IMG/VR virus record: IMGVR_UViG_3300044970_001297
Coordinates: 1 to 64,000 of that record
Direction: 5' to 3' (one strand)
DNA length: 64,000 nucleotides
Source of the DNA: a virus
Below the pieces are notes generated by a model, which did no database searches, had not been told where the DNA came from, and saw nothing but the letters and a program-made list of their open reading frames with translations. The position numbers and the translations under genes are program-made. This document shows positions 1 through 64,000 of the stretch, one piece after another (within the stretch, counting starts at the first letter, position 1; the number at the start of each line of letters is the position of its first letter).

Positions 1-2
1 AA

Positions 3-902
3 AAGGGAGAGAGGGGTCCGCAGGGACTCCAAGGTTCAAAGGGCGAGAAAGGCGAGAGGGGCGAGGTAGGATCGCAAGGACCGAAGGGTGATCGTGGTGA
101 ACAGGGAATCCAAGGTCCAAAGGGAGACAAGGGTGACAAGGGAGATGCTGGTGAGGATGCCATCATCGATGTTCAGTATCCACTCGTCTACGACAAGACC
201 AAGAAGATAGTCACGCTCGACAGCAAGAACCTTCTTGATAAGATGGAGAAGGTATTTGCTCCTCTTGCAAACAAGAACTTCGATCTCTCCAAACTAGACT
301 GGCTTGCTGCATCGGGTGGCGGTGTCGGCATAAAGTTGAATGGCAAGTACATTCGATCCACCATCAATGACATAGACTTCCGTGGAAGTGGAGTAACCGT
401 TACACAGGCTGGTGGTGGTGTCATTGTCAACATCACTGGTGGTGGGGGCGGATCGGGTACGGTTCGATTCTACGAGCAGGACAATGCTCCAACGGGAATG
501 TCCGCTGGAGACATGTGGTTCGACACCGATGCTGGTGTTCTGTACCATGCCGTGACCGATGACTCGGGAATCATTTGGGTTGATTTCATCGGCACTGGTG
601 CATTGAACGCAGTTTACAACACAACTGCCGTCACAGGAAATACCTATTATGCCACAGGAAATGATTATTACATTGGTGTTAGTTACAATGGTCCTGTGAC
701 CGTCATACTTCCGTACAACATCGTCAATGGCAAGGAAATGGTTGTGAAGGACGAGAGCGGTCATGCTGGCGATGGAGTCCACAGGCAGATCACCATACAG
801 GGATCCTGTGGTGCAATGATAGACAACAAGAGCAGTGCTGTGCTGAACCTGAACAACGGAGCCATTCAGATGATCTACAGGAATGGATGGAGAATCATAT
901 GA
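3..902 (+). CDS. collagen-like tail fibre/virion protein (5'-truncated by window edge)
   Basis: The frame of ORF 243..902 is open back to nt 3 and reads Gly-X-Y repeats (KGERGPQGLQGSKGEKGERG). It is followed by 'APTGMSAGDMWFDTD' and a C-terminal 'VVKDESG...IQMIY-NGWRII' module typical of T4-like fibre proteins. Confidence 0.75.
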   Translation, partial: KGERGPQGLQGSKGEKGERGEVGSQGPKGDRGEQGIQGPKGDKGDKGDAGEDAIIDVQYPLVYDKTKKIVTLDSKNLLDKMEKVFAPLANKNFDLSKLDWLAASGGGVGIKLNGKYIRSTINDIDFRGSGVTVTQAGGGVIVNITGGGGGSGTVRFYEQDNAPTGMSAGDMWFDTDAGVLYHAVTDDSGIIWVDFIGTGALNAVYNTTAVTGNTYYATGNDYYIGVSYNGPVTVILPYNIVNGKEMVVKDESGHAGDGVHRQITIQGSCGAMIDNKSSAVLNLNNGAIQMIYRNGWRII

Positions 903-2134
903 GTTATCTTTTCAACAACGAGGTTGGGTTTGTTGGCAATGCCGTGGATGGTTTCAACCGCCTCAAGGTTTCTCAACCATTCACCCTGTTTGACAGTCAG
1001 CACAGATATCAGATGAACGACAAGTGGGACACATTCGGTGTCACTGGTGGAACTGCGACATTTGCCATAAACGAGAGTGCCGTCCACATGGTAGTAGGAG
1101 TTACGGCAGGAAGCAAGGTAACTCGGGAAACCAAGAGAGTATTTGCATATCAACCAGGAAAATCCCTTTTGATAATCAACACATTCGCAATGAATACGCC
1201 AAAGGATGGGCTGTTGCAGCGAGTTGGATATTTTGGAATCTCTGGTGGTGCTACATTCGGTGTTCCCGCAAACGGAGTCTATCTACAACAGGATGGGTTG
1301 ACCCTATCCATATGCCTTGCGAGTCAGTCGTTGAATACAATCACGAAGATCGAACAGTCTTCATGGAACGGAGATAAGTTCGATGGAAGTGGTGCTTCTG
1401 GAAGAACATTCGATGTCACCAAGGGAAACATCTTCTGGACTGACATAGAATGGCTTGGTGTTGGAGATGTCAGGACTGGCTTCTTTGTGGATGGCAGACC
1501 AGTCATAGCGCATACATTTCACAATGACAATGTTCACCCAACGACATACATGACAACAGCAGTTCTTCCATGTCGATATGAACTTGAGAATAAGACTGCC
1601 CAAGCAAGTGGAAGCACAATGCATCAGATATGCTCAACGGTCATGAGCGAAGGTGGATATGAAGGATTCAGCAGAAGATACAATATCACCAAATCTGATT
1701 CAACTCTAGCCACACTCACCACAGCAGGAGTTCAATATCCCATTATTGCACTTCGATTGAATTCACAAAGGTTGGATAGTGTCATTATTCCATCCAACAT
1801 ATCTGCTGTTGTTGAGCCAGGACAAAACAACAAGCCGCAAACTGTGCAATATAGAATTCTGTTGAATCCAACCCTAACAGGAAATACATGGACAACTCAT
1901 TTCAACGGAAATGTCGATTACAACATAACTGCCACAGCAGTCTCCGGTGGAACCGACATCATCGGTGGCTACATCAGTAGCAGTGGATCATTGGATATTT
2001 CCAACATCAATGACTTTAACTTCCAACTCGGAAGAACACAGACGGGGATCAGCGATACTTTTGTATTGACTATGACTCCACTAGTGGATGGAACTGAAAT
2101 AACCGCAGATCTCTCATGGTTTGAACTAGTCTAA
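899..2134 (+). CDS. virion structural protein (lectin/beta-sandwich-like), conserved in T4-like aquatic phages
   Basis: Long ORF overlapping the upstream stop (ATGA); 'VDGFNRLKVSQPFTLFDS', 'YQPGKS', 'IEWLGVG' motifs. Confidence 0.6.
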   Translation: MSYLFNNEVGFVGNAVDGFNRLKVSQPFTLFDSQHRYQMNDKWDTFGVTGGTATFAINESAVHMVVGVTAGSKVTRETKRVFAYQPGKSLLIINTFAMNTPKDGLLQRVGYFGISGGATFGVPANGVYLQQDGLTLSICLASQSLNTITKIEQSSWNGDKFDGSGASGRTFDVTKGNIFWTDIEWLGVGDVRTGFFVDGRPVIAHTFHNDNVHPTTYMTTAVLPCRYELENKTAQASGSTMHQICSTVMSEGGYEGFSRRYNITKSDSTLATLTTAGVQYPIIALRLNSQRLDSVIIPSNISAVVEPGQNNKPQTVQYRILLNPTLTGNTWTTHFNGNVDYNITATAVSGGTDIIGGYISSSGSLDISNINDFNFQLGRTQTGISDTFVLTMTPLVDGTEITADLSWFELV

Positions 2135-2135
2135 A

Positions 2136-2354
2136 ATGTCTATAAATTTCCCAAACAGCCCCTCCCTGAATCAGACCTATGTGTTCGGAAACATCACATG
2201 GGCATGGAATGGCTCTGCTTGGGACAAGGTTTCGACAGCCACGGGATACCTCGGGGCAACTGGACCGCAAGGACCAACAGGTGCTACAGGAGCAACTGGT
2301 GCCACAGGTGCTACAGGATCAATGCCAGCGATTCTTGATGGTGGTGTATTCTAG
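2136..2354 (+). CDS. small virion protein with collagen-like GAT repeats
   Basis: 'MSINFPNSPSLNQTY...WAWNGSAW' module plus GATGPQGPTGATG and C-terminal 'LDGGVF'. Confidence 0.6.
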   Translation: MSINFPNSPSLNQTYVFGNITWAWNGSAWDKVSTATGYLGATGPQGPTGATGATGATGATGSMPAILDGGVF

Positions 2355-2384
2355 AAGAAATAAATATGTAAATAAGGGATAAAA

Positions 2385-4538
2385 ATGGCAGATACTACCA
2401 TCAAAATCAAGAGAGGCTTAACTGCGGGGGTTGTTCCCTCTGGACTCACATACGGCGAACTTGCCGTGAATGTGGCAGATGCCATTCTATATGTTGGTGG
2501 TACAACTGGAGAAACCATACAAATAGTGGGTGGCGGTGGCGGTTCTGGTGGTTCTGGTTCTACAGGTGCCACTGGCGCAACTGGTGCCACAGGTGCTACA
2601 GGTCCAACAGGAGCAACGGGAGCCACTGGTCCAACAGGTGCCATTCCAACCGATTATGTAATTTCGTTCAATGGTCTTACTGGTGCAATAGGGATCACCG
2701 CAGGAAGCAATGTAACGATCACACAGAGTGGAAATACATTCACCATTTCCTCAAGTGGAAGTGGTGGTCCTGGTGCCACAGGTGCTACTGGTGCCACAGG
2801 TGCTACTGGTGCTACTGGTGCCACGGGTGCAACTGGTGAGATTGGACCACAAGGACCAACAGGTGCCACTGGTGCCACAGGTGCTACTGGTGCTACTGGT
2901 GCAACTGGTGCTATCCCAACAGATTATGTCATATCCGTGAACGGACAGACAGGTGCAGTCGCGAATGTTGCCAGGACAAATGAAGGAAATACTTTCTCCG
3001 TTGTTCAGGTGATGAATGCTGGCATCACATCCGCTGGTCTGTATGTGACGAGTGGATCTACATTCGATTCAACGATTGCGGCCACATCAGCGACAAACAC
3101 CGTTGATATAATTGCTTCTACAGATGGTGCTGGTTTACGCATCGCACAGGCAACATCTGGTGCAGGAAGTCGAATTGGTGGCATAAGGTTTGGGCGCGCA
3201 TCCACTGCTTCATTTAATTCATATCTTGAGAATGTATCTGGTGTGTTAACTGTGTACAATGGAACATCGAACACAGGTACAAACCTTTTCAATCTCAGCA
3301 CCTCACAGGCAAACTTCGGTGTTCCAGTTGGTGGAACGACATTCGATGGTGTGGTTGTCGCAAATGCTGGTTTGACAGCAACTGTTGCAAATGTCACACA
3401 GACAATCAATGTACCATTTCAATCAGTCGGCAATACCGCACAAAGAGTGAACATCGGTGTCTATGGAACAATGTCTGAGACATCATCCTCCGCAGCATTC
3501 ATCATTGGAAATGCAATTGCGGCATCCAAGCAATCGGCACAGCAGGTGGAGAAGACATCGTTTGATGAAGGTCAGTTCATCAGGATGCGCTATAATGTCG
3601 GCATGTCGTTCCATACTGGAGTGACTGGCAATGCAAACACGGAATATCCGGAAACCGTGAACACAAGAATGGTTGTGGATCTCAATGGAAATGTCGGAAT
3701 AAACACGACTGCTCCATCTTCCAAGTTGGATGTAGTCGGTGGCATCTCTGGCAGCAATCTCTACATCTCTGGTGGTTCCACATTCATCGGAAACATCTTT
3801 GCCCCGAACATCGTGAACTCGGTGAATGGCTTGACTGGTGCGGTTGGAATCGTTGCTGGAACAAATGTGACGATTACTCCAAGCGGAAACACGCTGACAA
3901 TATCCGCAAGTAGCGGTGGTAGCGGAGGTGGTGCGGCTGGATCAACGATCACCACGATAGACTTCTCGCAGTTGGTCAATCAAATCGAACTTGTCATATA
4001 TGGAGTTGGTGGAGATTTTGCGTCTTCGTTGCAGAATATAGAGCAGTATGGTGTTGAGAACACTACTGTTACTGTGGATACTGGATCTTCGAATTACACA
4101 ACATGTGCGTTGGAAAGCATTGAATCGTTTAACGACGACACCAATGGTTGGTCTGCTAGGATTGTGATAAAGCCACCGTTTGTCGGTGGAACAAGCACAA
4201 CAGCGGAAGGTGTGATTGGGGAGACAGTAAGCACCGTTTATGTTAATAATTCTGTTGTTGATGATTATTGGAATGGCATTCAATCGATTCGCCTCCTGCA
4301 CAAGGAAGAGACATATGCAGTCAAGACCATAACTGGTCAGTCGTGGGTCGCAGCAGATACCTTCATAACATGCAAGGTTCTTGGATTGACCTCCGACGAT
4401 CATGACGCAGAGGATGCAATCCTTGAGGGTGTTCGGTTTGAGATAAATAACATAGTCGCTGCGACTGGATTCGACCTCATCGGTCATGCTCCAGAGGGTA
4501 CTTACGGAAAATACAAGATAGAGTGTTTAGGATTCTAA
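2385..4538 (+). CDS. tail fibre protein with tropism-determinant-like N-terminus and collagen repeats
   Basis: N-terminal 'TIKIKRG...LTYGELAVN..D..LYVG'; (GAT)n repeats; repeated 'VxSxNGLTGA' joints; 'GNVGINTTAPSSKLDV'. Confidence 0.75.
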   Translation: MADTTIKIKRGLTAGVVPSGLTYGELAVNVADAILYVGGTTGETIQIVGGGGGSGGSGSTGATGATGATGATGPTGATGATGPTGAIPTDYVISFNGLTGAIGITAGSNVTITQSGNTFTISSSGSGGPGATGATGATGATGATGATGATGEIGPQGPTGATGATGATGATGATGAIPTDYVISVNGQTGAVANVARTNEGNTFSVVQVMNAGITSAGLYVTSGSTFDSTIAATSATNTVDIIASTDGAGLRIAQATSGAGSRIGGIRFGRASTASFNSYLENVSGVLTVYNGTSNTGTNLFNLSTSQANFGVPVGGTTFDGVVVANAGLTATVANVTQTINVPFQSVGNTAQRVNIGVYGTMSETSSSAAFIIGNAIAASKQSAQQVEKTSFDEGQFIRMRYNVGMSFHTGVTGNANTEYPETVNTRMVVDLNGNVGINTTAPSSKLDVVGGISGSNLYISGGSTFIGNIFAPNIVNSVNGLTGAVGIVAGTNVTITPSGNTLTISASSGGSGGGAAGSTITTIDFSQLVNQIELVIYGVGGDFASSLQNIEQYGVENTTVTVDTGSSNYTTCALESIESFNDDTNGWSARIVIKPPFVGGTSTTAEGVIGETVSTVYVNNSVVDDYWNGIQSIRLLHKEETYAVKTITGQSWVAADTFITCKVLGLTSDDHDAEDAILEGVRFEINNIVAATGFDLIGHAPEGTYGKYKIECLGF

Positions 4539-4548
4539 AGGAGAAACA

Positions 4549-6045
4549 ATGGGCGTTCAAATCAAAGGTGGAAATAATACGGCTGGTCTTGCAAATGTGA
4601 GTTCGACATACGAGTTGCAAGTAGTGACTCCACAGGTTGAGGAAAATGCAGGATTTGTCCAGTTGAGTACGGAAGTGGATCCTGGCGATGTGTTGGGAAC
4701 TCGCACCGTGATTCCTCCTGAATGTTCCGATGACTATCGTCTTCGTGTCGGTATTGACCAGACAATGTTCAATACAACCTTTGAAGGAACCGTCATTCTC
4801 ACGACCACATGGTCGCAGTTGCTCACCACAATGACAACCGCACAAGCCAGCGGATTCATGGTTCTAAACAACGGTACATCGACCACATCAGGACATGCCG
4901 CTTATGTTCGTTCACATAGACATTTCTCGACATTCGGAACCTATCCCACCTATGTGGACATGTGGATTCGCGAGACGAATCACACTTCCACGAACTCCGT
5001 CAGCGAATGGGGATTGCTGTATCTTACGGCACAAGCCACAGCGCAACCCATCGACGGTATTTTCTTCCGTCGTATTGCGGGTGGCACCCTGAAGGCAATT
5101 GTCACGAATAACTCTACAGATGTTGCTGATGTCACCATCACCACGACAAATGTTCCTGCGCGTGACGGTGTTGGTACATTTGATCCAACCGAATCCAATC
5201 ACTATCTGATTGTATTCCACAATGATATAGTCCGCTTCTGGATTAATGATGTGCTTGTTGCCGAGATCCCATGCCCCGCTGCACAGGCACAGTTCTCTGC
5301 ATCATCTGGAAATCCTGTTGGATTCCGTGTGGTCAACACTGGTACCGCATCCGCTGCTCGTCAACTTTCGGTTGGTTATGTGAATGTTGGATTTGGTGAT
5401 CAGAATACAAACAAGCCTTGGGCGCATGTTCTGTGTGGTTTGGGCAACGGAGCATATCAGTTCGCAAATGGCAATACGCCAGGACCAACAGTGACCCGCG
5501 CTGGTGCCACATATGGACACCCTGCAAGTGCAACTGCTCGTACTGCTGGTACATGGACCGCAACATCTGCTCCTGCTCTCAATAACCTTGGTGGTCTATG
5601 GACATCTCCTGCGATATCCACACTTACTTCAGACGCTGACTATCCAGTGTTTGCATTTCAGAATCCAACAGGAACTGCCACACTTCCTGGAAAAACTTTA
5701 TACATCACAGGTATTCGTGTTGGAGAAGCATATGTTTCCGCTGCGGCTTCAACCAACTCTATTTTACTATCATACATTGTGATGGTTGGCAGCAGTGCGG
5801 TTGCCACAAGTACAGCAGATGCTGCAACAACTGTTTCGGGAAAATCCATCACGGTGGGCGGACATGGGTTTTTAGCAACTGAAGCAACAGGAAGTTATAA
5901 GCCTGGATTCGAAGTGCAATTTAATTCGCCATTGATGGTTCCGGCAGGACACTACTTCCACTTTGTCGTGCGTCCATTTGGAACCGTGACATCCAACACT
6001 CTTGTGGTCACAAGCAGCCTCGCAGTAAACGGATATTTTGAATAA
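4549..6045 (+). CDS. putative virion/receptor-binding beta-sandwich protein (paralogue A)
   Basis: 498 aa with good SD (AAGGAG); colinear along its length with 6347..7852. Confidence 0.6.
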   Translation: MGVQIKGGNNTAGLANVSSTYELQVVTPQVEENAGFVQLSTEVDPGDVLGTRTVIPPECSDDYRLRVGIDQTMFNTTFEGTVILTTTWSQLLTTMTTAQASGFMVLNNGTSTTSGHAAYVRSHRHFSTFGTYPTYVDMWIRETNHTSTNSVSEWGLLYLTAQATAQPIDGIFFRRIAGGTLKAIVTNNSTDVADVTITTTNVPARDGVGTFDPTESNHYLIVFHNDIVRFWINDVLVAEIPCPAAQAQFSASSGNPVGFRVVNTGTASAARQLSVGYVNVGFGDQNTNKPWAHVLCGLGNGAYQFANGNTPGPTVTRAGATYGHPASATARTAGTWTATSAPALNNLGGLWTSPAISTLTSDADYPVFAFQNPTGTATLPGKTLYITGIRVGEAYVSAAASTNSILLSYIVMVGSSAVATSTADAATTVSGKSITVGGHGFLATEATGSYKPGFEVQFNSPLMVPAGHYFHFVVRPFGTVTSNTLVVTSSLAVNGYFE

Positions 6046-6329
6046 TGGCACTCATACAAATCGTACAAACTCCACACGGTGTTCCTGCGCTATACTGGAA
6101 ACTTGCTTCCGTCACTTTCAACATGAATGGTTCCTGTGCCATCAGGATGGATGGGTATTATGATGAATCTGCCCGTCAACAGGAGTGCGAGGTGTTGCGG
6201 CAGATTACATACACAGTGCAACCCACAGATATGCCAACAGTTTTCCCATCGGGATTTACCATTGCTGATGCATATGCGTATGTAAAGACTCAAGTTGAGT
6301 TTTCTTTTGCTGCTGTTGATGTACTCTGA
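6045..6329 (+). CDS. small tail-fibre-associated protein
   Basis: 'AYAYVKTQVEFSFAAVDV' C-terminal motif common to fibre accessory proteins; lies between the two paralogues. Confidence 0.5.
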   Translation: MALIQIVQTPHGVPALYWKLASVTFNMNGSCAIRMDGYYDESARQQECEVLRQITYTVQPTDMPTVFPSGFTIADAYAYVKTQVEFSFAAVDVL

Positions 6330-6346
6330 TTGGAAGGAACTATAAG

Positions 6347-7852
6347 ATGGGCGTAAAGATTACAAGCGGAAACAGTTCGATTGACTTGGTGGATTTGGAT
6401 TCATATCACCAACTCAAGGTGGTGACACCCCAAGACGGAGTGACTGCTGGATTTGCTAGTTTGAGTGCAGAAATAGATCCTGGTAGCATTCTCGGTTCGC
6501 GTAGTTTAAAAGCCATTGAGTCTTCTGATGATTACCGCGTTCGTGTGGGAACCGACCAAACTGTCTTCAATGCGACATTCGAAGGAACCACAATACTCAG
6601 TACACATTTCAGTACTGCCACAACAACTACTGGTGCTGTACAGGCTAACGGATTTCTTACGGTCAATTCTGCTGCGGCTGCTTCGATGATACAAAGCGGT
6701 GCTGCTGCATATGTCAGAACATGGAGAACTTTTCCTACATTCGGAACCTATCCTCTCTATGTGGATATGTGGATTTCCGAAGGTGGACCTCTAGCGGTGA
6801 ATGCAATAAGCGAATGGGGATTGTTATATCTTACGACACAAGCCACACAACAACCGCTTGATGGAATCTTTTTCAGACGCATTTCGGGTGGTCAACTGAA
6901 GGGCATCATCACAAGCAACACAATTGATATTACAGAAATAACATTAGACACACGCAATGTTCCTTCCCGAGATGGTTACGGCTCGTATGAGCCAGTAGAA
7001 ATGAACCACTACCTCATCACGGTTGACAACAATATTGTGAACTTCTGGATCAATGATGTACTCGTAGGAAGCATTCGATGTCCATCATCGCAGTCACAGT
7101 TTGCCAGTGCATCGGCTTTGCCTGTCGGATTCCGAGTGGTGAATATAGCAGTTGCATCGGCTGCTCGACAAATCAATGTCGGTTGTGTGAATGTTGGCTT
7201 TGGTGATCAGAACACAGATAAGCCTTGGTCAGATACAATGGTAGGAAGCGGTGCTGGAGCATACCAACTACAGATTGGAAACACGCCAGGACCAACGGTG
7301 ACTCGCGCTTCTGCTTCCACGGGACACCCTGCAAGTGGAACCGCTCGTACCGCTGGTACATGGACTGCCACATCTGCTCCAGCATTGAACAACTTGGGTG
7401 GGTTGTGGACATCTCCTGCCATCTCCACCCTGACATCCAGTGCGGACTATCCAGTGTTTGCATTTCAGAATCCAGCAGGATCCGCTACGCGACCAGGCAA
7501 AACCCTATACATCACGGGTGTTCGCATTGGAGACACAGTTCCATCCGTCGTAGCAGCAACCAATCCCATCTTCATATCATATATTGTGATGGTTGGTGGC
7601 AGTGCTGCCGCAACCAATACGGGAGATGCGGCAACGACCGTTTCTGGCAAATCCATTGTAATCGGTGGTCATGGGTTTATATCAACTGAAGCGGTTGGTA
7701 GCCACAAACCAGGATTTGAAATGAATTTTACATCTCCGCTCATGGTTCCTGCGGGACACTTCATCAGTTTGATAGTGCGTCCATTTGGAACCGTGACTGG
7801 CAACACGATGGTGTTGCGCGGAAGCGTTTTTTTCAATGGATATTTTGAGTGA
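6347..7852 (+). CDS. putative virion/receptor-binding beta-sandwich protein (paralogue B)
   Basis: Shares long identical blocks with 4549..6045 (e.g. TARTAGTWTATSAPALNNLGGLWTSPAISTLTS) and ends NGYFE. Confidence 0.6.
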   Translation: MGVKITSGNSSIDLVDLDSYHQLKVVTPQDGVTAGFASLSAEIDPGSILGSRSLKAIESSDDYRVRVGTDQTVFNATFEGTTILSTHFSTATTTTGAVQANGFLTVNSAAAASMIQSGAAAYVRTWRTFPTFGTYPLYVDMWISEGGPLAVNAISEWGLLYLTTQATQQPLDGIFFRRISGGQLKGIITSNTIDITEITLDTRNVPSRDGYGSYEPVEMNHYLITVDNNIVNFWINDVLVGSIRCPSSQSQFASASALPVGFRVVNIAVASAARQINVGCVNVGFGDQNTDKPWSDTMVGSGAGAYQLQIGNTPGPTVTRASASTGHPASGTARTAGTWTATSAPALNNLGGLWTSPAISTLTSSADYPVFAFQNPAGSATRPGKTLYITGVRIGDTVPSVVAATNPIFISYIVMVGGSAAATNTGDAATTVSGKSIVIGGHGFISTEAVGSHKPGFEMNFTSPLMVPAGHFISLIVRPFGTVTGNTMVLRGSVFFNGYFE

Positions 7853-7977
7853 CGCTATAATAATCAAACACAACAAGCGTTTGAAGTATCCTAAAAACAA
7901 TCTATAAAGCAATATTTTAGTATGCTTGAATCCAAGTGGATTCGGTGTACGATATCCATCGCTCAACGCTAAATAGA

Positions 7978-8022
7978 CATATCGGAGATTATATATAAAT
8001 GAGATAAACCCCCGATATGGAG
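7978..8022 (+). promoter_or_regulatory. late promoter (TATAAAT) inside a hairpin that abuts the SD of the first homing endonuclease gene
   Basis: CATATCGG (7978-7985) pairs with CCGATATG (8012-8019); SD GGAG at 8019-8022; TATAAAT at 7994-8000 in the loop. Confidence 0.6.
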
Positions 8023-8029
8023 TTGATGA

Positions 8030-8599
8030 ATGGAACCGACATATAAAGGATCATCTTGGTTGAACAGAGAAGTTGGCAACTACACAATCATTGGTATCGG
8101 AGATAAAATAAAATATCCAAGTCAGAAAGATCCGACTCAGATGTGGAAAGTTAGATGCAAGTGTGGGAAAGAAAAACAGATCAGCAAGTGGCATTTGATC
8201 TACGGAAATATTGCAGGATGCTCGGATTGCATCGGTGAGAGAAATAGATTTGAAAAAAGTCCAAATTGGAATTCCAGTGCAAAGAATGTTACTGGAATGT
8301 ATTTTGCGAAGATTAAAAAGTGTGCTGAAAAGCGTAATATCCCCTTTGAACTCTCCAGAGAAGAACTTGATTCAATATTTCAAAAACAGAATGGTCTATG
8401 TCGATACACCAAGATGGAACTTTTATTTGAATCTCATGGATGCAAAGGTACAGCGTCTCTTGATCGGATAGATAGTTCTCTCGGGTACACCAAAGACAAT
8501 GTTCAATGGGTTCATAAGGATGTGAACACGATCAAATGGGATCTTTCACATGATCAGTTTGTAAAACTTTGTAAGACTATAACGGAGAATTTTGAATGA
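8030..8599 (+). CDS. free-standing HNH-type homing endonuclease
   Basis: 'W-VRC-CG' and 'GCSDC' Zn motifs; 'TASLDRIDSSLGYTKDNVQWVHKDVNTIK' HNH-like core; AT-rich; overlaps the nrdJ start. Confidence 0.8.
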   Translation: MEPTYKGSSWLNREVGNYTIIGIGDKIKYPSQKDPTQMWKVRCKCGKEKQISKWHLIYGNIAGCSDCIGERNRFEKSPNWNSSAKNVTGMYFAKIKKCAEKRNIPFELSREELDSIFQKQNGLCRYTKMELLFESHGCKGTASLDRIDSSLGYTKDNVQWVHKDVNTIKWDLSHDQFVKLCKTITENFE

Positions 8600-10560
8600 G
8601 TGACAAGAAAACCCTTCCTACTTCCTACCAACACTTTATTTTTATCTCTAGGTACTCAAGATGGCTAGAAAAGGAGGGTAGGCGAGAGACATGGGAAGAG
8701 ACTGTGGAACGCTACTTCAAGTTCTTCGATGAACATCTTGCGAACAATAGGAAATACAACCTTGATCCTGCGCTTCGTCAGGAACTCAAGACCGCTGTCC
8801 TCAACCTTGAGATCATGCCTTCCATGCGTTCTCTCATGACCGCAGGAGAAGCACTCAAGCGAGACAATACCGCTGGCTACAACTGTTCATATGTTGCCGT
8901 AAACCGTGTCCGTGCATTCGATGAGATCCTCTACATATTGATGTGCGGCACAGGCGTAGGCTTTTCTGTGGAGAGGCAATATGTCGAGAAACTTCCTACA
9001 ATCGCTGAAGCATTCACTGACTCTGATACCACGATTGTGGTGCAGGATTCGAAGGCGGGTTGGGCAAAGGCTTTCAGGGAACTCGTCTCTCTTCTTATTG
9101 GAGGTCAAGTACCCCAATGGGATCTGTCAAAGATTCGTCCTGCGGGAGCAAGACTTAAGACTTTTGGAGGTCGCGCGAGTGGACCAAAGCCATTGGAGGA
9201 TCTGTTTAGATTCACCGTTGACACCTTTAGAAGAGCAGCAGGGCGGAAACTCACTAGCATCGAATGCCATGATATCGTCTGCAAGGTTGCGGAGATTGTC
9301 GTCGTCGGAGGAGTACGACGCTCTGCTCTTATCTCGCTTTCAAACCTGACTGACGAGAGAATGCGCGATGCAAAGACAGGTGCATGGTGGAACGACAATC
9401 CACAACGCGCACTTGCAAACAACTCAGTTGCATACAAGGAGAAGCCCGAGATCGGCGTGTTCATGGACGAGTGGGTTTCCCTCTACAAGTCCAAGAGCGG
9501 AGAGCGTGGAATCTTCAATCGTGCGGCAGCACAAAAGACCGTTGCGAAGTTGGGTGATCGTCGCGATCCAAACTACGAGTTTGGAACGAATCCATGCAGC
9601 GAGATCATCCTTCGTGATTGCGAGTTCTGCAACCTCACGGAAGTCGTTGTTCGCCCTGAAGACACTTACGAATCACTCCGTCGCAAGGTTAAACTTGCAT
9701 CTATTCTGGGAACATGGCAAGCATCGCTGACTCATTTCCCATACCTCTCATCGTCATGGCAGAGGAACTGCGAGGAGGAGGCACTCCTTGGTGTATCGCT
9801 CACAGGCATCCTTGACAACAAGATGATGCGTGGTGAGGATGGTTCACTGGAAAACATCCTCACGGGTTTGAGAGTTGAAGCAGAAGAGACAAACAAGGCT
9901 TGGGCAGCAAACATTGGAATCAATCCTGCTGCGGCAATCACATGCGTCAAGCCGAGTGGAACTGTGTCTCAGTTGACCGATTCGGCATCGGGTATCCATC
10001 CTCGCCACAACGAGTACTACATCCGTACCGTTCGTGCGGATCGCAAGGATCCACTATGTCAGATGATGATCGACATGGGATTCCCCGCAGAGCCTTGTGT
10101 GATGAAGCCAGACCACACGATGGTCTTCTCGTTCCCAATGAAGGCAGAGGGTTCCGTGACACGCAACGACCTGACTGCAATCGAACATCTTCAGTTGTGG
10201 CTTGAGTATCAGCGTCATTGGTGCGAACACAAGCCATCAATCACCATCACCGTGCGCGAGCATGAGTGGATGGAGGTCGGCGCATTCGTCTATCGACACT
10301 TCGATGAGATCAGCGGCATTTCCTTCTTGCCCATGGACTTGGGTACATACCGACAGGCTCCTTATCAAGATTGCACTAAGGCTCAATATGAAGACCTTCT
10401 TGCAAAGATGCCAACGGGCGTTGATTGGGCAACATTAAAGCAGTATGAGAAACAGGATAATACTGCTAGTTCTCAATCATTCGCTTGTTCGGCTGGATCG
10501 TGTGAATTGGTAGATATAACATCCGATTCCGACAAGACCGCATTTCCCACACAGAGATAA
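8596..10560 (+). CDS. nrdJ: class II (adenosylcobalamin-dependent) ribonucleotide reductase
   Basis: 'YNCSY', 'GTGVGFSV', 'VVVGGVRRSALISL', 'GTNPCSEI', 'CNLTEV', 'TCVKPSGTVSQL', C-terminal 'ACSAGSCE'; no beta subunit nearby. Confidence 0.95.
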   Translation: MSDKKTLPTSYQHFIFISRYSRWLEKEGRRETWEETVERYFKFFDEHLANNRKYNLDPALRQELKTAVLNLEIMPSMRSLMTAGEALKRDNTAGYNCSYVAVNRVRAFDEILYILMCGTGVGFSVERQYVEKLPTIAEAFTDSDTTIVVQDSKAGWAKAFRELVSLLIGGQVPQWDLSKIRPAGARLKTFGGRASGPKPLEDLFRFTVDTFRRAAGRKLTSIECHDIVCKVAEIVVVGGVRRSALISLSNLTDERMRDAKTGAWWNDNPQRALANNSVAYKEKPEIGVFMDEWVSLYKSKSGERGIFNRAAAQKTVAKLGDRRDPNYEFGTNPCSEIILRDCEFCNLTEVVVRPEDTYESLRRKVKLASILGTWQASLTHFPYLSSSWQRNCEEEALLGVSLTGILDNKMMRGEDGSLENILTGLRVEAEETNKAWAANIGINPAAAITCVKPSGTVSQLTDSASGIHPRHNEYYIRTVRADRKDPLCQMMIDMGFPAEPCVMKPDHTMVFSFPMKAEGSVTRNDLTAIEHLQLWLEYQRHWCEHKPSITITVREHEWMEVGAFVYRHFDEISGISFLPMDLGTYRQAPYQDCTKAQYEDLLAKMPTGVDWATLKQYEKQDNTASSQSFACSAGSCELVDITSDSDKTAFPTQR

Positions 10561-10588
10561 ATATGTTTATACATATCTGTGTGGGAGG
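10545..10588 (+). promoter_or_regulatory. SD-sequestering hairpin with late promoter(s) in the loop (second HEG)
   Basis: TCCCACACAGA (10545-10555) pairs with TCTGTGTGGGA (10576-10586), covering SD GGGAGG; the loop contains ATAAATA and TATACATA. Confidence 0.7.
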
Positions 10589-10595
10589 ATAGTAA

Positions 10596-11249
10596 ATGCG
10601 TAAAATAAGAACTTGTTGGGAAGAGAAAAAGCCTCTGTGCTTGTATAAAGGCGAAAGTCTTCTGAATAAGCAGATAAATGATTGGAAAATTCTTGGATAC
10701 CATTCAACCAAAGAAAAACCCAGTGGGTCGAGGGTAGATTGGTTGTGTCAATGTATGAATTGTGGCATGGAAAAACCTATTCCAATGTACAATGTAATTT
10801 CTGGCAGAAGTAAAATGTGCTTTTTGTGTGCAAATAAAGATAGGCATGGAGAAAAAAATCACAATTGGAAGGGTACAGGGTGTATACCATCTAGTGTAAT
10901 AACATCCATAAAAAATAGTGCTAAGTGTCGAAACATACCAATGGAAGTTACTCCTGAATATTTGAATACAATATGGGACGAGCAAAAACATAAATGTGCT
11001 TTGACTGGACTGGATTTGATTATGAAAGCAAAATCGAAAACCGATACACCTTGGTCAAATACAGCGTCTTTGGACAGAAAAAACTCATCCGTTGGTTATG
11101 TGATTGGAAATGTTCGATGGGTTCATCCAGTCATCAATATGATGAAAAATCATTTTAGCGACGAAACATTTATTTCTATGTGTAATAGAGTTACAAGTTG
11201 GGTTGCTTGCTCTGGTGACAAGTGTGAAATCGTGGATCTTACAAACTAA
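10596..11249 (+). CDS. HNH-type homing endonuclease fused to a duplicated NrdJ C-terminal tail
   Basis: 'WLCQCMNCG', 'CFLC', 'TASLDRKNSSVGYVIGNVRWVHPVINMMK'; ends ACSGDKCEIVDLTN, matching NrdJ ACSAGSCELVDIT. Confidence 0.8.
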   Translation: MRKIRTCWEEKKPLCLYKGESLLNKQINDWKILGYHSTKEKPSGSRVDWLCQCMNCGMEKPIPMYNVISGRSKMCFLCANKDRHGEKNHNWKGTGCIPSSVITSIKNSAKCRNIPMEVTPEYLNTIWDEQKHKCALTGLDLIMKAKSKTDTPWSNTASLDRKNSSVGYVIGNVRWVHPVINMMKNHFSDETFISMCNRVTSWVACSGDKCEIVDLTN

Positions 11250-11263
11250 CAAAGGGAGAGACA

Positions 11264-12808
11264 ATGTCAATAGCAGACAAACTCGCAAAACTACTCAATG
11301 ATTGGGGAAAGACCCTGTCCATCTATGACCTGAATAAGGACAACATCGTGGATGCAACGGATCTTTCCATGCTTCTATCGGGATATGATCCCGAGGTCAT
11401 CGACCCCGATCCAATTGGAACACCAGATGATCCTGGGTACGATGCAACGGCAGTTGCTCGTTGGACATGTGTGCCATTCAGGGAGATCAAGCAGACCGCG
11501 AAGATCGGTGTTGCCGCATTCCACATGAATGGAATCGACAGGGTCGAGTTCTCCGTGAACAAGGGAGCATGGCAAGTAGTTCGTGAGCCAGCACTCAACA
11601 CCGACAATGGAGTCGTGGAGTACTTCATTGAAATCGATCCATCGCAGCACGAAGACGGAACCGTGGAGATCTACGCGGTTGCCTATCCAAGAATAGGCAT
11701 TCCACGGGTTCTACAAGGAAACTTCAACAACTCCTTTGTTGGTGGAGAGAACTCCCTAAAGATTCGCAATGGAATCCATTCGATGTTCGTCGTGTGCAAC
11801 GCAAACGGGACATTGAAGAATTGGGATGTATATGCATCTCCCGTTGGAAACGACGATACTGGCGACGGAACCAAGGCAAATCCATACAAGACGATTGCAG
11901 GAGCCTTGAGCGCACAGACCGCAATTCATGGCGACTGCGATGGACTCACCCTCTATCTTGAGGAGGGAGACTACGACTATGTCGGACCAAAGTTCCCCAA
12001 GAAGGTCGTGACGAAGAACAGATATGCCACCGTCTGCTCTGCTCCTGGCACGAACCGCGAGAATGTCCGCATCGTCATGGCAACAACAGGTGGGTTGGCA
12101 ACCAAGTTCATCTGCATGAGAAATCTCCTGTTCGTTGGAAATGTCAAGATGCGTACCCCGAACATGGATTCGTTTGCATGGATCGATGGGTGCAAGGCAA
12201 CGGCAGCAAGCCATGAGATCGGTGGTGGATTCGCATCGGGTGCATGGTCGATGGTTGCATTCACCAACTGCGAGGCTTACAATGTCAGGGATTGCTTCAG
12301 GAGCGGAAACCTTGCGGTGAACTGCTCTGGCAGAAAGTTCAGCGATACGCCACTTGGTCAGGACTGCGTCGTGATCAACTGCTCGTTCGATGAATTCATC
12401 CGCAACTCAAACGGAGATCATGCGGATGTGTTCCACTGGTTCTACACGAAGCCTGGATATCGCGAGAACAGGCTGATCTATGGACTTGATGTGAGGAACT
12501 TCTCGTTGCAGGGTTGGCAAGTGAATCCCATACGCGGCGGTGGGCAGCAACTCGACAATGTCGCTCTTGTCGATGTGAGGATCAGCAAGGACATCTCCAA
12601 TGTCGCTGGTTCGTGGTGGTACATGGACACCAACCATCTGTACATGAAGAATGTCAACCTTGTCGATCAGACCTTGCGTTGGAAGGTGCATGGTCAGGAT
12701 GAGGATGGAAAGATGGTTCTTCGGAATGTCGTGCTTGAGGATTCCAACTTCAGATCGATGACATGGCTTCCAGCGGAAGTCATCTTGAAGAACACCACCA
12801 TCGGGTGA
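11264..12808 (+). CDS. dockerin/EF-hand-like N-terminus plus DUF1565-like motif and parallel beta-helix (polysaccharide-binding/lyase-like) protein
   Basis: 'YDLNKDNIVDATDLSMLL'; 'YASPVGNDDTGDGTKANPYKTIAGAL'; 'GDHADVFH'. Confidence 0.55.
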   Translation: MSIADKLAKLLNDWGKTLSIYDLNKDNIVDATDLSMLLSGYDPEVIDPDPIGTPDDPGYDATAVARWTCVPFREIKQTAKIGVAAFHMNGIDRVEFSVNKGAWQVVREPALNTDNGVVEYFIEIDPSQHEDGTVEIYAVAYPRIGIPRVLQGNFNNSFVGGENSLKIRNGIHSMFVVCNANGTLKNWDVYASPVGNDDTGDGTKANPYKTIAGALSAQTAIHGDCDGLTLYLEEGDYDYVGPKFPKKVVTKNRYATVCSAPGTNRENVRIVMATTGGLATKFICMRNLLFVGNVKMRTPNMDSFAWIDGCKATAASHEIGGGFASGAWSMVAFTNCEAYNVRDCFRSGNLAVNCSGRKFSDTPLGQDCVVINCSFDEFIRNSNGDHADVFHWFYTKPGYRENRLIYGLDVRNFSLQGWQVNPIRGGGQQLDNVALVDVRISKDISNVAGSWWYMDTNHLYMKNVNLVDQTLRWKVHGQDEDGKMVLRNVVLEDSNFRSMTWLPAEVILKNTTIG

Positions 12809-12849
12809 TACATATTCACAGATTCCCTTGAGATAGCATCTCTTGGCCG

Positions 12850-12880
12850 ACAACCTCCAGAAATGGGGGTTGTTTCTTTT
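12850..12880. terminator. intrinsic (probably bidirectional) terminator between convergent genes
   Basis: ACAACCTC-CAGAAATG-GGGGTTGT followed by TTCTTTT. Confidence 0.6.
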
Positions 12881-15800
12881 ACGGATTCTCCAGAGTCTTG
12901 TACTTTATGTGGAGTATCGGCAGATGAGACACATTCTCAATTGTTATTGAGGTCAATTCATCTTGATTTTCTGGTGTTATGTCTCTGCTCAACTCAAGAT
13001 ACTGATACTCTGTCCCATTGGTAGCACCAAATTTGGTGTTTGATGGAGTGTCCGATTCTATTCCATCCTGCACAGAAAGAACCTTGTATATTCCATCATT
13101 TGAGGAAGAACCAATTATGCGAATATATGAACCAGCCGCTATGTCAAGGTTATTGGATCCTCCAAACAATCTTTTAGTTATCGATGAGTTCACTCTAAAA
13201 GCAAGTAGGTTCTTTGTTCCGACATTTGCAGGAACCTTCAAGCGAAGTGCCATTTTTTGATTTGGATTAATCTTGGGTTTTCCAACACCAGATGTCTCAG
13301 GTCCACCACACAATGTTGTCTTTGCCGGATTTCCAGTATGGAAGTATGGGTTGTCATTGAGTATGCCGCTGAATAAAGCAGAGGGATTTAGCGTGGTTGA
13401 AAGAATAAAACCACCAAATCCTAAACTGCTGTTATAAGAGAAAGAATATGATTGAGATGTACAAGACACAATATTTGGTATTGTGAGATCTGAAGGTAAA
13501 CTTTTTGATGCTGTGGTTATTTCACCATATTCATTGACCGTGAGGGTGACTCCAGAAGTAGCGGACAAAGAAACCAGTGTGCTTATGAAATTGTTCATAG
13601 CCGCCGTTCTGGTAGAGGACCCATTTAGCAATATGGTTGCAGTATTTCCACTACTTGAGGTAAACCTAAAATCTTGTATTGCGGCAAAATCAAAGGCGGC
13701 TGCATCTGCATTGACATACAGGTGGTGTGGATGCTTTCTAAAGGATATTACGGTTGTTGATAATGGTGCTACTGAAGATGGACTTTCCTTGCTGTTGAAA
13801 GCAATGTAGGAATTGCTCTTGTAGAACTCATCAAGCACCCCGGGGGTGTCGTTTCCATAGATGGTCTTGAACTCTCCATGCTCCACCGAAGGATCGCATT
13901 GACCATGCATGATGAGGCTCATTGTCTGACCAGCATTTGCCTTGCCAAGTTGCATGAAGTCCTTGACCTGTGTGGTGACATTCAAATCGTTTCTTGAGCC
14001 AATGCCTGTCTCTTGCAGGGTGTAGTTCCTGTTCGCAAACTGTTCCGATATGATGAATACTCCACCACCAGACGATCCGTCGATCTCGTCTTGAGTGGAT
14101 GGGCCGATCTCATCATTGTTTTCGGGATTGCTATATGAAGGTATATTACCCATTATGTTTGGTATTTTGAGAATATTGTCATCTGGGTAGATTCCATCCC
14201 CACTATGCCCATCAAATCCATTCTTTGTCATCCAAGTGACATTTTCGGTCAAGTCCGTTGTGGATAGATTTATGGTTATGGGGTGGTTTGGAATCGGTGG
14301 TGGGTTAGGTATTATTCCATCCACTGGTGCTGGTATCCAAAATTCAGCCAATCTGTTTTCAAGTTCTTCAATTGTTGTATTAACAGTGATGGGTGGTATT
14401 GAATATGGTAGTCGTGTTCCAATTTCGCTTGGAATTGGTGTCCCATCCCACGCTGTTATACCCTCTTTGATCGTAAAATCTCCATTTTCATAATCTACAA
14501 ATAATCTAGGATAGATCGCCGCATTTCTCATCAGTGAAAATATCTCCCCTTGTTCCGGAGTGGGGAAGGTTTGACCCTCAAGGGCTGGTGGGTATCCTGC
14601 TAGTAGGGGCCAATTTATTCTTGCAAGTTCGCTGTTAGTTCTAGGTCTATACAAAGGATCATTGTTGATTAGATATGTGCTGGTTTCTGCGTATGGATAC
14701 TTTATCGCGCCGTTGGCATCCCGATCTGGCTGATATAAATTTGGAGCAATATTGTTGTGCCAATTTGGTAATCCATCATTATTCAAATAATTGTGCGAGA
14801 AATATGTGTAAAATTCACCAGATGGTCCACGAAATTTGTTTGCAATATCAATGAACTCCTGCGGCATAGTGACACTAGAATTTCCAACAAACACATTATA
14901 TGAGTTTCCACTTGCCGGTGATGCAGTTTGTACATCCATCCAATCCGACAAATACATCATAACATTGTTTCGGAAAATATATTTTGTGGTATCCCACCAA
15001 AGCCAGTCTGCCGGTCCATTGAGTTGGTAAACCTTGGGTTTTCCTTCCGTATTATTGATGCCAAATGTATTATTTTTGCATATTAAGCCGGTGGGTGAAT
15101 CTGTATTTCTAAAGGCGTTTGAGAATCCCGACCGCGCAACCATATTATTGATAAATTTGCATGGAACAGAGCCTGGTGTAGCATCAAGAAAGTTAAGTGC
15201 CAAACCAATAAGACTTGGTGTGTGAAAATAGCAGTCTCGCACCTCAACATCGCTTGAATTTTCATAAATCGCAAGAGCATCTCCATGTGCCACTCGTCCA
15301 ATAGTGTACACTTTGTTTGCAATTGCTCTAACTCCCTTGGAGTTGGATAAGTAAAGTGCAGCACCCCTCCTATGATTTATTGATATATTGTTGTAGAATA
15401 ATGCTGGTTGATTAAAAGGCCAGGTAGGATGACCCATGTTATCCATGCGCCTTGATATTGTAAAAGCGCGATCATCACCCCTCAATCCCAAATTGTTGGA
15501 TGCTTCGACTTTTCCATAGCCATCAAGAAGAATACAAGCCTCGTTCAATGTATCGGAGATAAGATTACAACTCAATTTTACATTTACTGGTCCTTTGGAA
15601 TTCTCAGCAACGGAAGCGTTATTATTAACAATGGCTGGTCTCGCACCCACCATACAAAAACCCACCACATTAACATTTTTTGTAAAGTTTACATTATTTG
15701 ATCCTTCTGGATTGGTAATAACCATAGAACCACTAGTGCTGTGTTGTTTTATCAAAAATGCATGCATATTCGTCTCAGACGAAAAAACTTTTGGACTGCT

Positions 15801-17111
15801 GGTTTCAAAACCTGTAGGAGGCTTTACATAAAGTTTACCGTCTTCGAATGCGTATTGACTTGGTCGGTTTATGAATCTTCTGTTGATGAATGCGATGGTA
15901 TTGGTCGGGTGAGCCACTGTACCAGGCCGTGTATTTTGTATTCCATTCCACCAGATTTCATCTCCAAACCATGTTGCGGGTTTTTCCACCGTAAACCTAC
16001 CATTTTCAGCATCCATACTAAGAATTCTTGTGATATGAACATTGCTGTTTCCACCCACAAAAGCCACGGAGGAATCTGCCCAACAAATACCGGGGAAATC
16101 ATCATTCATTTCCACCAAGATATCTTTCAAAAATTTTGGTGGAATGGTTGTATTCTGAAGCCAGTATGTGTTTCCATTTGGACCTGGAAGCAGTTCGTCT
16201 CGTTGACGAACTACTGCACCTGTTATACCTGGCCCAATGGAAACAAAATCATATGTCAATCCCAATCCGAAACGATTATTATCATATCGATTCCAAGTCC
16301 ATTGCGCTACATTTGCCGTCCAATTTGCCTCTTCCCACGGATTATTAGGATCCTCGACTTCTGGTGGGGCATATTTGTATATCGCTGGATATGCATTTGT
16401 ATCATTTGCCGCAAATTTTGGGAGTTGTGATGTATCGGCAAAAGTTACTACGGCTTCAATTGGGTTTCTTCTTGGTGGCGGAAAAAATTGAATTTGGTTG
16501 GAGGGTGTACCTGCCGTGACACCAGGTTGTGTGACATACTGACCGTAAATAATGTCCTGTGGTATATTTATAGATCCAATGCCTGGAATGCCTGAACTAG
16601 AGCGTGATGCATTGAGGAATACTACTTTAGTATCGTTTGTAAGAGCATCCACCTCATAAACATGATGTTCTGTTTGATACGGATCATTCTGTCCTGGGAA
16701 CAGAGTGCCTGTTTTTTCGCAGTTAATTAGGCAATTTATTTTTGCACCGAGTGGGTTTTCAGACATCAGTGTTACATTTTGAAGAATATCGGGATTCATC
16801 AAACCAACTCTTCCTTGTGACTGAAATGTACACTGTCCAACAGTTCCAAAAGCACTTCCCGAAGATGGATTTTTTTGGTTGGTGTAGTCATAGACTCCAT
16901 CAAGTGCTATGAGATAGCCATGAGCAGTCGATCCCCCGTTGGCAATTCTCCAACCTGTCAGACCCCGATATGCTCTGGTGAATGTTCTGAATGGATTATC
17001 TCTTGTTCCATTTCCAATAGTATCGTTGCCAGTTGGACTAATATAAAACGAAGTCTGTGGATTTGGTACTGGATAGACTGTTTGAAAATTAATTCCGTCG
17101 ATATATGACAT
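12879..17111 (-). CDS. large virion protein with DUF1565-like motif and beta-helix (tailspike-like)
   Basis: 'FYISPTGNDTIGNGTRDNPFRTF'; N-rich beta-helix repeats ('HGDALAIY', 'KFINNMV', 'IFRNNV'); 1410 aa. Confidence 0.55.
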   Translation of the reverse strand: MSYIDGINFQTVYPVPNPQTSFYISPTGNDTIGNGTRDNPFRTFTRAYRGLTGWRIANGGSTAHGYLIALDGVYDYTNQKNPSSGSAFGTVGQCTFQSQGRVGLMNPDILQNVTLMSENPLGAKINCLINCEKTGTLFPGQNDPYQTEHHVYEVDALTNDTKVVFLNASRSSSGIPGIGSINIPQDIIYGQYVTQPGVTAGTPSNQIQFFPPPRRNPIEAVVTFADTSQLPKFAANDTNAYPAIYKYAPPEVEDPNNPWEEANWTANVAQWTWNRYDNNRFGLGLTYDFVSIGPGITGAVVRQRDELLPGPNGNTYWLQNTTIPPKFLKDILVEMNDDFPGICWADSSVAFVGGNSNVHITRILSMDAENGRFTVEKPATWFGDEIWWNGIQNTRPGTVAHPTNTIAFINRRFINRPSQYAFEDGKLYVKPPTGFETSSPKVFSSETNMHAFLIKQHSTSGSMVITNPEGSNNVNFTKNVNVVGFCMVGARPAIVNNNASVAENSKGPVNVKLSCNLISDTLNEACILLDGYGKVEASNNLGLRGDDRAFTISRRMDNMGHPTWPFNQPALFYNNISINHRRGAALYLSNSKGVRAIANKVYTIGRVAHGDALAIYENSSDVEVRDCYFHTPSLIGLALNFLDATPGSVPCKFINNMVARSGFSNAFRNTDSPTGLICKNNTFGINNTEGKPKVYQLNGPADWLWWDTTKYIFRNNVMMYLSDWMDVQTASPASGNSYNVFVGNSSVTMPQEFIDIANKFRGPSGEFYTYFSHNYLNNDGLPNWHNNIAPNLYQPDRDANGAIKYPYAETSTYLINNDPLYRPRTNSELARINWPLLAGYPPALEGQTFPTPEQGEIFSLMRNAAIYPRLFVDYENGDFTIKEGITAWDGTPIPSEIGTRLPYSIPPITVNTTIEELENRLAEFWIPAPVDGIIPNPPPIPNHPITINLSTTDLTENVTWMTKNGFDGHSGDGIYPDDNILKIPNIMGNIPSYSNPENNDEIGPSTQDEIDGSSGGGVFIISEQFANRNYTLQETGIGSRNDLNVTTQVKDFMQLGKANAGQTMSLIMHGQCDPSVEHGEFKTIYGNDTPGVLDEFYKSNSYIAFNSKESPSSVAPLSTTVISFRKHPHHLYVNADAAAFDFAAIQDFRFTSSSGNTATILLNGSSTRTAAMNNFISTLVSLSATSGVTLTVNEYGEITTASKSLPSDLTIPNIVSCTSQSYSFSYNSSLGFGGFILSTTLNPSALFSGILNDNPYFHTGNPAKTTLCGGPETSGVGKPKINPNQKMALRLKVPANVGTKNLLAFRVNSSITKRLFGGSNNLDIAAGSYIRIIGSSSNDGIYKVLSVQDGIESDTPSNTKFGATNGTEYQYLELSRDITPENQDELTSITIENVSHLPILHIKYKTLENP

Positions 17112-17121
17112 ATTAAATCTC

Positions 17122-18438
17122 TTATGCTATTTCTGGTGGAGTTCTTGTGGGTGGGCATGGATATGCGTCTGGTTTTGCCACGAATCCTGGTGGCGCATAT
17201 CTGAAGTTCTTCCACCACAGGTCTGGATTCCTTCTGAAATCTGGATCATCTTGATTCCACCGAGCGGGTCGTGATATTCCGTCTGGAAAGTATTCTATGT
17301 CATCGTTGACAACTTCTGGCCACCACGGAGTTAAGAATGGTTGAAGCGTTTCATCCTGAAACCATTCCCCAAGGCTACCGTTTCCTCCGATGGGAACCCC
17401 AAGACCAGGAACATATGGTATCCATACTGGCAATATAAATTTGTCGGGGTTTGATGTGTTGTTTACACCATGAATCCAATCATCAAGGAACCACCATCTT
17501 CCCCTGGCGTCTCTGTACCACCATCTCGACCCATTTCCTCTGTAGATTTCCCCAAAGCGATTCAAGTCTTCGATGACATAATCGGGACACCTTCCGTTGT
17601 ATATGTCGGGAACCTCATTTTCGCATGGAATCAGTATTGGACTTATTGGATACTTTGGGTGGACATTCCCATTATCCTGCTGCCTTGTGCATGGCAAGTA
17701 CCAGCCTTCGGGAGACCAACCATCAACTTCGGTTTCATCGTCCCACCACAGGATTCCTGGAATCTCTGGATCATATATTTCTATAGGAAAACCCAATGTA
17801 AATCCTGGTGGAGTGCTTGGCTGCACTGGCTTTGGATCATCTTTTGAGGGTGCGCCCGAGGCATAGATTTCAAGATCTCTTTCCAGACGAGCGAGCATCT
17901 CCTCTCTTGTCTTTGGTGGAGGGAGAATCGGGCTGACGCGGTAGTAGGATCCTTCTTTGGTGAATTCAACCCTTGGAGATTGCGCTGTTCGTTGCTCTAT
18001 CGATGAGCGCAGTTGCGGAGTATCAGCCCAGTTCTCCGAACTGGACACGGTGAGCATCAATGTTGCCTCCGTGATGTTCGCAGCCGTTGGGACACCGCTC
18101 AAGTCAAAACCCATCACGATTCTTGTGGGAGTTCGCACCGCGAGTGTCGTAGATGGTCCACTACCTGGTGGTGGCAATAGTCCACCCGAACCTTGGTCAT
18201 TGTAATCATTCCATGGGTTCAGAAGACCTATCGGAAGTTGTGATGAGAATTTTGCCCGAGACTGCTCATCGACTCCCAATGCATTTGACCACCTGTCATT
18301 GCCTGGTACAGACGAGTGCCATATGAATGTATCGAATGATGGAATGAGTATGATCTCACCGTCAACAAGTGTGGGTTGACTATTGGGAGTCTGTCTTCTC
18401 CTGTTGATCAGTCTTTTGTTTATGAAGTCGCTACGCAT
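17122..18438 (-). CDS. hypothetical protein (N-terminal DNRLRE-like segment; Pro/Trp-rich C-terminus)
   Basis: 'RIVMGFDLSGVPTAANITEATLMLTV' resembles DNRLRE/CBM96-like domains. Confidence 0.45.
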   Translation of the reverse strand: MRSDFINKRLINRRRQTPNSQPTLVDGEIILIPSFDTFIWHSSVPGNDRWSNALGVDEQSRAKFSSQLPIGLLNPWNDYNDQGSGGLLPPPGSGPSTTLAVRTPTRIVMGFDLSGVPTAANITEATLMLTVSSSENWADTPQLRSSIEQRTAQSPRVEFTKEGSYYRVSPILPPPKTREEMLARLERDLEIYASGAPSKDDPKPVQPSTPPGFTLGFPIEIYDPEIPGILWWDDETEVDGWSPEGWYLPCTRQQDNGNVHPKYPISPILIPCENEVPDIYNGRCPDYVIEDLNRFGEIYRGNGSRWWYRDARGRWWFLDDWIHGVNNTSNPDKFILPVWIPYVPGLGVPIGGNGSLGEWFQDETLQPFLTPWWPEVVNDDIEYFPDGISRPARWNQDDPDFRRNPDLWWKNFRYAPPGFVAKPDAYPCPPTRTPPEIA

Positions 18439-18441
18439 GTG

Positions 18442-20061
18442 TTAGGTCGCAAAGTAGTGTAGGGTGTTTCCTGCCGTGTCTGCTCTGAAGAACATTTTGC
18501 TGGTGCTGTCAGTTTCTATGAAAAGTTCATCACCGGCATAGAGTGGGAACCCGTGGGCTTCCGCTGCGGCAAATGATGGTGTCATTGCGGTCTGATTTGT
18601 TCCAACTATGATTGTTCCACTATTGGTCGTCCTTGACTTGAGGTGAACTCCACTCTTCACAACAAATGTTCCCGGTATTTGATTAGCACCGGCTGTTGAA
18701 ACAGATATGGTTCCAGAGGTCACTCCATCTGGCTGTGATATCCTCTTGACATCGACCTTTACAAGGCTCTCTCCACTGGCATTGGAAACAATTGGTGGGA
18801 CACCCGTCGATGTTTGGGATGTATCTATAATTGCTCTTACTGCTGCGATATTTGTGGCAAGATTTGCTATATTTGTATTGATTTGTGGACCATTAACATC
18901 TAGTGTCAGCAATGAACTTGAAGAAAATGTCATCAGATTTATCTTGTCACGGACATCTCCAGTGATGCCGATGTAGTCTCCCGATGCTCCAAGAACCCTT
19001 CTGTTGGATGTGGATATCTCGCTGAGATAGGTAAGACCTTGACCGAGCAGGGAAACCGATCCAGTGACTGCTACTGGTATCGTGTCCGCGCCAGTGTAGC
19101 CGACGATGGAGACCGTCTTGGAAAGTGCATTGGGATATCCAAGGGAGATTCCGCTGATGGTGACATTACCTATGTTGAGGCTTCCAACATCGGCTGTCAC
19201 GGAGATGGATCCGCTTGCAAGGTTCACGAACAACGCACCAGTGCTGTCCACATTGAACGGCAACTTGGTGTCGTAGTTGTTGATGTTTGTTAGACCATGG
19301 GAGAATACAGAAACAGGCCATGCACCAGAGAGACCAACGACACGGACGGTGTCTTCGGCGTTAGTGCTGGTCTGCGTTGAAACAATAAGATTATTATTAA
19401 GTGGAGTAGCAGATGTAGTGGATCTCAATAATCTTATTGGAAATCCAGAACCAACAGTATCTGCAAAAGGATTTGAGGTTGGTATAACTGAAACTGTGTT
19501 CAACACAGAGACGCTGTCGGATCCATATGTCAAGGAACGAATGTCCAGATCTGTAGCCGTGACTCCAATGGGCCATCCACCAGAGTACCCGACGATTCTG
19601 ACGGTATCCTGTCCTGCTGCACCCGCAGTGGTTGGATCCCCCGCAGTCAATGCACGGATTCCGAAATTAGTTGCTGTGACTCCAACTGCCCATCCGCCCG
19701 AGTAACCGACGATTCTTACGAAGTCTGCACCAGGTGCCAATCCTAGGGTTGGGTCTCCAGCGGTGAGTGAGCGAATGTCTAGGTCTGTGGCTGTGACTCC
19801 AGAGGTTCCGCTTATTGCCACGGTTCCCGTCACGGTCACTGTCGGTATGCTGGAAACTACCACTGTTGGGTTGTTTATAATCGAAACTGGCAGCGGAGTG
19901 GTGCTGGTGACTCTGGTGGCACTTCCAGTAACGCCAGAGGTTCCATATGCGATCTTCATGACTTGGAAGTGATTGGATTCTGTGGAGACGAAATCGGTTG
20001 CAATTACCGCCTCTCCAGAAAATCCCTGAACTATCACATTGTTGTCCGTATCGTAAGCCAT
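18442..20061 (-). CDS. virion structural protein with internal repeats
   Basis: 'HFQVMKIAYG' N-terminus; repeated 'VRIVGYSGGW..GVTAT..DIRSLT'; perfect late promoter upstream. Confidence 0.55.
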   Translation of the reverse strand: MAYDTDNNVIVQGFSGEAVIATDFVSTESNHFQVMKIAYGTSGVTGSATRVTSTTPLPVSIINNPTVVVSSIPTVTVTGTVAISGTSGVTATDLDIRSLTAGDPTLGLAPGADFVRIVGYSGGWAVGVTATNFGIRALTAGDPTTAGAAGQDTVRIVGYSGGWPIGVTATDLDIRSLTYGSDSVSVLNTVSVIPTSNPFADTVGSGFPIRLLRSTTSATPLNNNLIVSTQTSTNAEDTVRVVGLSGAWPVSVFSHGLTNINNYDTKLPFNVDSTGALFVNLASGSISVTADVGSLNIGNVTISGISLGYPNALSKTVSIVGYTGADTIPVAVTGSVSLLGQGLTYLSEISTSNRRVLGASGDYIGITGDVRDKINLMTFSSSSLLTLDVNGPQINTNIANLATNIAAVRAIIDTSQTSTGVPPIVSNASGESLVKVDVKRISQPDGVTSGTISVSTAGANQIPGTFVVKSGVHLKSRTTNSGTIIVGTNQTAMTPSFAAAEAHGFPLYAGDELFIETDSTSKMFFRADTAGNTLHYFAT

Positions 20062-20094
20062 CTTTGATTCCTTTTTTGATTCAGTGGTACTTTC

Positions 20095-20102
20095 TATTTA
20101 TA
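20095..20102 (-). promoter_or_regulatory. T4-type late promoter TATAAATA
   Basis: Exact T4 gp55 consensus about 35 nt upstream of the ATG at 20061. Confidence 0.75.
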
Positions 20103-20106
20103 CTCC

Positions 20107-20133
20107 TTGACATGACGATACATACTCTATAAT
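20107..20133 (+). promoter_or_regulatory. sigma70-type promoter, leaderless gp33 mRNA
   Basis: TTGACA-N15-TATAAT then 7 nt to the ATG, no SD; the spacer is short. Confidence 0.5.
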
Positions 20134-20140
20134 CCTCATC

Positions 20141-20356
20141 ATGATCGACCCAGCACAGATATCCAACCTCATAGAACGAATGGTTTCCAACAGAAAAATC
20201 TCCTATATGGAGGCTGTTTTGGAGATCTGCGAGGAGCATTCGATTGATGCCTCGCTTGTGGCAAAGCACCTGTCTCGTCCCATCATTGAGAACATTGAGA
20301 ACGAGGCACGACAGGTGAATCTATTGCCACGCAAGAAATCCCTGCCATTCGCTTGA
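20141..20356 (+). CDS. gp33: late promoter transcription coactivator gp33
   Basis: 'IERMV....ISYMEAVLEICEEHSID...VAKHLS..IIENIENEARQVNLL....LPF'; directly upstream of gp32. Confidence 0.85.
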   Translation: MIDPAQISNLIERMVSNRKISYMEAVLEICEEHSIDASLVAKHLSRPIIENIENEARQVNLLPRKKSLPFA

Positions 20357-20380
20357 CACACGCCGTACACGCTGTATACT
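20353..20380 (+). promoter_or_regulatory. sigma70-type promoter of gp32
   Basis: TTGACA-N16-TATACT. Confidence 0.65.
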
Positions 20381-20427
20381 CAGCACATTGTCAGATACTC
20401 AGTACACCTAGCAAAAGGAGCAATACG

Positions 20428-21363
20428 ATGTCAGATTTCGCAAGTTTCAAGAAGAGTTCAAAGAACAACCTTGGCAAGATTGCCAAGGAACTGGAGAAGG
20501 TCACGAAGGGTGGAGGCGAGAACTCCTACAAGGATGATCGTCTCTGGCAGCCCGAGGTTGACAAGACGGGCAACGGGTACGCAGTCATCCGTTTCCTCCC
20601 CGCTCCTCCAAGCGAGGATCTCCCTTGGGTTCGTGTCTTCAGCCACGGATTCCAGTCGAAGGGTGGTTGGTACATTGAGAACTGCCCCACCACAATCGGA
20701 CAGAAGTGTCCTGTTTGCGAGGCAAACAACGAGTTGTGGAACAGCGGAAACGACGATGACAAGAACATTGCGCGTGATCGCAAGCGCAAGTTGTCGTACA
20801 TCAGCAATGTCCTTGTGATCGATGATCCCGTGAATCCTGCCAACAATGGCAAGATCTTCCTCTACCGCTATGGCAAGAAGATCTTCGACAAGATCAACGA
20901 CAAGATGAATCCTCAGTACAAGGACGAGGATGCTGTGAATCCGTTCGACTTCTGGCAGGGAGCGAACTTCAAGATCAAGATTCGCAATGTCGATGGATAC
21001 CGCAACTACGACAAGTCGGAGTTCTCTGCATCGTCACCTCTCCTCGACGGAGATGACAAGGCACTTGAGGCTCTATGGCGCAAGGAATACCCGCTTGTTG
21101 ACTTCGTGAAGCCCGATCAGTTCAAGGCATACGGAGAACTCAAGACCAAGTTCCAATCGGTCATCAATGGTTCTCAGTCTCAGAAGGCAGAGGACATGGA
21201 TATTTCAGAGGAAGAGGAGGATGCTTCGGAGAAGAAGTTCACCCCGAAGTTCCCAACTGCTGAAGCGAAGGCTCCTGGTCGGGAAGCAAAGCCCAAGACC
21301 AAGGCGAATGAGGACGACGAGGATGATGCCCTCGACTACTTCAAGCGTCTTGCGAACGAGTGA
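20428..21363 (+). CDS. gp32: single-stranded DNA-binding protein gp32
   Basis: 'DDRLWQPEVDKTGNGYAVIRFLP', 'WYIENCPTTIGQKCPVCE', 'YGKKIFDKI', 'NYDKSEF', acidic tail 'DDALDYFKRLA'; SD AAGGAG. Confidence 0.97.
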   Translation: MSDFASFKKSSKNNLGKIAKELEKVTKGGGENSYKDDRLWQPEVDKTGNGYAVIRFLPAPPSEDLPWVRVFSHGFQSKGGWYIENCPTTIGQKCPVCEANNELWNSGNDDDKNIARDRKRKLSYISNVLVIDDPVNPANNGKIFLYRYGKKIFDKINDKMNPQYKDEDAVNPFDFWQGANFKIKIRNVDGYRNYDKSEFSASSPLLDGDDKALEALWRKEYPLVDFVKPDQFKAYGELKTKFQSVINGSQSQKAEDMDISEEEEDASEKKFTPKFPTAEAKAPGREAKPKTKANEDDEDDALDYFKRLANE

Positions 21364-21375
21364 GTTTTATACATA

Positions 21376-21490
21376 TTGTTGTTCGCCCCAGTCTTCTCAC
21401 TGAGTCGGTCGTGGGGACGGTGCAAGCGTGATTACGCTATTCACCGCGCGTCGGGAACTAACTTAACCCGCACAAGGAACTTCGCTACCG
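21376..21490 (+). ncRNA. candidate structured small RNA (unknown family)
   Basis: Own late-type promoter TATACATA (21368-21375), no ORF, several hairpins, and a terminator at 21491-21520. Confidence 0.5.
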
Positions 21491-21520
21491 GACACCCCTC
21501 AGAAATGGGGGGTGTCTTTT
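21491..21520 (+). terminator. intrinsic terminator
   Basis: GACACCCCT-CAGAAATG-GGGGGTGTC-TTTT; same loop as the 12850 terminator. Confidence 0.75.
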
Positions 21521-21551
21521 ATTTCAGAACATGACAAGGATAAATAAGGGT

Positions 21552-21758
21552 ATGAAGAAGAGCAACAAAGATTTGATTGAATCGCTGAAAGCAATCCTCT
21601 CGTCCGATGATGAGATGAAGAAGGATAGGACAAAGATGCTCATCGACATTGGATTTTTTGGCTTGAACGAAAAGGAAAAGGCATCGTTGCTGAATCCAAA
21701 GCCCACTAGAAAGAAGAAGACAAATGGCACAAAAGAAGAAACTAACAGAGACTCATGA
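21552..21758 (+). CDS. hypothetical protein
   Basis: ORF preceded by a TAAATA late-type promoter and SD. Confidence 0.45.
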   Translation: MKKSNKDLIESLKAILSSDDEMKKDRTKMLIDIGFFGLNEKEKASLLNPKPTRKKKTNGTKEETNRDS

Positions 21759-22026
21759 GTCCGACTATCAGTTTGCTCGTCGTTGTGCCGATAGAATGAA
21801 TCTCCCGTGGCAAGCAATAGTTTCTAATCAGAAGTATGTTGACATCATCAGAGAAGCGCGTTATAGTAACATGAGCGTAAGTGAAACCGTGGCTTACTTC
21901 AAGGAAGTCATTTCCGAGAAGAAAGATATCGAAAAGAAGACCAAGGTGAAGACACCTGGTCAGACCATGGATATATCAAAGAGGAGCAAGGATTTTCCCA
22001 CTCCTCCCTGTGAAATGGATAGATGA
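21724..22026 (+). CDS. hypothetical protein
   Basis: ORF in operon with the exonuclease. Confidence 0.5.
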   Translation: MAQKKKLTETHESDYQFARRCADRMNLPWQAIVSNQKYVDIIREARYSNMSVSETVAYFKEVISEKKDIEKKTKVKTPGQTMDISKRSKDFPTPPCEMDR

Positions 22027-22704
22027 TTGAAGACATACAACTACCAACCAACACAACTAAATCTTCCTGAACTCCGTGTGCTTGAGAATAAGCACGGGAG
22101 AGTCTACATCACACCTTCGGGAAAGCATCTGCCGTCTGTCACGACGGTCACGGGCTTCGAAGGCAAGGATGGCATAGAGATTTGGCGCAGGGCAAATCCA
22201 CGCGAGGCTCAAAGAGTCTGTGATCGCGGAAACATCATCCACTCAATGATGGAACATCTCCTCAAGAACGAGGATGTTGTTCTTTGTGAACATTCCGATG
22301 TCAATGAACTCTATGAAATGCTGAAGAGTCATGTCGAGACAAAGATCGACAATGTCTATGCACTTGAGCAACACATGTGGAGCGAGAGCGTAGGACTCGC
22401 TGGCAGAGTTGACTGCATCTGCGACTACGACGGGAAACTTTCAGTTGTTGACTTCAAGGGTTCAACGCGGGAGAAGTATCCAAGTGGAATCAAGAACTAC
22501 TTTCAGCAAGCCACGGCATACTCTTTGATGTTCCAAGAACTCACGGGTCGAAAGGTCGAGCAGATCGTGATTCTTGTGGCTTGCGAGACGGGTGTCCTAC
22601 AGGAGTTCGTAAAAAAGCCCGTGGAATATGTCCCCGGGCTTCTTAGTTCTCTTCAGTTGTACAACCAGTGGTATCAGTTGAATCCAGTCACCGTCGAGTT
22701 GTGA
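22027..22704 (+). CDS. PD-(D/E)XK (Cas4-like) exonuclease of T4-like phages
   Basis: 'YITPSG..LPSVTTV', 'RGNIIH', 'LAGRVDC...VVDFK', 'YFQQATAY'. Confidence 0.85.
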   Translation: MKTYNYQPTQLNLPELRVLENKHGRVYITPSGKHLPSVTTVTGFEGKDGIEIWRRANPREAQRVCDRGNIIHSMMEHLLKNEDVVLCEHSDVNELYEMLKSHVETKIDNVYALEQHMWSESVGLAGRVDCICDYDGKLSVVDFKGSTREKYPSGIKNYFQQATAYSLMFQELTGRKVEQIVILVACETGVLQEFVKKPVEYVPGLLSSLQLYNQWYQLNPVTVEL

Positions 22705-22898
22705 TTGATATAGCGAACCTTCACTGGGAGGATCTCTCCTGGTGCAAGGCTGATTCTTCTGGCGGCTGTGGCTGAATCGTCGCGCCAAAGGCGAACATCT
22801 GCGGTGATTCCTGCTGTGGTTCCGTTTAGGATTCCGCTTGCGCCACCCGTCCATCCACCCGTTGGGATGGTAAATGATTCTGTGTAAGTCCTGTCCAT
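22674..22898 (-). CDS. small hypothetical (virion-like) protein
   Basis: SD GGAGG and late-type TAAATA upstream; 'GEILPVKVR'. Confidence 0.5.
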   Translation of the reverse strand: MDRTYTESFTIPTGGWTGGASGILNGTTAGITADVRLWRDDSATAARRISLAPGEILPVKVRYINHNSTVTGFN

Positions 22899-22998
22899 AG
22901 TAATCCTCCTGTCATATTTAGCAAAGCAACGATTTAGGAAATCTCAGAATGGGTCTATACATAGAGGTACATGGTTTCATTTTATAAAGGAGAACCAA

Positions 22999-23112
22999 AT
23001 GGAAGATTTTCTAGGTACGGCTTGGTGGAGCATTCTCATGTTTGTCGCTGGTGCTGCAATCGGCACCCCACTCTGGAATTGGGTTTCGAAGAAACTTCCC
23101 TGGAATAAGTGA
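22999..23112 (+). CDS. small membrane peptide (37 aa, not in ORF track)
   Basis: MEDFLGTAWWSILMFVAGAAIGTPLWNWVSKKLPWNK; SD AAGGAG, promoter TATACATA at 22956-22963, terminator downstream. Confidence 0.7.
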   Translation: MEDFLGTAWWSILMFVAGAAIGTPLWNWVSKKLPWNK

Positions 23113-23139
23113 TAGACAACCAAGTCTTCTCTAAGGGAC

Positions 23140-23165
23140 ACAGCGGCTTTTTGCCGCTGTTTTCC
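23140..23165 (+). terminator. intrinsic terminator
   Basis: ACAGCGGC-TTTTT-GCCGCTGT-TTT. Confidence 0.6.
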
Positions 23166-23200
23166 TTTATACATACTTTTACGAAATCACGGAGATTCAA

Positions 23201-23719
23201 ATGAACCCATTCACTCGCAGAGACTCATTATCCAATGCTGCCGCAAACACTCTTGACAAGAGCAAGAATCAGACTCTTGTCGAGGCACTATTGGAATCCA
23301 CATACAACACAAACCACCGCTCTGCGTTGGATGACAGGGCATTGTTCTATGTCGAGAAGCCAGAGAACATGCAAACCATCAATGCATTCATCAAGAGATT
23401 CCTCACGGGTCAGCACCTTGATCCAATGGATCGATTGAACCGCCTATTCCTTCAGTTGCAGACAATTGGTCTTCATGTGGACGATGGTGATATGAATTTC
23501 GGTGTCAAGGATGCCACAAACGGCACATTCAATGTCTATCAGTACGGAAGGCGCGAGAGCGACCATCCAATTTCAGGATCTCCATACATCGATGACGAGA
23601 TCTTCCTCCGTTCCCGTATGCATGGAAAGTTGAAGATCCGCACTTCCTTGGTTCCTGGTGGACTATACATGATCGATGCGGAACTCTACATGACAACAGA
23701 CAAGAAGAACCACGACTGA
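23201..23719 (+). CDS. hypothetical late protein
   Basis: TATACATA promoter at 23168-23175 and SD GGAG. Confidence 0.55.
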   Translation: MNPFTRRDSLSNAAANTLDKSKNQTLVEALLESTYNTNHRSALDDRALFYVEKPENMQTINAFIKRFLTGQHLDPMDRLNRLFLQLQTIGLHVDDGDMNFGVKDATNGTFNVYQYGRRESDHPISGSPYIDDEIFLRSRMHGKLKIRTSLVPGGLYMIDAELYMTTDKKNHD

Positions 23720-23726
23720 GTTTCTA

Positions 23727-24104
23727 ATGTCGGACAACCGTATTCGTGATGAAGACTTTCTGACCTTCGCACTTGAACACTATGACAATCCGCAATGCTC
23801 CTCGCTTGAGGAGTTCTATGAGGATATAGACAGGATCAAGTATCTGAAGAGATTGATGAATCGCGATGAGGGAGACATGGGTCAGAGGAACAGGCTGATA
23901 CTGAACCATCTCATCATAATGACGAATGTGTTTGGGATAGAGGTTGGAAACAGGATATTGTTTCACAGGATGGAGGAGAAGTTTCATCCAAGGCTCAAGA
24001 CATTCCTGTATTATCTGAATGTGCTTCGTCATGAAATACCAGAGGCCGACATTGCCACAATACCCATGGAAGATTCCCTTTTGCAGGAACTGAGGAAAAT
24101 ATGA
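23727..24104 (+). CDS. conserved T4-like phage hypothetical protein
   Basis: 'FALEHYDNPQC...EFYEDI.RIKYLKRL....RLILNHLII..NVFG....LKTFL.YLN', recognised from cyanophage-type T4-likes. Confidence 0.7.
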   Translation: MSDNRIRDEDFLTFALEHYDNPQCSSLEEFYEDIDRIKYLKRLMNRDEGDMGQRNRLILNHLIIMTNVFGIEVGNRILFHRMEEKFHPRLKTFLYYLNVLRHEIPEADIATIPMEDSLLQELRKI

Positions 24105-24880
24105 ATCAGACATACCAGAACTTCATGAGACAAAACCTGAGCGAGGAAGCCCGAAGGCTGATGTCCGAGGCACTTGAGGATCAGGACAAGATGGACATCC
24201 TTGAGATCCTGCTTGACGAGGAAGTTGCAAACACGGCATCTGCTCCTGGCATTGCAATGGTCTCCAATGGCGAGCCTGTTTCGCCAAAGTACAGCCAAAA
24301 GGAGTTCGGCAAGGGAGTCTGGCGAAGAAAGAAGAAGAAAGCACCGATATTCGAAGCAACGCAGAAGAAGCCAACGAAGCCAGCAAAGAAGGCGAAGCCA
24401 TTCACTGGACACCTTGAGCATGTAGGAGACATGATCTATCACGGAAACCCAAGCGAGGCACTCAGGCACATGACTGCCATGCATCAAAGGTTCAAGGGAA
24501 AGCACACCAAGGGGCATGAACCTTCTCTCAAGGTCGATGGTGGAATGAGTGTCGTGGTAGGCAAGGAGCATGATGGAACCCATTTCGTCAAGTCAAAGCA
24601 TGGACAGGTCGAGCATGTCTTCAAGACACCAGAGGATGTTCATGCAACTGGCAAGGAACACTATGTCAAGCACCTTGTCCCTCTCCTTCATCATGTCAAG
24701 ACCATGAACATCAAGCCAGGTCATGCGTTTCAGGCAGACCTTGTGCATCATGAGGCAGATGGTGAGAATCAGACCACGGCAAAGCCAAACACAATCACAT
24801 ACAAGGTCAAGAGTGGAAAGAAACTCACACTAGCAGCACATTCGCAATATGCTCTTCCAAAGCCAGGAGCAAAGGCATGA
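24101..24880 (+). CDS. probable head-internal protein; N-terminal half of a DUF6267-like (ATP-grasp/ligase-like) protein
   Basis: Leader 'MNQTYQNF...LSE', 'EEVANTASAPGIA' module, then 'HLEH', 'SLKVDGG', 'FQADL', 'KPNTITY'. Confidence 0.55.
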   Translation: MNQTYQNFMRQNLSEEARRLMSEALEDQDKMDILEILLDEEVANTASAPGIAMVSNGEPVSPKYSQKEFGKGVWRRKKKKAPIFEATQKKPTKPAKKAKPFTGHLEHVGDMIYHGNPSEALRHMTAMHQRFKGKHTKGHEPSLKVDGGMSVVVGKEHDGTHFVKSKHGQVEHVFKTPEDVHATGKEHYVKHLVPLLHHVKTMNIKPGHAFQADLVHHEADGENQTTAKPNTITYKVKSGKKLTLAAHSQYALPKPGAKA

Positions 24881-25890
24881 AAAAGATCACTAGCCACCCA
24901 GATGTTTCTCAGTTGCAGGGAGAGGGCATTCATGCTCCCGATCTTGCCATCAGGAAGACAACCAAACTATCCTTGTCTGCAAAGAGAGATGCCGCTATCA
25001 AGAAGCATCTCGCCGCTGCACATAAGCACCTGACACCAGAGGTACATGAGTTCTCCCGCAAGTTGGTTGGCAACAAGAGACTTCACGGCATCGTCAGGCA
25101 GTATTCGAACACCGCAGCACGAACAACTGGCGATAGAAGCGTCGAAGGACTCAAGGCACACGCGCAGAAGTTCGTACACAAGACGAACAAGAGCGAGAAG
25201 GGTCGTGCCAAGGCACTCACTGCCCTGCATGGCGAGATAGATTCCAATGCACATCACTTTCATGCCATGTTCCAGGCACATCACCACATAAATCAGGCAA
25301 AGCACCACATGCTTGATCAGTTCAAGGAGCATGGACATCAGTTCGACATCGGCACCCATGGTGGCGAGGAACACGAAGGTCTCGTCTCCACGATGGGCAA
25401 GGGGAAGAAGGCAGTTCAAGTGAAGATGGTGCGCGAAGGGCCAGGCGGATTCCCCGCAAGGAACTTTGCAAATCCAAGGTTCAGCAAGGGACAAGAGCAG
25501 ACGAACGAAGATGTTGGCATGAAACTCTCGCTTGACATCGCAAACACATCGCTGATGGAAACCCATTATGTGGTGTATGGTGTCGAGGACATCAGCGTCG
25601 ATCAGGTGCTATCGCTCATTCCATCCGAGGAACTTGAGATGCTTGCCGAGGGAGCAAAGCGCAAGATCGTCATTCGTGGTGGAAAGAAGAAGATAGTCTT
25701 CAAGTGTCCAGAGGGACAGAAACTCGCGAAGAAGGGCGGGAAGGCTTGCATAAAGATGGGTGGAGCAGAGAAGGCTCGTCGCTCAAGGCAAGCAAAGAAG
25801 TCTGCGAGGAAGTCCAAGAAGAAGAGGGCAGCAGCAAATCGCAAGAGAGCAAAATCCATGAAGCGAAGAAAGTCGATGGTGAGGGAATGA
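24877..25890 (+). CDS. C-terminal half of the DUF6267-like protein plus a basic prohead-core-like tail
   Basis: 'HEGLV...VKMVRE..F...NF'; C-terminal 'KCPEG...CIKM...KKSARK..KRAKSMKRRK'. Confidence 0.5.
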   Translation: MKKITSHPDVSQLQGEGIHAPDLAIRKTTKLSLSAKRDAAIKKHLAAAHKHLTPEVHEFSRKLVGNKRLHGIVRQYSNTAARTTGDRSVEGLKAHAQKFVHKTNKSEKGRAKALTALHGEIDSNAHHFHAMFQAHHHINQAKHHMLDQFKEHGHQFDIGTHGGEEHEGLVSTMGKGKKAVQVKMVREGPGGFPARNFANPRFSKGQEQTNEDVGMKLSLDIANTSLMETHYVVYGVEDISVDQVLSLIPSEELEMLAEGAKRKIVIRGGKKKIVFKCPEGQKLAKKGGKACIKMGGAEKARRSRQAKKSARKSKKKRAAANRKRAKSMKRRKSMVRE

Positions 25891-26756
25891 ACAGCACAAT
25901 GAAAAGAATCGCACTGATCCTTTCGATGGGAATAATGATGATCGGTGCAAAATGCACATCGGCTCCAAAGGTCGAGAAGCCAGCGACTCCCGTAGCAACC
26001 ATTGTATATGACGATGTCAAGAAGGTGACCGAGTCCAACGAAATCGTCAAGACAACTGCTCAGGAGATTCAGCAGTCATCTGCCGCGATCACTCAATCTG
26101 CCACCGTCATCAAGGACAAGACCGAAGATCCAGTGGTTGCCGAAGAGGCAAGCAAGATAGTTGTCGAGAGCAACAAGGTGGAGAATGCCTCCATCTCAAT
26201 ACAGAAGGAAGTTGACATGGTGCAGAAGGATCTTTCTGCCGAGAATGTGCAGCCTCTTCTTGAGCAGATTGAGCAACTTGAGAACACCAACAGCGATTGG
26301 AAGAAGAAGTACGACGATCTCGTCGCAGCATCGACCGCAGAGATTCAGAAGATTGTGAGAATCTTCTGGATGGTTGGGTTTGCAATGATCGTGGCAGGAA
26401 TGATCGTGGCATACTTTCACAGGGTCATCGGTGGAATCATCCTGTGCGCGGGATTTGTTTCCGTTGGTCTTGCAGCAGCAAACCAATACTACTATCAGGA
26501 GATCGCCACGGTTGGTCTTGTGGTATTCATAATCGGATTCCTCGCATCTGCGATTTCAGTTGGCTACTTCATCTTCAGGAACAAGAAGACGGAAGAAGCA
26601 GTCGCAGACAATGTCAAGTTGCTTGAGGACATCAAGACCGAGATTCCCGAAGAGGCAAAGATCAAGATCTTCGGTGACGATGGTATTGCCAAGAAGGTTC
26701 AGAAGCAATCCACTCAGAGGCTCGTCAAGGAAATCCGCTCAAAGTTGGTCAAATAG
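25887..26756 (+). CDS. membrane protein (lipoprotein-like signal, coiled coil, about 3 TM helices)
   Basis: 'MKRIALILSMGIMMIGAKC' followed by a coiled coil and hydrophobic helices. Confidence 0.6.
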   Translation: MNSTMKRIALILSMGIMMIGAKCTSAPKVEKPATPVATIVYDDVKKVTESNEIVKTTAQEIQQSSAAITQSATVIKDKTEDPVVAEEASKIVVESNKVENASISIQKEVDMVQKDLSAENVQPLLEQIEQLENTNSDWKKKYDDLVAASTAEIQKIVRIFWMVGFAMIVAGMIVAYFHRVIGGIILCAGFVSVGLAAANQYYYQEIATVGLVVFIIGFLASAISVGYFIFRNKKTEEAVADNVKLLEDIKTEIPEEAKIKIFGDDGIAKKVQKQSTQRLVKEIRSKLVK

Positions 26757-27324
26757 CGGAGAGAAGAATCTCGCTGTGAATCTTCTTGCAGATGTAGTAG
26801 GCATCTATCACATCTGACACTGGAGATGCAACATCTCTCTTGTCGGGTGTCATGATAGACTTGAGGTCTATGCCAGTTTCCTTCAGGAATGCCTCATGCA
26901 TGGCGGCTTTGTCCCCGTTTCCCTTGCCACAACCAAACTTCTTCACCTCTGTGGGTGGGATGATGGTGACGGGTATGCTCTCTTGGAACAACTTGTACTT
27001 CAGTACGCCAGTGTTCTCAGCGATATGAAACACCTTGCCCGTTGCCGAGTACGCATAGCCTTCTAGGGCGACTTGCTTGACATCCTTGAGAATGTCTATT
27101 GCCCAATCAGCAATGCTCTGATACCTCTCCATGTCCTCTTCCCATTCGGAGAACAACTCTCCATGAATGTTTCCCATGAAGACCTTGGCATACTTCTTGG
27201 TATCGGTGAGGAAATAGAAGCAGCAGTCATCGAAGGAGAATCTTCCACCGCCTTCGAAGACGCAGATGCAAGGACCACAGAGAGAGTAGTCGATTCCCGC
27301 GATGCTGTGGAGTTCATGTCCCAT
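26749..27324 (-). CDS. RuvC-like Holliday junction resolvase
   Basis: 'AGIDYSL', 'VALEGYAY', 'IAENTGVLK', 'PTEVKKF..GKGNGDK', 'SDVIDAY'. Confidence 0.8.
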   Translation of the reverse strand: MGHELHSIAGIDYSLCGPCICVFEGGGRFSFDDCCFYFLTDTKKYAKVFMGNIHGELFSEWEEDMERYQSIADWAIDILKDVKQVALEGYAYSATGKVFHIAENTGVLKYKLFQESIPVTIIPPTEVKKFGCGKGNGDKAAMHEAFLKETGIDLKSIMTPDKRDVASPVSDVIDAYYICKKIHSEILLSAI

Positions 27325-27334
27325 GCAAGAGTAT

Positions 27335-28687
27335 TTAGGACAAGATGTAGTTCAATGTTCCCTGAGACGCATCGATATTCGTGTATGCGGATTTTGTTCC
27401 TATCATCTTGAACGATGCAATATCACCAGGCACTTTGGTGGCAGTAAACTTCAAAGATCCCGATTTTACTGATTTTACATCCAAGTTTATCTGATAGAAG
27501 TTCTTTTCTCCCAGTGCAGTCAACGCAGCATCTATGCTTTTTGGGTCGGCATTGAACTCATTTGCCATATTCTTGCAGAAGAAAACGGTTGTGGATGCGT
27601 CAAGTCTGGCCAAGGCAACCTCATCACCGAGTTCTTTCATCTTCTTCTCCAATGCCGAATAAACAACACGGACATCTGGTGAATACTGAGACATCTTGTC
27701 GTACTTCTTGAACTCTTCGAACACTTTGTATGTGTTGCCTATCTTGGACTTTCCCAAGCCAAGGATGTTTCTTATGCCATATTCGTATATGATCTTCTTC
27801 GCATCTTTTTCAGTTGCACCTATGTTGGTGGCTGCTTCCCATATCTTTTTGATCACGCTTCCGTCTGGTCTGTATTTCTTACTCTTTGTCACGATTGGAT
27901 ACAGGTTTCCAAAGAAACTTGCTGCCGCACCAGTACCCGCTTTCAAGGACAATGGAATCATGTCCCCATCTCTTGTTTCTGCTATGGCATCCGCTCCTTT
28001 GAAGGATTCGGACAAGGGGTAGATCATTCTCTTGACTTTTTTCCCTACAAATGGATTTACTCCAGATATGGCTTGTGCTGTTTTGTTTTCAAGAAGTATT
28101 ATACCAATGCAAACTTCACCAAGATACTTGAACTCTGCTATCTCTCCATCGTCTATGGCACCTATCCATTCAATCTTTGTGTGGTTGTCTCCGTCGAAAT
28201 ATTTTTCTAGAGATTTCTTGAAGTTCTTGTTCTTGTCCAACAACTTGTTCGTTCTGATATAAGCATTGCAAGACTCGGTAAGTTCCGATGTTTTGTTGAA
28301 CACAGCACACGCCACATTCTTATCACCAAAAATGTCGAGTTTGGTGATTGTTGCCTTGCTCAACATGTTGCTGGTCTGCAACTTCAGATCTATTCTGCCA
28401 GTTTTGGATGGCTTTGACATATTCTCTATGGTGCAGAGATATTCTTTGTTTTTGTATTCGACTGGAATCCACGCAACAACCTTTGGTCCCGTCCTACCCC
28501 CTGCGTAGGAGAGATATTCCTTCTCGTTCTTGAGGGATTTCAAGGTCACGGTATCTCCTTCGCGGAGAGATACCGCTGTGTGTTTGCCAACTGGCTTGAG
28601 TGTTGTGGCCTTTTTCAGAACTACAGGAACATCTCCCTTACCCTCAAAGTACTTCTTCCATGTGGCAAGACCCGCTGTACTGGCCAT
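27335..28687 (-). CDS. hypothetical protein, possible PD-(D/E)XK endonuclease
   Basis: K-rich and AT-rich; 'LGEV...ADAI...IPLSLKAG' resembles a restriction-fold D..(E/S)xK motif. Confidence 0.4.
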   Translation of the reverse strand: MASTAGLATWKKYFEGKGDVPVVLKKATTLKPVGKHTAVSLREGDTVTLKSLKNEKEYLSYAGGRTGPKVVAWIPVEYKNKEYLCTIENMSKPSKTGRIDLKLQTSNMLSKATITKLDIFGDKNVACAVFNKTSELTESCNAYIRTNKLLDKNKNFKKSLEKYFDGDNHTKIEWIGAIDDGEIAEFKYLGEVCIGIILLENKTAQAISGVNPFVGKKVKRMIYPLSESFKGADAIAETRDGDMIPLSLKAGTGAAASFFGNLYPIVTKSKKYRPDGSVIKKIWEAATNIGATEKDAKKIIYEYGIRNILGLGKSKIGNTYKVFEEFKKYDKMSQYSPDVRVVYSALEKKMKELGDEVALARLDASTTVFFCKNMANEFNADPKSIDAALTALGEKNFYQINLDVKSVKSGSLKFTATKVPGDIASFKMIGTKSAYTNIDASQGTLNYILS

Positions 28688-28690
28688 AGT

Positions 28691-29158
28691 TTACTTCCTC
28701 TTGCGCGGTGATCTGGTTGATTTTTTCTTCGAAGATGTGTTCTTTATGGTGAGACGAACCTTTTCTGGCACACCGCCACCAGCACGGACAAGCCTCTCGC
28801 CTGTTCCCTTGGCAATCTCTCTGGTTGCCAACTTGCGAATCTGAGACAAAGTACCGACACGCGCATTCACGGGTGTCTTTGCATATGCAAGGCACATCTT
28901 TCCAGCGCAACGAGACATGAACTTGCCGACACGCCCAGCGAAGTCCATTACGCCCTCGCTGAGTTCCTTTGGACCACCGACGATCTCTGCGCTTGGTATG
29001 GTCGCGAGTGCCGTCCTCTTGGCATCTGATTGGTTCAAAGCCTGAATCACGACCTTGCGTGGGCTTCTGCCCTTTTCACCAGGCAACCTGTACCGAACAA
29101 GGTAGTTCTTCTCGTTGCTGTCCTTCTCGTCCTTGCTTGTTTCTTTCTTTTCAGCCAT
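28691..29158 (-). CDS. basic hypothetical protein (probable head-internal protein)
   Basis: Internal 'LSE|G' site followed by a basic module. Confidence 0.5.
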   Translation of the reverse strand: MAEKKETSKDEKDSNEKNYLVRYRLPGEKGRSPRKVVIQALNQSDAKRTALATIPSAEIVGGPKELSEGVMDFAGRVGKFMSRCAGKMCLAYAKTPVNARVGTLSQIRKLATREIAKGTGERLVRAGGGVPEKVRLTIKNTSSKKKSTRSPRKRK

Positions 29159-29163
29159 GTGTC

Positions 29164-29724
29164 TTATCCTAGCATTGGCCTGTCGCCATTGTTGAGTTTT
29201 GATAGGTCGATCTTTTGATTCGTTGCGGGGCGGAAGGAGTTGATTGTAGGCTCCGTCCTCTCTGGCTGTGTCGTGGGCATCCCCTGCATTGGTTGGTTTC
29301 TGAATCTTTCTCTGCCGTTCAGGACACCCTCCAGAACAGAGCCAGCCTTGGGTGTCTTCTGCTGTGGCTTCGAAGCCCTTGGCATTTCATTCACAACCTG
29401 TCTGTGCTGTGGTTCCTCTCGTCGTGCTGGTTCGTGTGTCCGAACTGAGATTGTTTCCTTCGGCACATTGAACTTGCGCTCTATTGATTCTGAAAGTTTC
29501 TTGAAAGTCGTGTTCTCTGGTAGTTTCGATGCGCCAAGACGCTTGATGCCGTCGTTTGATGTAAACTTGTATTTCATGGCTTCAAAGGTTTCCCTATCCT
29601 CAAAGATGTGCAATACAGAAGTGTTGTCTGAATAAAGAGTGAACAATGTATACTTCCCCGATAGATCGGGGTCATTGCTTTCCAAAAGAACGCGAGTGAT
29701 GCTTGATGTTAAAGAATCGGCCAT
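29164..29724 (-). CDS. hypothetical late protein
   Basis: SD GGAGG and CATAAATA promoter; 'LLE', 'LSE', 'VNE' sites. Confidence 0.5.
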   Translation of the reverse strand: MADSLTSSITRVLLESNDPDLSGKYTLFTLYSDNTSVLHIFEDRETFEAMKYKFTSNDGIKRLGASKLPENTTFKKLSESIERKFNVPKETISVRTHEPARREEPQHRQVVNEMPRASKPQQKTPKAGSVLEGVLNGRERFRNQPMQGMPTTQPERTEPTINSFRPATNQKIDLSKLNNGDRPMLG

Positions 29725-29760
29725 CTCAGATGAATCCTCCGATTTATTTATGAAACAACA

Positions 29761-29783
29761 AAGGAGAGGTTTCCCTCTCCTTC
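29761..29783 (-). terminator. intrinsic terminator
   Basis: AAGGAGAGG-TTTC-CCTCTCCTT hairpin after 29812..30765. Confidence 0.55.
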
Positions 29784-29811
29784 GTGTGCATACCACCTTG
29801 TAGCCTAAGGT

Positions 29812-30765
29812 TTATTCGTCGCTGAGAAGAAGTGCGAGTTCGTCTGAAACCTCGCCAGTCTCTGCGAAATCAGCAAGGATCTCTGCAAGACCTTCTTCGC
29901 CATATAGTTCGATTCCCTCTGCGAGGATCGCGTCGAGGATGTCAAAATCCTCTTCCTCTGCAACCTCTTGACGAGTTGCACTGGTTCCTGTGGTTCCATA
30001 GGTTGCGCTGGAGCCAGTTGGACGACCAGAGCCTAGGTTTGTCTTGCGACTCTTTGGAGCCTTTGAGGTTGTAGTACCACCAGAACCAAATGTTCCGCTG
30101 CCCAATGCTCTTGCTAGGTCGTATCCACTCTTCATGCCAGAGAATCTACCTTGATTCCAATACTCAGCACCAGCCTCTGCAACCTCTTGACGAGTTGCAT
30201 TGGTTCCTGTGGTTCCATAGGTTGCACTGGAGCCAGTTGGACGACCAGAGCCTAGGTTTGTCTTGCGACCACCCTTTGGACCCTTTCCAAGGGTGTTGCT
30301 TCCACTGAATGTCTTTCCAGCATTCAATGCCTTTGCTATGTCATATCCACTCTTCATGCCAGAGAACTCACCTGTATTCCATGATGCTTCGTCGAGGATT
30401 GCCAACGCTTCCTCAATGTCGGCTTCTGTGATCGCACCCCTCTTGGCTGCTGTTCCGACAGATGCCTTAGCAGAAGACGATCCCTTGCCACCCTTGACGC
30501 TTGTTCTGTTGGATGAGGCAAAGTTGCCGCGACCACCGCTCTTGGCAGCAGTAGTGAATGCGTTTGGACTTGGCTTTCCACCACCCATCTGAGATGCAAG
30601 CCATTGAGCCAACTGCATGGCATTCATTGCACCACCGATTGATGAATGTCCCCATTGAATTCCAGATGTGCCAGAACCATCTGTTGCGGTTCCTGCTGTT
30701 GATGTGGAAACTGCCTCTTGGACAGATTCGATTAGTGATGCGTAGCCGTCGCGGTTGATTGCCAT
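29812..30765 (-). CDS. probable head-internal polyprotein with a 73-aa tandem duplication and acidic C-terminus
   Basis: G/S/T-rich modules separated by 'VQE|A', 'LDE|A', 'VAE|A'; C-terminal 'EEEDFDILDAILAEG'. Confidence 0.6.
   Translation of the reverse strand: MAINRDGYASLIESVQEAVSTSTAGTATDGSGTSGIQWGHSSIGGAMNAMQLAQWLASQMGGGKPSPNAFTTAAKSGGRGNFASSNRTSVKGGKGSSSAKASVGTAAKRGAITEADIEEALAILDEASWNTGEFSGMKSGYDIAKALNAGKTFSGSNTLGKGPKGGRKTNLGSGRPTGSSATYGTTGTNATRQEVAEAGAEYWNQGRFSGMKSGYDLARALGSGTFGSGGTTTSKAPKSRKTNLGSGRPTGSSATYGTTGTSATRQEVAEEEDFDILDAILAEGIELYGEEGLAEILADFAETGEVSDELALLLSDE
29956..30269. repeat. near-perfect ~95 bp direct repeat (29956-30050 / 30175-30269), period 219 bp
   Basis: ctctgcaacctcttgacgagttgca...cctaggtttgtcttgcgac occurs twice, with 2 visible mismatches. 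Confidence 0.9.
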
Positions 30766-30970
30766 GTTCTTACCTTTCGTAGTTTCGAAACTTTATGAAT
30801 GTGCTGATAGGTTCTAGAATATCAACACTTGTTTGAATATTTAGCATTTCTTGAATTGCAACCCTCAAGGTTCTTCTTTCGGTTCAGACTCTTCACGAAG
30901 ATCTGATGCTTGAGGTCACGGATTCTTGGTCTTGCTGGTGTCTTCACTTTTGCCATGATATAGTCCCCTT

Positions 30971-32182
30971 TTACTTGGTCTTGAGTTTACCAGTTCTCTT
31001 TAGATAGTTATAGAGTGGACGCATACCCTCTTGGTTGTTCTGTCCGAAGTCGCCGCTACGAGCGCGGTTTCTGAAATCACGCATTGCTGCCTGAGCCTCG
31101 CGCTTCTTGGAAATCTGGCTCTTTGTCATCTTTGGCTTCTTGCCCTGCAAGCGATTTGCCATTGCCTCGACCGAACCAGAACCTGTGTCTCTTGCCACTC
31201 CCCTATCGATATTCAGGTTGCGGAATGATGCGATGGCTTTGCTGCGCTGATTGGCAAGGTTTCCTGCCTTCTGAGTGTACTTTCCACTCTTGCCTATGAG
31301 ACTTCCGCCACCCTTGACTGCCTCGGCAGATGCTCCACCCTTCATTGCCATTCTTGCAGCAACCTTGGATTGGAGTTCCGCTGCTGCTCTTGCGACCTTT
31401 GGATTTCCTGTGTCATATGCCTTACCTCTGAGGCGCATCAACTTCTTGTAGCCAGCCTCATCCAACTGCTCGGCTTCAGCAAGACCCTTTGCCTTCATAG
31501 CAGAGTGCTTGAGTGCGGCTCTTCCAAGAACTGCCGATGTTGCTCCACCAAACTTTTCCTTGTCCTTGTAGAACTTCTTCTTGAAGGAACGCTGCATGAA
31601 GTCTGCGACTTCGCCTTTGATGGGCTTCCCTGAAACATTGTGCTTGCGAATGATTCGCATACGCTTTGCACTGACTCCCTCTGCAAGCCCAACATCTTCT
31701 TTGGTTAGAATAGCGGTAGCACGCTTGACTCCGCGCTTTCTATTTTTCATCTTTCGTTCTGCTTCATCTGAAAGGCCCGATCCCACCATCTGGTTGTAAG
31801 CAGACAACTCACCATAATCTTTCATTGACTTGTTGATGTAGGAACCAAGAGTCTTCTTGTTCAACTCGTCCAGTTCTTCAACTTCCTCATTCACACCCAA
31901 CTCCTTCTCCTTCTTGGCAAGGTTCCAGGATCGTGCATACATGACTTCCTTCCACCTCTTGCCGTATTGCTTCTTGAAGGATGCCTTGACCTTGGGATCG
32001 GATGCCCAATCCTCCATGCCAGGTGCTGCCTTCTCTTCGATTGTCTCCTCGCAGATCTGACGAGCCTTCTCTGTGAGGGAGTTGAGGTAGCCCTCTTGGA
32101 GAGCCTTTGCGCGGTCAGCATCCACTGGATCGACCACAGATGCGATTGTCTCGTTGAGTGCCTTGATATCTCTTGTACGCAT
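30971..32182 (-). CDS. probable head-internal polyprotein (basic modules with acidic xxE linkers)
   Basis: Linkers LNE, LQE, IEE, LDE, LAE; 'ELNKKTLGSYINK', 'KKQYGKRWKEVMYARSW' modules. Confidence 0.65.
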   Translation of the reverse strand: MRTRDIKALNETIASVVDPVDADRAKALQEGYLNSLTEKARQICEETIEEKAAPGMEDWASDPKVKASFKKQYGKRWKEVMYARSWNLAKKEKELGVNEEVEELDELNKKTLGSYINKSMKDYGELSAYNQMVGSGLSDEAERKMKNRKRGVKRATAILTKEDVGLAEGVSAKRMRIIRKHNVSGKPIKGEVADFMQRSFKKKFYKDKEKFGGATSAVLGRAALKHSAMKAKGLAEAEQLDEAGYKKLMRLRGKAYDTGNPKVARAAAELQSKVAARMAMKGGASAEAVKGGGSLIGKSGKYTQKAGNLANQRSKAIASFRNLNIDRGVARDTGSGSVEAMANRLQGKKPKMTKSQISKKREAQAAMRDFRNRARSGDFGQNNQEGMRPLYNYLKRTGKLKTK

Positions 32183-32194
32183 TTGTATTTCCTT

Positions 32195-32443
32195 TTAGAA
32201 CTTTCTACCTGTGATCATGTAATCGGTGTTGTCTTGTGGAGTGCCAAGTGTGTTCACGACGCCGCCAACCACGCGCTTCACGGCACGGCCAGCCTTCTTC
32301 AACTTGCGAAGCAACTTCTTTGCATCCTTTTCGTTTGGCTTTCTTACTTCCTGAATGTCCTCGGCGGGAACAAAGATGTTTGTATCCTTTGCCCTGCCCT
32401 GTGGAGTGATGGAGTTGAGGTGTTGTAGGAACTGATTGTTCAT
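32195..32443 (-). CDS. small probable head-internal protein, leader shared with 37397..38737
   Basis: 'MNNQFLQHLNSITPQGRAKDTNIFVPAEDIQE'. Confidence 0.65.
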   Translation of the reverse strand: MNNQFLQHLNSITPQGRAKDTNIFVPAEDIQEVRKPNEKDAKKLLRKLKKAGRAVKRVVGGVVNTLGTPQDNTDYMITGRKF

Positions 32444-32455
32444 GTTGGTTCTTTC

Positions 32456-33670
32456 TTAGTTTCGTGGAGACTTTATGCCTTGATCTCGCTTTCGCATTCC
32501 GCGAGCCATGAAATTCTGTCTTGCAGTCGTGATCTCTGCCTTGTCGTGATAACCGCCTCGCGCATGGATCGCAGGGTAACTTTTGAGTATTTCATTGGAA
32601 GCACCACCACGGCGAAGGGTAGCGACTTTTCTTTTCAAGTCTGCTAGATCGTATTCTGGTCCGTGTCCAAACTTACGATAGGCTTTTCCTACCTTGGAGC
32701 GAGTTGCTTCATTGACTTTACGAGGAGACTTCTTGCCATCCTCCCTGCTTCTCGTTGCCTTTCTTGCAAAGCGATATGTTGCCATTGAAGCATCATGTGG
32801 ATTATATGTTGGATCGCGCGGCTCATTGCGATTGAATCGCCCTTGGGCAGCAGCGGCTTTCTTCATCGTCTCTGCATCGGCACCACCGCGCTGAAGCATA
32901 GCCACCTCCCGCTTGAGTCTTGCCAAGTTCAATGCTTTGCTCTCATCAGAGCCGACCTTGTGCTTGCCATATACCTTGAGATACTTGGAGCGAGTTGCTT
33001 CCTTGAGTTGCTCCTCTGCATCCTTCTTGTTCTGCATCCAGAACTTTGCTTCTTCCTTGTCGCCCTTCTTTACTGCCTTGACGATCTCGCGTTTCGATCC
33101 CTTGATTGCCTTCTTGAGTTCACCCTTTGAGTGGACATAGGAACCCTCATCAAGATCCACATCTTCGAAGATCTTCTTGCCCTTGGCATTTGCCTTATCC
33201 ATGGCACCCTTGCTGAATCTTTCATATGCCTTGTCTGCTGCTGGTGTGGTGGGCTTGTCGGTGAAGAAGCCACGAATTGTCTGCTTTCTTGCTCCACCAC
33301 GACGAAGACGGCTTGCAGACAACTTGGAAAGTTCCTTGTCATATGCATCGGCGGTTTCGCGAGAAGCCTTTCCACTCACATGTGCGCGGCGAAGCCTACG
33401 CATTCTCTTCACGCCTTCAGAGATGGACTCTTCGTTCGTCTCTTCCTGCTTCTTTTCGGCGTTCTTGTCTAAAGGAGCCTTTTTGCCCTTCTTTGCAAGC
33501 CAAGCCTTTCCAGCAGCCATGTTTTCTCTTCTAAGTTGTGCTTCTGTCTTGGAGAAAGGCACTCCTCTACGACGAGCCTCGTTCATCTCAGGATGATCGA
33601 AAAGTGTATCGGTATTCTCGTTGAGTGCCTTGGCGAGATAGAGCCTCTGCTGTAGATTTGGTGAGTTCAT
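32456..33670 (-). CDS. probable head-internal polyprotein with repeated basic 'LxRGGA' modules
   Basis: Modules start after MNE, ISE, LDE, LKE, VNE; two start EATRSK; CATAAATA promoter upstream. Confidence 0.65.
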   Translation of the reverse strand: MNSPNLQQRLYLAKALNENTDTLFDHPEMNEARRRGVPFSKTEAQLRRENMAAGKAWLAKKGKKAPLDKNAEKKQEETNEESISEGVKRMRRLRRAHVSGKASRETADAYDKELSKLSASRLRRGGARKQTIRGFFTDKPTTPAADKAYERFSKGAMDKANAKGKKIFEDVDLDEGSYVHSKGELKKAIKGSKREIVKAVKKGDKEEAKFWMQNKKDAEEQLKEATRSKYLKVYGKHKVGSDESKALNLARLKREVAMLQRGGADAETMKKAAAAQGRFNRNEPRDPTYNPHDASMATYRFARKATRSREDGKKSPRKVNEATRSKVGKAYRKFGHGPEYDLADLKRKVATLRRGGASNEILKSYPAIHARGGYHDKAEITTARQNFMARGMRKRDQGIKSPRN

Positions 33671-33710
33671 GCTTCTTCCTTATTTGCCTATTTTAGAACG
33701 CTTCTATTAT

Positions 33711-35105
33711 TTATGATTTCCGCAAAGGTCGGATGACGAGCCGTGAACCAAGAACCCGCCTATGTTCAGGATCACTTTCTCTGGTCGTGGGTAAAAATGA
33801 TGGAGTTCCCTTGCTCTTTGCGACTTTCGGTTCGTGTGGCAATGTATCGCTTGCCCATATGCGCTTTTCGGGAACATCATGTGCGGGAACTTCCCCCTTC
33901 GCGGTGTGGTGGAAGACTCTACCCTTCATCTTTGGATCCTTGCGGAGCCTGTTCCACACGGATGCGCCACCAGGGCTTTGCAATCCACTGCTCCAAAGGT
34001 TTCCCTTCTTCTTGGCAATGTGCTTGTATGCGAGTGCCGCAAGGGACTTACCGATTTTCTTTCTTGTGTGCAATCCATGAACTTCCGTATGAATGACTTG
34101 ATGCTCGTCTCCATGGGACACCGTGGACACCTCACCCGCGACATGACCAGTCTGATCATGGACGATGTAGTGAGTCTGAACCTTTGGATCGTCCTTGTGT
34201 GTGCTTGTATGGAGTGTGTATCCCTTGGCTACTCTTCCCGATCTCTTCGTGGGATTGCCTGTTCTCTCCACGGTCTTTGCGAAGTTTCTTGCACTGAGCA
34301 ATCCACCTCTCGGCTTTTCAAGGACATTTGCAATCTCAATGTCCTCCCCAATGAAATCAAGGAACGACATGTATCCTTCCTTGACGAGTGCCTTCTTCTT
34401 TGGCTTTGCTACCCGTGCCTGTTGCTTCTGTATCAGGCTAAAGTACTTCGGCTTGTTGATGTGCTTTGGCATGAGTTCATGGGCGAGTTCTGTGTCGCCA
34501 GATGCAACTGCCTTGCGAAGCCTTCCTGCCTTTGCCACGCTCATGTCTCCCTTGCGAAGCCTTGCAAGGACTTCGTGCCTTCGCATATCTCCTTCATGCC
34601 TCTCTGCACCCATCTGATGGAAACTCACCGTTGCCTTGTGAACCTTGCCATCCTTGTCCAATATTCCACCGTACTTCTTCACATGCCCCTCTATTGCGGT
34701 CTTGACACCACCTTTTTTCATCTGATCCGATCCAAGACCGATGGTGATGTGCTTGTGTCCCTGTCTTGCGAGATGCGCCAGTTGATGGAATGGACTCACA
34801 TGTTCCTTTTCGGTTGTGCGAAACTGCATTCCCTTGTGTTCCTTGGCAATGTTCCTGTGACCAGAACGAATGACGGAACGCTTTTGTCCATGCGTCAACG
34901 GATCATCTGCCGATTGCTTCGATGCGGCACCGATGCCATGGTAGAAGTGCGTATGACCCGTCGAGGCAGCATGTGCAGCGGCTTGCCTTGCCATCTCATG
35001 GTGTCCAACGGTGTATGGGCTGTAGGAGCCAGGAAGGAGGAATGCCTTGCCAGATGGCTTGGGCTTGCTTGCTTCATCAATGGGAACTATGTGTATTGTT
35101 TTCAT
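33711..35105 (-). CDS. HIGH-class nucleotidyltransferase-like (cytidyltransferase) domain fused to a GNAT-like domain; probable internal protein
   Basis: 'LLPGSYSPYTVGH', 'GLGSDQ', 'AGRLRKAV..GD'; internal 'MSFLDFIGE'; C-terminal 'YKH...LWSSGLQSPGGASVWNRL'. Confidence 0.55.
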   Translation of the reverse strand: MKTIHIVPIDEASKPKPSGKAFLLPGSYSPYTVGHHEMARQAAAHAASTGHTHFYHGIGAASKQSADDPLTHGQKRSVIRSGHRNIAKEHKGMQFRTTEKEHVSPFHQLAHLARQGHKHITIGLGSDQMKKGGVKTAIEGHVKKYGGILDKDGKVHKATVSFHQMGAERHEGDMRRHEVLARLRKGDMSVAKAGRLRKAVASGDTELAHELMPKHINKPKYFSLIQKQQARVAKPKKKALVKEGYMSFLDFIGEDIEIANVLEKPRGGLLSARNFAKTVERTGNPTKRSGRVAKGYTLHTSTHKDDPKVQTHYIVHDQTGHVAGEVSTVSHGDEHQVIHTEVHGLHTRKKIGKSLAALAYKHIAKKKGNLWSSGLQSPGGASVWNRLRKDPKMKGRVFHHTAKGEVPAHDVPEKRIWASDTLPHEPKVAKSKGTPSFLPTTRESDPEHRRVLGSRLVIRPLRKS

Positions 35106-35125
35106 AATGATATTTAGAAAAAACA

Positions 35126-35150
35126 AGGTGGGGGATCGTGTCCCCCACCT
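35126..35150 (-). terminator. intrinsic terminator
   Basis: AGGTGGGGGA-TCGTG-TCCCCCACCT with a U-run on the minus strand. Confidence 0.7.
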
Positions 35151-35221
35151 GTGCGTCTGACTGGGTTAGTCTTCTTCGTGTTCCGACATATACCACCATT
35201 CGGCAGTATCGAATCCACCTA

Positions 35222-36028
35222 TCAAACCGTCCACGGTTTGATTTCGATTGGTTCCATCTTTGAATGACTTGATCGGTTTGCATTTGACCATGCTTTTGCT
35301 TCCTTGGCAGTCTTGGCAACATGAAGTTCCTTGCTTCTCTGCCAATCATAGACTGTCCAACCTCGTTTGCCTTGCTTTTCAATGGAATGATTTCCCTTCA
35401 CCCATCTGCGATGACCTAGTCCACGGCTATGAATCCACCCATCCTTGGCTTTGCTACCGTATGCTTCTTGAATCTTCTTTCGAACCTTGAATGCGGATGG
35501 TGCTTCATGCGTCGAGGGATCTATGATCGGATCACGGGCATAGTCGCTGTGCTTTCGCGAGTCCTTGGTTCCAAGATCGTCAGACTTGAACTTTCTTCGT
35601 GCGGACTTGCTGAGATTTGCGATTGGGAACTTCACAACATGAATGTTTTCGTAGTCGCGCTCACCAACCTCATGCTTGCGGCGATTGACTGCATGGGCTG
35701 TCTGATCCACCCAATACCCTACGCCATGATGGTTGGTCACGAATGCGTGTCCCTGCGTGTGTTCCTTCTGGCTTGGGTAGTTGGTGCGTCCCTTTGGACT
35801 TCGTGGCTTGAGTCCACCCTTGACGATCTTCGCGGCTCTTGCGGCTGTGGTCGCATGGTAGACATACTTCTGCTTTTCTGAGTTAGGCATCTCATGGAAG
35901 TCATGTGCATACGACCAGTTCTCATTGAGTTCGTTTCCATGTCCATCATGAATGAAGTGCTTTGGATATGCACGGGCAATCATCCTGACTGCCGTTGCCT
36001 CGACTATGAACTCCCTGTAAGTCTTCAT
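35222..36028 (-). CDS. capsid-targeted protein with an ADP-ribosyltransferase-like (Tpt1/ART) domain
   Basis: N-terminal MKTYREFIVE; 'VYHATT......IVKGGLKPR', 'HAFVT'. Confidence 0.55.
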   Translation of the reverse strand: MKTYREFIVEATAVRMIARAYPKHFIHDGHGNELNENWSYAHDFHEMPNSEKQKYVYHATTAARAAKIVKGGLKPRSPKGRTNYPSQKEHTQGHAFVTNHHGVGYWVDQTAHAVNRRKHEVGERDYENIHVVKFPIANLSKSARRKFKSDDLGTKDSRKHSDYARDPIIDPSTHEAPSAFKVRKKIQEAYGSKAKDGWIHSRGLGHRRWVKGNHSIEKQGKRGWTVYDWQRSKELHVAKTAKEAKAWSNANRSSHSKMEPIEIKPWTV

Positions 36029-36031
36029 GTA

Positions 36032-36400
36032 TTATTCCTCGTAGAAGCCTTCGTTGCTTCCGCCATACAACCGAATAAGACGACCAGCGAGTGCATTGGC
36101 TTCGTCCTCGCATGGTGATCCCGTGTCTCCGTCGAGTTCATCACCACATTCATCCTGCATCTGATGGACGAGTTCGTGTGCAATGGAACGGCAGATGTCG
36201 AATGTGGCTCTGTTGCCACTCACAACACGAATGCTCTTGTCTGCTGGACAATACGATGCCGTGGTCATGCCATTCTCACGCACCTGAACCAAACGAACAT
36301 TCGGTGTGTTTGCAAGACCAAGTTCCTGTGCGGCAAAGTCAACGAAGTTTTGAATCGTCTGCTCGTTTGCCTCTGCGATGAAACGATTGAATGACTTCAT
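36032..36400 (-). CDS. capsid-targeted zincin metallopeptidase-like protein
   Basis: N-terminal MKSFNRFIAE; 'RSIAHELVHQMQ...EDEANALAG'. Confidence 0.7.
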   Translation of the reverse strand: MKSFNRFIAEANEQTIQNFVDFAAQELGLANTPNVRLVQVRENGMTTASYCPADKSIRVVSGNRATFDICRSIAHELVHQMQDECGDELDGDTGSPCEDEANALAGRLIRLYGGSNEGFYEE

Positions 36401-37083
36401 TTCTTCTTTGCCTTGAGTATGAGTTGAGTTCCAAATGCCCTGGTTGCCTTGGGCGACGAATAATCGTGCATTCGGATTCCCTTGGATGCTGCCTTGCGTC
36501 TGACTCCCCCACTACCAGAAGTCCATATGTCAGCGGGATTCATCTTGGATGCCTGTCCGATGTCCTTTATGTCTCCATCCCCTTTTCTACTAACGACCGC
36601 ACGGACATGCTTCTTGGTCTTGGGATCCTTCATCAGGTGCTGCCATACTGATGCACCACCCATACTCTGTTGAATGCCGCTATGAATGGTATAGCCGTGC
36701 TTTCCATGAAGATGCTTGTATGCTGCCACGGCAAGCGAATGCCCTATCTTCTTCTTCGAATGATGCGGGTGGATGGCTAGAAATCCTACCCGCAAGTGCT
36801 TACTCGTTTCCGGATTATCACTCACATGATCATTTTCTATGTGTCCAACCACTTTCTTGCTTTTATCGTGGGTTATGAAGAAGTCATTACCATTGTGGTT
36901 TCGATGGATAGAATATTCTTTATGAATCTTACCAAGTTTATGCATACGAAGCGAAGGAAGGCTTCGCGCGGCTTCAATATCCGAATGGAACTCATCATGA
37001 ATACCTTTCCAGTCTTTGCGGTTTAATCTACTAATATTTGGTTCTAGTTGTATGTCCTCAAGTAGTTGGCGATAGGTCTTCAT
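36397..37083 (-). CDS. capsid-targeted GNAT-like protein
   Basis: MKTYRQLLE; 'HSKKKIGHSLAVAAYKHL...SGIQQSMGGASVWQHL'; paralogous to the C-terminus of 33711..35105. Confidence 0.55.
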   Translation of the reverse strand: MKTYRQLLEDIQLEPNISRLNRKDWKGIHDEFHSDIEAARSLPSLRMHKLGKIHKEYSIHRNHNGNDFFITHDKSKKVVGHIENDHVSDNPETSKHLRVGFLAIHPHHSKKKIGHSLAVAAYKHLHGKHGYTIHSGIQQSMGGASVWQHLMKDPKTKKHVRAVVSRKGDGDIKDIGQASKMNPADIWTSGSGGVRRKAASKGIRMHDYSSPKATRAFGTQLILKAKKK

Positions 37084-37394
37084 TTATTTCCCTTTGCCAT
37101 GTGGTGTGCAGTATGCATATATGCATTATGAATGGCATCATTCATCGTCTTATGAGTTCCATGTATGGTATTTAGACCAATGTCCTTACCATTCACACGA
37201 ATGTTCCCTGCCTGATATCCCCAACCACCCATGCGACTCCATCCCTTGACCACATGACCGACGATGCCACGATGCGAGAACATGGATGTGGTGTCATTGA
37301 TCTTGCGAATGTTCGCACCATGACCAGATTGCTTGATCTTCACATATCTTTCATTGGAAGATGCTTCAGTGAGAAACTGACTGAATGACTTCAT
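37080..37394 (-). CDS. small capsid-targeted internal protein
   Basis: N-terminal MKSFSQFLTE|A. Confidence 0.65.
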   Translation of the reverse strand: MKSFSQFLTEASSNERYVKIKQSGHGANIRKINDTTSMFSHRGIVGHVVKGWSRMGGWGYQAGNIRVNGKDIGLNTIHGTHKTMNDAIHNAYMHTAHHMAKGNK

Positions 37395-37396
37395 GT

Positions 37397-38737
37397 TCAA
37401 TCGTCCTCGTAATCGTCCTTCTCGTTCTTGTGTTCCTTCTCAATGTCACGAAGGACATTCTTTGGAACTGCCATGCCAATCCTCTTGTGGCGACGGGCAA
37501 CCAAACGGGCAATCATGCTCTTGGTCGATTCTCTCTTTTCCTCTTCCTTTTCCTCTTCTTCGGATATCGAATTTGGAGTATTGGAAAGGTAGTCTTTCAC
37601 CGAAGAAATGTAATCTGCTGATTTCGTGATCTTGGACTGAACCCATCCCTCAAGTTGGGAATCAGACTTGAGCATCGACATGATGTCGTTGGCATTTGCA
37701 ATGATGGACTTGAGTTCACCCATTGCCATTCCACCCTCATCATCGACTTCCTTCTGCTCATGAAGATTGCCGTGGTATGTGTGGAAAGACATCTGAATGG
37801 CATTGGAACCTTCCGCATGTGAACCCATCAGTTTAGGAACATTATGCTTTTGAAGAATACCCTGAATGCTTTGATGAAGTTTCGCTGAATTCTTCGCCCC
37901 GATTCCCCCGATTCCCTTAGCATGTCCACCAGTACGGGCAAGTATCTTGCCGTGCTTTGCCTTGAGTTCACGGATTGCACCCTTTGGAAGATCATACAAC
38001 CAATCTTCCATGGATGCCTTCACTGCACCTTCATATACTGGTATTGGATTCTTCCTACCCTTACCGACGAACTTCTTCAACCCATCAGCATCTCGCTTGT
38101 GCTTGTTGCTATAGGTGAGCATGAGAAGTTCAGGAACTGCGGGAATGGCATACTGTGCATACTTGGGGGCTTCCGTCATTGGAAACAAACGCCCAGTCTT
38201 GCCAGCGCGTGATGCGGCACGGGAACGCATTCCAACCTCGCGATAGTACCTTTGTCTGCCCTCTGGACTCAAGCCACGAAGTCTCTTCTGTAGTTTGCCA
38301 GAGAAACTCTTGATCTCACCCTTGGTGTACTTGTCGTATGGATCCTGTCCTGGTGGAAGTATGGGCTTTGCTCTCCCCGAACGACCACGATTTGGATCAT
38401 TGGTCGAGACTGCTTCCTTGAGTGGAATGCCTGTCCTTGCGGAGAAGTCTCCAAGTGCGCGGTCGAGTTTCTTTCCATACCGCTTGGCATTGCTGCTCAT
38501 CTTCTTGCCCCAACGCTCCCTTGCGGCTTCATAGTCCTTGAGGCTTCCGCTACCCTCTCTCCAGTTGCGGGATGCATGTGCAAGTTTTCTTGCTGCCTTC
38601 CTTGGCATCCCCTTGAGGTTCTGTCCGACATCGGGAACGGCTTCGCTGATGTCCTTCGCGGGAACAAAGATGGATGTATCCTTGGCTCTACCCTGAGGTG
38701 TGATTGAGTTTAGGTGGTTTAGGAATTGGTTGCTCAT
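37397..38737 (-). CDS. probable head-internal polyprotein
   Basis: Leader MSNQFLNHLNSITPQGRAKDTSIFVPAKDISE|A; linkers LKE, MTE, VYE, LHE; conserved 'EGGMAMGEL...LEGWVQSKITKSADYISSVKDYL' module. Confidence 0.65.
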   Translation of the reverse strand: MSNQFLNHLNSITPQGRAKDTSIFVPAKDISEAVPDVGQNLKGMPRKAARKLAHASRNWREGSGSLKDYEAARERWGKKMSSNAKRYGKKLDRALGDFSARTGIPLKEAVSTNDPNRGRSGRAKPILPPGQDPYDKYTKGEIKSFSGKLQKRLRGLSPEGRQRYYREVGMRSRAASRAGKTGRLFPMTEAPKYAQYAIPAVPELLMLTYSNKHKRDADGLKKFVGKGRKNPIPVYEGAVKASMEDWLYDLPKGAIRELKAKHGKILARTGGHAKGIGGIGAKNSAKLHQSIQGILQKHNVPKLMGSHAEGSNAIQMSFHTYHGNLHEQKEVDDEGGMAMGELKSIIANANDIMSMLKSDSQLEGWVQSKITKSADYISSVKDYLSNTPNSISEEEEKEEEKRESTKSMIARLVARRHKRIGMAVPKNVLRDIEKEHKNEKDDYEDD

Positions 38738-38741
38738 GTCT

Positions 38742-39323
38742 CTATGCCTTTGCTGTTGTTTTCCTTGGGTGCAAGTACAGGTGGTGCTTGTATCCTGTCC
38801 TTCGACCATATGCCAGTTTCTCATGCTGTTCGGGATCGTATTGCTGCATCTTGGGCTTCTTGCCCCATTGCTCCTCTGCAAACTTCACCCTCTTCTTTGC
38901 CGCGAGTTGCCGCCAGATGTGGCGACCACCCTTTGTCTGTGCGTCATCGCTTCTTATCGTGTGTCCCGTCTTGTCTGCCAACATCATGTATGTCTTTGCC
39001 ATCAGCCCTCGCACCAATGCCTTCTTTCCCCTGTGGCTTGGATGCAAGGAAGGACCACGCGGGATGATTTGCTTCTTGTGCTTGTTGTATGGAACATGAC
39101 CAACCGATTCGCCATTGTGCATGATGTGGACTATTCCATAACCACTCTTGGCCCCTCGGTGTCGTATCTCGTATGGACCGACCTTGCCCATGCGCTTGGT
39201 TCCATGAGCAGACTCTGGATAATGCTTAGAATCCCCGTAGTCAAGGACGGGTTCTTCGTTCAATAGACCAAGTTCACGAAGTGCTGCCTCTGCCAAGATC
39301 TTTCGTGCTTCTGTGTATCTCAT
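38742..39323 (-). CDS. GNAT-like probable internal protein
   Basis: Leader MRYTEARKILAEAALRELGLLNE; 'LHPSHRGK...TIRSDDAQTKGGRHIWRQL'. Confidence 0.6.
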   Translation of the reverse strand: MRYTEARKILAEAALRELGLLNEEPVLDYGDSKHYPESAHGTKRMGKVGPYEIRHRGAKSGYGIVHIMHNGESVGHVPYNKHKKQIIPRGPSLHPSHRGKKALVRGLMAKTYMMLADKTGHTIRSDDAQTKGGRHIWRQLAAKKRVKFAEEQWGKKPKMQQYDPEQHEKLAYGRRTGYKHHLYLHPRKTTAKA

Positions 39324-39701
39324 TGTCCTAGTTCCCTTAAAGTGTTGAAAGTGAAAGTTCCATTTGATGTTCCCACCAAATGGAACGGTGAGTTTCTTCT
39401 TTTCTTAGTTCTTTGGTTTGAGAACCCTTTTCGTCTCTTGACCAGCAACATTGATGTTCCTGTATGCCACACCCTTTCGCAACTTCACCTTCTTGCCACC
39501 CTTGCCAATGAGGTTGGGTGATGCTCGCTCCCTATCGTCTCGCATCAATTCGCGATCAGCGTTCTGACGCCTTGCAAATGCGGTGTTGATTGCCCTGCGG
39601 TTCTCTAAATCTCGTCCTGGTGTGGTATAGTCTTCATCCAATAGACCAAGTTCAAGAAGTGCTGCCTCTGCCAAGATCTGTCGTGCTTCTGAGTATCTCA
39701 T
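39261..39701. repeat. 63 bp direct repeat encoding a shared leader (39261-39323 / 39639-39701)
   Basis: 3 mismatches by eye; covers exactly the first 21 codons of two otherwise unrelated genes. Confidence 0.9.
39405..39701 (-). CDS. small basic probable internal protein
   Basis: Leader MRYSEARQILAEAALLELGLLDE. Confidence 0.6.
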   Translation of the reverse strand: MRYSEARQILAEAALLELGLLDEDYTTPGRDLENRRAINTAFARRQNADRELMRDDRERASPNLIGKGGKKVKLRKGVAYRNINVAGQETKRVLKPKN

Positions 39702-39796
39702 TTTTCCATCTCCTTATGAAAGTTTAGGTAGTTGATGTGGGTTTATAGGTTTACAAATACCTTTATATGTAGAAAAAATATGGGTTGACCGTGAAA

Positions 39797-40087
39797 TCAG
39801 CCATTACCCCATACGGTGCCACGACGAGATGCGGCTTGGTCGAGGTTCTCTCTGAATCGTTTGGGAACGCCCTTGGAGACCTTCTTCATGACCTCTTTGA
39901 AATCTGCACCGGGGGTCAGGTTCATATCCACTGCTGCTGCGGGTGATCCGATCCAATCCCTTTGAATGGATTCAGAGACACCACAATGGGGACATGGATG
40001 GGAGCATGGGGTATCACGATTCGAAATGGATTGGAAAAGTTCGAATGAGTGATCGCAACGGGAACATCGGTAGTCATAGGTTGGCAT
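39797..40087 (-). CDS. FmdB-family zinc-ribbon regulatory protein
   Basis: 'MPTYDYRCSRCDHSFE.....CPHCG'. Confidence 0.85.
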   Translation of the reverse strand: MPTYDYRCSRCDHSFELFQSISNRDTPCSHPCPHCGVSESIQRDWIGSPAAAVDMNLTPGADFKEVMKKVSKGVPKRFRENLDQAASRRGTVWGNG

Positions 40088-40113
40088 GATGAAAAAATCC
40101 TCCTGTCAGGTAT

Positions 40114-40569
40114 CTATTTCGATTCCTGACGGAGGTATGCGATGTATGCACGGGATCTTTTACGAATGGCAGAATGATTGACGGGTAGGTGCCACTCTCG
40201 TATGAGTCTGAGGGAATCCCGTTCGGTGTGTTCCTCTAGGGTGACATAGGATTCCCCTTCGATGGATTCGCCGTCATGGAGTTTCTTCCAAATCGAATCC
40301 CCGTTCTTCCATTGAAGGAAATGGCAATACTCATGTATGAGATTCGTCAGAACATTGATGGGTTTTCTATTACCCGTTCCTACTCTGATGATGCCCCATT
40401 GGGATCCTCTCGGTTCTTCGAAGTACCCCGCTGCGGAGTGTACATTGTTGAACCTGACGGATCTACCCTTGGAGAACTTGAGATGCACTCTATGAGTTTG
40501 GAGGTCGTGACGAATGAACTTTAGGAAGTTCTTCGCTTCGGGGCTTGAGTTGCTGAGTGTACGAATCAT
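40114..40569 (-). CDS. zincin-like HEXXH protein
   Basis: 'LIHEYCHFLQW...LEEHTE'. Confidence 0.6.
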   Translation of the reverse strand: MIRTLSNSSPEAKNFLKFIRHDLQTHRVHLKFSKGRSVRFNNVHSAAGYFEEPRGSQWGIIRVGTGNRKPINVLTNLIHEYCHFLQWKNGDSIWKKLHDGESIEGESYVTLEEHTERDSLRLIREWHLPVNHSAIRKRSRAYIAYLRQESK

Positions 40570-40602
40570 GGCGTATTCCTCATCTCATTTCCCCTCCTAG
40601 TT

Positions 40603-40920
40603 CTATCTAGGAATCTTTGCCCATTCCTCTTCGTACTTCCATCCATCCGAAAGGAAGAGTCGCCACATCACCCTTGCCTGTTCCAGATTCCATCTGGTGC
40701 TTAGACCAGTGGTCACCATGCGGTTTCCTAGAAGTCGGACTTGCTTCGGCCCATCGTATGAATAGCCATCTTCGTACTTCGTATACGCGGCCATCATGAT
40801 GAGAGGGGTTTCGTAATCCTTGTTTTCGATGATCAGGAAGAGCAGCCCCTGATCCCCCTTGGTGAGCCAGTGGGATTCGATTGCCTGTTCGTCTTCGGTG
40901 AGGTGGGTTGCGATGGTCAT
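40603..40920 (-). CDS. hypothetical protein
   Basis: SD GGAGG plus the shared ACAATG motif. Confidence 0.55.
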   Translation of the reverse strand: MTIATHLTEDEQAIESHWLTKGDQGLLFLIIENKDYETPLIMMAAYTKYEDGYSYDGPKQVRLLGNRMVTTGLSTRWNLEQARVMWRLFLSDGWKYEEEWAKIPR

Positions 40921-40940
40921 TGTGGGTTTCCTCCTTTGGT

Positions 40941-43436
40941 TCAGGCGACGATGTCCATGAGGCGGTTGATGAACATGCGGTTCGTCTCGTCGCGCTTCAT
41001 GGCAGCGATGAAGGCACGGGTCGCAGCGACCTTCCTGTTCTTCAACTTCTCAAACTTCGCATCCTCGTTCTTCGCGATCTCCTCGGCGCGACGGCGATCC
41101 TGCACCTGGACGAAGAAGTAGGAAGCGTATCCCGAATTCGGGTTGTTGATCGCGACGAACTTCTCGGCATCGAACTTCTCACGGAGGACCTTCGTCTTCT
41201 CCAAGCGGGTGGTGTAATCGTCCTTGTCGGCAGTCGCGAGACGATCAAAGGTCGAGCAGTACGAGAGGCTCTGCATCATCATGATGCCGACCACATCGCA
41301 TCCCGTGGCATCCTTGAACATGTTGACCACCGCGGTGTTGCCGTGACCCGTATGACGGCGACCGTTGGCGGCATCGATCATCACCTTGGAGACATGGCGG
41401 TAGTGACCACCGGTGTTCTTGCTCTTGCTGAGATCCTCAGGAGTGTTGACGCGGTTGATGACGCTCATGCCTTCGCCATCGGTGAGGGTGATGAAGGTCA
41501 CCTTGGTGTTGCTGGACTTTCGGAAGTTGTTGACGATGTCACGCATGGCAAGGATCGACTCGTCAAGCGGGGTCGTGCCAAGCATCAGCGAGTCAACGCA
41601 CTCGACCTGAGAGTAGCGACCGCTGACCATCTTGGCGAGGAGCGAGAGGCGACCCATCACCCGCGCGAACTTCTTGTTGTCCATGTTCTGGTTGTAGACC
41701 TGAACAAGGCTGAACGCCTCAAAGGTTGCCGTGTATCCCTTCGCAACGGTGCCAGCGGGGAGGTTGCAGACATGCTCGGTGAAGAGGCGACGCTCGTCAA
41801 GCGCACACCAATTCACGCGGGACGATCCACCGTAGCGAAGCGCGTCGGCGCGGGTCGGCTTCTTGCCGTCCTGATCCGCAGGGAAATGCTTGTTGTTCTT
41901 CGCGAAGAGGTCATCCGCGAACTTGCTGTACATGCTGTTGAAGAAGTAGACCTCGGCAGGGATTCCGACGCGACGGCAGAACATCAGGAGAGCCGCGAGT
42001 TGGCTCACGGTGTCGTTGAGCATGACGCTCATCGAACCCGACCAGTCGAGGAGGATCACGATGCCGTGGTTCTTCTCGTCGCGCTTGATGGTCATGCGCT
42101 CAAAGATGTCCTCGCTGAACTTGTACTTGGCAAGGTTGCGGCAGGAGATGCGACCCGTCTTCGCGCTCGACTCGCGAGCGTAGTTGCGAGCCGCACGACG
42201 CACTTCGAAGCGACGGCACATCTGGTCGACCGCACGACGGTTCTCCGCGACGAGTTCCTTGAAGGCTTCCGCTGCCGCCTTGTCGAGGTGTTCCGACACG
42301 CTGCCCGTGATCTTGTGGTACTTCGACGGAACGCTCTGGTTCATCAGGTCGATGAACTCGTCGCTGCTCACGACGATCTTCGAAGTGTCGATCTGCGGGA
42401 CGCGGATGGCGTGTTCGACAACCTGGTTGTTGACGAACTTCTTCATGGCCTTCTCCATCTCGCCAACGGTCGAAGCCGCATCGGGAGCGTACTGCTGCGC
42501 CTCGACCTCTTCCTTGCCGCCATCGGTCTCGTCTGAGGCTTCGGCAGTCGAGCCATCGTCCTGAGCCGATTCGTCGCCGTCGTTGCCACTGGACGAATCC
42601 TCGCGCTCGCCGTTGCCCTGCTCGTCGCTACGCTCGCTCTTGTCCTCGGCACCCGCTTCGCGAGTCTCGGACGAATCGGTCTTGTCGTTGCCGTCCTCGC
42701 GGGAAGCAGCACCTTCGCGCTTCTCCTCGCCGTTGTCGCCGTCCTGCTCGGACGAAGCCGAACCGCTCTGCTGCTTGCCGTCGCTCTTGGTCTGGTTGGT
42801 GCGGCTTCCCTCGCCCTGCTCCTCCTCGCGCTCGCGCTTCTGGTTCTTCGCGAACTCGTAGACCTCGGCAGCGATGGCGGTGACATCATCGAAGGTACGC
42901 GCCGCGTTGATCGCGTCCACGAACTTCATCTCCTCCGCGCTGAAGGGAACCTGAACGCCAAGGTGGATGCCCATCTTGAAGTGGATGTTCAGGCGGTCGA
43001 TGGTCGAGAGGGAAGCGAGGTCGCGACCCTTGAGGTTGAAGGCATCCATGGTGCTGAGGGCCTGGTAGCCGTTGATGAAGTCGCGGCGAAGACCAGGAAA
43101 CTCGCGCTTGATCATGCGCTCAATGCGAGCGTCTTCGATCACATTGATGTAGTCCTTCGCGACCATGGCATTCTTGGTGCCGCCGATGCGGATGCTGGCT
43201 TCCTTCCACGCATCGGCAGGAGTGTACTTGGCATGGCCGACCTCATGGCCGACAAGGAAGTCATAGACGCTCTGGTCCTTGTTGTCCCACTGCGGCAGAA
43301 CAAGCCGACGCGAGTCGAGTTCGAAGTAGGCAGTCTCGCACTCATGCGAGTGTTCGACGGTGAGGTTCTCCGACGCGAGCAGACGCGCCATGATGGAATT
43401 GCGAGCGGTGTTTGCGGTGTTCATGGTAGTAGCCAT
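40941..43436 (-). CDS. CobT-like protein: N-terminal HEXXH metallopeptidase, acidic linker and VWA domain
   Basis: 'LLASENLTVEH', 'GHEVGHAKYTP', 'NVIEDARIER', MIDAS 'LLDWSGSM', 'GTTPL', 'LTDGE'. Confidence 0.85.
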   Translation of the reverse strand: MATTMNTANTARNSIMARLLASENLTVEHSHECETAYFELDSRRLVLPQWDNKDQSVYDFLVGHEVGHAKYTPADAWKEASIRIGGTKNAMVAKDYINVIEDARIERMIKREFPGLRRDFINGYQALSTMDAFNLKGRDLASLSTIDRLNIHFKMGIHLGVQVPFSAEEMKFVDAINAARTFDDVTAIAAEVYEFAKNQKREREEEQGEGSRTNQTKSDGKQQSGSASSEQDGDNGEEKREGAASREDGNDKTDSSETREAGAEDKSERSDEQGNGEREDSSSGNDGDESAQDDGSTAEASDETDGGKEEVEAQQYAPDAASTVGEMEKAMKKFVNNQVVEHAIRVPQIDTSKIVVSSDEFIDLMNQSVPSKYHKITGSVSEHLDKAAAEAFKELVAENRRAVDQMCRRFEVRRAARNYARESSAKTGRISCRNLAKYKFSEDIFERMTIKRDEKNHGIVILLDWSGSMSVMLNDTVSQLAALLMFCRRVGIPAEVYFFNSMYSKFADDLFAKNNKHFPADQDGKKPTRADALRYGGSSRVNWCALDERRLFTEHVCNLPAGTVAKGYTATFEAFSLVQVYNQNMDNKKFARVMGRLSLLAKMVSGRYSQVECVDSLMLGTTPLDESILAMRDIVNNFRKSSNTKVTFITLTDGEGMSVINRVNTPEDLSKSKNTGGHYRHVSKVMIDAANGRRHTGHGNTAVVNMFKDATGCDVVGIMMMQSLSYCSTFDRLATADKDDYTTRLEKTKVLREKFDAEKFVAINNPNSGYASYFFVQVQDRRRAEEIAKNEDAKFEKLKNRKVAATRAFIAAMKRDETNRMFINRLMDIVA

Positions 43437-43444
43437 ATGCTGTA

Positions 43445-43473
43445 AGTATACATTACATCGGCACTTAGGACAA
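43445..43473 (-). promoter_or_regulatory. sigma70-type promoter, near-leaderless
   Basis: TTGTCC-N17-TATACT, 8 nt before the ATG, no SD. Confidence 0.6.
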
Positions 43474-43510
43474 CCCACTTGAGCGTAGGGAATGAAATAC
43501 GGGCAAGATT

Positions 43511-43537
43511 GTAAGTCTTGGGAATATCAGGACTTAC
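43511..43537. promoter_or_regulatory. 27 bp palindromic site GTAAGTC-N13-GACTTAC (copy 1)
   Basis: GTAAGTC TTG GGAATAT CAG GACTTAC, about 40 bp upstream of the -35. Confidence 0.7.
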
Positions 43538-43843
43538 GCAGAATGGCTGAAATCGGGCTGATTCGGGGGCATTATTCGGACGCGGGACGGGGCAAGAATC
43601 TTTGGAAATCTTGCTGGGAACAGTGTTTTCGGGCTTGACGGCGGGTCTGGAATTTGGCATTGCCGTCTTCCCCATTTCCCACTCCCAGACATTTCCCAAA
43701 CTCCCCATCTCTTCCTATCGCATTCACTCAGACACCCCCCTACCCCCTCCCCCCACTTTTATTTTGCCCTATGTTGAAAATGCAAAATCGGCTTGGCAAT
43801 TTTTTCTCACCAAACCGATTTCCCAAAGTTCCCATTCCTGTTC

Positions 43844-44020
43844 CTACTTGCCTCTGCGGAGTGCGGCTACCTTTCCAAACAGGTACTCCACCGCATCATA
43901 GACGAACAGAGCCACATTCACCACAACGACTGAGGCTAGGAGCATCGTGTACATCGGAATGTACAGAAGCGCATCCTCGGTCTTCCACTTCAGCAGTTGC
44001 CATCTTGTCGGTGTTTGCAT
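43844..44020 (-). CDS. small membrane protein (58 aa, not in ORF track)
   Basis: MQTPTRWQLLKWKTEDALLYIPMYTMLLASVVVVNVALFVYDAVEYLFGKVAALRRGK. Confidence 0.45.
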   Translation of the reverse strand: MQTPTRWQLLKWKTEDALLYIPMYTMLLASVVVVNVALFVYDAVEYLFGKVAALRRGK

Positions 44021-44754
44021 AGTTCCAATCCCCTTCCGATGTCACGAATGTATGTGAGGTTCTCCTCATCCGTCCAACACCCGCAGTTCATGTAGTGGAT
44101 CTTTCCGATCATCTTGTCCGCTGGCTCATGGATGTGTCCGCAGATCACTCCATCGTACCCATGCTTCTCTGCGTACTCGGCAAGATGCCTTTCGAAACTT
44201 CCTATGAACATCGTTGCCTTCTTGAACTTGACCTTTATGAACTTTGACAATGACCAGTATCGAAATCCAAGTTTCCGCCTCACCCAATTGTACCAGTCGT
44301 TCACCTCTATCAGGAGTTCATACCCGATGTCCCCGATCTTGGAGACGAATGTCCCGATCTTGTACTTGCACACCAGATCGAACTGGTGTCCGTGCAGGAC
44401 AAGGTAGCGGCGACCGTCTGATGCCGTGTAGTCGCACCGCTCATGCAGATGGATTCCACCGAACGACCTCGACTCTGAGAACCGATGCATGAACTCGTCA
44501 TGGTTTCCCCAGATGTAGTGGACTTCACCAGACTTCCCCTTCTTCAGCAACTTCCGTATGCAATCGACATGGTCTGTCTGTGTCTTTGCATCCATTCGAA
44601 ATGCCTGTTGGAATCGCCAGATGTCGAGGATGTCGCCCACAAGGAAGACATTGTTCGATTCGTCCTCCTTGAGGAACTCCTTCAGTCTTGCGGCTTTGCA
44701 CTTGTTCGATGCGAGGTGGAGGTCTGAGATGAAGAGAGCGGTCTTTGTGGGCAT
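43990..44754 (-). CDS. calcineurin-like metallophosphoesterase, LpxH-like (UDP-2,3-diacylglucosamine hydrolase family)
   Basis: 'FISDLHL', 'LVGDILD.W', 'WGNHD', 'LHGHQFD', 'ICGHIH', 'YMNCGCW'. Confidence 0.85.
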   Translation of the reverse strand: MPTKTALFISDLHLASNKCKAARLKEFLKEDESNNVFLVGDILDIWRFQQAFRMDAKTQTDHVDCIRKLLKKGKSGEVHYIWGNHDEFMHRFSESRSFGGIHLHERCDYTASDGRRYLVLHGHQFDLVCKYKIGTFVSKIGDIGYELLIEVNDWYNWVRRKLGFRYWSLSKFIKVKFKKATMFIGSFERHLAEYAEKHGYDGVICGHIHEPADKMIGKIHYMNCGCWTDEENLTYIRDIGRGLELCKHRQDGNC

Positions 44755-44765
44755 GTTGCAGATAT

Positions 44766-44891
44766 CTATCGCCTCAACATGTTGTCCATGTCCTTGCGGA
44801 TCTCCTGCACGATCATGTGGATCTTTCCAGCGTACCACCCCGCACCGAATGAACAGATTGCGAGTCCGATTGTGAGAATCATCTCTGTCAT
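44766..44891 (-). CDS. small membrane peptide (41 aa)
   Basis: MTEMILTIGLAICSFGAGWYAGK...; SD GGAGG. Confidence 0.5.
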   Translation of the reverse strand: MTEMILTIGLAICSFGAGWYAGKIHMIVQEIRKDMDNMLRR

Positions 44892-45109
44892 GGCTGTTCG
44901 CCTCCGTAGTTAGTGAACCGTCTCCAACTCCTGCCCTGCAACACCTTGTATGCGTCTTCTACGAGTTTCGCAAGTTCCACGGTGTTGCCCGTTCGCGTCT
45001 CTGGGTTGTAGTAGCCGTCCCAATCCACAAGCAGGATCGAAGCGTTCGTGATCCGCTCCTCAAGGTCCTTGACCCGATTCTGAAGATTGGTGATTTCGGC
45101 ATCAGGCAT
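44888..45109 (-). CDS. hypothetical protein
   Basis: Coupled operon ORF. Confidence 0.5.
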   Translation of the reverse strand: MPDAEITNLQNRVKDLEERITNASILLVDWDGYYNPETRTGNTVELAKLVEDAYKVLQGRSWRRFTNYGGEQP

Positions 45110-45473
45110 TGATTGCATAGTTGTATCCTTGGCTGGAGTTCGCATCGTCTCGCGCACAGAACTCATCCTGCACCATCTCAATGTGTGGGCTGTAGTCTGT
45201 CTTCGCAAAGCCTTGCTCCAGCAGGGCAGTGTAGATCTCCCGTGCCACATCGATGTGCATCTTTCGCACTTCTCCCGAATGCCGAAAGACGAACTTGCAG
45301 TACGAGTATTCGCCCTTGATGAATATCTGATATCCCGTCACGGGGTCGAAGAAGATCTGGTTTCCATCCACTCGGACCTGGTAGTGATCTCCCCAATCCT
45401 GAAACGAGAAGACGAGATTGGGGCGACCTTGCGAATCGTTTAGCAGCAGGGTGTGTGTCTTTACTTCCTTCAT
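45102..45473 (-). CDS. hypothetical protein
   Basis: Coupled operon ORF. Confidence 0.55.
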   Translation of the reverse strand: MKEVKTHTLLLNDSQGRPNLVFSFQDWGDHYQVRVDGNQIFFDPVTGYQIFIKGEYSYCKFVFRHSGEVRKMHIDVAREIYTALLEQGFAKTDYSPHIEMVQDEFCARDDANSSQGYNYAINA

Positions 45474-45823
45474 TGCTTCGAAACCTCATACTTCTTTCCG
45501 TTGAATCCTTCGTGGGCAACCATCGACTTCCAGAGTTTCCTCAACACTTCGATGTCGTAGTACTTGTTCCCGATGAAGTCCTTGTTCTCCTCCTGCACAT
45601 CGGTCAGGCATGACCATGAGAACACCATGGTCGGTTCGCCAGGCTCTTGTCCGCAGTACTGCACGACCTTTCCGCAGTACGGAGTTCCATGATAGTCATT
45701 GTAGATCGTGAACACCATCATGCTTCGCGGACGAGAGTACTGTCCATTCTCAAGCACCTCCTCGCGGACAAGGATATGAATCGAATCGGCAGGAGCGAGG
45801 TCGTGAAGATCGTACTTGCTCAT
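45470..45823 (-). CDS. hypothetical protein
   Basis: Start MSKYD with SD GAGGAG. Confidence 0.55.
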   Translation of the reverse strand: MSKYDLHDLAPADSIHILVREEVLENGQYSRPRSMMVFTIYNDYHGTPYCGKVVQYCGQEPGEPTMVFSWSCLTDVQEENKDFIGNKYYDIEVLRKLWKSMVAHEGFNGKKYEVSKQ

Positions 45824-45836
45824 TGTTGGATTCTCC

Positions 45837-46148
45837 TCAGGCGTTGGAGCGGATCGCGGAGGGCATGGTCGATGCCGCATGGATGAACTTCGCGACCTCG
45901 TTCGTTGTGAGATGCCCAAGGACATTATCGCTGTTGTAGTCGAAGCCCGTGACATGCACCCACTCATGCGTATCGGCATCCCATGCCGCGACCTCTGCGG
46001 TGGTCTTGCCATCGGAGTAGTTGTGGTTTCCCCAACGGATGGAAACGGTGATGCGGTTCGCGAAGGTCATCGTGAAGCCGCGATTGTAATCGGTGGTGAC
46101 AAGGTTCAGACGGTTGAGGGAATCGGAGATGGAATTCTTGTTCGTCAT
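45837..46148 (-). CDS. conserved phage hypothetical protein
   Basis: 'GFTMTFAN.ITVSIRWG..NY...TAEVAAW'; shared GGAAACACACAATG start motif. Confidence 0.6.
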   Translation of the reverse strand: MTNKNSISDSLNRLNLVTTDYNRGFTMTFANRITVSIRWGNHNYSDGKTTAEVAAWDADTHEWVHVTGFDYNSDNVLGHLTTNEVAKFIHAASTMPSAIRSNA

Positions 46149-46170
46149 TGTGTGTTTCCTTCTGTGAGTT

Positions 46171-46383
46171 TCACCGACCACGCGCATACTCGCGCTCAAG
46201 CCTCTCTGCTCCCCGCGATGTCCGTGCCACGAAGAGTTCACCCGCGGTCTTGTGCGAGTAGATGATTCTCGCATGGTACTTGAATGTGTGCTTGTCGCTG
46301 CACTTCACGCAGTGCTTCGTCTCTGGCAGGAACTCAAGTCGGGCATTCGGGATCTCGTTTCCGCAGTCTTCGCAATCACGCAT
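46171..46383 (-). CDS. DksA/TraR-type C4 zinc-finger protein
   Basis: 'CEDCGNEIPNARLEFLPETKHCVKC'. Confidence 0.8.
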   Translation of the reverse strand: MRDCEDCGNEIPNARLEFLPETKHCVKCSDKHTFKYHARIIYSHKTAGELFVARTSRGAERLEREYARGR

Positions 46384-46576
46384 ATGCGATCCTTTCGAAT
46401 GAGAACTTCACGGTCTTGCGTTCGATCCGCGCCTCTGCATCGTCGTGCATCTTGCGCTGCTTGATGATGCCCTTGCCGTTTCCGAACGGCTTGCAGATCG
46501 TGCGGTTGTGCTTCGTCACCGCTGTACCTTCGCGCTCCGCTTCCAAGTCGAACCTGTCGATGACTCGCTTCGGCAT
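46376..46576 (-). CDS. hypothetical protein
   Basis: SD AGGAGG; strong promoter upstream. Confidence 0.6.
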   Translation of the reverse strand: MPKRVIDRFDLEAEREGTAVTKHNRTICKPFGNGKGIIKQRKMHDDAEARIERKTVKFSFERIAYA

Positions 46577-46596
46577 TGCGAACCTCCTGTACGACC

Positions 46597-46625
46597 ATCT
46601 TACCTCGGGGCGAAATCCATGTCAA
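46597..46625 (-). promoter_or_regulatory. sigma70-type early promoter
   Basis: TTGACA-N17-TAAGAT. Confidence 0.7.
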
Positions 46626-46701
46626 GCCCCAAGACGAAACCAAGAAAGCACACGAAAAGATTCAGAACCATTGTGTGTTTCCTTCTGTGAGTTTTCTCAA
46701 A

Positions 46702-46774
46702 CGCTCCCGATAGGATTCGAACCTATGACCTGGTCTTTAGGAAAGACCCGCGCTATCCTCTACGCTACGGGAGC
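46702..46774 (-). tRNA. trnR: tRNA-Arg(CCU)
   Basis: Cloverleaf GCTCCCG..CGGGAGC; anticodon arm GGTCT-TTCCTAA-AGACC; GTTCGAATC. Confidence 0.9.
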
Positions 46775-46781
46775 AGTCCAT

Positions 46782-47147
46782 TCACGCGCCCTTGACGAGC
46801 ATCGAAGGCAACTTCCACTCTTCGATGTTCTTGCTGTCCCGCACCCAATAGAACACGGAGTCGTTGTCATCCACCATGAGGGTGCCGTGGCATTCGCGCA
46901 GCATCTCGTCGCACTCGCTGAGGATCGCGGTCCTCGTATCCTTCGGGAGGTCGAGGATCTCGTCCTCCGTGATGATGATGTTCGCGAAGGAACCAGGCGG
47001 AAGCCATGCAATCGGATCCTCTGAGAAACACGCATTCCCCCGAATGCCCTCAAGCCATGCGACGAGATCGCAGACCTGTTCGAAGGGCGTGGTCACGATG
47101 TACGAAATCAGATTCTCCGCGACGAGAAGGAACTTCACCTTATCCAT
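46782..47147 (-). CDS. hypothetical protein
   Basis: Operon ORF with SD. Confidence 0.55.
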   Translation of the reverse strand: MDKVKFLLVAENLISYIVTTPFEQVCDLVAWLEGIRGNACFSEDPIAWLPPGSFANIIITEDEILDLPKDTRTAILSECDEMLRECHGTLMVDDNDSVFYWVRDSKNIEEWKLPSMLVKGA

Positions 47148-47544
47148 TCGCAGCACCTTCCTTTCCGATCAGTTCACGAAGCAGGAGATCGTCGCCATCG
47201 GTGTCGTTGAGGATGCCCTCGACACGGAGCATCATCGTCTCACCGAAGTTCTCCTTCATGAAGTTGGTGAGTTGGAGGTTGAGAGACTTCGACTTCGGAT
47301 CCATCGGAATGTTTGCATTCTGATAGACGATGTAGTTGTTTTCGATGATCTTCGAAAGGATCTTCGAAATCTCGTTGAGAGAGAACACAGAGATTCGCGC
47401 CTCGTTGTACTTGTTCTTGAGACGGCGATTCTCATCATTGAGCGCGAGGATCTTGGAGACGATGATCTTCTTGCCCACCTCGCTCTCCATGCACTTGAGG
47501 ATGGCAGTTTCGGCAACGGTCTTTGCGGTGGAGTTGCTGCTCAT
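47140..47544 (-). CDS. hypothetical protein
   Basis: Start motif GGAAACTCGCAATG. Confidence 0.55.
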   Translation of the reverse strand: MSSNSTAKTVAETAILKCMESEVGKKIIVSKILALNDENRRLKNKYNEARISVFSLNEISKILSKIIENNYIVYQNANIPMDPKSKSLNLQLTNFMKENFGETMMLRVEGILNDTDGDDLLLRELIGKEGAANG

Positions 47545-47599
47545 TGCGAGTTTCCTTTGTTTGTTTTCGTGTTCTCGGAAAGACAGACTACGCACTCAC

Positions 47600-47896
47600 T
47601 CACTCGTCATCGTCAAAGTACTCATCTTCGTCCTCGCCCTCCCACTCTTCCTCTTCGTCATCTTCGAACTCGTCTTCCTCTTCCTCGCAGTCGAGGTCTT
47701 CCCACTCGTTCTCCTCTTCCTCGTCTTCGAAGTCATCATCGTCATCGAACTCGTCATCGTCTTCGAAGTCTTCGCCGTCCTCGTCTTCGTCCTCCTCCTC
47801 GTCCCACTCGCTCTCGTCATCGTCGTAGTCCTCCTCAAGCGCAATGAGGGTGCGGTCGAGGTGGTCGCGGTAGAAAGTATCTTCGTCGTTGCTCAT
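47600..47896 (-). CDS. extremely acidic small protein (nucleic-acid mimic candidate)
   Basis: About 78-residue D/E tract punctuated by F/W/Y; shared start motif GAAACACACAATG. Confidence 0.7.
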   Translation of the reverse strand: MSNDEDTFYRDHLDRTLIALEEDYDDDESEWDEEEDEDEDGEDFEDDDEFDDDDDFEDEEEENEWEDLDCEEEEDEFEDDEEEEWEGEDEDEYFDDDE

Positions 47897-47920
47897 TGTG
47901 TGTTTCTCTCTTTCTCAGTT

Positions 47921-48208
47921 TCAGGAGGTGACGGTTGCAAGTTCGCGAAGCATGTCGGCAATCTGCTGCCAGTTGATCGTCGGGTCATCGACCTTGACTC
48001 CATCGGGAGTCTCTTGCTTGCGGTAGTGGTCATCGAACGCGATGCTGACGAACGCCTTTGCCCATGCCGCAGTAGGAAGATTACCACGGGCATGGAGCCT
48101 GTCAACAGCCTTCACGGAAGTCTTGTAAAGATTCTCGTCGTTCGAAAGCCAGAGCGAAATGTTCCATGTGCTGTGGTTCGACCAACCATTGTAAGTTTCA
48201 GAACTCAT
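47921..48208 (-). CDS. conserved phage hypothetical protein
   Basis: '[22 protein letters not shown]...ETPDGV..INW'. Confidence 0.65.
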
Positions 48209-48228
48209 TGTGTGTTTCCCTCTGTGTT

Positions 48229-48519
48229 TCAGGAGTTGGTGTTCTCGTTGCTGCCGTTGCCGTCCTGTTCCGTCGTGTTCTGCGGAGCGACGGGTGCGGG
48301 TGACGGAATCGGGTTGTTGTTCCACACGATGCCACCGACCGCACGACCGCGCTTGAGCGTGATGCGGGTTCCATAGCGCGAGAGCATCAGGCGACGGATG
48401 GTGGACGCGGAAACGCCAGTCAACTTGCCAAGGGTCTTGAAGTTCGTCTTGCCGTTGTTGAGGGTGTTCTCGACGGTGTTCCAATCAATGATGTTCGGGT
48501 TGATGGGCTTACGAGCCAT
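48229..48519 (-). CDS. putative HTH DNA-binding protein
   Basis: '[19 protein letters not shown]'. Confidence 0.6.
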
Positions 48520-48598
48520 TGTGAGTTTCTCCTGCTGAAGTTTGAAATTTGAAAAACAGAAAACGAATTTTGAGTTTGCGGTCGCTTACAAGTTCAGT

Positions 48599-48973
48599 TC
48601 ATGCGAGATCTCCGTACTGAACTCCCGTCTGCGGATCGCTGTCTGAGGGAGTGTTGCAGCACGATGCACTGCGTCGAGCCTGTGCTGCGATTCGGACATT
48701 CTGTCGTTCGATCACGCGCTGAAGAGCCGCGTTCCGCTCGCTGAGATTGCGAACTTCTTCCTGAAGATCACGGATCTTCTTCTCGTCGCCCTCACACGCC
48801 TCGACTTCGTTCTTCCACCCAGTTGCCTTGCGAACCGCATCGGCGGCAACACGCTCAAGACGCGCATTGTCCTCGCGCAGTTGAATGATGATCTTCTCGC
48901 GGTTCTGAATCGTCTCCGCGAGGGACTCGACCACGGTGCCGCACACATCGCTGAAAGAGGGAATGTTGCTCAT
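48599..48973 (-). CDS. coiled-coil hypothetical protein
   Basis: Heptad-rich; SD GGAG. Confidence 0.55.
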   Translation of the reverse strand: MSNIPSFSDVCGTVVESLAETIQNREKIIIQLREDNARLERVAADAVRKATGWKNEVEACEGDEKKIRDLQEEVRNLSERNAALQRVIERQNVRIAAQARRSASCCNTPSDSDPQTGVQYGDLA

Positions 48974-49042
48974 GATGAAAACTCCGAATGTGAAATTTAG
49001 AACTGCGAAATGGGCGGTCGCATCGCCCACCGATGGCGTAGG

Positions 49043-50314
49043 TCAGAACGGGACAGTCTGATCCGACTTCTCGTCCGACTTCGCGCCCTTCTGCGCGTCG
49101 GTCGAGGTGTCCGCGATCTTGTTGTAGAACGAGTAGAACGACTCGCGGGTGTTCTCATCGAACCGCGCAAGCGCGAGGTTCATCGCCGTCTTGAGATCAC
49201 CGAAGATCACATAGCCTTCGGCAATCGCGACGAGACGGCGAGTCGAGACGAGATCCTCGACCGCACCCGCCTCATACGCCTTGCGGACGGAGTCCGACCA
49301 ACGCGAGAGGTTCTCCGACAGAGTGGTAGCGACCGCAGCATCGACACCAAGCGCGTCGAACGCCTTGCTGAGGATCGCGATTTCCGTCGCGACGGGCGGG
49401 TACGGCTGATCGACGGTGATCTTGAACCGCTCAAGCAGGGCCTCGTTCTGCACACGGGTGCCGACGAAGCGACCATCGTCGCTACCCTTGCCCTTGGTGT
49501 TCGCGGTCGCGAACACGGTGAAGCCGCGCTCGGGCTTGATGAAGCGACCGACCTTCTTGAGGAAGACGCCCTTGCCCTCAAGCACGGGCTGAAGGCACAT
49601 CGTCTTGAACGACCCAAGGTCGAGTTCGTCAAGCAGGAGAACCGCACCGCGCTTCATGGCTTCGACCACGGGACCATCGACCCACACGGTGTTGCCGTTG
49701 ATGAGACGGAAACCGCCAAGGAGATCGTCCTCATCCGTCTCTTCGGTGATGTTGACGCGGAAGAACTCGCGACCCTCCTTCGCGCAAATCTGCTCGACCA
49801 TCAGGGTCTTGCCGTTGCCCGAAAGGCCGTTGATCCACGCGGGGAAGAACACCTTCGACTTGACGATGGAGCGCAGGGTCGAGAAGTGACCCCACGGCAC
49901 ATAGATCGGATTCGTCGCGGGGACGAACTTCTCGACCTCGGTGACGAGAGCCGCGACCGAAGTGGGCGCGGGTGCCGACTCGACAACCGCAGCGACCGCC
50001 TTGGCGCGGACCTGAGGTGCGACGGGCGCAGACGCAGCGCAAGCAGCGACGGCTTCGGGGATGCTGTAGAGGCCGCGACCCGCACGACGCTTCGCGTCGT
50101 TCGTGACCCACACGGGCGCACCGCTCATGCCGCACTTCTCAGCAGCAGCGAGAACCTGAGTACGAGTGTAGTTGTGTTCGCCGTCGCCGTTCCCGTAGAG
50201 CGAGACGATGGTGTCCACGAAACGACGCTGACGAGTCTGAAGGTTGCCGTACATGGTGACTCCGTTGTTGGTGTTGCGGATGGGCTTGGTGCTGTTGGTG
50301 ATCTTCATCGACAT
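49043..50314 (-). CDS. cobS: CobS/MoxR-like AAA+ ATPase
   Basis: Walker A GLSGNGKT, 'VNITEETDEDDLLGG', Walker B 'LLLDELD', 'ATANTKGKGSDDGRF.GT', 'LLERF', 'STRRL'. Confidence 0.92.
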   Translation of the reverse strand: MSMKITNSTKPIRNTNNGVTMYGNLQTRQRRFVDTIVSLYGNGDGEHNYTRTQVLAAAEKCGMSGAPVWVTNDAKRRAGRGLYSIPEAVAACAASAPVAPQVRAKAVAAVVESAPAPTSVAALVTEVEKFVPATNPIYVPWGHFSTLRSIVKSKVFFPAWINGLSGNGKTLMVEQICAKEGREFFRVNITEETDEDDLLGGFRLINGNTVWVDGPVVEAMKRGAVLLLDELDLGSFKTMCLQPVLEGKGVFLKKVGRFIKPERGFTVFATANTKGKGSDDGRFVGTRVQNEALLERFKITVDQPYPPVATEIAILSKAFDALGVDAAVATTLSENLSRWSDSVRKAYEAGAVEDLVSTRRLVAIAEGYVIFGDLKTAMNLALARFDENTRESFYSFYNKIADTSTDAQKGAKSDEKSDQTVPF

Positions 50315-50320
50315 GCCATA

Positions 50321-50349
50321 AGTATCTGATACTTTGATTCGTCTGTCTA
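50321..50349 (-). promoter_or_regulatory. sigma70-type promoter, leaderless
   Basis: TAGACA-N17-GATACT, 6 nt before the ATG. Confidence 0.55.
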
Positions 50350-50389
50350 CGGGGTCGGACGAAAATCCGCGAAAAAAGTCCAGATTTCT

Positions 50390-50416
50390 GTAAGTCTTGG
50401 TCTGGTAAGGACTTAC
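50390..50416. promoter_or_regulatory. 27 bp palindromic site GTAAGTC-N13-GACTTAC (copy 2)
   Basis: GTAAGTC TTG GTCTGGT AAG GACTTAC, about 40 bp upstream of the -35. Confidence 0.7.
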
Positions 50417-50435
50417 GGAGAAACAATCCGTGGTT

Positions 50436-50861
50436 TTAGTCGAGGTTTTCGCGCACCTTGCGCCAATAACTCAGAGTTGAGGGCTTTTTCCAACCTTTTG
50501 GACCGCCATTGTGTACGCGGGAGAGGGTTTCGAATGACCAATTCGGTGCGTAGCGAGTCCAGTACGCGATGACGATCTTCCTCGCGTAGGCTTCGTTCTT
50601 GCAGTCTGAGTACTTGCCACCGATGGAAGTATCGAAATCAACCGCGTCCTTCCAATACGAATAGTGAATTTGCAGAGGACCGATTGCCTTGCCGCCGTCA
50701 CCGACAGCGTTTGCGGGATCCTTCGATCCGCCCGTCTCAACTTTCTGAACCGCGTCGAGGATGTTGTCGAAGTCGAAGTTTGCGGGAGGAGGAACCGCGA
50801 CTGCCGATGCGGTCACGATGAAGGCGAGGATGGTGGGGAGAGTGAAGTTCGTATTCTTCAT
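50436..50861 (-). CDS. secreted lysozyme-fold protein (i-type/destabilase-like)
   Basis: Signal peptide; 'VETGG...GDGGKAIGPLQIH..YWKDA', 'RVHNGGPKGW'. Confidence 0.75.
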   Translation of the reverse strand: MKNTNFTLPTILAFIVTASAVAVPPPANFDFDNILDAVQKVETGGSKDPANAVGDGGKAIGPLQIHYSYWKDAVDFDTSIGGKYSDCKNEAYARKIVIAYWTRYAPNWSFETLSRVHNGGPKGWKKPSTLSYWRKVRENLD

Positions 50862-50872
50862 TGTGAGTTTCC

Positions 50873-51184
50873 TCAGAGGTTGATGCCGCTCTTGCGAAGA
50901 TCAGCGATGATGGAGTCCGCGACATCCGAAATGCTGTCCTCCTCCTGCTTGGTCACGATGTCGATTCCCTTCTTGATGAACTCGGTGCCTTCGTCCTTGA
51001 GGATCTCGCCGTCGCGGATGGTCGAGTAGACGCGGCACTCAGCGATCAGGAGCGCGAGCAGCGATGCCGTCGAGGGGTCGATGCTCTGTCCCTTCGTGAC
51101 ATACGACACGATGGTCTTGCCGATCAGGTCGATGTTGGTGATGTTCTGCTGCGCGGTGATGATGTCGTTGTTCTTGTCGTTCAT
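50873..51184 (-). CDS. hypothetical protein
   Basis: Shared start motif. Confidence 0.6.
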   Translation of the reverse strand: MNDKNNDIITAQQNITNIDLIGKTIVSYVTKGQSIDPSTASLLALLIAECRVYSTIRDGEILKDEGTEFIKKGIDIVTKQEEDSISDVADSIIADLRKSGINL

Positions 51185-51201
51185 TGTGTGTTTCCTTTGT
51201 C

Positions 51202-51516
51202 TCAGGACATGTCGGTCGAACGGAACAGATTGTTGTTGGCGTTGGCTTCGCGCTCCTCGCGGAGTCGAGCAATCTCCTTCCGAAGCGAATCATTGTCCGC
51301 TTCGACTCCTTCTGCCCATGCGGTGAGGTCATTCACCGCTTCACGAAGATCGCGAATCTCCTGTGCTGCCTCACAGAGATCAGTGTTCGTGAGGATGTGT
51401 AGTGGAGGCTTGGTCAGAAGCCTATCAACGATGTCTCGCTTCGTTCCGCCATTCGCAGCGAGTTCGTGGAAGAGCATATGCGAAGCGGTCTTGGGCGTGT
51501 TGTTCTCGTTGTTCAT
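51202..51516 (-). CDS. hypothetical coiled-coil protein
   Basis: 'DIVDRL....EAAQEIRDLR'; shared start motif. Confidence 0.6.
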   Translation of the reverse strand: MNNENNTPKTASHMLFHELAANGGTKRDIVDRLLTKPPLHILTNTDLCEAAQEIRDLREAVNDLTAWAEGVEADNDSLRKEIARLREEREANANNNLFRSTDMS

Positions 51517-51537
51517 TGTGTGTTTCTCCTTGTTTGT

Positions 51538-51852
51538 TCAGAGAGTCGAATCGCAGTTGTCGCAGATCTCGACCGCACGGTCGAAGCATCCGCACGACTT
51601 GTAGTAGGTCGCGTTGTCGAGGTGCGTGAGCGGCACCATCATTGCCATCGAATTCTTGAACTTGCCATCGGAGTACAACTTGCCGACCTTCGCACGGAGT
51701 TCGCGAATCCGCGCCTCTGCCTGTTCGCGGGTGTGGTTCTGCGGTCCAGGCTTGTCGAAGATCAGCGACGGCTCTGCGGTCTTCGTCACCTTGACGGAAA
51801 CCTTGGTGCGGACGGGCTTCGCGGACTTCTTTGCAGTCTTGGTCTTGCTCAT
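51538..51852 (-). CDS. hypothetical basic protein with C-terminal Cys cluster
   Basis: SD AGGAG; 'CGC...CDNC'. Confidence 0.55.
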   Translation of the reverse strand: MSKTKTAKKSAKPVRTKVSVKVTKTAEPSLIFDKPGPQNHTREQAEARIRELRAKVGKLYSDGKFKNSMAMMVPLTHLDNATYYKSCGCFDRAVEICDNCDSTL

Positions 51853-51871
51853 GATGAAAACTCCTAGTTGT

Positions 51872-52243
51872 TCAGTGCTTGCGAACGATCTTGCCAGAGA
51901 GTTGCCGATCCCTGCGATTGGAACGATAGTCATGCCGTCCCTCGGAGTCGCCCCAACTACTAGAACGCACAGCCCCAAGGGTCATGGGTGCGAGTTCCAC
52001 CCGATCCCCGACGCGCACATCGGGAAGCCCCTCCTGCGTCTGAGACTTGCCGATGTATCCCATGAGTACCCATCCCTCATCGGTGCGAATGCGGACCCAC
52101 ATACGCCACACCTTCGGACCAGTGCCGAACGGAACGGTGGTGCCATACACCGCCTTCTTCGCGACGATCTTCCCGCTGAAGGCGTGAGGAGTCTTGAAGT
52201 ACTCCATCTTTGGCATTGGTTGGGGTGAATTGCTCTCGTTCAT
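51872..52243 (-). CDS. hypothetical (OB-fold-like) protein
   Basis: Operon ORF. Confidence 0.5.
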   Translation of the reverse strand: MNESNSPQPMPKMEYFKTPHAFSGKIVAKKAVYGTTVPFGTGPKVWRMWVRIRTDEGWVLMGYIGKSQTQEGLPDVRVGDRVELAPMTLGAVRSSSWGDSEGRHDYRSNRRDRQLSGKIVRKH

Positions 52244-52253
52244 CGTCGTGTTC

Positions 52254-52451
52254 TCAGAAAGGAAGGTCGAAGAGGTCGCCAAGGTCGAGTTCGCCGCCCT
52301 TGAGGTGTGCGCGTTCGCGGTCGCGGCGGTCGCACTCCTCATTGTAGGCATTCCACTCTTCGCGCGACTTGAACCTTTCGGGGTATTCGCGCTGCATTGC
52401 GTCGTTGGTGAGCCGTTCGAAGGCGCATGGGTTGTTGGTGTCGCTGCTCAT
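52254..52451 (-). CDS. hypothetical protein (near-leaderless)
   Basis: Promoter TTGCAT-N16-CATAGT (52460-52487), 8 nt upstream of the ATG. Confidence 0.55.
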   Translation of the reverse strand: MSSDTNNPCAFERLTNDAMQREYPERFKSREEWNAYNEECDRRDRERAHLKGGELDLGDLFDLPF

Positions 52452-52608
52452 GATGTCCCACTATGACAGAAAATCGTCCGAATGCAAGCCCCAAATGAGT
52501 CTGAGGCACGAAAAAAACGAAAAAAGGTGAAAATTGTCTCCGAATAGTTCGGAATTTTGACCGATAATGTGATTTTTGCCCCAAATTAGCATTTTCACAC
52601 TTCGAAAT

Positions 52609-52845
52609 TCACATTTTGTCATCTTTGTGGCATGGGCAAGGGTACTTCGCTTCGTCCTTGATGCCCTGCAAGACTATGAAGTTGGATGGGATGTCCTCGG
52701 GATTGCGTAATGCTCTCGCAACTCCGTTGTCGAACTCGCTCTTGGTGAGCAAAAGTTCAAACTGATAGCCTTCGGAGTTCACATGTGTGCATAGAAAGTA
52801 CTCGTCTGCCTCTCTCGCGGACTTCTTGTTGAGATTCTTTGCCAT
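52609..52845 (-). CDS. conserved hypothetical protein
   Basis: 'LLLTKSEF..G..RA..NPEDIP'; SD AGGAGG; TAAATA promoter. Confidence 0.6.
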   Translation of the reverse strand: MAKNLNKKSAREADEYFLCTHVNSEGYQFELLLTKSEFDNGVARALRNPEDIPSNFIVLQGIKDEAKYPCPCHKDDKM

Positions 52846-52880
52846 GTTTCAATCCTCCTATGACTATTTAGAGTTCTGAA

Positions 52881-52911
52881 ACAAAACAAGAGGCTTTTGC
52901 AAGCCTCTTGT
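52881..52911 (-). terminator. intrinsic terminator
   Basis: ACAAGAGGCTT-GCAA-AAGCCTCTTGT-TTTG on the minus strand. Confidence 0.75.
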
Positions 52912-52938
52912 GGTCGATTTACTCGACCTATGAATGAT

Positions 52939-53058
52939 GACACTATGATGGATTACACCATCTTTTCTTGCTTTGTCGGTCGATTGACTAGTATAGACCG
53001 TTTTACGCAAGAGCATCTCTTGTCAAGACCGCGTTTTCGTCAGAACGCCACTAGTGTC
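52939..53058 (-). ncRNA. candidate multi-stem structured RNA
   Basis: Closing helix GACACUA/UAGUGUC enclosing four hairpins; no credible ORF. Confidence 0.5.
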
Positions 53059-53061
53059 GAA

Positions 53062-53125
53062 TGGAGTCGGGGGGATTCGCACCCCCGTGCATTGGGATTG
53101 TTTGCAAAGATCAACGATGTCGAGT
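53062..53125 (-). ncRNA. tmRNA/tRNA-Ala-like 3' end (T-arm plus acceptor 3' strand) without a 5' partner
   Basis: CAC-GGGGG-UGCGAAU-CCCCC-CGACUCC-A; U70 and A73 fit the Ala identity of tmRNA. Confidence 0.45.
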
Positions 53126-53137
53126 CTATGTATCGCG

Positions 53138-53395
53138 TCACTCGACTTCGACGCGAATCTTGAAATGTCCTTCCTTGTGCGGTTCGATTCGAATCGACTT
53201 GATGACACCGAAGCCGTAGTCCGATCCAACGGTAATGAATGGACCACCTTCGGGGTCGAAATACGCAATCTCTGTGTTGTCCTCGTTCATGCCAGCCCGA
53301 CCGAAGCGAGACTCACCTTCGATTGTGAAGATGTTGTGTCCGTTGTCGGTGATGTTGCGAGGTTGTCCGTAACGAGACTTCAACTTGGTAAGCAT
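53138..53395 (-). CDS. conserved phage hypothetical protein
   Basis: 'YFDPEGGPFITVG'; SD AGGAG. Confidence 0.6.
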   Translation of the reverse strand: MLTKLKSRYGQPRNITDNGHNIFTIEGESRFGRAGMNEDNTEIAYFDPEGGPFITVGSDYGFGVIKSIRIEPHKEGHFKIRVEVE

Positions 53396-53430
53396 CTGCT
53401 TTCTCCTGCTTGAGTTCTCTCTGTCAGAAG

Positions 53431-53504
53431 CACACCTGGCTGGATTCGAACCAGCGACAAACGGATTAGAAATCCGTTACTCTATCCTGCTGAGTTACAG
53501 GTGT
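53431..53504 (-). tRNA. trnR: tRNA-Arg(UCU)
   Basis: Anticodon arm ACGGA-TTTCTAA-TCCGT; canonical D and T arms. Confidence 0.9.
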
Positions 53505-53671
53505 GTGTAAGGATTCTACTTCGGCTTCTTGGGGGAGGTCTTTCTCTTTGGCTTCTTCTTGCCAAAGATTCTATCCCAATTCTCTGCCCACTTCTTCTGG
53601 TCTACGGGGCGATACGAATCACCTTTTCCTGCGCTGTGCCGTCTGTTTTCCATGCAGTCTCTCCATAAAAA

Positions 53672-53764
53672 GGGAACGGCAGGGGGAGTTACCCCCTGCC
53701 GTCGTTCTAGTCTAGATCTAGACTTCTAGTATCGGAGCATCCGCTGACCCCGACTGCCGTTCCC
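53672..53764 (-). ncRNA. cloverleaf-like structured RNA with an alternative terminator fold
   Basis: 11 bp closing helix GGGAACGGCAG/CUGCCGUUCCC plus three hairpins, followed by a U-run. Confidence 0.55.
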
Positions 53765-53792
53765 ACGCGGACAATAATTATATTCTGTCAGT

Positions 53793-54086
53793 TCAAAGCA
53801 GGAAGCGATTGCCCTGGGCATCGAAGCCGTAGGTGCGGGTGCCGGGGTGCGTGTCGATCATGCTGTAGACCGTCTCGCCACGGCTGTTGGTGTTCGACTC
53901 CACGATCCAGTTGCCGTGCGTCTCGACGCGCTCACGGATGCTGGAGATCATCGCACGGAAGTTCTTCACGCCGAACTTGCTGTTGGCCTGAGCCGAAGTG
54001 AGCGACTTGCCCGAAGCGAGGTAGTTGATGACCTGACGGGTCTTGGTGAGCGAACGGGTCGAACGGGTCTTGGTGGCAGTAGCCAT
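53793..54086 (-). CDS. winged-HTH DNA-binding protein
   Basis: 'VINYLASGKSLTSAQANSKFGVKNFRAMISSIR'; GC-rich codons. Confidence 0.7.
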   Translation of the reverse strand: MATATKTRSTRSLTKTRQVINYLASGKSLTSAQANSKFGVKNFRAMISSIRERVETHGNWIVESNTNSRGETVYSMIDTHPGTRTYGFDAQGNRFLL

Positions 54087-54106
54087 ACTCTACACTCCTA
54101 AACATT

Positions 54107-54200
54107 GACTGCTTCACTTTGAAAGAGGAGTTCGCACCGCAGTCCCGTGCGTTCCTCAACTGTTGTGCTACAAGTATATCTCTGAATCGTCTGCTGTCAA
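54107..54200 (-). promoter_or_regulatory. sigma70 promoter plus pseudoknotted 5' leader
   Basis: TTGACA-N16-TATACT (54173-54200); leader hairpin loop GACUGC pairs with downstream GCAGUC. Confidence 0.6.
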
Positions 54201-54257
54201 TATCTGTCGAACGCGAATCGAAAAGAATCTTACTTTGCTTCTATTTGATTCTGAATC

Positions 54258-54473
54258 TTACGCGCTCTTGGCAGGAGAGAGATATTGTTCAAAATCCTCT
54301 CCGTAGATCTCGACTCGCTTTGCTGGACTCAGAGATTGAAGTTCAGCAACCTTGTCGATTCCATATTTCGCAACCCGCTCATCGGCAGTCATGCGAAACA
54401 GGTTCTTGTCAAACACATGCTTTCCTTGAAAGCAACTCTGCACCCATCGTCTAAAAAACTCACTCATCTCATG
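54258..54473 (-). CDS. hypothetical protein
   Basis: SD GGAGGT; overlaps the upstream stop. Confidence 0.5.
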   Translation of the reverse strand, partial: HEMSEFFRRWVQSCFQGKHVFDKNLFRMTADERVAKYGIDKVAELQSLSPAKRVEIYGEDFEQYLSPAKSA

Positions 54474-55002
54474 CACCTCCACCTACTATGAACTTCTTGC
54501 CCTTCAACCGCGTGTTGAAGTCGCCAACATTGGTGCTGATGCCAGCACCACCGATACGCGCTCTCTTTCCCTTCGGAACCCAATCCGACTTGCCAGTTCC
54601 GTGGAACACGCTGCCGTGCTTCTTGGAAACAGAGAGAACGGTGTCTTGACCAAACTGCTCCCCATGCTTCTTGAGATCCCTAAGAAGAGTAGCATGATCT
54701 CCTACGCTACCCCGTTTGGGTGCGGGAAGTTGACCAGAATGAACCATGAAGGTCTTCTCCTTCACCTTCTTCTTCTCTCCATTGTGGTCTTCGATGTACT
54801 CGCCCTTGACTGGAACAGGAGTGTATCCATGCTGCTTGAGGCTTGCCCTGAGTGCCTTCGTCCTCTTGTTGTTCTCAGCGGGAGAAAGATTCCCACGGCT
54901 TGCTGATATGAAACCCACCATGTGACCACCTTCGATGTGACCATGTAGACGGGAAAGGGAACGCCTTGCTGCCTCTGAAATGAACTCTCTATATGACTTC
55001 AT
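54469..55002 (-). CDS. capsid-targeted conserved protein (DUF3293-like)
   Basis: MKSYREFISE|A; 'ISASR....EN..R...L', 'GEYIE...EKTFMV', 'FGQDTVL'; perfect TATAAATA at 55026-55033. Confidence 0.65.
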   Translation of the reverse strand: MKSYREFISEAARRSLSRLHGHIEGGHMVGFISASRGNLSPAENNKRTKALRASLKQHGYTPVPVKGEYIEDHNGEKKKVKEKTFMVHSGQLPAPKRGSVGDHATLLRDLKKHGEQFGQDTVLSVSKKHGSVFHGTGKSDWVPKGKRARIGGAGISTNVGDFNTRLKGKKFIVGGGA

Positions 55003-55028
55003 GGAAAAGTCCTCCTGTATGGAGATAT

Positions 55029-55244
55029 TTATACTAGCCCGTTTTCCTCATCAAACTTAGCAATCCTGTCCATGGCGCAATTGCTGAGTTCTTTTTGAGT
55101 TTCCTTGAGTTTCCTCTGAAGTTCCATGATCTCCCCATATGCGTCCCCAATCAGAATGAGGACATCCTTGGGAAGGTCCGTGCGCTTGGTGGCAACGCGA
55201 AGGCGGTAGTCGATATGCAGATGATCGTCATCTTGCCACATCAT
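55029..55244 (-). CDS. hypothetical protein
   Basis: Coupled operon ORF. Confidence 0.5.
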   Translation of the reverse strand: MMWQDDDHLHIDYRLRVATKRTDLPKDVLILIGDAYGEIMELQRKLKETQKELSNCAMDRIAKFDEENGLV

Positions 55245-55621
55245 GCATCCTTGCCCTTGATCTTCTCCTGCTCTGCCTTGAGATCTTCCTTACGAGCCTC
55301 CTGCAAGATCTTCTCGCGGTCTTCGTCTAATTGAGCGTCGATCCTGTCAAAGATCTTGCCAAGATGCTTTGCCTCAATCGTAGCACCGTCCTCTGCCTTT
55401 CGTGCAGTGAAATATAGTGCTTCGCGCATCATCTGGTACTTCCAGCGAATATGCTCAAGTTGCAGGACAACATTGCAATCCTGCACGGTTATCTCATCGG
55501 CATCCTGCATGTGTTTTGCCAATGTCTGCATCTTTTCATCGCTGATCTCCGTGAACGGGAGAATCGGCGGTTCTGGTACGAATGCTACGGATGCTGCTGT
55601 TAGAATTGCTGCGAGTTTCAT
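55241..55621 (-). CDS. hypothetical protein with signal peptide
   Basis: 'MKLAAILTAASVAF'; SD GGAGG. Confidence 0.55.
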   Translation of the reverse strand: MKLAAILTAASVAFVPEPPILPFTEISDEKMQTLAKHMQDADEITVQDCNVVLQLEHIRWKYQMMREALYFTARKAEDGATIEAKHLGKIFDRIDAQLDEDREKILQEARKEDLKAEQEKIKGKDA

Positions 55622-55733
55622 GATTTACTTCCTCCGTCGATTGGTTGAAATGTTAGCAATTGCGAGTAGAGCAGTGACACCACGACGAATCCGACTGTGG
55701 AAAGCCCAAGCAAGATGTTGAGAGTGTGTGGGG

Positions 55734-56018
55734 TCACTTGCTTTTCTCCTTGTAGCAGTCCCAACCCAAAGCGTGTGCAATATCTTCCTTTGATGAATTT
55801 TCCGATCCCCGTTCATTGTACTCCGCAAAACCACAATACATCCGTCTTGCCTCATTCCGTTCATCTGTTCTTTTTGCGAGTTCGGCACGAAGAGACTCAA
55901 TCTCTTTGGCACAACTTGTCAGACATTCAGTTGGCATACCATCCATCATTTCCACCATCCACTTGCGATTTGCTACTATCTCGTCAAGTATCCAAGGATT
56001 TGGGGTGTAATCAGCCAT
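55734..56018 (-). CDS. hypothetical protein
   Basis: 'ERNEARRMYC...GWDCYKE'. Confidence 0.55.
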   Translation of the reverse strand: MADYTPNPWILDEIVANRKWMVEMMDGMPTECLTSCAKEIESLRAELAKRTDERNEARRMYCGFAEYNERGSENSSKEDIAHALGWDCYKEKSK

Positions 56019-56277
56019 TGCCGTCCTCCATCAAGAAGTTTTTCTCGGTGAGTTTTTCAAATCGCTCGTCAAGAGCCTTTTGCATCTTTTTTCCATCTTC
56101 CGATTTCTTCCATGTTTCGATGGCAGGATGGCTACAAGAACAGACAAGTGCTTCGTCAGTGTTGGGACCGACAAGCATTCCATCCCACTCTCCGCACCAA
56201 TGCCAGCCCTCCTCCCACTCTTCCTTGGTGAGTCCTGTTCCTGATCGGTCAAGTTCGATGTAGCGTTCTCTGTTCAT
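56011..56277 (-). CDS. hypothetical protein (start corrected to just downstream of tRNA-Leu)
   Basis: 'EEGWHWCGEWDGMLVGP'; the upstream extension in the ORF track runs through a tRNA. Confidence 0.55.
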   Translation of the reverse strand: MNRERYIELDRSGTGLTKEEWEEGWHWCGEWDGMLVGPNTDEALVCSCSHPAIETWKKSEDGKKMQKALDERFEKLTEKNFLMEDGNG

Positions 56278-56279
56278 AA

Positions 56280-56364
56280 TACCAGCGACAGGATTCGAAC
56301 CTGCATGATCAATTACGATCAGCGCATTTTGAGTGCGCCGTGTATACCGTTCCACCACGCTGGC
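56280..56364 (-). tRNA. trnL: tRNA-Leu(CAA)
   Basis: GCGCA-CTCAAAA-TGCGC; long variable arm. Confidence 0.9.
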
Positions 56365-56374
56365 GTAAATATCA

Positions 56375-56731
56375 TTAAGAGGAGTAGTGTTCTTCTCTAT
56401 GACAATTAGCACATAAAATTACACATTTACTCATTTCTTCTTTTAGAGTATCTAAAGAGAAGCAGGATTTGGCTAGTTTTGCAACATTTTTAGTTTTTGC
56501 TTCAACATGATGAAAGTCTAATGCACAAGCATGTTTTTTGTAACCACATTTGGTACAGCCAGTTTGGACTTTGTATTCATTTATGAATTTGGTATTTCGT
56601 TTTCTTGCAGTTCTGTTCCTATCACGAAACTTGTCCTTGTTATCAAGGTAGTATTCATGTGCTTGCTCTTTTGTCCGTTCGTAGTATGCTTTTCTATATC
56701 TCTTCTTTTCTTCTGGATCTTTATATGGCAT
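56375..56731 (-). CDS. HNH homing endonuclease inserted between tRNA genes
   Basis: 'CTKCG....LDFHH....CVILCANCHREEH'; AT-rich. Confidence 0.85.
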   Translation of the reverse strand: MPYKDPEEKKRYRKAYYERTKEQAHEYYLDNKDKFRDRNRTARKRNTKFINEYKVQTGCTKCGYKKHACALDFHHVEAKTKNVAKLAKSCFSLDTLKEEMSKCVILCANCHREEHYSS

Positions 56732-56796
56732 GGATTCAAACCTCCATGCTTATTTAGGAATCCGAGAAAGTTCACCGCGCCACATTCACACATCAA

Positions 56797-56870
56797 TGCC
56801 CCCCCTGGGACTTGAACCCAGACAATGCGGTTTAAAAGACCGCTACTCTAGCCAATTGAGTTAGAGGGGC
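56797..56870 (-). tRNA. trnK: tRNA-Lys(UUU)
   Basis: GCGGT-CTTTTAA-ACCGC. Confidence 0.9.
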
Positions 56871-56881
56871 AGTATTTTCAC

Positions 56882-57148
56882 TCAGCCATTCAAAGTAGTT
56901 CCAACCTTGCGGAACGACTTGATGGTATTCACATTGAACGACCGCCATTGTGCGGCATCCATGTCCCACACGGGAATGACATCTGGACCGCTGCCATCCT
57001 CCGTGAGTAGTGTCTTCGGATTCGCAATCGGTGCAATGCTTGTCGAGCGAGTGCAGCGAAGTGTCCGTTCGCTTCCGTCTGCCTTGGTGAAGACCACCTC
57101 ACAGACACCTTGATGAAGCGATTCAACGATTTGAGTCTTCTCTAGCAT
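56882..57148 (-). CDS. WYL_2/DUF2693-like SH3-fold protein
   Basis: 'VVFTKADGSERTLRCT...VWDMDAAQWRSF'. Confidence 0.75.
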   Translation of the reverse strand: MLEKTQIVESLHQGVCEVVFTKADGSERTLRCTRSTSIAPIANPKTLLTEDGSGPDVIPVWDMDAAQWRSFNVNTIKSFRKVGTTLNG

Positions 57149-57246
57149 TTGCTTGTTCCTTCCTGTCCATTGCTTCTTCTTGGGTGTTCCATTCTCCTCC
57201 ACGGGAGACGGAGTTCGATTGTACGATCCGTAGAGTGTACGCAAGA

Positions 57247-57465
57247 TCATGCACCCCCGATTGCGGGGATCCCCCCTGACGGGTTAGATACGGCTGACGG
57301 GGAAGCCCCCGTCAGGGGGGATGTTGGTCGATCAAAGATGGACTTCTTCTTCTTTGGAGGTGCCTTGACCTTAGCCTTGGCTCGACTCTCTTGAACCTTT
57401 GTCTTCCATCTGTTCTTTGCCTTGCGGTGCTTCTTTGCTACACTTCTTGCCTTGCTGTTTGGCAT
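57247..57465 (-). CDS. small basic hypothetical protein
   Basis: K/R-rich; SD AAGGAG. Confidence 0.5.
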   Translation of the reverse strand: MPNSKARSVAKKHRKAKNRWKTKVQESRAKAKVKAPPKKKKSIFDRPTSPLTGASPSAVSNPSGGIPAIGGA

Positions 57466-57466
57466 C

Positions 57467-57790
57467 TCATTGGCTCCTTGAGTTTTGAATCACTTCAACG
57501 ATGCCGTTGCCGACATCGCCAACCTTCTTGTTCACTATGGTAAGTTCTCCACGGATGGAGTCAAGACGCTTCATGCACTCATTGAGAAGAATGTTTGGAT
57601 CGTTGTCCTTGAGGGAGTGAATCTTTTCCAACTCCGCAATGTCGTACTCAGATGGGAAGTGCTTGAGTCGATCCCTCGCTCGCTTTCTTATTTCTCTTGG
57701 AACCTTTGGAGTTTCCTTCGGATCCATCAACGCCAGCATGAAGTGCCGTGCGTTTCGTATAGCCTGAAACATCTCGCTTGGTAGCGTCAT
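57467..57790 (-). CDS. conserved phage hypothetical protein
   Basis: 'MTLPSE..AI..AR.FM..L.DPK.TPKVP.EIR.RA...LKHFP'. Confidence 0.65.
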   Translation of the reverse strand: MTLPSEMFQAIRNARHFMLALMDPKETPKVPREIRKRARDRLKHFPSEYDIAELEKIHSLKDNDPNILLNECMKRLDSIRGELTIVNKKVGDVGNGIVEVIQNSRSQ

Positions 57791-58010
57791 CTTCGTACTC
57801 CTGATCGTAGATCACTGAAAAAGATTTCCAGTCCTTCTCATCTATCTTGCAGACTGAATACACTTGTTCCAGTTTCATGGATTTTCGGAGTGCATTCATT
57901 GAATCGCACATTTGGATTGCGAGATTCTTTTTCTTGAAGAACAAGAAACCACCCCCATCTCTCAGGAGGTGTTCCTTGTCTTCGCGGATTGAGATTGCAT
58001 AACATGGCAT
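57648..58010 (-). CDS. hypothetical protein
   Basis: ORF directly after tRNA-Glu; its 3' part overlaps the next gene. Confidence 0.4.
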   Translation of the reverse strand: MPCYAISIREDKEHLLRDGGGFLFFKKKNLAIQMCDSMNALRKSMKLEQVYSVCKIDEKDWKSFSVIYDQEYEDDATKRDVSGYTKRTALHAGVDGSEGNSKGSKRNKKASEGSTQALPI

Positions 58011-58017
58011 GGAAGAA

Positions 58018-58092
58018 TGATCCTGTGGGGATTCGAACCCCAGTTGGGAGATTGAAAGTCTCCAGTCCTAGACCAGACTAGACGACAGGACC
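58018..58092 (-). tRNA. trnE: tRNA-Glu(UUC)
   Basis: GGAGA-CTTTCAA-TCTCC. Confidence 0.9.
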
Positions 58093-58095
58093 GAA

Positions 58096-58167
58096 AGCCA
58101 CTTGTGAGATTCGAACTCACGACATTCACATTACAAATATGACGCACTACCTCTGTGCTAAAGTGGC
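58096..58167 (-). tRNA. trnT: tRNA-Thr(UGU)
   Basis: TCATA-TTTGTAA-TGTGA. Confidence 0.85.
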
Positions 58168-58172
58168 TTGAG

Positions 58173-58254
58173 TGGTTGCGGAGGGATTCGAACCCCCGAA
58201 GACTATGTCAGGAGTTTTACAGACTCCCCTCGTTGACCACTTGAGTACACAACC
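58173..58254 (-). tRNA. trnY: tRNA-Tyr(GUA)
   Basis: GGAGT-CTGTAAA-ACTCC; variable arm. Confidence 0.9.
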
Positions 58255-58257
58255 GAA

Positions 58258-58328
58258 TTGTCCGACCTAGATTCGAACTAGGACAAAGAGAACCAGAATC
58301 TCTTGTGCTACCGTTACACAATCGGACA
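58258..58328 (-). tRNA. trnQ: tRNA-Gln(CUG)
   Basis: AGAGA-TTCTGGT-TCTCT. Confidence 0.9.
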
Positions 58329-58329
58329 A

Positions 58330-58416
58330 CGGAAGATGTGGGATTCGAACCCACGGTACACTTACGCGCACACAGCATTTCCAATGCTGCTCCTTCAACC
58401 ACTCGGACAACCTTCC
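58330..58416 (-). tRNA. trnS: tRNA-Ser(GGA)
   Basis: CAGCA-TTGGAAA-TGCTG; long variable arm. Confidence 0.9.
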
Positions 58417-58422
58417 ACGAAA

Positions 58423-58493
58423 AGCGGGTAACGGGATTCGAACCCGTGAGGAAAGTTTGGAAAACTCACATGTTGCCGCTACATCATACCCGC
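58423..58493 (-). tRNA. trnG: tRNA-Gly(UCC)
   Basis: GCGGGTA acceptor; loop TTTCCAA. Confidence 0.85.
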
Positions 58494-58565
58494 AACGAAA
58501 TCGCGTTATTCGCAGAATGCGCGAACCCTCTGCCGCCACTTATGGTAGACGGACACCATCAGTCA

Positions 58566-58889
58566 TCAGCGACTGCGCTTGCACGAATCAGCGCACTTGC
58601 TGTCGATGGTGTCGTGAAGATCGCGCTCGACATCGTCAATGCGCCGACCGATCTCGCTCTGCACATCATCGATGCGACGATGCATCGCGTCGTTCTCACA
58701 GAAAGAACGCTCCTGCTTGAACTGCGAGTAGTAGTACAGGGCGAGTGACGCGAAGAGGGTGATCAGCCCGTAGTTTGCCTTCTGCGCTGCGTTTGCGCTC
58801 TCGGGGGAGAGGAAGGTGAACCACACGAAGACGAGAGCGGAGAGAACACCGACATACTTGAACACGCTGTTGTTGCTAAATCCAAACAT
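58566..58889 (-). CDS. membrane protein (2 TM helices plus coiled coil) embedded in the tRNA array
   Basis: Hydrophobic helices; SD AGGAG; GC-rich codons. Confidence 0.65.
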   Translation of the reverse strand: MFGFSNNSVFKYVGVLSALVFVWFTFLSPESANAAQKANYGLITLFASLALYYYSQFKQERSFCENDAMHRRIDDVQSEIGRRIDDVERDLHDTIDSKCADSCKRSR

Positions 58890-58965
58890 TGCAAAAATCT
58901 CCTGTGAGTCGCGAAGGTTCGGCTTCTGTCGCAGCGACTCATGTGCGACAAGCCTGTTTGAGAAA

Positions 58966-59040
58966 TACGCCGTGTTGGATTCGAACCAACTCTTATTCGG
59001 TTATAAATCGAACTGAGGATGCCAAGACCTCCCACGGCGC
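58966..59040 (-). tRNA. trnI: tRNA-Ile(UAU)
   Basis: GCGCCGT/ACGGCGT acceptor with A73; anticodon loop TTTATAA; T arm GTTGG-TTCGAAT-CCAAC. Confidence 0.75.
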
Positions 59041-59049
59041 GTTGTTCAC

Positions 59050-59319
59050 TTACTCTATCGTGTCTTCGGCTGCTGTCAACTCCCTCTTCAGAAGAATCTT
59101 TGACTTCTTGTTGCTGACATGTCCGTTCTCATTCTTGTCGAGATAGTTAGACTTCTGACGATCATCGTCGTGACCAAGGCGATAGTTGATGGTATCGGCT
59201 TCGGTCTTCACACCCGACATCAGAATGTTTTCGATGGCAGACATGATCGCAAGGCTGTTCTTGAGCGCATTATCTTCGGTGAGGTTCAGCGGAATGTCAA
59301 TGTGTAGTCTGTAGCCCAT
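59050..59319 (-). CDS. hypothetical protein
   Basis: SD GGAGG. Confidence 0.55.
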   Translation of the reverse strand: MGYRLHIDIPLNLTEDNALKNSLAIMSAIENILMSGVKTEADTINYRLGHDDDRQKSNYLDKNENGHVSNKKSKILLKRELTAAEDTIE

Positions 59320-59738
59320 TAGACTCCTCCTTCGGGAGCGGGTTGAGCCGTGACTGCCTCCTTCTTGGATTCATTGATTGCCCATATGTACGCAGGACCT
59401 GTCCAATGGCAGTGCTTCAGACCATTGTCCTCGTCGTAGAGGTTCCCGCGAATATGGTTGAGGCAGGGAGCCTTCCAACTCGCGGCACGGAAGATGTCTC
59501 CGCTGCGCTTGTCAATGAAGCCCCATGCAGTCTTCTGCTTCACCCCGTTGTAGTCACTGGTGAGAACGATGCGGATGTACTTGTATCCCTCCTCATAGGA
59601 GGTGGTCCAAGAGTAGGGATTTCCGCTTGGGTGCAATTGGGTATTCGTCTCCGTGGTCTTTTCGCGAACAATGTCCGCCAACTTGTCCATGAATGTTCCG
59701 AATACCGCCACGAAACGATGATCTAGTTCCATCTTCAT
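59319..59738 (-). CDS. conserved T4-like phage hypothetical protein
   Basis: 'KYIRIV....AWGFIDK..GDIFRAASWKAP...RGNL...WTGPAY'. Confidence 0.7.
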   Translation of the reverse strand: MKMELDHRFVAVFGTFMDKLADIVREKTTETNTQLHPSGNPYSWTTSYEEGYKYIRIVLTSDYNGVKQKTAWGFIDKRSGDIFRAASWKAPCLNHIRGNLYDEDNGLKHCHWTGPAYIWAINESKKEAVTAQPAPEGGV

Positions 59739-59748
59739 GCTGAAGCCC

Positions 59749-60000
59749 TCATTTTGTATTTTGTTCAACCACTCTTCGAATCTGCTTTTCAGTGGATGCA
59801 AGTATGTCGCACCACATCTGATCTCTTGAGTTCACCTTTGTCATTGCCGACTTCACCACTAGGATGAGATCGTGGATTAGTGCTTCTCGACGGGAGTCGC
59901 TGACTCCTTCGAACATGTCCTTCTCCTCCATTATACTCTTCTCCTTTCCTTTGACAATGGGGACATCGTCATCTGGGTTGGAGTCAGTATCTATGAGCAT
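59749..60000 (-). CDS. hypothetical protein
   Basis: Operon ORF. Confidence 0.45.
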   Translation of the reverse strand: MLIDTDSNPDDDVPIVKGKEKSIMEEKDMFEGVSDSRREALIHDLILVVKSAMTKVNSRDQMWCDILASTEKQIRRVVEQNTK

Positions 60001-60457
60001 TCGGAACAACTTCACAAAGCCACCAATCTTCCTATATCTATGCGTCGAGGAGTCCCTCCCTCAACAAGTGCGGTCTGAAAGGCCACCACGACCTTCATCG
60101 ACACAAGAGTATCGTCTACTTTAGGGAAGTCAAGGAAATGAGAGAAAGAATGTTTTGCTCCCGTTGCAATCGATTCTGAATCAAACGATCCAAAGATTTG
60201 ATTCACCATGCTGCTTGACCCATACATTATATGAGGGTATGGTGATGAGCATGGCAGACGATGACAAGGACGATGAGACGGAGATGGTGGCGATGGGCTT
60301 CGCAAAGACAATCGTGTTCTTCCTGTTCACGATGGTGTTGCTCTCCGCAATCGCAAAGGCATCAATAACATTCTTTTGAATTCGAATAGAATGTTTTCAG
60401 AGTGGTTCCCGATAGCCTACTAAATAGGAGTGTCGGGATTGGACAAGAATCTTTATC

Positions 60458-60850
60458 ATGGTTGATCCCGAAAAACACCGCAAGTTGATTGACTTCGCCT
60501 ATGCGAAGTGCCTTGAGATTCCTCGCAGGAAGAAGCATTGCAGCATCATCCTGCACAAGAACCGAATCCTTGCCGTTGGCGTAAATCGTTTCAAGACGCA
60601 TCCGCTTGCCGTCAAGCACGGCTACCTCTTCGGTGAGGTGCATTCCGAACTTGATGCTTTCCTGAAGTGCAACAGGCGCGAGGGGCTTGAACTATGGAAC
60701 TTTCGTTTCAATAGCCATGGACAGATGCGTATCTCGCGTCCTTGCCCCAAGTGTATGCCATGGTGCGTGAAGTGCTTCGACAAGATCTACTACACGATGG
60801 ACGATGGCATCCATGAGTTTGAGATTGACCTTGCAGACCTCAGGTCTTAG
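60458..60850 (+). CDS. cytidine/dCMP deaminase-like Zn-binding protein
   Basis: 'VHSELDA...SRPCPKC' (HxE..PCxxC). Confidence 0.8.
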   Translation: MVDPEKHRKLIDFAYAKCLEIPRRKKHCSIILHKNRILAVGVNRFKTHPLAVKHGYLFGEVHSELDAFLKCNRREGLELWNFRFNSHGQMRISRPCPKCMPWCVKCFDKIYYTMDDGIHEFEIDLADLRS

Positions 60851-62766
60851 TACGCAAGTCCCATCCTGAAAGCCCTCTCGTCAATGTCAACACCCGTTCG
60901 TGTGGTTGTCAGCGAAGACATCCACGATGTGGTGTTGTTGTTCGTCACGACGGCGTTGTTCGTTGGGGCTACCACTGTTGCTGGCGGTGGAGTGGACTTG
61001 AGATAGGCATAGTCAGACTGAAGACTCGACAGCGTTGCCGACGATGACGGTGTGGTCGCTGGCACAAGCGCACTCGCACCTCCCTCCATTCCGACAGGAA
61101 TCCTTCCGCCTTCCACTCCAGTCGGTATTCCACCACCCTCCATGCCTGTTGGTATTCCGCCACCTTCCATTGGAGTTGGCGGTGTTGCTACCGTTTCGCC
61201 TGGCTTTGGAACCATTGGTTCAGATGGTTGTGCGGTCGCGGTTGTTGGCGGTCCAACAACCGATGAAGTTGGCGATGTTACAGATACCGAGTTTACTTCA
61301 CTCTCTGTTCTTTTTGGGACTTCCAAGAAAGATCCCAACCCAGGAATTTGTGTCGCAAGGTCATAGATCTTTTCTCCACCAATCATCGATGCAAGGAATT
61401 CTCCCAATGCACCAGGACCATATCCCAAAGCATCAAGTGCGCCTACAATGGCATTTCCTGGACCAGGAGCGAGTAGGAGAGCAGCAATTTGCGATCCGAT
61501 GGAAGTCAAGGCACCAGCAAATTTGAGTCCTATCTGTTCTTTCTTTTCTTGATCGGATAAGTTTGGATTTTCTTTAATATCCGAGATAGCCATGTAGCCC
61601 TGTACTGCGGAAAGTACTGGTCCCAAGACTGAGAATATCGTCTTAGCCAGTGGTCCTACCCCGAGTTTGACCAATCCAGCACCAGCATTCTTCACAGCAC
61701 CCAAGGCTTTCCCGCCATAGTTCAATGCACTGCTACCGACAGATTTAATGCTTGCACCAATTCGCGAGAATAACCCTCCCCCACTTGCTGCACTTCCCGC
61801 TGCACTAGACGCACTTCCTGCTGCTTGAGATCCAGCACCCGCTATACTCCGAATTCTCGCTGGCGCATCGGCTCCTTCAAGTACCGCCGTACTTAAGGGA
61901 ACGGCGGGAACCATCCGTGTCGCCGCACCCGCTGCACGGGCCGTACCCGCTGCACCAGCAGTAGCCGCACCACCCGCCCCAAACATTCCTGCCACTCTAC
62001 CCAATCCAGGAATTTTACCCAGAAGCCTTCCTGCACCAAGGGACTTGGCATCGCTGAGGAAGTCGAATGTGTTTGCTATTTTGCCGAACAGCCCTTCGCC
62101 CTTTGCAGCAACAGCAAGTTGCTCTTGGTCGTTCTTTCCATTGCCAAAATACTTCTCAAACAAGTCTTTGAAGAAAGTCTCTTCCTTTTCCTGCTTCTCT
62201 TCCTGAATCTCCCTATCTTTTTGCTGCTGTTCCAGCAACTTCTCTTCTTGTGCAAGGCTATCTGGTGGTGGAGGAACCTCGTCAGCAAGTGCATATGCAC
62301 CCTCGCCATCCGCAGATGGAGTCAGTCCCTTTGCTTTATCCTTCTTCGTTGTTCGTTCTGTCTCTTGGCTTGATGGTCCAAAAGTCCTTGTCAATATGTC
62401 GAGGATTTCGTAGACCGAGTCTCTAATGTCGCCCATGGCACCCATGGACTTCTTTCTCAATTCCTTCTCCTCAAGTTCTCCCTTGGTGAGTTTCTTTCCC
62501 GTGAGGGGATCGCGACCCTGTTCTTCGAACATCTCGCGCTTCTTGAGGTCGATCTTGTCTGCAAGACCCTTGCCGACCAGCGGTATCTTCTCCAGAAACT
62601 TCATCTGCATGGTCATGACGCTTGACTTGAGGCTTGTGGTCACAGCCTCCTTGAATGTCAAGTTGACTTTCCTGAATCCCTCTTCCATGGATTCTACTAT
62701 AGCGTCTCCCGCATTCATTGCGGGTGCATTTTGGGGAATATTTCCTGATGGGCTTGGTAGTGGCAT
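60847..62766 (-). CDS. baseplate hub / tape-measure-like protein (gp29 position)
   Basis: G/A-rich hydrophobic middle; C-terminal 'VVAPTNNAVVTNNNTT'; downstream of gp26 and gp51. Confidence 0.6.
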   Translation of the reverse strand: MPLPSPSGNIPQNAPAMNAGDAIVESMEEGFRKVNLTFKEAVTTSLKSSVMTMQMKFLEKIPLVGKGLADKIDLKKREMFEEQGRDPLTGKKLTKGELEEKELRKKSMGAMGDIRDSVYEILDILTRTFGPSSQETERTTKKDKAKGLTPSADGEGAYALADEVPPPPDSLAQEEKLLEQQQKDREIQEEKQEKEETFFKDLFEKYFGNGKNDQEQLAVAAKGEGLFGKIANTFDFLSDAKSLGAGRLLGKIPGLGRVAGMFGAGGAATAGAAGTARAAGAATRMVPAVPLSTAVLEGADAPARIRSIAGAGSQAAGSASSAAGSAASGGGLFSRIGASIKSVGSSALNYGGKALGAVKNAGAGLVKLGVGPLAKTIFSVLGPVLSAVQGYMAISDIKENPNLSDQEKKEQIGLKFAGALTSIGSQIAALLLAPGPGNAIVGALDALGYGPGALGEFLASMIGGEKIYDLATQIPGLGSFLEVPKRTESEVNSVSVTSPTSSVVGPPTTATAQPSEPMVPKPGETVATPPTPMEGGGIPTGMEGGGIPTGVEGGRIPVGMEGGASALVPATTPSSSATLSSLQSDYAYLKSTPPPATVVAPTNNAVVTNNNTTSWMSSLTTTRTGVDIDERAFRMGLAY

Positions 62767-62767
62767 C

Positions 62768-62962
62768 TTATCTACTTCTTTGCTGCAACTGCTGCTGCTT
62801 CAGTCGCTCGTTTTCTTCCTTTATGTGATTCACCAGCAGATTTACATAAACTTCTCTTTCCCAAGGCATCATATATTCCAACTCTGTCAGCGAGTACTTA
62901 TGGTGCTGTAGCAATGCGAAGTTCGTGTTGTACAGATTCGCAAGGCTATCGTGACAGAGCAT
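62768..62962 (-). CDS. gp51: baseplate hub assembly protein gp51
   Basis: 'NFALLQHHKYSLTELEYMMPWEREVYVNLL'. Confidence 0.9.
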   Translation of the reverse strand: MLCHDSLANLYNTNFALLQHHKYSLTELEYMMPWEREVYVNLLVNHIKEENERLKQQQLQQRSR

Positions 62963-63663
62963 TATGTAAAAAAATCCTGCAACCCGCTGAAGAATGCCTT
63001 GAACTCATGTCCGCACGAAAGGCATTTGCAATCCGCTTCCTTCCTCACGGTTGGCATATTGAGGTAGAACTTTCCCACCAACTCAAATTGACTGTTTGTC
63101 ATCGACTCAATGAACTTCTGTATCTCTTCCTTTGTGAAGTCTTTCTTTGTGTAGACATTGTTCTCATCAAACACGGTTTCAATGGAGTCTGTCACGAATT
63201 CCAAAACTTCATCGACGGACATGTCGCTCATGTTTGGTCGTGCATCGGTCATGCATGGATACCTTATGATGATGCCGACCTTGTCATTCAACATTATCCT
63301 GTTTGATGTGTTCTCTGGAAACTTGACCTCTATTTCGTCAAGGTTGACGGTGATATCATTCGGCTTTTCGCACTTTGGGCATTTTGTTCTCAGTTCAAGC
63401 ATTTCGCCAACTGACTTTGCCCGTATCTTCATGAACAGATATTCGATGTCGAACATCGCCATCTTTTCTGGTTGATCCACCCCATCGACGCAACCCTTTA
63501 TGAGGTCGCACATCGCACTAAGTATCTGCTTCTCGTCCTGACTTTCCAGTGCCATGTACAGCACCTTCTGCTCCTTGACCAGAAATGGCCTGAAGGTTGT
63601 CTCCTTCTTGGTCGAAGGTATTGTGATTCTGTATTTTGGTATTCCAAGTGACGGTAATGACAT
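62962..63663 (-). CDS. gp26: baseplate hub subunit gp26
   Basis: 'MSLP....PKY...IPST....FRPFLVKEQKVL', 'FDIEYLFMKIRAKSVGE', 'CPKC', 'GLQDFF'. Confidence 0.92.
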   Translation of the reverse strand: MSLPSLGIPKYRITIPSTKKETTFRPFLVKEQKVLYMALESQDEKQILSAMCDLIKGCVDGVDQPEKMAMFDIEYLFMKIRAKSVGEMLELRTKCPKCEKPNDITVNLDEIEVKFPENTSNRIMLNDKVGIIIRYPCMTDARPNMSDMSVDEVLEFVTDSIETVFDENNVYTKKDFTKEEIQKFIESMTNSQFELVGKFYLNMPTVRKEADCKCLSCGHEFKAFFSGLQDFFT

Positions 63664-63689
63664 AATTTACTCCATGTGTTAAAGTTGCT

Positions 63690-64000
63690 TCATCTTCCAC
63701 CCAACAGTTCTTGTCTCAGGTCTCCGATTCTCTGTGCGGCCCTGTCCTCGCGTACCCTGTGAATCTCTCTTGCATTTGCCACAGATGTATTTACTATAGA
63801 CTTGGCTGTGGTTGATTCTTCGGTTTCACCGCGGTCGAACCTTGTGTTGTATGGGAAGGTTCTCTTACCTATCACCTGGTATTCCGAATATGCCAGCGTC
63901 ACATTGATGGTGACTATCTGATCGGTGGAATCGGTGGACAATTCTATGTCTGCAATGCTCTTGCAGAATACATTGTACAACTCGGTGCAGTAGATCTTCA
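63690..64000 (-). CDS. tail tube-like (gp54/gp19 family) protein, 5'-truncated
   Basis: 'LYNVFCKSIADIELS......INVTLAY' tail-tube motif; synteny with gp26. Confidence 0.6.
   Translation of the reverse strand, partial: KIYCTELYNVFCKSIADIELSTDSTDQIVTINVTLAYSEYQVIGKRTFPYNTRFDRGETEESTTAKSIVNTSVANAREIHRVREDRAAQRIGDLRQELLGGR

Follow-up and report, generated by a model that had tools for sequence, protein, structure and literature searches.

How does the open reading frame (ORF) of a putative homing endonuclease come to end in the C-terminal codons of a ribonucleotide reductase (RNR)? The question is raised by a 64,000-nt stretch of viral DNA (here the window, to which all positions refer), in which such a frame follows nrdJ. 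The answer that we favour, and consider probable, is that a free-standing, HNH-superfamily-like homing endonuclease gene (HEG) cassette sits in the nrdJ 3′ end, and that the displaced tail of the recipient gene forms the C-terminus of the endonuclease, as a by-product and a homology arm. The host genome is that of a large uncultured tailed phage with a T4 gp32-type SSB. The features of the locus are as follows.

7980-8613, plus strand: upstream HEG cassette (ORF 8030-8599, 189 aa, 34% identical to the downstream HEG)
8596-10560, plus strand: nrdJ, class II (B12-type) RNR, 654 aa
10330-10524, plus strand: foreign (co-converted) nrdJ 3′ tract including tail A, from the identity drop, GC content and peptide resemblance
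10483-10524, plus strand: tail A, the replacement tail with its Cys pair intact, sequence ACSAGSCELVDIT
10525-10560, plus strand: NrdJ C-terminal extension, 12 codons and stop, from comparison of relatives' 3′ ends
10539-10600, plus strand: RNA hairpin, from folding and shuffles
10596-11202, plus strand: HEG core, N-terminally a beta/zinc-ribbon region, C-terminally a putative beta-beta-alpha-metal nuclease motif
11203-11249, plus strand: tail B, the displaced native nrdJ 3′ end, 15 codons and native stop, forming the in-frame HEG C-terminus, from its match to the relative L001
11264-12808, plus strand: downstream gene, 514 aa, tail-protein-like (Pfam/PHROG-type matches weak)
12849-12880, plus strand: intrinsic-terminator-like stem-loop in a conserved 56-nt element, from comparison of relatives

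Two NrdJ tails at one locus

The nrdJ product matches phrog_367 (E 4e-190) and, above the Pfam cut-offs, PF02867, PF21995 and PF17975 (RNR barrel, RNR-II insertion and alpha domains), and is 62-64% identical to annotated phage NrdJ. The RNR barrel, the class II insertion domain and the C-terminal Cys pair are all present, features by which the gene is assigned to the class II reductases, with predicted B12 dependence. The Cys-x4-Cys tail is kept in relatives. As the original prediction stated, nrdJ ends in such a tail and the downstream ORF ends in a second one, and both ORFs were confirmed. Tail A is followed in the nrdJ ORF by SDSDKTAFPTQR and a stop; tail B, read as ACSGDKCEIVDLTN plus stop (11205-11249), lies in the HEG's own frame, which is not that of nrdJ. 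The tails share 27 of 39 nt, and the distance between their starts, 722 nt, is not divisible by three. The right junction falls within a valine codon (G|TT), at which relatives have TTT (F). The NrdJ tail at the HEG end is no chance match, judging from the blastn alignment (E 3e-12) of 11203-11242, at 38/40 nt, to the 3′ end of nrdJ in L001, the closest relative, and from the protein match to 72 of 78 complete relatives.

Phage RNR genes are frequent hosts of introns and inteins (PMC3653736), and tail B might on that precedent be the true last nrdJ exon or extein behind a HEG-bearing group I/II intron or intein. This reading is vanishingly improbable, since nrdJ has a complete tail and stop of its own, the HEG ORF lies beyond that stop and in another frame, the tail starts are spaced as given above, and Rfam intron families were not found in 7800-13000 even at E<=1, where the only match was a spurious snoRNA inside nrdJ.

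Origin of the two tails

Comparison with HEG-less relatives showed that the two tails differ in descent. The window nrdJ shares ~92% identity with L001 as far as ~10329 and ~62% between there and 10515, and this sharp drop over the last ~195 nt indicates that the 3′ tract is foreign. Its GC content falls to 0.44-0.47 from 0.52, and the peptide of 10330-10524 resembles those of HEG-bearing alleles. Over the 39-nt tail, L001 matches tail A at 26 positions and tail B at 36, and the best matches of tail B (L001, L002 and L003) are also the closest nrdJ relatives; a rank correlation between tail identity and identity of the nrdJ body is invalid, its ungapped register breaking in relatives that have indels, and only the ranking of the best tail matches was used. 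By these comparisons, tail A and the ~65 codons upstream of it are foreign and tail B is native. Two elements of the original prediction, a diverged replacement 3′ end supplied to nrdJ and a native tail displaced onto the HEG, are thereby borne out: the [ST]GDK tail now on the nuclease (ACSGDKC-type) is the one in which the aligned 3′ ends of HEG-less relatives terminate, in the same 72 of 78. A megablast search of 8000-11300 against GenBank phages returned zero matches.

The gene order expected in HEG-less relatives, with the tail followed directly by the 11264 gene, was only approximated, in that L008 and L009 carry a 40%-identical homologue ~165 nt past nrdJ. The 11264 gene is variable cargo between nrdJ and the terminator, outside the HEG element. 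The 56-nt terminator element follows the nrdJ stop directly in L002 and L004, and a tail-less HEG stop in L173. At the other end of nrdJ, the upstream HEG cassette is absent from L001 and L003 and takes the place of ~50 nt including the nrdJ RBS and the first ~6 codons; a 66%-identical homologue occupies the same place in L012. Both cassettes have a GC content of 0.34-0.41, compared with ~0.52.

The putative endonuclease and its mobility

The HEG ORF (10596-11249) encodes 217 aa, with an AT-rich core (GC 0.34-0.39). The product matches PHROG endonuclease/HNH families (phrog_3322, 1e-22; phrog_1035, 7e-22; phrog_3118, 2e-9), one of the matches being annotated 'endonuclease VII', and gave zero Pfam matches even at E<=10, no Pfam HNH model included. 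The structure model (pLDDT 84) contains a strand-strand-helix unit at residues 158-186. Foldseek matches to the PDB were all weak, the best being the PacI HNH (E 5.6e-3), followed by the Gme HNH, the Cas9 HNH and T4 Endo VII. The invariant motif is S-L-D-R-x-[DN] ... G-N-V-x-W-V-H ... N (alignment A1), in which an Arg stands at the place of the usual first HNH His (D160-R161). Assignment to the DHHRN (F-CphI / Endo VII-motif) family was rejected, the DHDH with Cx2-4C and Cx2C being absent from the A1 invariant columns.

Nuclease activity is assumed from signatures of mobility. The window, L018 and L163-165 carry the HEG, 78 of 80 nrdJ relatives lack it, and the foreign nrdJ tract, running from ~10329 to the cassette, is its co-conversion mark. 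Every related HEG was found directly 3′ of an extension-bearing nrdJ allele. The residues after VD number 2-5 in 76 relatives and 12-13 only in two SAGA alleles; extensions of this kind are confined to alleles with a HEG or, in L041, having lost it. L041 is an L173-like allele from which the HEG has been cleanly deleted; what remains is the extension plus the final two codons of the HEG.

A hairpin over the HEG start

The RNA hairpin folds at -25.3 kcal/mol (z -5.9), with an equally good fold in 0 of 200 shuffles. The Shine-Dalgarno sequence GGGAGGA (10583-10589) is covered by an inner stem formed between 10545-10555 and 10576-10586, the outer stem covers the HEG AUG (10596), and the 5′ arm of the hairpin is formed by the F-P-T codons of the 12-codon NrdJ extension. 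The loop holds a late-promoter-like box, TATACATA (10568-10575); a TATA[ACT]AT[ACT] box is found in the loop of 7/7 cassettes examined, and the motif is not enriched across the window. The strength of the hairpin varies among relatives, from strong in L166 (z -9.4) through moderate in L171 and L173 to weak or missing in L164 and L172. Hairpins that sequester the RBS, together with late promoters, have been described for I-TevI/II/III, segB and Aeh1 mobE (PMC2988022). On read-through transcripts from nrdJ, the hairpin would hide the RBS and start codon of the HEG, and translation of the HEG is probably low from the sequestered RBS. Transcripts begun at the loop box would expose the HEG RBS and AUG, as in T4-type late expression.

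A clade of tail-fused endonucleases

Searches for related loci depended on the query: a single HEG protein returned nothing, the broad alignment A1 returned only distant HNH genes, and the narrower A2 recovered the related loci. Six HEG clusters were monophyletic on the tail-trimmed core (UFboot 98, SH-aLRT 93), and an intact in-frame NrdJ tail, with both Cys and E-x-V-D-L kept, ends 20/20 clade members. The HEG protein of the window occurs on 11 contigs, the fusion is shared by 19 further sequences in the six clusters, and the two-tail layout, with the HEG ORF between the tail copies, is repeated in the DNA of L171 (P0005), which with the window provides the DNA context of the fusion. The window alone would be compatible with a one-off scar of illegitimate recombination in one genome, or with an assembly error that deleted the HEG stop. 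Neither can be given any real credence, being refuted by the recurrence of the protein, of the fusion and of the L171 layout.

Tail type was found to change among near-identical HEGs. Within a single cluster (at least 90% identity), an identical junction leads into a TAGS-type tail in some members and a GDK-type tail in others; the cores of P0004 and P0006 are 86% identical and their tails match at 8/14, and those of P0001 and P0003 are 72% identical with tails matching at 12/14. This swapping indicates that the tails come from the invaded genomes. Read from these sequences, the tails on the HEGs are fresh relics of invaded nrdJ genes, and their conserved Cys pair is then explained without selection on the nuclease. 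At the tail B position, downstream, tails of the AG[AS] type are seen as well (P0002, P0036 and P0005), so that the change from GDK to AGS cannot simply be a resistance change.

Sister HEG clades are located at the nrdJ stop codon and are tail-less, ending 3-14 residues past the core. In L173 the tail-less HEG stop is followed directly by the element found after the nrdJ stop in L069-71, and a search downstream of tail-less HEGs revealed no remnant of a native tail. HEG homologues outside the one clade end natively without a Cys motif, which agrees with the origin in nrdJ originally proposed for the motif of the window HEG.

Does the fused tail have a function?

The suggestions that the nuclease is redox-tagged, docks on NrdJ or complements it in trans were unsupported, as near-identical HEGs bear different tail types and tail similarity is decoupled from HEG similarity. 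It is quite unlikely that the tail acts at the protein level, whether as a redox switch, as a handle for thioredoxin/glutaredoxin or NrdJ, or as a trans reductant for an NrdJ hindered by its extension. Such a role would fit the retention of both Cys and E-x-V-D-L in frame in all 20 members, the preservation of frame in three or more junction lengths, and the tails of L171, between which 10 differences are synonymous and 1 is non-synonymous. However, intact motifs and synonymous-only differences are expected anyway of recently displaced functional nrdJ ends, and recent displacement is indicated by the swapping among near-identical HEGs and by the 95% nucleotide identity of tail B to the local nrdJ lineage. 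In addition, sister clades work tail-less, the tail is modelled at low confidence (pLDDT ~58), NrdJ retains its own Cys pair, and no thioredoxin or glutaredoxin Pfam family was found in the 92.8-kb record, which is ~53% complete. The nuclease most likely owes its tail to the way in which the element copies itself, as a by-product and not a new function.

At least three junction types occur in the clade (~15, ~21 and ~26 residues retained), all in frame; if the junctions are independent, the neutral in-frame expectation is ~(1/3)^2 to (1/3)^3, which leaves some room for selection on read-through. Co-option of the tail by the nuclease, in which read-through into the Cys-x4-Cys tail of the target was selected and not just inherited, is unlikely, even taken together with a milder form. 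Under co-option, the tail could couple the activity or stability of the nuclease to the redox state of thioredoxin or NrdJ, or could tether the HEG product to NrdJ; in the milder form, a self-contained cassette, with both homology arms in nrdJ and an ORF that ends in an arm, would be an adaptation to moving between phages that lack synteny downstream.

Read-through might instead have been kept for translation, the native stop preserving a termination context or coupling 2 nt before the RBS of the 11264 gene, or simply giving the HEG a stop. The stop at 11247-11249 is indeed native and is followed directly by AAGGGAGAG (11252-11260) and the ATG at 11264, and the frame is held in all junction types. 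Yet the genes 3′ of nrdJ vary between relatives, which leaves no common coupled partner; HEG translation is probably low; and one alternative frame stops within 4 codons, so that a stop is easy to obtain. A translational explanation is therefore considered highly unlikely.

Comparison with known systems

The closest known case is the mORF 'gene hybrid' of fungal mitochondria, described for Allomyces macrogynus atp6, Glomus sp. atp6, atp9, cox2 and nad3, Rhizopus atp9 and Mortierella cox2 (PMC3630166 and its ref. 48). Like the window, these hybrids consist of a host gene core, an in-phase foreign C-terminus, an endonuclease ORF and a displaced native C-terminus, and the native copy is much closer to relatives than the inserted one (91-98% vs 64-81% in mORF hybrids, PMC3630166; 95% vs ~62-69% in the window). 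The host gene is left intact in both. The hosts and enzymes differ, being, in the hybrids described to date, mitochondrial with LAGLIDADG or GIY-YIG enzymes in one case and a phage with an HNH-like enzyme in the other, and the window element works like an mORF hybrid without being a member of the mORF element families. Unlike mORF hybrids, the window clade reads the displaced tail as the endonuclease C-terminus throughout and swaps tails among near-identical HEGs, and the window cassette bears putative T4-style translational control.

Among phage elements, mobE lies between nrdA and nrdB in T4 and splits nrdA in Aeromonas phage Aeh1 (PMC2988022, PMC2790892). Like the HNH-type mobE, the HNH-like window HEG is free-standing, would target an RNR gene and shows co-conversion of flanks, and Aeh1 mobE shares the RBS-sequestering hairpin with an internal late promoter, for which the window has a candidate box. 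However, Aeh1 mobE splits nrdA into two working pieces with no duplication and T4 mobE lies between genes; no replacement end for the target gene comes with either of them, neither ends in the C-terminus of its target, and the presumed target in the window is a class II nrdJ. Integrating elements such as the prophages and islands of tRNA genes restore the gene that they interrupt with a 3′ end of their own, and leave the original one as a diverged direct repeat on the far side. They rely on site-specific integrases and att sites, not on the break-induced gene conversion proposed for the window element, and their relic does not enter any translated element protein. The F-CphI / DHHRN (Endo VII-motif) homing endonucleases of cyanophage S-PM2 have a DHDH flanked by Cx2-4C and Cx2C, together with conserved R and N (PMC6083498). 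F-CphI and the window HEG are both free-standing phage HEGs adjoining an essential gene, but the DHDH motif with its Cys pairs is missing from the latter. A literature search found no case of a phage HEG that ends in the displaced C-terminus of its target, an absence that is no proof; the new features here are the whole-clade fusion to an NrdJ tail, the swapping of tails, the tail-less sisters at the stop codon, and the extension that encodes the 5′ arm of the hairpin.

Proposed route of insertion

In the favoured account, the cassette would comprise a foreign nrdJ 3′ end (~65 codons with an intact Cys-x4-Cys), the 12-codon extension, the hairpin and box, and a HEG ORF that lacks a stop. The enzyme is predicted to cut HEG-less nrdJ alleles near the tail codons, and repair of the break would copy the cassette from the donor phage, with the left crossover in the nrdJ body (here ~10329) and the right crossover within the tail codons of the recipient itself (here from 11203). 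The native tail of the recipient would persist as the last 15 HEG codons and provide the HEG stop codon, presumably without doing anything for the nuclease. NrdJ would stay functional because the cassette brings a spare tail. Since tail B would also serve as the right-hand homology arm, the element could spread between phages that share only nrdJ.

Implications

The window preserves a clear natural record of a single homing event, readable from the left crossover through the foreign end and the element to the right junction and the recipient tail left behind, and it has a bearing on how recombination boundaries are read in phage genomes. Phage HEGs evidently share the solution of fungal mitochondria, in which a spare gene end lets an essential gene survive insertion into its coding sequence. 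The HEG ORFs are chimeras and the NrdJ extension is no new domain, which matters for annotation. The family provides candidate site-specific nucleases with a predicted target in the nrdJ tail codons. A whole HEG clade lacks a stop codon of its own, borrows the last codons of its target and swaps them on moving; the tail as right-hand homology arm, if true, explains the spread of HEGs among phages that share only the target gene.

The nrdJ locus and its putative homing endonuclease gene

The gene at 8596-10560 was identified as nrdJ by its match to phrog_367 (E 4e-190), by the Pfam RNR barrel, RNR-II insertion, and alpha domains, which all score over cut-offs in its product, and by 62-64% identity to annotated phage NrdJ. 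The source record, a 92.8 kb IMG/VR virus estimated to be ~53% complete, also carries T4 gp32-type SSB and tail-fibre genes. Annotations place glutaredoxin beside nrdJ in several roseophage relatives. Directly behind nrdJ lies a putative homing endonuclease gene (HEG), and each of the two genes ends in a NrdJ-type tail.

8596-10560: nrdJ, class II ribonucleotide reductase, 654 aa
10483-10524: tail A, Cys-x4-Cys, end of nrdJ, then 12 more codons and the stop
10596-11249: HEG, 217 aa, starting 35 bases past the nrdJ stop
11205-11249: tail B, second NrdJ-type tail, in the HEG's own frame at its C-terminal end

The HEG product matches PHROG endonuclease, endonuclease VII, and HNH endonuclease families (E 1e-22 to 2e-9); no Pfam model matches it or covers its family. 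In its AlphaFold model (pLDDT 84), residues 158-186 form a strand-strand-helix unit; the closest PDB matches, all weak, are HNH enzymes, PacI first. The same stretch holds S-L-D-R-x-[DN] ... G-N-V-x-W-V-H ... N, a nuclease motif that is invariant across the HEG family and has Arg at the usual first-His position of HNH enzymes. Membership in the DHHRN/F-CphI family was rejected, as its defining motif is absent. Cleavage by the HEG is putative, as are the site that would be cut and the basis of immunity. An intron or intein was ruled out by the lack of an Rfam intron match, by an nrdJ with its own tail and stop, and by the differing frames; the 722 nt between the starts of tails A and B also count against it.

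Origin of the two tails

The comparison covered 80 IMG/VR loci encoding NrdJ at 77-93% identity, 78 with a complete 3′ end, among which 72 carry a [ST]GDK tail (stop 2-5 codons past V-D), two SADG, two SANS, and only two a SAGA-type tail with a 12-13-residue extension. In the three nearest relatives (L001, L002, L003), the terminal peptide of NrdJ is exactly tail B; these loci also gave the best matches to tail B among all loci (36/39, 35/39, and 35/39, respectively), and the L001 nrdJ end is identical to window 11203-11242 at 38/40 nt. Identity between the window nrdJ and that of L001 is ~92% up to ~10329 and then ~62% to the gene end, with GC dropping in step; both HEG cassettes at this locus are AT-rich. 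The relatives' tails, the fall in identity, and the fall in GC together show that tail B is the lineage's original nrdJ end, and that tail A, with ~65 codons upstream, arrived along with the HEG. On the right, the junction falls inside one codon, after the G of GTT in the window (TTT in relatives). The observation behind the original prediction was confirmed, and its proposed history, in which the HEG inserted in the nrdJ end, supplied a diverged replacement, and kept the displaced native tail, was supported.

In architecture and identity pattern, the locus most resembles the mORF 'gene hybrid' known from fungal mitochondria (Allomyces atp6; Glomus atp6, atp9, cox2, and nad3), where a mobile endonuclease ORF imports a foreign C-terminus and the native one, nearer to relatives, is kept downstream (PMC3630166). 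Phage HEGs targeting nrd genes are well known, either splitting the gene or intergenic, but they lack the replacement gene end that the nrdJ cassette brings (PMC2988022, PMC3653736). No phage report of a HEG ending in its target's displaced C-terminus was found in the literature searched.

Invasion and loss at related loci

Related HEGs were recovered from IMG/VR and JGI metagenomes. In every case the nrdJ allele immediately 5′ of the HEG has a C-[ST]-[AG]-G-[AS]-C tail plus an 11-15-residue extension, which most often ends in F/L-P-x-x-R. Most of these HEGs have a native end 3-14 residues past the conserved core and no Cys motif. A conserved terminator element lies directly 3′ of the HEG stop in L173 and directly 3′ of the nrdJ stop in L069-71, so the tail-less forms sit at the nrdJ stop codon. 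Compared with L173 (3927-4640), L041 (6900-7010) keeps the HEG-type tail and extension, and the HEG is gone; the deletion begins just past the stop of the extension and spares the two final HEG codons, and the left flank is 94% identical. L041 is thus an L173-like allele after clean HEG deletion, a footprint that makes both invasion and loss visible. A conserved 56-nt element with an intrinsic-terminator-like stem-loop (window 12825-12880; L002:6911-6981; L004:5806-5861) adjoins nrdJ in some relatives and lies 1.6 kb further on in the window. Since the cargo genes in between differ among relatives, this interval is a variable hot spot.

A second, paralogous HEG (ORF 8030-8599, cassette 7980-8613; 34% identical) is inserted ~40 nt ahead of the nrdJ start, so that nrdJ is bracketed by two HEG cassettes. 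The upstream one replaces the ribosome-binding site and the initial ~6 codons of nrdJ, and the stop of its ORF overlaps the nrdJ ATG. L001 and L003 lack this cassette, and a 66%-identical copy occupies the same place in L012. Further upstream, within a 501-aa gene (6347-7852), window 7042-7806 matches L001:2219-2983 (73% nt identity), a second region upstream of that gene's orthologue, which suggests tandem paralogues (compare the 498-aa ORF 4549-6045).

A hairpin between nrdJ and the HEG

The end of the nrdJ extension folds with the HEG start (-25.3 kcal/mol, z -5.9; 0/200 shuffles fold as well).

10539-10600: hairpin
5′ arm: F-P-T-Q codons of the NrdJ extension
10568-10575: loop box TATACATA
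3′ arm: holds the Shine-Dalgarno, 10583-10589
Outer stem: pairs the HEG AUG

Comparable hairpins were found in L166 (z -9.4) and, weaker, in L171 and L173; those in L164 and L172 are unconvincing. The upstream HEG has a weaker one (z -1.4) with a TATATAAAT box. The arrangement is that of I-TevI, I-TevII, I-TevIII, segB, and Aeh1 mobE, whose read-through transcripts are not translated, while late transcripts from inside the hairpin are (PMC2988022). A TATA[ACT]AT[ACT] box occurs at the same place in 7/7 cassettes examined; as the motif is not enriched in the window, a late promoter in the loop is a lead only. The extension's conserved peptide most likely reflects the RNA element rather than protein function.

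A clade of tail-fused endonucleases

Protein searches recovered five more clusters, 67-73% identical to the window HEG over full length, all ending in a NrdJ-type tail. A tree on the tail-trimmed core grouped all six as a single clade (UFboot 98, SH-aLRT 93), which rules out a one-off scar or assembly error, and the tail is in frame with both cysteines in 20/20 member sequences. The tails do not track HEG phylogeny: core identity is 86% between P0004 and P0006, with 8/14 tail residues in common, and 72% between P0001 and P0003, with 12/14, and members of one cluster (>=90% identity) share a junction but continue into either a TAGS-type or a GDK-type tail. P0035 and the L003 NrdJ have identical C-termini over 20 residues. 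Some tail-fused HEGs (P0002, P0036, and P0005, the last at L171:959-1000) carry TAG[SA]-type tails closed by a normal stop, which implies nrdJ lineages natively of this type. Because AG[AS]-type tails thus occur downstream too, the GDK-to-AGS difference is not simply the resistance change, nor is an AG[AS] tail alone a marker of HEG immunity.

The original prediction had further proposed that the tail might work as a redox element on the nuclease. The two tails of L171, the one other tail-fused member examined at the DNA level, differ by 10 synonymous changes and 1 non-synonymous change, and the motif is always intact. A function at the protein level nevertheless found no positive support: sister HEG clades lack the tail, tail B is modelled at low confidence, and neither thioredoxin (PF00085) nor glutaredoxin (PF00462) was detected in the 92.8-kb record, which is incomplete. 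Tail swapping largely explains the proposal away. In the simplest reading, the ancestral element had lost its stop codon and ended inside nrdJ, and right-hand exchange within the tail at each homing event would keep the invaded genome's tail. Such retention would explain both the intact motif and the near-synonymous L171 differences, with no selection on the nuclease protein needed. Read-through into the tail might still have a role, either through the peptide or because ribosomes then terminate at the native stop, 2 nt short of the next gene's ribosome-binding site. Though one alternative frame stops within four codons, the clade has three or more junction lengths, every one in frame, and this is weak evidence for such a role (roughly p 0.04-0.1 if the junctions arose independently). 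The case is of moderate interest for research on homing endonucleases and phage mosaicism.

Follow-up and report, generated by a model that had tools for sequence, protein, structure and literature searches.

What unites fifteen tightly packed genes of an uncultured T4-like phage, whose products are mostly very basic proteins and enzymes? The genes are read on the minus strand from 39701 to 28691 (~11 kb; Table 1) within the window, the stretch of 64,000 nucleotides that was analyzed, which is part of a 92.8-kb fragment that is ~53% complete. The median pI of the block is 10.1, compared with 6.3 elsewhere in the record, and 77% of its ORFs have a pI above 9.5 against 18% outside; g122 and g317 are the acidic exceptions. 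We think it probable that these genes form an expanded version of the internal-protein locus known from T4-like myoviruses, the products of which would be targeted by their leaders, processed by a protease and injected.

The head module is absent from the 92.8-kb fragment, and a search of it for the gp21-type protease (Peptidase_S77) found none, so that we see no protease or capsid gene of the phage itself. Three IMG/VR relatives show synteny across the block, and one of them (G001) encodes a Peptidase_S77 protein, that is, a gp21-type prohead protease (E 3e-39), together with a portal protein, gp22 and gp23. A CobT-like protein of the lineage is ~28% identical to cyanophage CobT-like proteins.

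Table 1. Features of the block and of the g177 region, in window positions. A slash marks the predicted cut; CTS, capsid-targeting sequence.
Feature	Position	Strand	Description
Late-promoter consensus (T4, 8 bases, perfect)	55026-55033	minus	~23 nt upstream of g177
g177	54469-55002	minus	T4-type CTS leader on SAM lyase family protein, outside the block
g98	39405-39701	minus	98-aa basic protein, leader class B
g193	38742-39323	minus	Leader class B and GNAT-like paralog; L-A-E/A at residues 10-13
g446	37397-38737	minus	Basic modular protein, leader class C
g104	37080-37394	minus	T4-type CTS leader, small His-rich basic protein, no fold assigned
g228	36397-37083	minus	CTS-like leader one residue shorter (L-L-E/D) and GNAT-fold domain
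g122	36032-36400	minus	T4-type CTS leader, acidic HExxH protein (putative zincin)
g268	35222-36028	minus	T4-type CTS leader, ART-fold-like domain (~53-185), I-Q-E/A junction, small beta-rich C-terminal module
Terminator-like hairpin	35126-35150	minus	Between g268 and g464; 10-bp stem, 7 GC pairs, T run
g464	33711-35105	minus	Leader ending I-D-E/A, cytidylyltransferase-like domain, internal linker, GNAT-like domain
ATAAATA, late-promoter-like	33708-33714	minus	Upstream of g404
g404	32456-33670	minus	Basic (24% K+R) modular protein, leader ending L-N-E/N
g82	32195-32443	minus	Leader class C on short basic peptide; I-Q-E at residues 30-32
g403	30971-32182	minus	Basic modular protein, leader ending L-N-E/T; mosaic matches to relatives
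44-aa basic ORF	30822-30956	minus	38-aa ortholog in L002 and L003
g317	29812-30765	minus	Gly/Ser-rich, internal ~75-aa duplication, leader ending L-I-E/S, acidic tail
Terminator-like hairpin	29758-29785		Upstream of g186
ATAAATA	29745-29751		Upstream of g186
g186	29164-29724	minus	Leader ending L-L-E/S; 77% identical to L002 ortholog
g155	28691-29158	minus	Basic (pI 10.5), no N-terminal cleavage motif

A leader of the T4 capsid-targeting type

Five ORFs start with the sequence M-K-[ST]-[YF]-x-x-[FL]-[IL]-x-E, four of them neighbors within the block and the fifth at 54.5 kb (ATGs at 36028, 36400, 37083, 37394 and 55002, all on the minus strand). The leaders quoted in a preliminary description of this DNA, MKTYREFIVE/A, MKSFNRFIAE/A, MKTYRQLLE/D, MKSFSQFLTE/A and MKSYREFISE/A, were all found in place, and each one opens a real ORF. 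They agree with the published CTS of T4 (PMC8442874) at functional positions 4, 7, 8 and 10; mutagenesis of the T4 peptide assigned positions 4 and 7 to targeting, and 8 and 10 to processing (PMC9026906, section 2.6). In T4 the CTS peptide alone suffices to send foreign proteins to the head (PMC9026906). Between the leaders of relative L002 and T4 the one difference is that a Glu and a Gln have changed places.

When the entire 92.8-kb record was scanned in six frames there were four strict matches and one loose match, all five at ORF starts, and none elsewhere. Codon-block shuffles provided the null, with 0.01 (strict) and 0.09 (loose) matches expected. When the motif was written as a DNA pattern there were four matches in the record and none for the reversed-pattern control, which gave zero or one match across genomes. 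The DNA pattern recovers ipII and ipIII in T4, the positive control, where it also matches gp61.1 and one further site, neither a known internal protein; the leader pattern is not perfectly specific. The five genes encode the conserved residues with differing codons, and thus the conservation is at the level of the peptide and not of the DNA.

The block was initially described as carrying variants of one short leader. This holds for the T4-type leader on the five genes, but the other genes have leaders of at least two further classes, making at least three in the block, and g155 has none, so that its membership in the leader system is uncertain. Class B has the sequence M-R-Y-x-E-A-R-x-I-L-x-E/A, and class C is 32 aa long, ending I-S-E/A in g446. 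The further classes likewise end with [IL]-x-E, and the cut-site residues are kept in every class. The first 24 aa of g98 and g193 are 79% identical, with divergence thereafter, and the class B leader precedes two to three different proteins in L002/L003. The N-terminus of g446 is common to g82 (E 1.5e-15) and relatives.

Cut sites and modular precursors

The sequence [IL]xE is present within residues 6-20 in 10 of 13 block ORFs, compared with 13 of 87 elsewhere (p 1.2e-5). In T4, ipII, ipIII, Alt, gp22, gp24, gp67 and gp68 all have an N-terminal [IL]xE. Within the enzyme cargos of the block these sites are confined to the leader and the domain junctions, and 12 of 40 homology breakpoints with relatives lie near [IL]xE, where 4.5 are expected (p about 0.001). 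Segments 83-169, 167-226 and 225-342 of g404 match three different proteins in the relatives, and the boundaries between them fall at [IL]xE sites (83, 167 and 222); segments of g446 too correspond to different proteins in relatives.

Among metagenomic homologs the leader stays constant while modules are exchanged, joined or separated; where they are joined, a leader-like linker is retained. Nearly all g268 homologs bear the leader with shuffled modules, and in two (P0016 and P0019) a g122-like part is fused behind the g268-like protein via a leader-like linker. The linker of g464 (residues ~245-255) is itself leader-like and ends I-G-E/D; P0077, a separate protein, begins with this peptide. 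Every g464 homolog has an N-terminal [IL]xE/A just before the Rossmann strand. The single [IL]xE site of g104 is that of its leader; its ortholog in L002/L003 is 79% identical, and its Atlas matches are viral orphan clusters only. Orthologs of g317 are present in L001-L003.

The abundance of cut sites could be read differently, with most of the block, above all g403, g404, g446 and g317, being scaffolding core that is chopped by the protease and not injected, leaving a few enzymes as true cargo. The products would for the most part be expelled, or else stay inside the head as small peptides, like those of T4 gp22, gp67 and gp68. There are several [IL]xE sites per protein, with nine in g403 where 3.1 are expected, and the four named proteins are low-complexity and repeat-like with no recognizable enzyme domain; moreover T4 gp22 and gp67 have N-termini of the same kind. 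However, the head module of G001 already includes a gp67-like gene and an acidic gp22-like scaffold of its own. In their strong basicity the block proteins resemble the T4 internal proteins and not the T4 scaffold, and the block is distant from the head genes, within a variable region. We consider a scaffolding role for most of the block unlikely.

The cargo and its expression

The preliminary description listed three acetyltransferase-like proteins, and this is supported by GNAT-like domains in g228, g193 and the C-terminal half of g464, which are paralogous to each other (g193 with g228, E 7e-7; g464 C-terminal half with g228, E 9e-20). In Pfam, g228 scores 19.7 bits with Acetyltransf_1 against a cut-off of 20.7, and for the relatives P0061 and P0077 the GNAT score rises to 34.8 and 29.1 bits. 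The AF2 model of g228 has a pLDDT of 65.6, and among the Foldseek matches listed the PDB entries are all acetyltransferases, nearly all GNAT, the best being EctA (E 6e-4).

The remaining assignments were upheld in part. The nucleotidyltransferase-like character of g464 stands at the level of PHROG 395, its N-terminal half matching phrog_395 with E 4.8e-8, but in Pfam the match to PF01467 (E 0.046) is below the cut-off; a T-V-G-H motif is present. The similarity of this domain to cyanophage T4-GC190 is weak and distant, and tblastn gave no match. The nearest folds to g268 belong to the ART clan, as would befit an ADP-ribosyltransferase-like protein, but they are weak: using the AF2 model (pLDDT 70.6), VIA matches to residues 53-185 are nearly all of this clan, with Z of only 4-6.1, led by KptA (6.1), Arr (5.1) and DarT (4.7), and the best Foldseek match to the domain has only E 0.045. 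His58 and His100 are conserved in g268 homologs. For the putative metallopeptidase g122 the HExxH motif is present, followed by acidic residues, but the match to Peptidase_M78 (E 0.009) is sub-threshold. M78 is found on 14% of members of the Atlas cluster nearest to g122, and the g122 paralog g151 (40114-40569) is leaderless.

The leader-bearing gene outside the block, g177, matches the Pfam family PF23780, S-AdoMet_lyase (E 4e-14; 53.1 bits with a cut-off of 28), and a search of PDB sequences gave no match; its predicted membership of the S-adenosylmethionine lyase family is supported by the profile. It is homologous to gp6 of cyanophage S-CREM2 (E 1.6e-13), a 'SAM hydrolase' detected in the virion (PMC10665884), and homologs in P-TIM68 and Paraglaciecola virus GD1 also bear the leader. 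The perfect late-promoter sequence reported ahead of this gene was confirmed. A late promoter ahead of a SAM lyase, an enzyme of the anti-restriction type, would make sense were the protein packaged for a following infection.

The contiguity of the block is borne out by the tight minus-strand array, but its late expression is not to the same degree. Copies of ATAAATA stand at suitable positions ahead of g404, g186 and g177, and most block genes lack one. Overall it is not enriched (15 found, 14.7 expected), and with two copies inside the block the support for late timing is only partial. There are fewer sigma-70-like sites than expected (3 compared with 13).

Packaging, and comparison with known systems

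In the S-CREM2 genome the leader DNA pattern occurs at exactly three gene starts, ORF6, ORF13 and ORF154, and all three proteins are in the published virion proteome, which covers 52 of the 221 features annotated (p about 0.012) and reports presence in purified particles, not location, cleavage or injection (PMC10665884). One is the SAM lyase homologous to g177 and another a cytidylyltransferase; the kinase ORF14, with a GTG start, also bears the leader. The cytidylyltransferase T4-GC190 was detected in virions of S-SM1 (PMC3037559), and T4-GC190 orthologs in four Kyanoviridae begin with a CTS-like leader. For the capsid-targeting sequence in cyanophages a literature search found a T4 review alone, so that PMC10665884 and PMC3037559 appear not to link virion proteins to a targeting leader.

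The view of the leader as a propeptide of the T4 type, for capsid targeting and cleavage, on unrelated cargo is therefore well supported, indirectly, by its identity with the T4 CTS, the Peptidase_S77 of a relative, the shuffled cargo and the published virion proteome. Because the leaders are the T4 head-loading tag or its cousins, the block proteins most likely travel in the virion and reach the cell together with the DNA. Docking, cleavage, injection and the biological roles in this phage, including the host takeover or anti-defence that was first proposed, are what we infer. Precursors would be made late, each with a short N-terminal propeptide that anchors it to the prohead scaffolding core through an aromatic or hydrophobic residue at each of positions 4 and 7. 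The gp21-type protease would then remove the propeptide after the Glu of [IL]-x-E, and the very basic mature proteins would stay beside the DNA in the head until both pass into the cell. In multi-module precursors the junctions are further [IL]-x-E sites, some within a whole leader-like peptide, and with such junctions and linkers one precursor probably yields several products. The candidate cargo would include the SAM lyase, the HExxH protein and long proteins rich in lysine and arginine, together with domains of GNAT fold (three), of cytidylyltransferase-like type and of ART-like fold.

A virion proteome does not reveal where in the particle a protein lies, and the ART-like, SAM lyase and HExxH cargos could harm the producing cell. 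The proteins might then reach the virion by another route, bound to tail or baseplate or co-purified, with the leader serving only as a removable propeptide that inhibits toxic enzymes until assembly. Yet the T4 peptide is sufficient to target foreign proteins to the head (PMC9026906) and the gp21-type protease works inside the prohead, and we regard this route as improbable. It is more improbable still that the shared N-termini are leftovers of duplication or recombination, or of translation-start selection, in a hyperplastic region and have no targeting role: leaders B and C are common to adjacent or nearby paralog-like genes and the block is mosaic, but codons differ at the conserved residues, T4, Kyanoviridae and a Paraglaciecola phage have the same peptide on proteins that are unrelated, in S-CREM2 it is predictive of detection in the virion, and cut-site residues are conserved throughout the leader classes.

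A wider reading is possible, although we hold it only tentatively: that the T4 targeting code can be read from sequence across the T4 superfamily, including the cyanophages, and has here become a recombining cassette system. With its several leader classes and leader-like [IL]-x-E linkers, a single tagged precursor would bring multiple modules into the head, where the protease would free each as an injected effector of its own (SAM lyase, GNATs, ART-like protein, zincin, cytidylyltransferase). If this were true, the packaged arsenal of such phages would be predictable from sequence and could be quickly rebuilt by module shuffling.

The principle of leader plus cargo is known from T4; the size of the locus, the cargo and the lineage are new. 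The T4 internal proteins IPI-III carry a CTS (Mullaney & Black 1996, as reviewed in PMC9026906 and PMC3012670). Our leaders share with that of IPII and IPIII (and IPI) positions 1-2, 4, 7, 8 and 10 of the ten residues and the Ala that follows, and the two systems have in common small basic mature parts, the [IL]-x-E cut site and a gp21-type protease in the lineage. However, the cargo has no sequence similarity to IPI-III, and includes enzymes and multi-module precursors under at least three leader classes, in a lineage far from the T-evens. As first proposed, the locus is larger, with 11 kb and 15 genes compared with ~1 kb for ipII-ipIII.

[quoted passage not shown] 1994, as cited in PMC3012670 and PMC9026906). 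They too hold unrelated proteins united only by a conserved targeting leader, but in close enterobacterial relatives of T4 and with small non-enzymatic proteins. In our block, by contrast, modules are shuffled within proteins and leader-like peptides are kept as internal linkers.

The Alt ADP-ribosyltransferase of T4 is a head-packaged enzyme that gp21 cuts after an [IL]-x-E near the N-terminus and that is injected. The leader-bearing g268 resembles it in its weakly predicted ART-like fold; it is dissimilar in sequence, and structurally it comes nearest to KptA/Tpt1, Arr and DarT, at low Z.

In the phiKZ-like phages (201phi2-1, phiKZ and SPN3US) inner-body or ejection proteins are cut by a gp21-like protease (PMC9026906, section 3.2; PMC5694885). 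They resemble our phage in the many head proteins cut after Glu, the multi-site propeptides and the large packaged load, but differ in the motif (S/A-x-E), the lack of a T4-type CTS, the phage group and the proteins, which are unrelated.

The virion proteins of S-CREM2 and S-SM1 share with our phage the SAM lyase and cytidylyltransferase families and, as found here, a CTS-like leader. The published studies report presence only, and the g464 domain differs from T4-GC190 of S-SM1 in being distantly related and fused to a GNAT domain.

Organization of the ORF array and its surroundings

The source phage is a T4-like myovirus. Its record is 92.8 kb in length and about 53% complete, the window being the first 64 kb, and no head module is present on this fragment. 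Searches against cultured phages gave no match, either by megablast with 33-40 kb or by tblastn with g464 (genes are named by the length of their product in residues), and we therefore place the phage in a lineage without a close cultured relative. Between window positions 40000 and 52000 the GC content is 0.52-0.58, compared with 0.41-0.50 in the rest of the window; there are long ORFs on both strands here, so that gene calls require care.

The array comprises 15 tightly packed ORFs on the minus strand, running from 39701 down to 28691. Most of their products are very basic (median pI 10.1, compared with 6.3 for the rest of the record), and almost all lack cysteine. No DNA repeats were found in the block with Tandem Repeats Finder. 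The positions of features in and around it are collected in the table.

Features of the array and its surroundings (positions in the window, except baseplate and tail genes, in the record)
Feature	Position	Strand	Remark
g450, directly downstream of the block	27335-28687	-	no leader, no family match
Terminator-like hairpin	29785-29758	-	within the block
g317	29812-30765	-	internal duplication of ~75 residues, Gly/Ser/Thr-rich, visible at the protein level only
Very basic 44-aa ORF between g317 and g403	30822-30956	-	kept as a 38-aa ORF in relatives L002 and L003
Terminator-like hairpin	35150-35126	-	within the block
FmdB-like zinc-ribbon protein	39797-40087	-	phrog_385; adjoins g151
g151, leaderless HExxH protein	40114-40569	-	paralog of leader-bearing g122
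CobT-like 'peptidase'	40941-43436		~28% identity to Synechococcus phage versions
Ten tRNA genes	53430-59040	-	Arg, Leu, Lys, Glu, Thr, Tyr, Gln, Ser, Gly, Ile; six packed tightly at 58018-58493
Baseplate and tail genes	62-92 kb

In view of the two hairpins and of promoter-like motifs inside the block, we reject transcription as a single operon. ATAAATA motifs lie upstream of g404 and g186, and sigma-70-like sites are depleted (3 found, 13 expected). The genome-wide count of ATAAATA shows no enrichment (15 found, 14.7 expected), and our claim is therefore limited to the placement of the motif. Outside the block, g177 at 54.5 kb lies behind a perfect match to the T4 late promoter.

Leader peptides of the T4 type and of other classes

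Four adjacent genes, starting at 37394, 37083, 36400 and 36028, begin M-K-[ST]-[YF]-x-x-[FL]-[IL]-x-E followed by Ala; the copy at 37083 lacks one residue and has Asp in place of that Ala. A fifth copy, that of g177, starts at 55002. All the leaders quoted in the preliminary description are thus present, and scanning the entire record in six frames yields these five matches only, where shuffled sequences give 0.01 (strict pattern) or 0.09 (loose). The five genes encode the conserved leader residues with differing codons, indicating that selection acts on the peptide. The capsid targeting sequence of T4 is MKTYQEFIAE (PMC8442874), in which mutagenesis has assigned residues 4 and 7 to targeting and 8 and 10 to processing (PMC9026906 section 2.6). 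All four positions are retained in the window leaders. As a positive control, the DNA form of the motif finds T4 ipII and ipIII, and the reversed pattern gives 0 matches. T4 gp61.1 and one further T4 site also match, so the pattern is not perfectly specific.

gp61.1 (NC_000866 18966-19130) is a 54-aa hypothetical protein from the early-gene region that is not among the known T4 internal proteins. It begins with a near-perfect leader resembling that of T4, which ends I-K-E with Asp as the next residue; either the match is a false positive, or gp61.1 is a packaged peptide that has been overlooked. In Paraglaciecola Antarctic GD virus 1, a cultured T4-like phage of a heterotroph, four genes match the strict pattern; these include gp48, a homolog of g177, and gp46, two positions upstream of it.

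The preliminary description had variants of one short leader preceding the cargo. This holds for the five T4-type copies; the other genes of the block have different N-termini that are equally conserved. The class B leader (g98 and g193) starts M-R-Y and ends L-A-E at residue 12, followed by Ala, the class C leader (g446 and g82) has 32 residues and ends I-x-E, and g464, g404, g403, g317 and g186 have individual leaders each ending [IL]-x-E. This motif falls within residues 6-20 in 10 of 13 block ORFs, compared with 13 of 87 elsewhere (Fisher p 1.2e-5). Translation of the T4 record shows the same N-terminal [IL]-x-E in the gp21-processed proteins ipII, ipIII, Alt, gp22, gp24, gp67 and gp68.

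Cargo domains and their rearrangement

g177 belongs to the S-adenosylmethionine (SAM) lyase family PF23780 (53 bits against a cut-off of 28). Three acetyltransferase-like proteins had been proposed, and they are borne out: g228, g193 and the C-terminal half of g464 are paralogs, g228 falls slightly under the Pfam GNAT cut-off that its relatives exceed, and every Foldseek match listed for its AF2 model (pLDDT 65.6) is an acetyltransferase, in nearly all cases a GNAT family member. A search for related loci with g228 found none. The N-terminal half of g464 matches PHROG 395 'cytidyltransferase' (E 4.8e-8). The profile comparison was too weak to make g464 an ortholog of T4-GC190 of the Kyanoviridae, and we retain membership of the same superfamily. 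For the model of g268, Foldseek gave no match at E <= 0.001. Its residues 53-185 (AF2 pLDDT 70.6) align best with ART-clan folds (KptA, Arr, DarT, Tpt1, diphtheria toxin and PARP) at VIA Z scores of 4-6.1; with scores this weak, an ART-like fold for g268 is a lead and not proof. g122 has an HExxH motif and a Peptidase_M78 match below threshold. Comparison of g177 and g122 with PDB sequences gave nothing useful. Most block proteins have no match in Pfam or PHROGs, and g104, g98, g82, g403, g404, g446, g317, g186 and g155 have no assignable fold.

Three syntenic IMG/VR contigs (L001-L003) share the upstream order of CobT-like gene, leaderless HExxH protein and zinc-ribbon protein, followed in the same order by class B genes, a class C gene, genes with the T4-type leader, the cytidylyltransferase fusion and basic proteins. 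The HExxH and zinc-ribbon pair lies just upstream of the block in 3/3. Unrelated genes occupy the position of g450 in L001 and in L002/L003, making this a variable slot; g450, itself leaderless, was left out of the system. On the 156.6-kb record behind L002 there are genes for a prohead protease of the Peptidase_S77 family (E 3e-39), for a portal protein and gp23, and for a gp22-like scaffold, which is acidic.

Nearly all of 39 metagenomic homologs of g268 begin with the leader, and the parts downstream are shuffled: a His-rich domain may be inserted, the C-terminal module may follow the leader directly, or the ART-like domain may stand alone. P0016 and P0019, two of the metagenomic proteins, are in-frame fusions of a g268-like protein with an HExxH protein resembling g122, and a leader-like peptide ending [IL]-x-E persists where the two parts meet. 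Such a peptide, ending I-G-E, also joins the cytidylyltransferase-like and GNAT-like halves of g464, and it forms the N-terminus of a free-standing protein, P0077. In the enzyme cargos [IL]-x-E sites occur only at the leader and at leader-like junctions. In the long basic proteins 12 of 40 breakpoints of homology with the relatives lie within 5 residues of [IL]-x-E, compared with 4.5 expected (p about 0.001 in a crude test).

Cyanophage virion proteins and the proposed packaging route

Six 'non-structural' proteins are reported in the virion proteome of S-CREM2, a T4-like cyanophage (PMC10665884); they include ORF6 (SAM hydrolase), ORF12 (Cas9-like nuclease), ORF14 (kinase) and ORF154 (cytidylyltransferase). 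Small hypothetical proteins, such as ORF13, are listed too. From the gene translations, ORF6, ORF13, ORF14 and ORF154 carry a leader resembling that of T4 at the N-terminus, and ORF6 is homologous to g177 along its whole length (E 1.6e-13). A relaxed DNA pattern has exactly three matches in the whole S-CREM2 genome, the starts of ORF6, ORF13 and ORF154. All three are in the proteome, which covers 52 of 221 annotated features, giving a chance probability of ~0.012. The core cyanophage cytidylyltransferase T4-GC190 has been detected in S-SM1 virions (Sullivan et al. 2010, PMC3037559), and its orthologs in Syn19, S-RIM2, P-SSM3, S-MbCM6 and P-TIM68 all begin with such a leader. Our full-text search of the open literature on the capsid targeting sequence and cyanophage returned one T4 review only, so this link seems not to have been made there.

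The SAM-lyase-like gene of Prochlorococcus phage P-TIM68 (2983-3498) has an annotated start that is apparently 6 codons too early. A leader resembling that of T4 begins at the seventh codon with ATAAATA directly upstream; it has Asp at position 10 and I-Q-E three residues further on.

Most likely, the precursors would be made late and bound through the leader to the scaffolding core, to be enclosed by the shell; a gp21-type protease would then trim the precursors, cutting at the leader and at [IL]-x-E linkers further inside, and the basic products would stay with the DNA and accompany it into the next host. For this phage we infer every step beyond carriage of the motif. A SAM lyase behind a perfect late promoter fits packaging, since the very start of infection is the only time at which the enzyme is of use. 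The proposal of packaged cargo stands in its core, with the targeting positions kept, a protease in the related record and detection in S-CREM2 virions; its functional claims are unproven.

If the leader works as in T4, the set of proteins delivered with the DNA of a T4-like phage could be read from the genome alone, including those of uncultured phages and of marine and freshwater cyanophages. This would explain the recurrence of SAM hydrolase, cytidylyltransferase and kinase in cyanophage virion proteomes, and would point to pre-packaged counter-defence, such as a SAM lyase present at the moment of DNA entry. The natural leaders and cleavable linkers would also lend themselves to the loading of phage heads with foreign proteins.

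In T-even phages both the principle of leader plus cargo and the existence of variable internal-protein loci are established (PMC3012670, PMC9026906). What appears new is the lineage, the size of the locus, the enzyme cargo, the multiple leader classes, the leader-like linkers within precursors and the connection to cyanophage virion proteomes. Large sets of head proteins cut after Glu are already known in phiKZ-like phages. Compared with ipII-ipIII of T4, at about 1 kb, the locus here extends over 11 kb, and is indeed the larger, as had been claimed.

Follow-up and report, generated by a model that had tools for sequence, protein, structure and literature searches.

We show here that related T4-like phages have exchanged N-terminal leader peptides exactly at the cutting motif of the head protease, a shuffling of leader and cargo. 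Two such leaders, termed leader 1 and leader 2, are conserved, strictly N-terminal, selected as peptides and exchanged on orthologous cargo. Both occur in the window, that is, the whole stretch of 64,000 nucleotides of viral DNA that was analysed, which is part of the genome of a distant, uncultured T4-like myovirus. The T4-like assignment is based on a gp32-type SSB together with gp26, gp48, gp4, gp5 and gp6-like baseplate/neck genes on the same contig. The source contig of the window is 92.8 kb long and 53% complete, is without the head module and carries exactly two copies of each leader. The features are listed in Table 1, in which the arrow marks the junction after Glu.

Table 1. Leaders, cargoes and neighbouring genes of the leader locus
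Feature	Coordinates	Strand	Description
Leader 1, 446-aa gene	38642..38737	(-)	Codons 1-32, ends ISE↓A
446-aa gene cargo	37397..38641	(-)	Chain of basic modules between [LIVM]-x-E↓[AG]
Leader 1, 82-aa gene	32348..32443	(-)	Codons 1-32, ends IQE↓V
82-aa gene cargo	32195..32347	(-)	Basic stretch and conserved C-terminal tail (TPQD..D...TGRKF)
Leader 2, 193-aa gene	39255..39323	(-)	Codons 1-23; L-x-E triplets at 10-12, 15-17 and 21-23
193-aa gene cargo	38742..39254	(-)	GNAT-like module
Leader 2, 98-aa gene	39633..39701	(-)	Codons 1-23
98-aa gene cargo	39405..39632	(-)	Basic orphan sequence
Four T4-type CTS genes	35222..37394	(-)	MKTYREFIVE↓A, MKSFNRFIAE↓A, MKTYRQLLE↓D, MKSFSQFLTE↓A
Locus remainder	29812..35105	(-)	Three basic/mosaic proteins, 82-aa gene, cytidylyltransferase-GNAT fusion

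The leader genes lie in a run of minus-strand genes of ~10 kb, in which [LIVM]-x-E closes a short peptide at the start of every gene product. Four genes of this run carry a near-T4 capsid-targeting sequence (CTS); for comparison, the N-termini of T4 ipII and ipIII read MKTYQEFIAE↓A (the 10-aa form), and ipI has a 19-aa form. The pattern M[KR][TS][FY]..[FL][ILV].E matches these four neighbours and one gene at 55002, and within the window a SAM lyase follows a canonical CTS. The genes of the locus remainder each have their own conserved N-terminus ending in [LI]-x-E and hold modules in common with the leader-1 proteins. The locus proteins are highly charged and of low complexity, with a strongly positive net charge (+21 to +44). 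The T4-late-promoter-like motif ATAAATA is enriched (9 versus 2.7) and is found upstream of a tail-fibre gene, the 32456-33670 gene and the CTS-SAM-lyase gene; directly upstream of most genes of the leader locus, a perfect late-promoter motif is absent.

When compared codon by codon, the two copies of leader 1 (32195-32443(-) and 37397-38737(-)) are identical in 27 of the 32 amino acids of codons 1-32; of the codons that differ, 11 do so synonymously and 5 non-synonymously. BLASTP aligns residues 1-33 only (E 7e-18), and similarity is gone from codon 33, just past IQE and ISE, respectively. For leader 2 (38742-39323(-) and 39405-39701(-)), 19 of 23 residues are identical over codons 1-23; the DNA differs at 5 of 69 nt, 3 of them in the first 63, four of these five differences are non-synonymous and dS is ~0.06. 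Here, similarity ends past LNE and LDE, with E and D as the next residues (LNE↓E, LDE↓D). In both pairs the upstream DNA is dissimilar. The codon comparison thus bears out the original prediction of two leader pairs, one differing mostly by synonymous changes and the other with 3 mismatches in 63 bp, each of which loses similarity at an I/L-x-E site; the start of the 446-aa gene likewise proved to be the ATG at 38737 and not a longer TTG frame.

Leader 1 is equally confined to the N-terminus among relatives. All 26 true matches to its profile (cluster representatives; proteins of 78-718 aa) begin at residue 1, and the leader occupies residues 1-28/32 in these matches and in seven locus copies. 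A [LIVMF]-x-E motif is present at residue 29-58 in all 33 leader-1 proteins, at residue 32 in 15 of them, and is mostly followed by A, L or G. The I-x-E at 30-32 is missing in about half of the homologues, which have their first motif 14-26 residues later; the architecture is that of a conserved 27-aa core, a variable spacer and L/I-x-E, and most of the proteins also share a conserved C-terminal tail. The dN/dS calculation that had been proposed gave ~0.1 for the window pair (dS ~0.99, dN 0.10), and among relatives the synonymous sites are saturated while the peptide is kept. Leader 1 is under purifying selection.

Leader 2 is a composite of a 12-aa core ending in ILAE↓A and an optional second spacer that also ends in L-x-E. 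With a looser 12-aa-core pattern, the core was found in 14 metagenome loci and two IMG/VR contigs; two of the 16 metagenome matches of this pattern (L019 and L029) were unrelated proteins and were discarded. In the matched set the core always ends in [IL]-[LV]-x-E↓A, an ending that the search pattern itself partly imposed. In the 14 metagenome loci, leader 2 heads tandem arrays of one to five genes at the same syntenic site; it begins at the ATG in 27 distinct proteins with ~10-12 cargo families. Across relatives, pS of the core is 0.56-0.78 versus a pN of 0.11-0.26, the peptide being kept. Exact degenerate-DNA scans of IMG/VR with longer cores of leaders 1 and 2 found nothing, and residues 1-40 of the 193-aa protein had no match in a word-index protein search. 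Phage genomes gave no match to the locus by megablast, and cultured phages none to a leader-1 mosaic protein by tblastn; nor was a relative recovered when the CobT-like neighbour served as the single query.

An exchange of leaders is seen in a pair of relatives, one with leader 1 (G001, L006:4391-5710) and the other with leader 2 (L020, 2339), whose cargoes are ~90% identical and whose DNA similarity starts at GAAGC, the codons of E↓A. Close relatives differ in gene number, length and module content, and the indels between them begin and end within [LIM]-x-E triplets; in the orthologue of the 446-aa protein in the relative G001, for example, 157 aa are missing between two E↓A junctions. Counts of the short motif [LIVM]-x-E point the same way, as [LIVM]xE[AGS] was observed 20 times in the window mosaics (5.8 +/- 2.4 expected) and 123 times in homologues (33.3 +/- 5.6) compared with 54 times in control ORFs (52.6 +/- 7.2), and 31.8% of BLAST HSP starts lie <=3 aa from the motif compared with 11.5 +/- 1.5% at random positions, although these statistics overstate the significance because homologues are not independent samples. 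Leader 1 precedes at least eight different first modules in the module map, and neither leader is always followed by the same domain. Cargo shuffling through recombination at leaders and linkers, as first proposed, is therefore strongly supported by the swap at E↓A, the many cargoes and the motif-bounded indels.

The cargoes overall consist of GNAT-like modules and of basic polyproteins with a mosaic build, with L/I-x-E-type motifs at the joints, and most of them have no significant family in PHROGs or Pfam. A C-terminal piece of the 446-aa protein (aa 318-386) matches cyanophage proteins by tblastn. The 82-aa gene is the minimal allele, leader plus tail, of a hypervariable mosaic gene: at the equivalent syntenic position in relatives (L006, L008, L009 and L010) this gene encodes 82-638 aa, and in three homologues (P0002, P0004 and P0005) an insertion of 0-150 aa lies between this leader and this tail. 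Its modules are in common with those of the paralogue family of the 446-aa protein; the description of the cargoes as unrelated has to be qualified in this respect. The cargo of the 193-aa gene can be aligned over its full length with modules inside the cytidylyltransferase polyproteins of relatives, starting at an x-N-E↓ junction (score 133 versus 56 +/- 10 for shuffles). Its AF2 model has a pLDDT of 74.5, and its top Foldseek matches in PDB are all GNAT acetyltransferases (E 3e-4, probability 1.0), with TM of just 0.31-0.37; Pfam matches of the GNAT-like cargo fall below cut-offs (YunG, E 0.005; Acetyltransf_1, E 0.001 on a paralogue). This GNAT-like cargo follows either leader 2 or a canonical CTS (36397-37083), or lies inside polyproteins, with an x-x-E↓ junction each time. 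The 98-aa protein matched only itself in a search of 5.8 billion proteins, and its cargo is a singleton in the cargo clustering.

These observations suggest that the region is probably part of the locus for internal head proteins in this uncultured T4-like myovirus, with mix-and-match loading of the head. Each pre-protein would consist of an N-terminal address peptide, an [L/I]-x-E cleavage motif and a cargo, and this phage group would have at least two address peptides (leaders 1 and 2) beyond the classic T4 CTS. The leader may dock the pre-protein on the scaffolding core during prohead assembly; a gp21-type protease would then cut after Glu, and also between polyprotein modules at the same motif; the leader fragments would exit the head, and the basic peptides and enzymes would remain with the DNA and probably be injected. 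Since the leader-cargo and module junctions all lie at cleavage motifs, recombination there would stay in frame and mature into intact parts, and the many leader/module combinations may be explained by the working pre-proteins that such recombination yields. In T4, gp21 cleaves after L/I-x-E, and the cut was first observed at a Glu-Ala bond (PMC9026906). G001, a syntenic relative of 156.6 kb, has a Peptidase_S77/gp21 gene (L012:11875-12522, minus strand; E 3e-39) beside the portal (gp20), scaffold (gp22) and gp23 genes, and its gp23 has L-R-E↓A where T4 cuts; a gp21-type protease was not found on the 92.8-kb contig of the window, and as this contig is without the head module, the protease is shown in the relative alone. 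A complex prediction with the gp22-like scaffold protein of G001 and the leader-1 peptide scored 0.00, which gives no answer and is uninformative either way. We consider it likely that the leader proteins are targeted to the capsid, packaged in the head, cleaved and injected.

Alternatively, the leaders may be retained, uncleaved functional motifs at the N-terminus (for oligomerisation, or DNA or partner binding), on proteins that are perhaps non-virion host-takeover factors. The 27-aa core of leader 1, which exceeds the need of a simple tag, and the helix predicted by AF2 for leader 2 at low confidence would fit such a role. We nevertheless regard it as unlikely: the leaders replace each other, or alternate with the canonical CTS, in front of one and the same cargo; every leader is closed by the protease motif; and in relatives an internal polyprotein junction stands before the same module in place of the leader. 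The locus is, moreover, rich in T4-type CTS genes. It is likewise improbable that the proteins enter the prohead as core or scaffold-like parts, comparable to T4 gp22, gp67 and gp68, and are chopped and expelled, the leaders being core-assembly interfaces. In its favour are their many internal cleavage motifs, as in the multiply cut T4 core proteins (PMC9026906), and their high charge and low complexity; core proteins, however, are conserved and single-copy, whereas the locus proteins are hypervariable in number, length and modules, include enzyme-like cargoes (the GNAT-like module, and the SAM lyase with a canonical CTS) and have a positive charge that suits DNA-associated internal proteins like the basic T4 IPs. 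That the common 5' ends of the coding sequences serve as nucleic-acid elements (for translation initiation, RNA structure or as a recombination hot spot), kept for something other than their peptide, is very improbable: the leader-2 window copies, identical at 64 of 69 nt, would fit a recent DNA copy or gene conversion given their low dS, but the near-saturated synonymous sites of leader 1, the leader-2 core peptide kept in relatives, and a similarity that begins exactly at the ATG argue against it.

With head loading as the preferred reading, we tentatively propose, as a rather doubtful extension, that a single phage lineage uses several orthogonal tags, namely the CTS, leaders 1 and 2 and the N-termini that occur just once each in the neighbours; inside the head, the tags would differ in where they dock, in copy number or in the order of ejection. 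The motif linkers would act like exon borders across which tags and modules recombine freely, and the locus would be a combinatorial generator of injected proteins and of polyproteins matured in the capsid. If leaders 1 and 2 act like the CTS, T4-like phages hold more than one address code, and nature exchanges leader and cargo exactly at the cleavage site, with sets of basic peptides and enzymes delivered as capsid-matured polyproteins. The leaders would then be new candidate tags to package foreign proteins, and they would provide a simple sequence rule to find injected proteins in uncultured phages, likely host-takeover or anti-defence proteins such as the CTS-SAM lyase.

As a short tag by which any protein can be loaded into a phage head, the T4 CTS is the textbook case, and it is used in engineering T4 as a delivery particle. 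Like the T4 CTS, the leaders are peptides at residue 1 that end in L/I-x-E, then Ala, on diverse basic, non-conserved proteins of a variable locus; the ILAE↓A of the leader-2 core compares with FIAE↓A in T4, and the window and relatives also hold near-identical canonical copies. In contrast to T4, a single genome here has at least three leader classes, which replace one another on a given cargo, and much of the cargo is multi-module polyprotein. Leader 1 is three times longer than the T4 CTS and not significantly similar to it in sequence; its 27-aa core is dissimilar and its propeptides are 32-58 aa. It may be conjectured that leader 1 is a canonical CTS in which the Glu was lost (QFLNHL versus QFLTE, a comparison of very short sequences). 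Leader 2 exceeds the T4 CTS by two residues and usually has a second, exchangeable spacer. Neither leader fits the CTS pattern given above, leader 2 resembling the T4 CTS just in overall layout and in ending with xIxAE↓A, so that by sequence they are not CTS members and our claim is one of functional analogy. We found no description of leaders 1 and 2 in the literature. New classes of capsid-targeting propeptides, as first proposed, are plausible, but leader 2 is not a wholly new class and is better termed a CTS variant, as its 12-aa core resembles a lengthened T4 CTS. Encapsulin cargo-loading peptides are also short terminal address peptides, movable between unrelated cargoes, that load a protein shell; they differ in being usually C-terminal and uncleaved and in belonging to an unrelated shell system.

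In the giant phages SPN3US, phiKZ and 201phi2-1 (PMC5694885), the N-terminal propeptides of ejection and inner-body proteins are also longer than the T4 CTS and contain several protease motifs, and diverged paralogues can be identical at the N-terminus (SPN3US gp53 and gp54); these propeptides would have a role in targeting to the head and are cut after Glu by a gp21 homologue. Unlike our leaders, these propeptides are at least 100 aa long and have an A/S/G-x-E motif, and neither an exchange of leaders between orthologous cargoes nor a shared module pool is described there. T4 gp22, gp67, gp68 and Alt (PMC9026906) are similar in having several L/I-x-E cuts, and the propeptides at both ends of Alt are a precedent for the conserved C-terminal tail; they are conserved and non-mosaic, whereas the leader proteins gain and lose whole modules. 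Finally, gene shuffling by promoter/terminator cassettes (PeSL) in the hyperplastic regions of T4-like phages (PMC2839356, PMC4122927) shares with the leader locus the principle that short conserved border sequences promote modular exchange; in PeSL shuffling, however, the units are whole genes and the borders intergenic regulatory sequences, whereas in the leader locus the units are protein modules and the borders coding sequences at the codons of the protease motif.

Two leader peptides, each with exactly two copies on an entire 92.8-kb virus contig from IMG/VR (about 53% complete by estimate, the window being its first 64 kb), have been exchanged between relatives on orthologous cargo at the codons of a protease-type motif. 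As the original prediction had described, the members of each gene pair share only their N-terminus: 27 of 32 residues are identical in leader 1, where 11 codons differ synonymously and 5 non-synonymously, and 19 of 23 in leader 2, whose 69 nt differ at 5 positions. Similarity ends, as it had also noted, at an I/L-x-E site, after IQE or ISE in leader 1 and LNE or LDE in leader 2. BLASTP of the leader-1 pair found no shared sequence past residue 33, and the upstream DNA is unrelated in both pairs. The true start of the 446-aa leader-1 gene is the ATG at 38737.

Leader genes and associated features of the locus and of relatives' loci (L numbers); P numbers are protein-cluster representatives; a slash within a peptide marks the junction
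Feature	Coordinates	Strand	Remarks
Leader-1 genes	32195-32443; 37397-38737	both (-)	codons 1-32 shared
Leader-2 genes	38742-39323; 39405-39701	both (-)	codons 1-23 shared
Conserved C-terminal tail	32195-32260	(-)	82-aa protein; also in P0002, P0004-P0007, P0009, P0011, P0014, P0016, P0017, P0019, P0023, P0026, P0028
Gly/Ser-rich protein	29812-30765	(-)	internal tandem repeat; acidic module (AEGIE.YGE...) at the C-terminus, found behind leader 1 in P0012 too
Cytidylyltransferase-like domain fused to GNAT-like module(s)	33711-35105	(-)	464 aa
Same fusion in relatives	L006:7044-9203; L009:192-3167; L026:3854-7312		719-1152 aa
Small acidic protein with HELVH motif	36032-36400	(-)	behind canonical CTS; weak IrrE/Peptidase_M78 match, E 0.009
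S-adenosylmethionine lyase domain (PF23780, E 4e-14)	54469-55002	(-)	fused to canonical T4-type CTS (MKSYREFISE/A)
Promoter-like motif TATAAATA	55026-55033		24 nt upstream of the lyase gene start
Leader-2 spacer IEQLETIAEA in tandem	L027:4769-5137; L030:618-986		duplicated inside one gene
Leader-2 variants	L020:2478-2879, 3355-3588	(-)	start MKY, not MRY

A profile built from the two window copies of leader 1 gave 28 matches among 1.84 billion representative proteins, 26 of them true, and in all 26 the leader occupies residues 1-28/32 of a protein of 78-718 aa; six IMG/VR loci also carry it. The conserved core spans residues 1-27 (33 proteins) and is followed by [LIVMF]-x-E at residue 32 in 15 of the 33, and in the others at about 45-58, past an acidic spacer. 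The window pair has a dS of ~0.99 and a dN of 0.10, and synonymous sites are saturated between relatives while the peptide is kept; leader 1 is therefore an old, selected peptide and did not arise by recent copying of DNA.

For leader 2, a degenerate DNA pattern of the first 13 codons matched only two IMG/VR contigs but 16 metagenome loci, 14 of them genuine. Since the window pair is near-identical in DNA (dS ~0.06), it was copied recently by this measure; against relatives, the core has a pS of 0.56-0.78 and a pN of 0.11-0.26. Leader-2 genes form tandem arrays of 1-5 members whose flanking genes, a zinc-ribbon gene on one side and the leader-1 gene on the other, are those seen in the window. 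Their constant part is a 12-aa core ending ILAE/A or ILSE/A, which in some proteins is followed directly by cargo and in others by a second spacer (IEQLDE/, A-x-x-ELGLLNE/ or IEQLETIAE/) whose type is independent of cargo family. The tandem spacer duplications are consistent with slippage or unequal recombination at linker sequences, and the MKY variants look intermediate between leader 2 and the canonical MKTY-type capsid targeting sequence (CTS) of T4.

Tabulation of the domains downstream of the leader homologues gave at least eight different first modules directly behind leader 1, and about 10-12 cargo families among the 27 distinct leader-2 proteins. Leader-1 proteins are mosaics from a common pool of basic modules, which also stand behind other N-termini of the locus, including those of the window genes at 30971-32182, 32456-33670 and 29812-30765. 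A C-terminal piece of the 446-aa protein is present in cyanophage proteins, one of which starts with the CTS-like MKTFKQL, and the leader-1 protein P0001 contains, as an internal part, a short module that 35222-36028 has behind its canonical CTS. The 82-aa protein is a minimal allele, comprising leader 1 and a conserved tail; the alleles that relatives carry at its syntenic position are 342-638 aa long. This tail (TPQD..D...TGR[KN]F), which follows a very basic stretch and ends most leader-1 proteins, may be a second, C-terminal signal, by analogy with T4 Alt, which is processed at both ends (PMC9026906).

The inferred shuffling of cargo by recombination is borne out by a direct exchange. In the syntenic relative genome G001, the protein at L006:4391-5710 begins with leader 1, and the L020 protein at 2339 with leader 2; the two share ~90% identity in their cargo, and their DNA is similar from the GAA-GC codons of E/A onwards. 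The swapped cargo is orthologous to the 446-aa gene of the window and occupies the same syntenic place. That gene and its G001 orthologue differ by a 157-aa block with E/A at both borders, and the leader-1 proteins P0005 and P0004 are identical but for a 149-aa block between L-Q-E and M-N-E. The cargo of the 193-aa leader-2 gene has a predicted GNAT-like fold (pLDDT 74.5; all top PDB matches are GNATs, with modest TM) and aligns end to end, beginning at x-N-E/, with a module that is internal to the 719-991-aa cytidylyltransferase polyproteins of relatives. In its paralogue at 36397-37083, a canonical CTS is joined at L-L-E/DIQLEP, where relatives have V-T-E/DIELIP. The cytidylyltransferase fusions of the window and relatives carry 1-3 GNAT-like modules with junctions x-x-E/DIE..., and contain an internal CTS-like stretch, GYMSFLDFIGE/D; these features suggest that genes have fused or split at leaders.

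The cleavage site of T4 gp21 lies after L/I-x-E (PMC9026906). Counts of [LIVM]-x-E with A, G or S as the next residue are 20 in the mosaic proteins of the window (5.8 ± 2.4 in shuffles) and 123 in homologues (33 ± 5.6), and 31.8% of BLAST matches between family members start ≤3 aa from a motif, compared with 11.5 ± 1.5% of randomly placed positions; these figures overstate independence, as the homologues are related to each other. The contig's other ORFs show no excess (54 versus 52.6). No head module was found on the 92.8-kb contig; in G001 (86% complete), a Peptidase_S77 protease gene (E 3e-39) adjoins portal, scaffold and gp23. Its gp23 is 55% identical to gp23 of Pelagibacter, Methylophilales and cyanobacterial myoviruses, and has L-R-E/A at the expected maturation site.

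The contig carries a gp32-type SSB, ribonucleotide reductase and CobT-like peptidase ~28% identical to cyanomyovirus counterparts, as well as T4-type gp26, gp48, gp4, gp5 and gp6-like genes, and on this gene content is evidently a distant T4-like myovirus. The leader genes lie within a run of 12 minus-strand genes (29812-39701), all 12 of which begin with a short peptide ending [LIVM]-x-E; four of these and the lyase gene have N-termini near-identical to the T4 CTS. In the T4 record, ipII and ipIII start MKTYQEFIAE/A, and ipI has a 19-aa form ending ITE/A. ATAAATA, the T4 late-promoter core, is enriched in the window (9 versus 2.7 expected; for example, 2360, 10557, 20095, 29745, 33708 and 55026), mostly just upstream of genes such as a tail-fibre gene, the 32456-33670 gene and the lyase gene, a placement consistent with late expression of part of the locus. 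The lyase fusion looks like a head-packaged, injected anti-restriction SAMase, and a packaged metallopeptidase is one possibility for the HELVH protein.

Both leaders are conserved, strictly N-terminal, selected at the peptide level and exchanged on orthologous cargo; junctions fall at the motif, the motif is enriched, and a relative has the protease. The best-supported reading, in line with the original prediction, is that they are further address propeptides, and we infer packaging, cleavage and injection of the proteins that bear them. The leaders would guide pre-proteins into the core of the prohead and then be removed by a gp21-type protease; the protease would further process the polyprotein cargoes, yielding basic peptides and enzymes that would remain with the DNA. 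The proteins could instead be core components that are expelled, not retained as cargo; however, their hypervariability and enzyme-like cargoes speak against this. The leaders could also be retained functional motifs of non-virion proteins, but they are exchanged with the canonical CTS, and internal polyprotein junctions take their place. A nucleic-acid-level role for leader 1 is unlikely, given its saturated synonymous sites.

It is established that T-even internal proteins, otherwise diverse, share only the CTS (PMC3012670; PMC9026906), of which 10 residues are enough in T4, where virion-protein propeptides range from 7 to 65 residues (PMC9026906). In giant phages, long propeptides whose N-termini are conserved have been described (PMC5694885). 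Our literature search found no description of leaders 1 or 2. What appears new, as read from the genomes, is that an uncultured T4-like lineage has two further leader families beside the canonical CTS, that there is direct evidence of leader exchange on the same cargo at cleavage codons, and that cargo modules come from a shared pool and are joined through the protease motif. Neither leader belongs to the T4 CTS family by sequence; the likeness that we propose is one of functional analogy.
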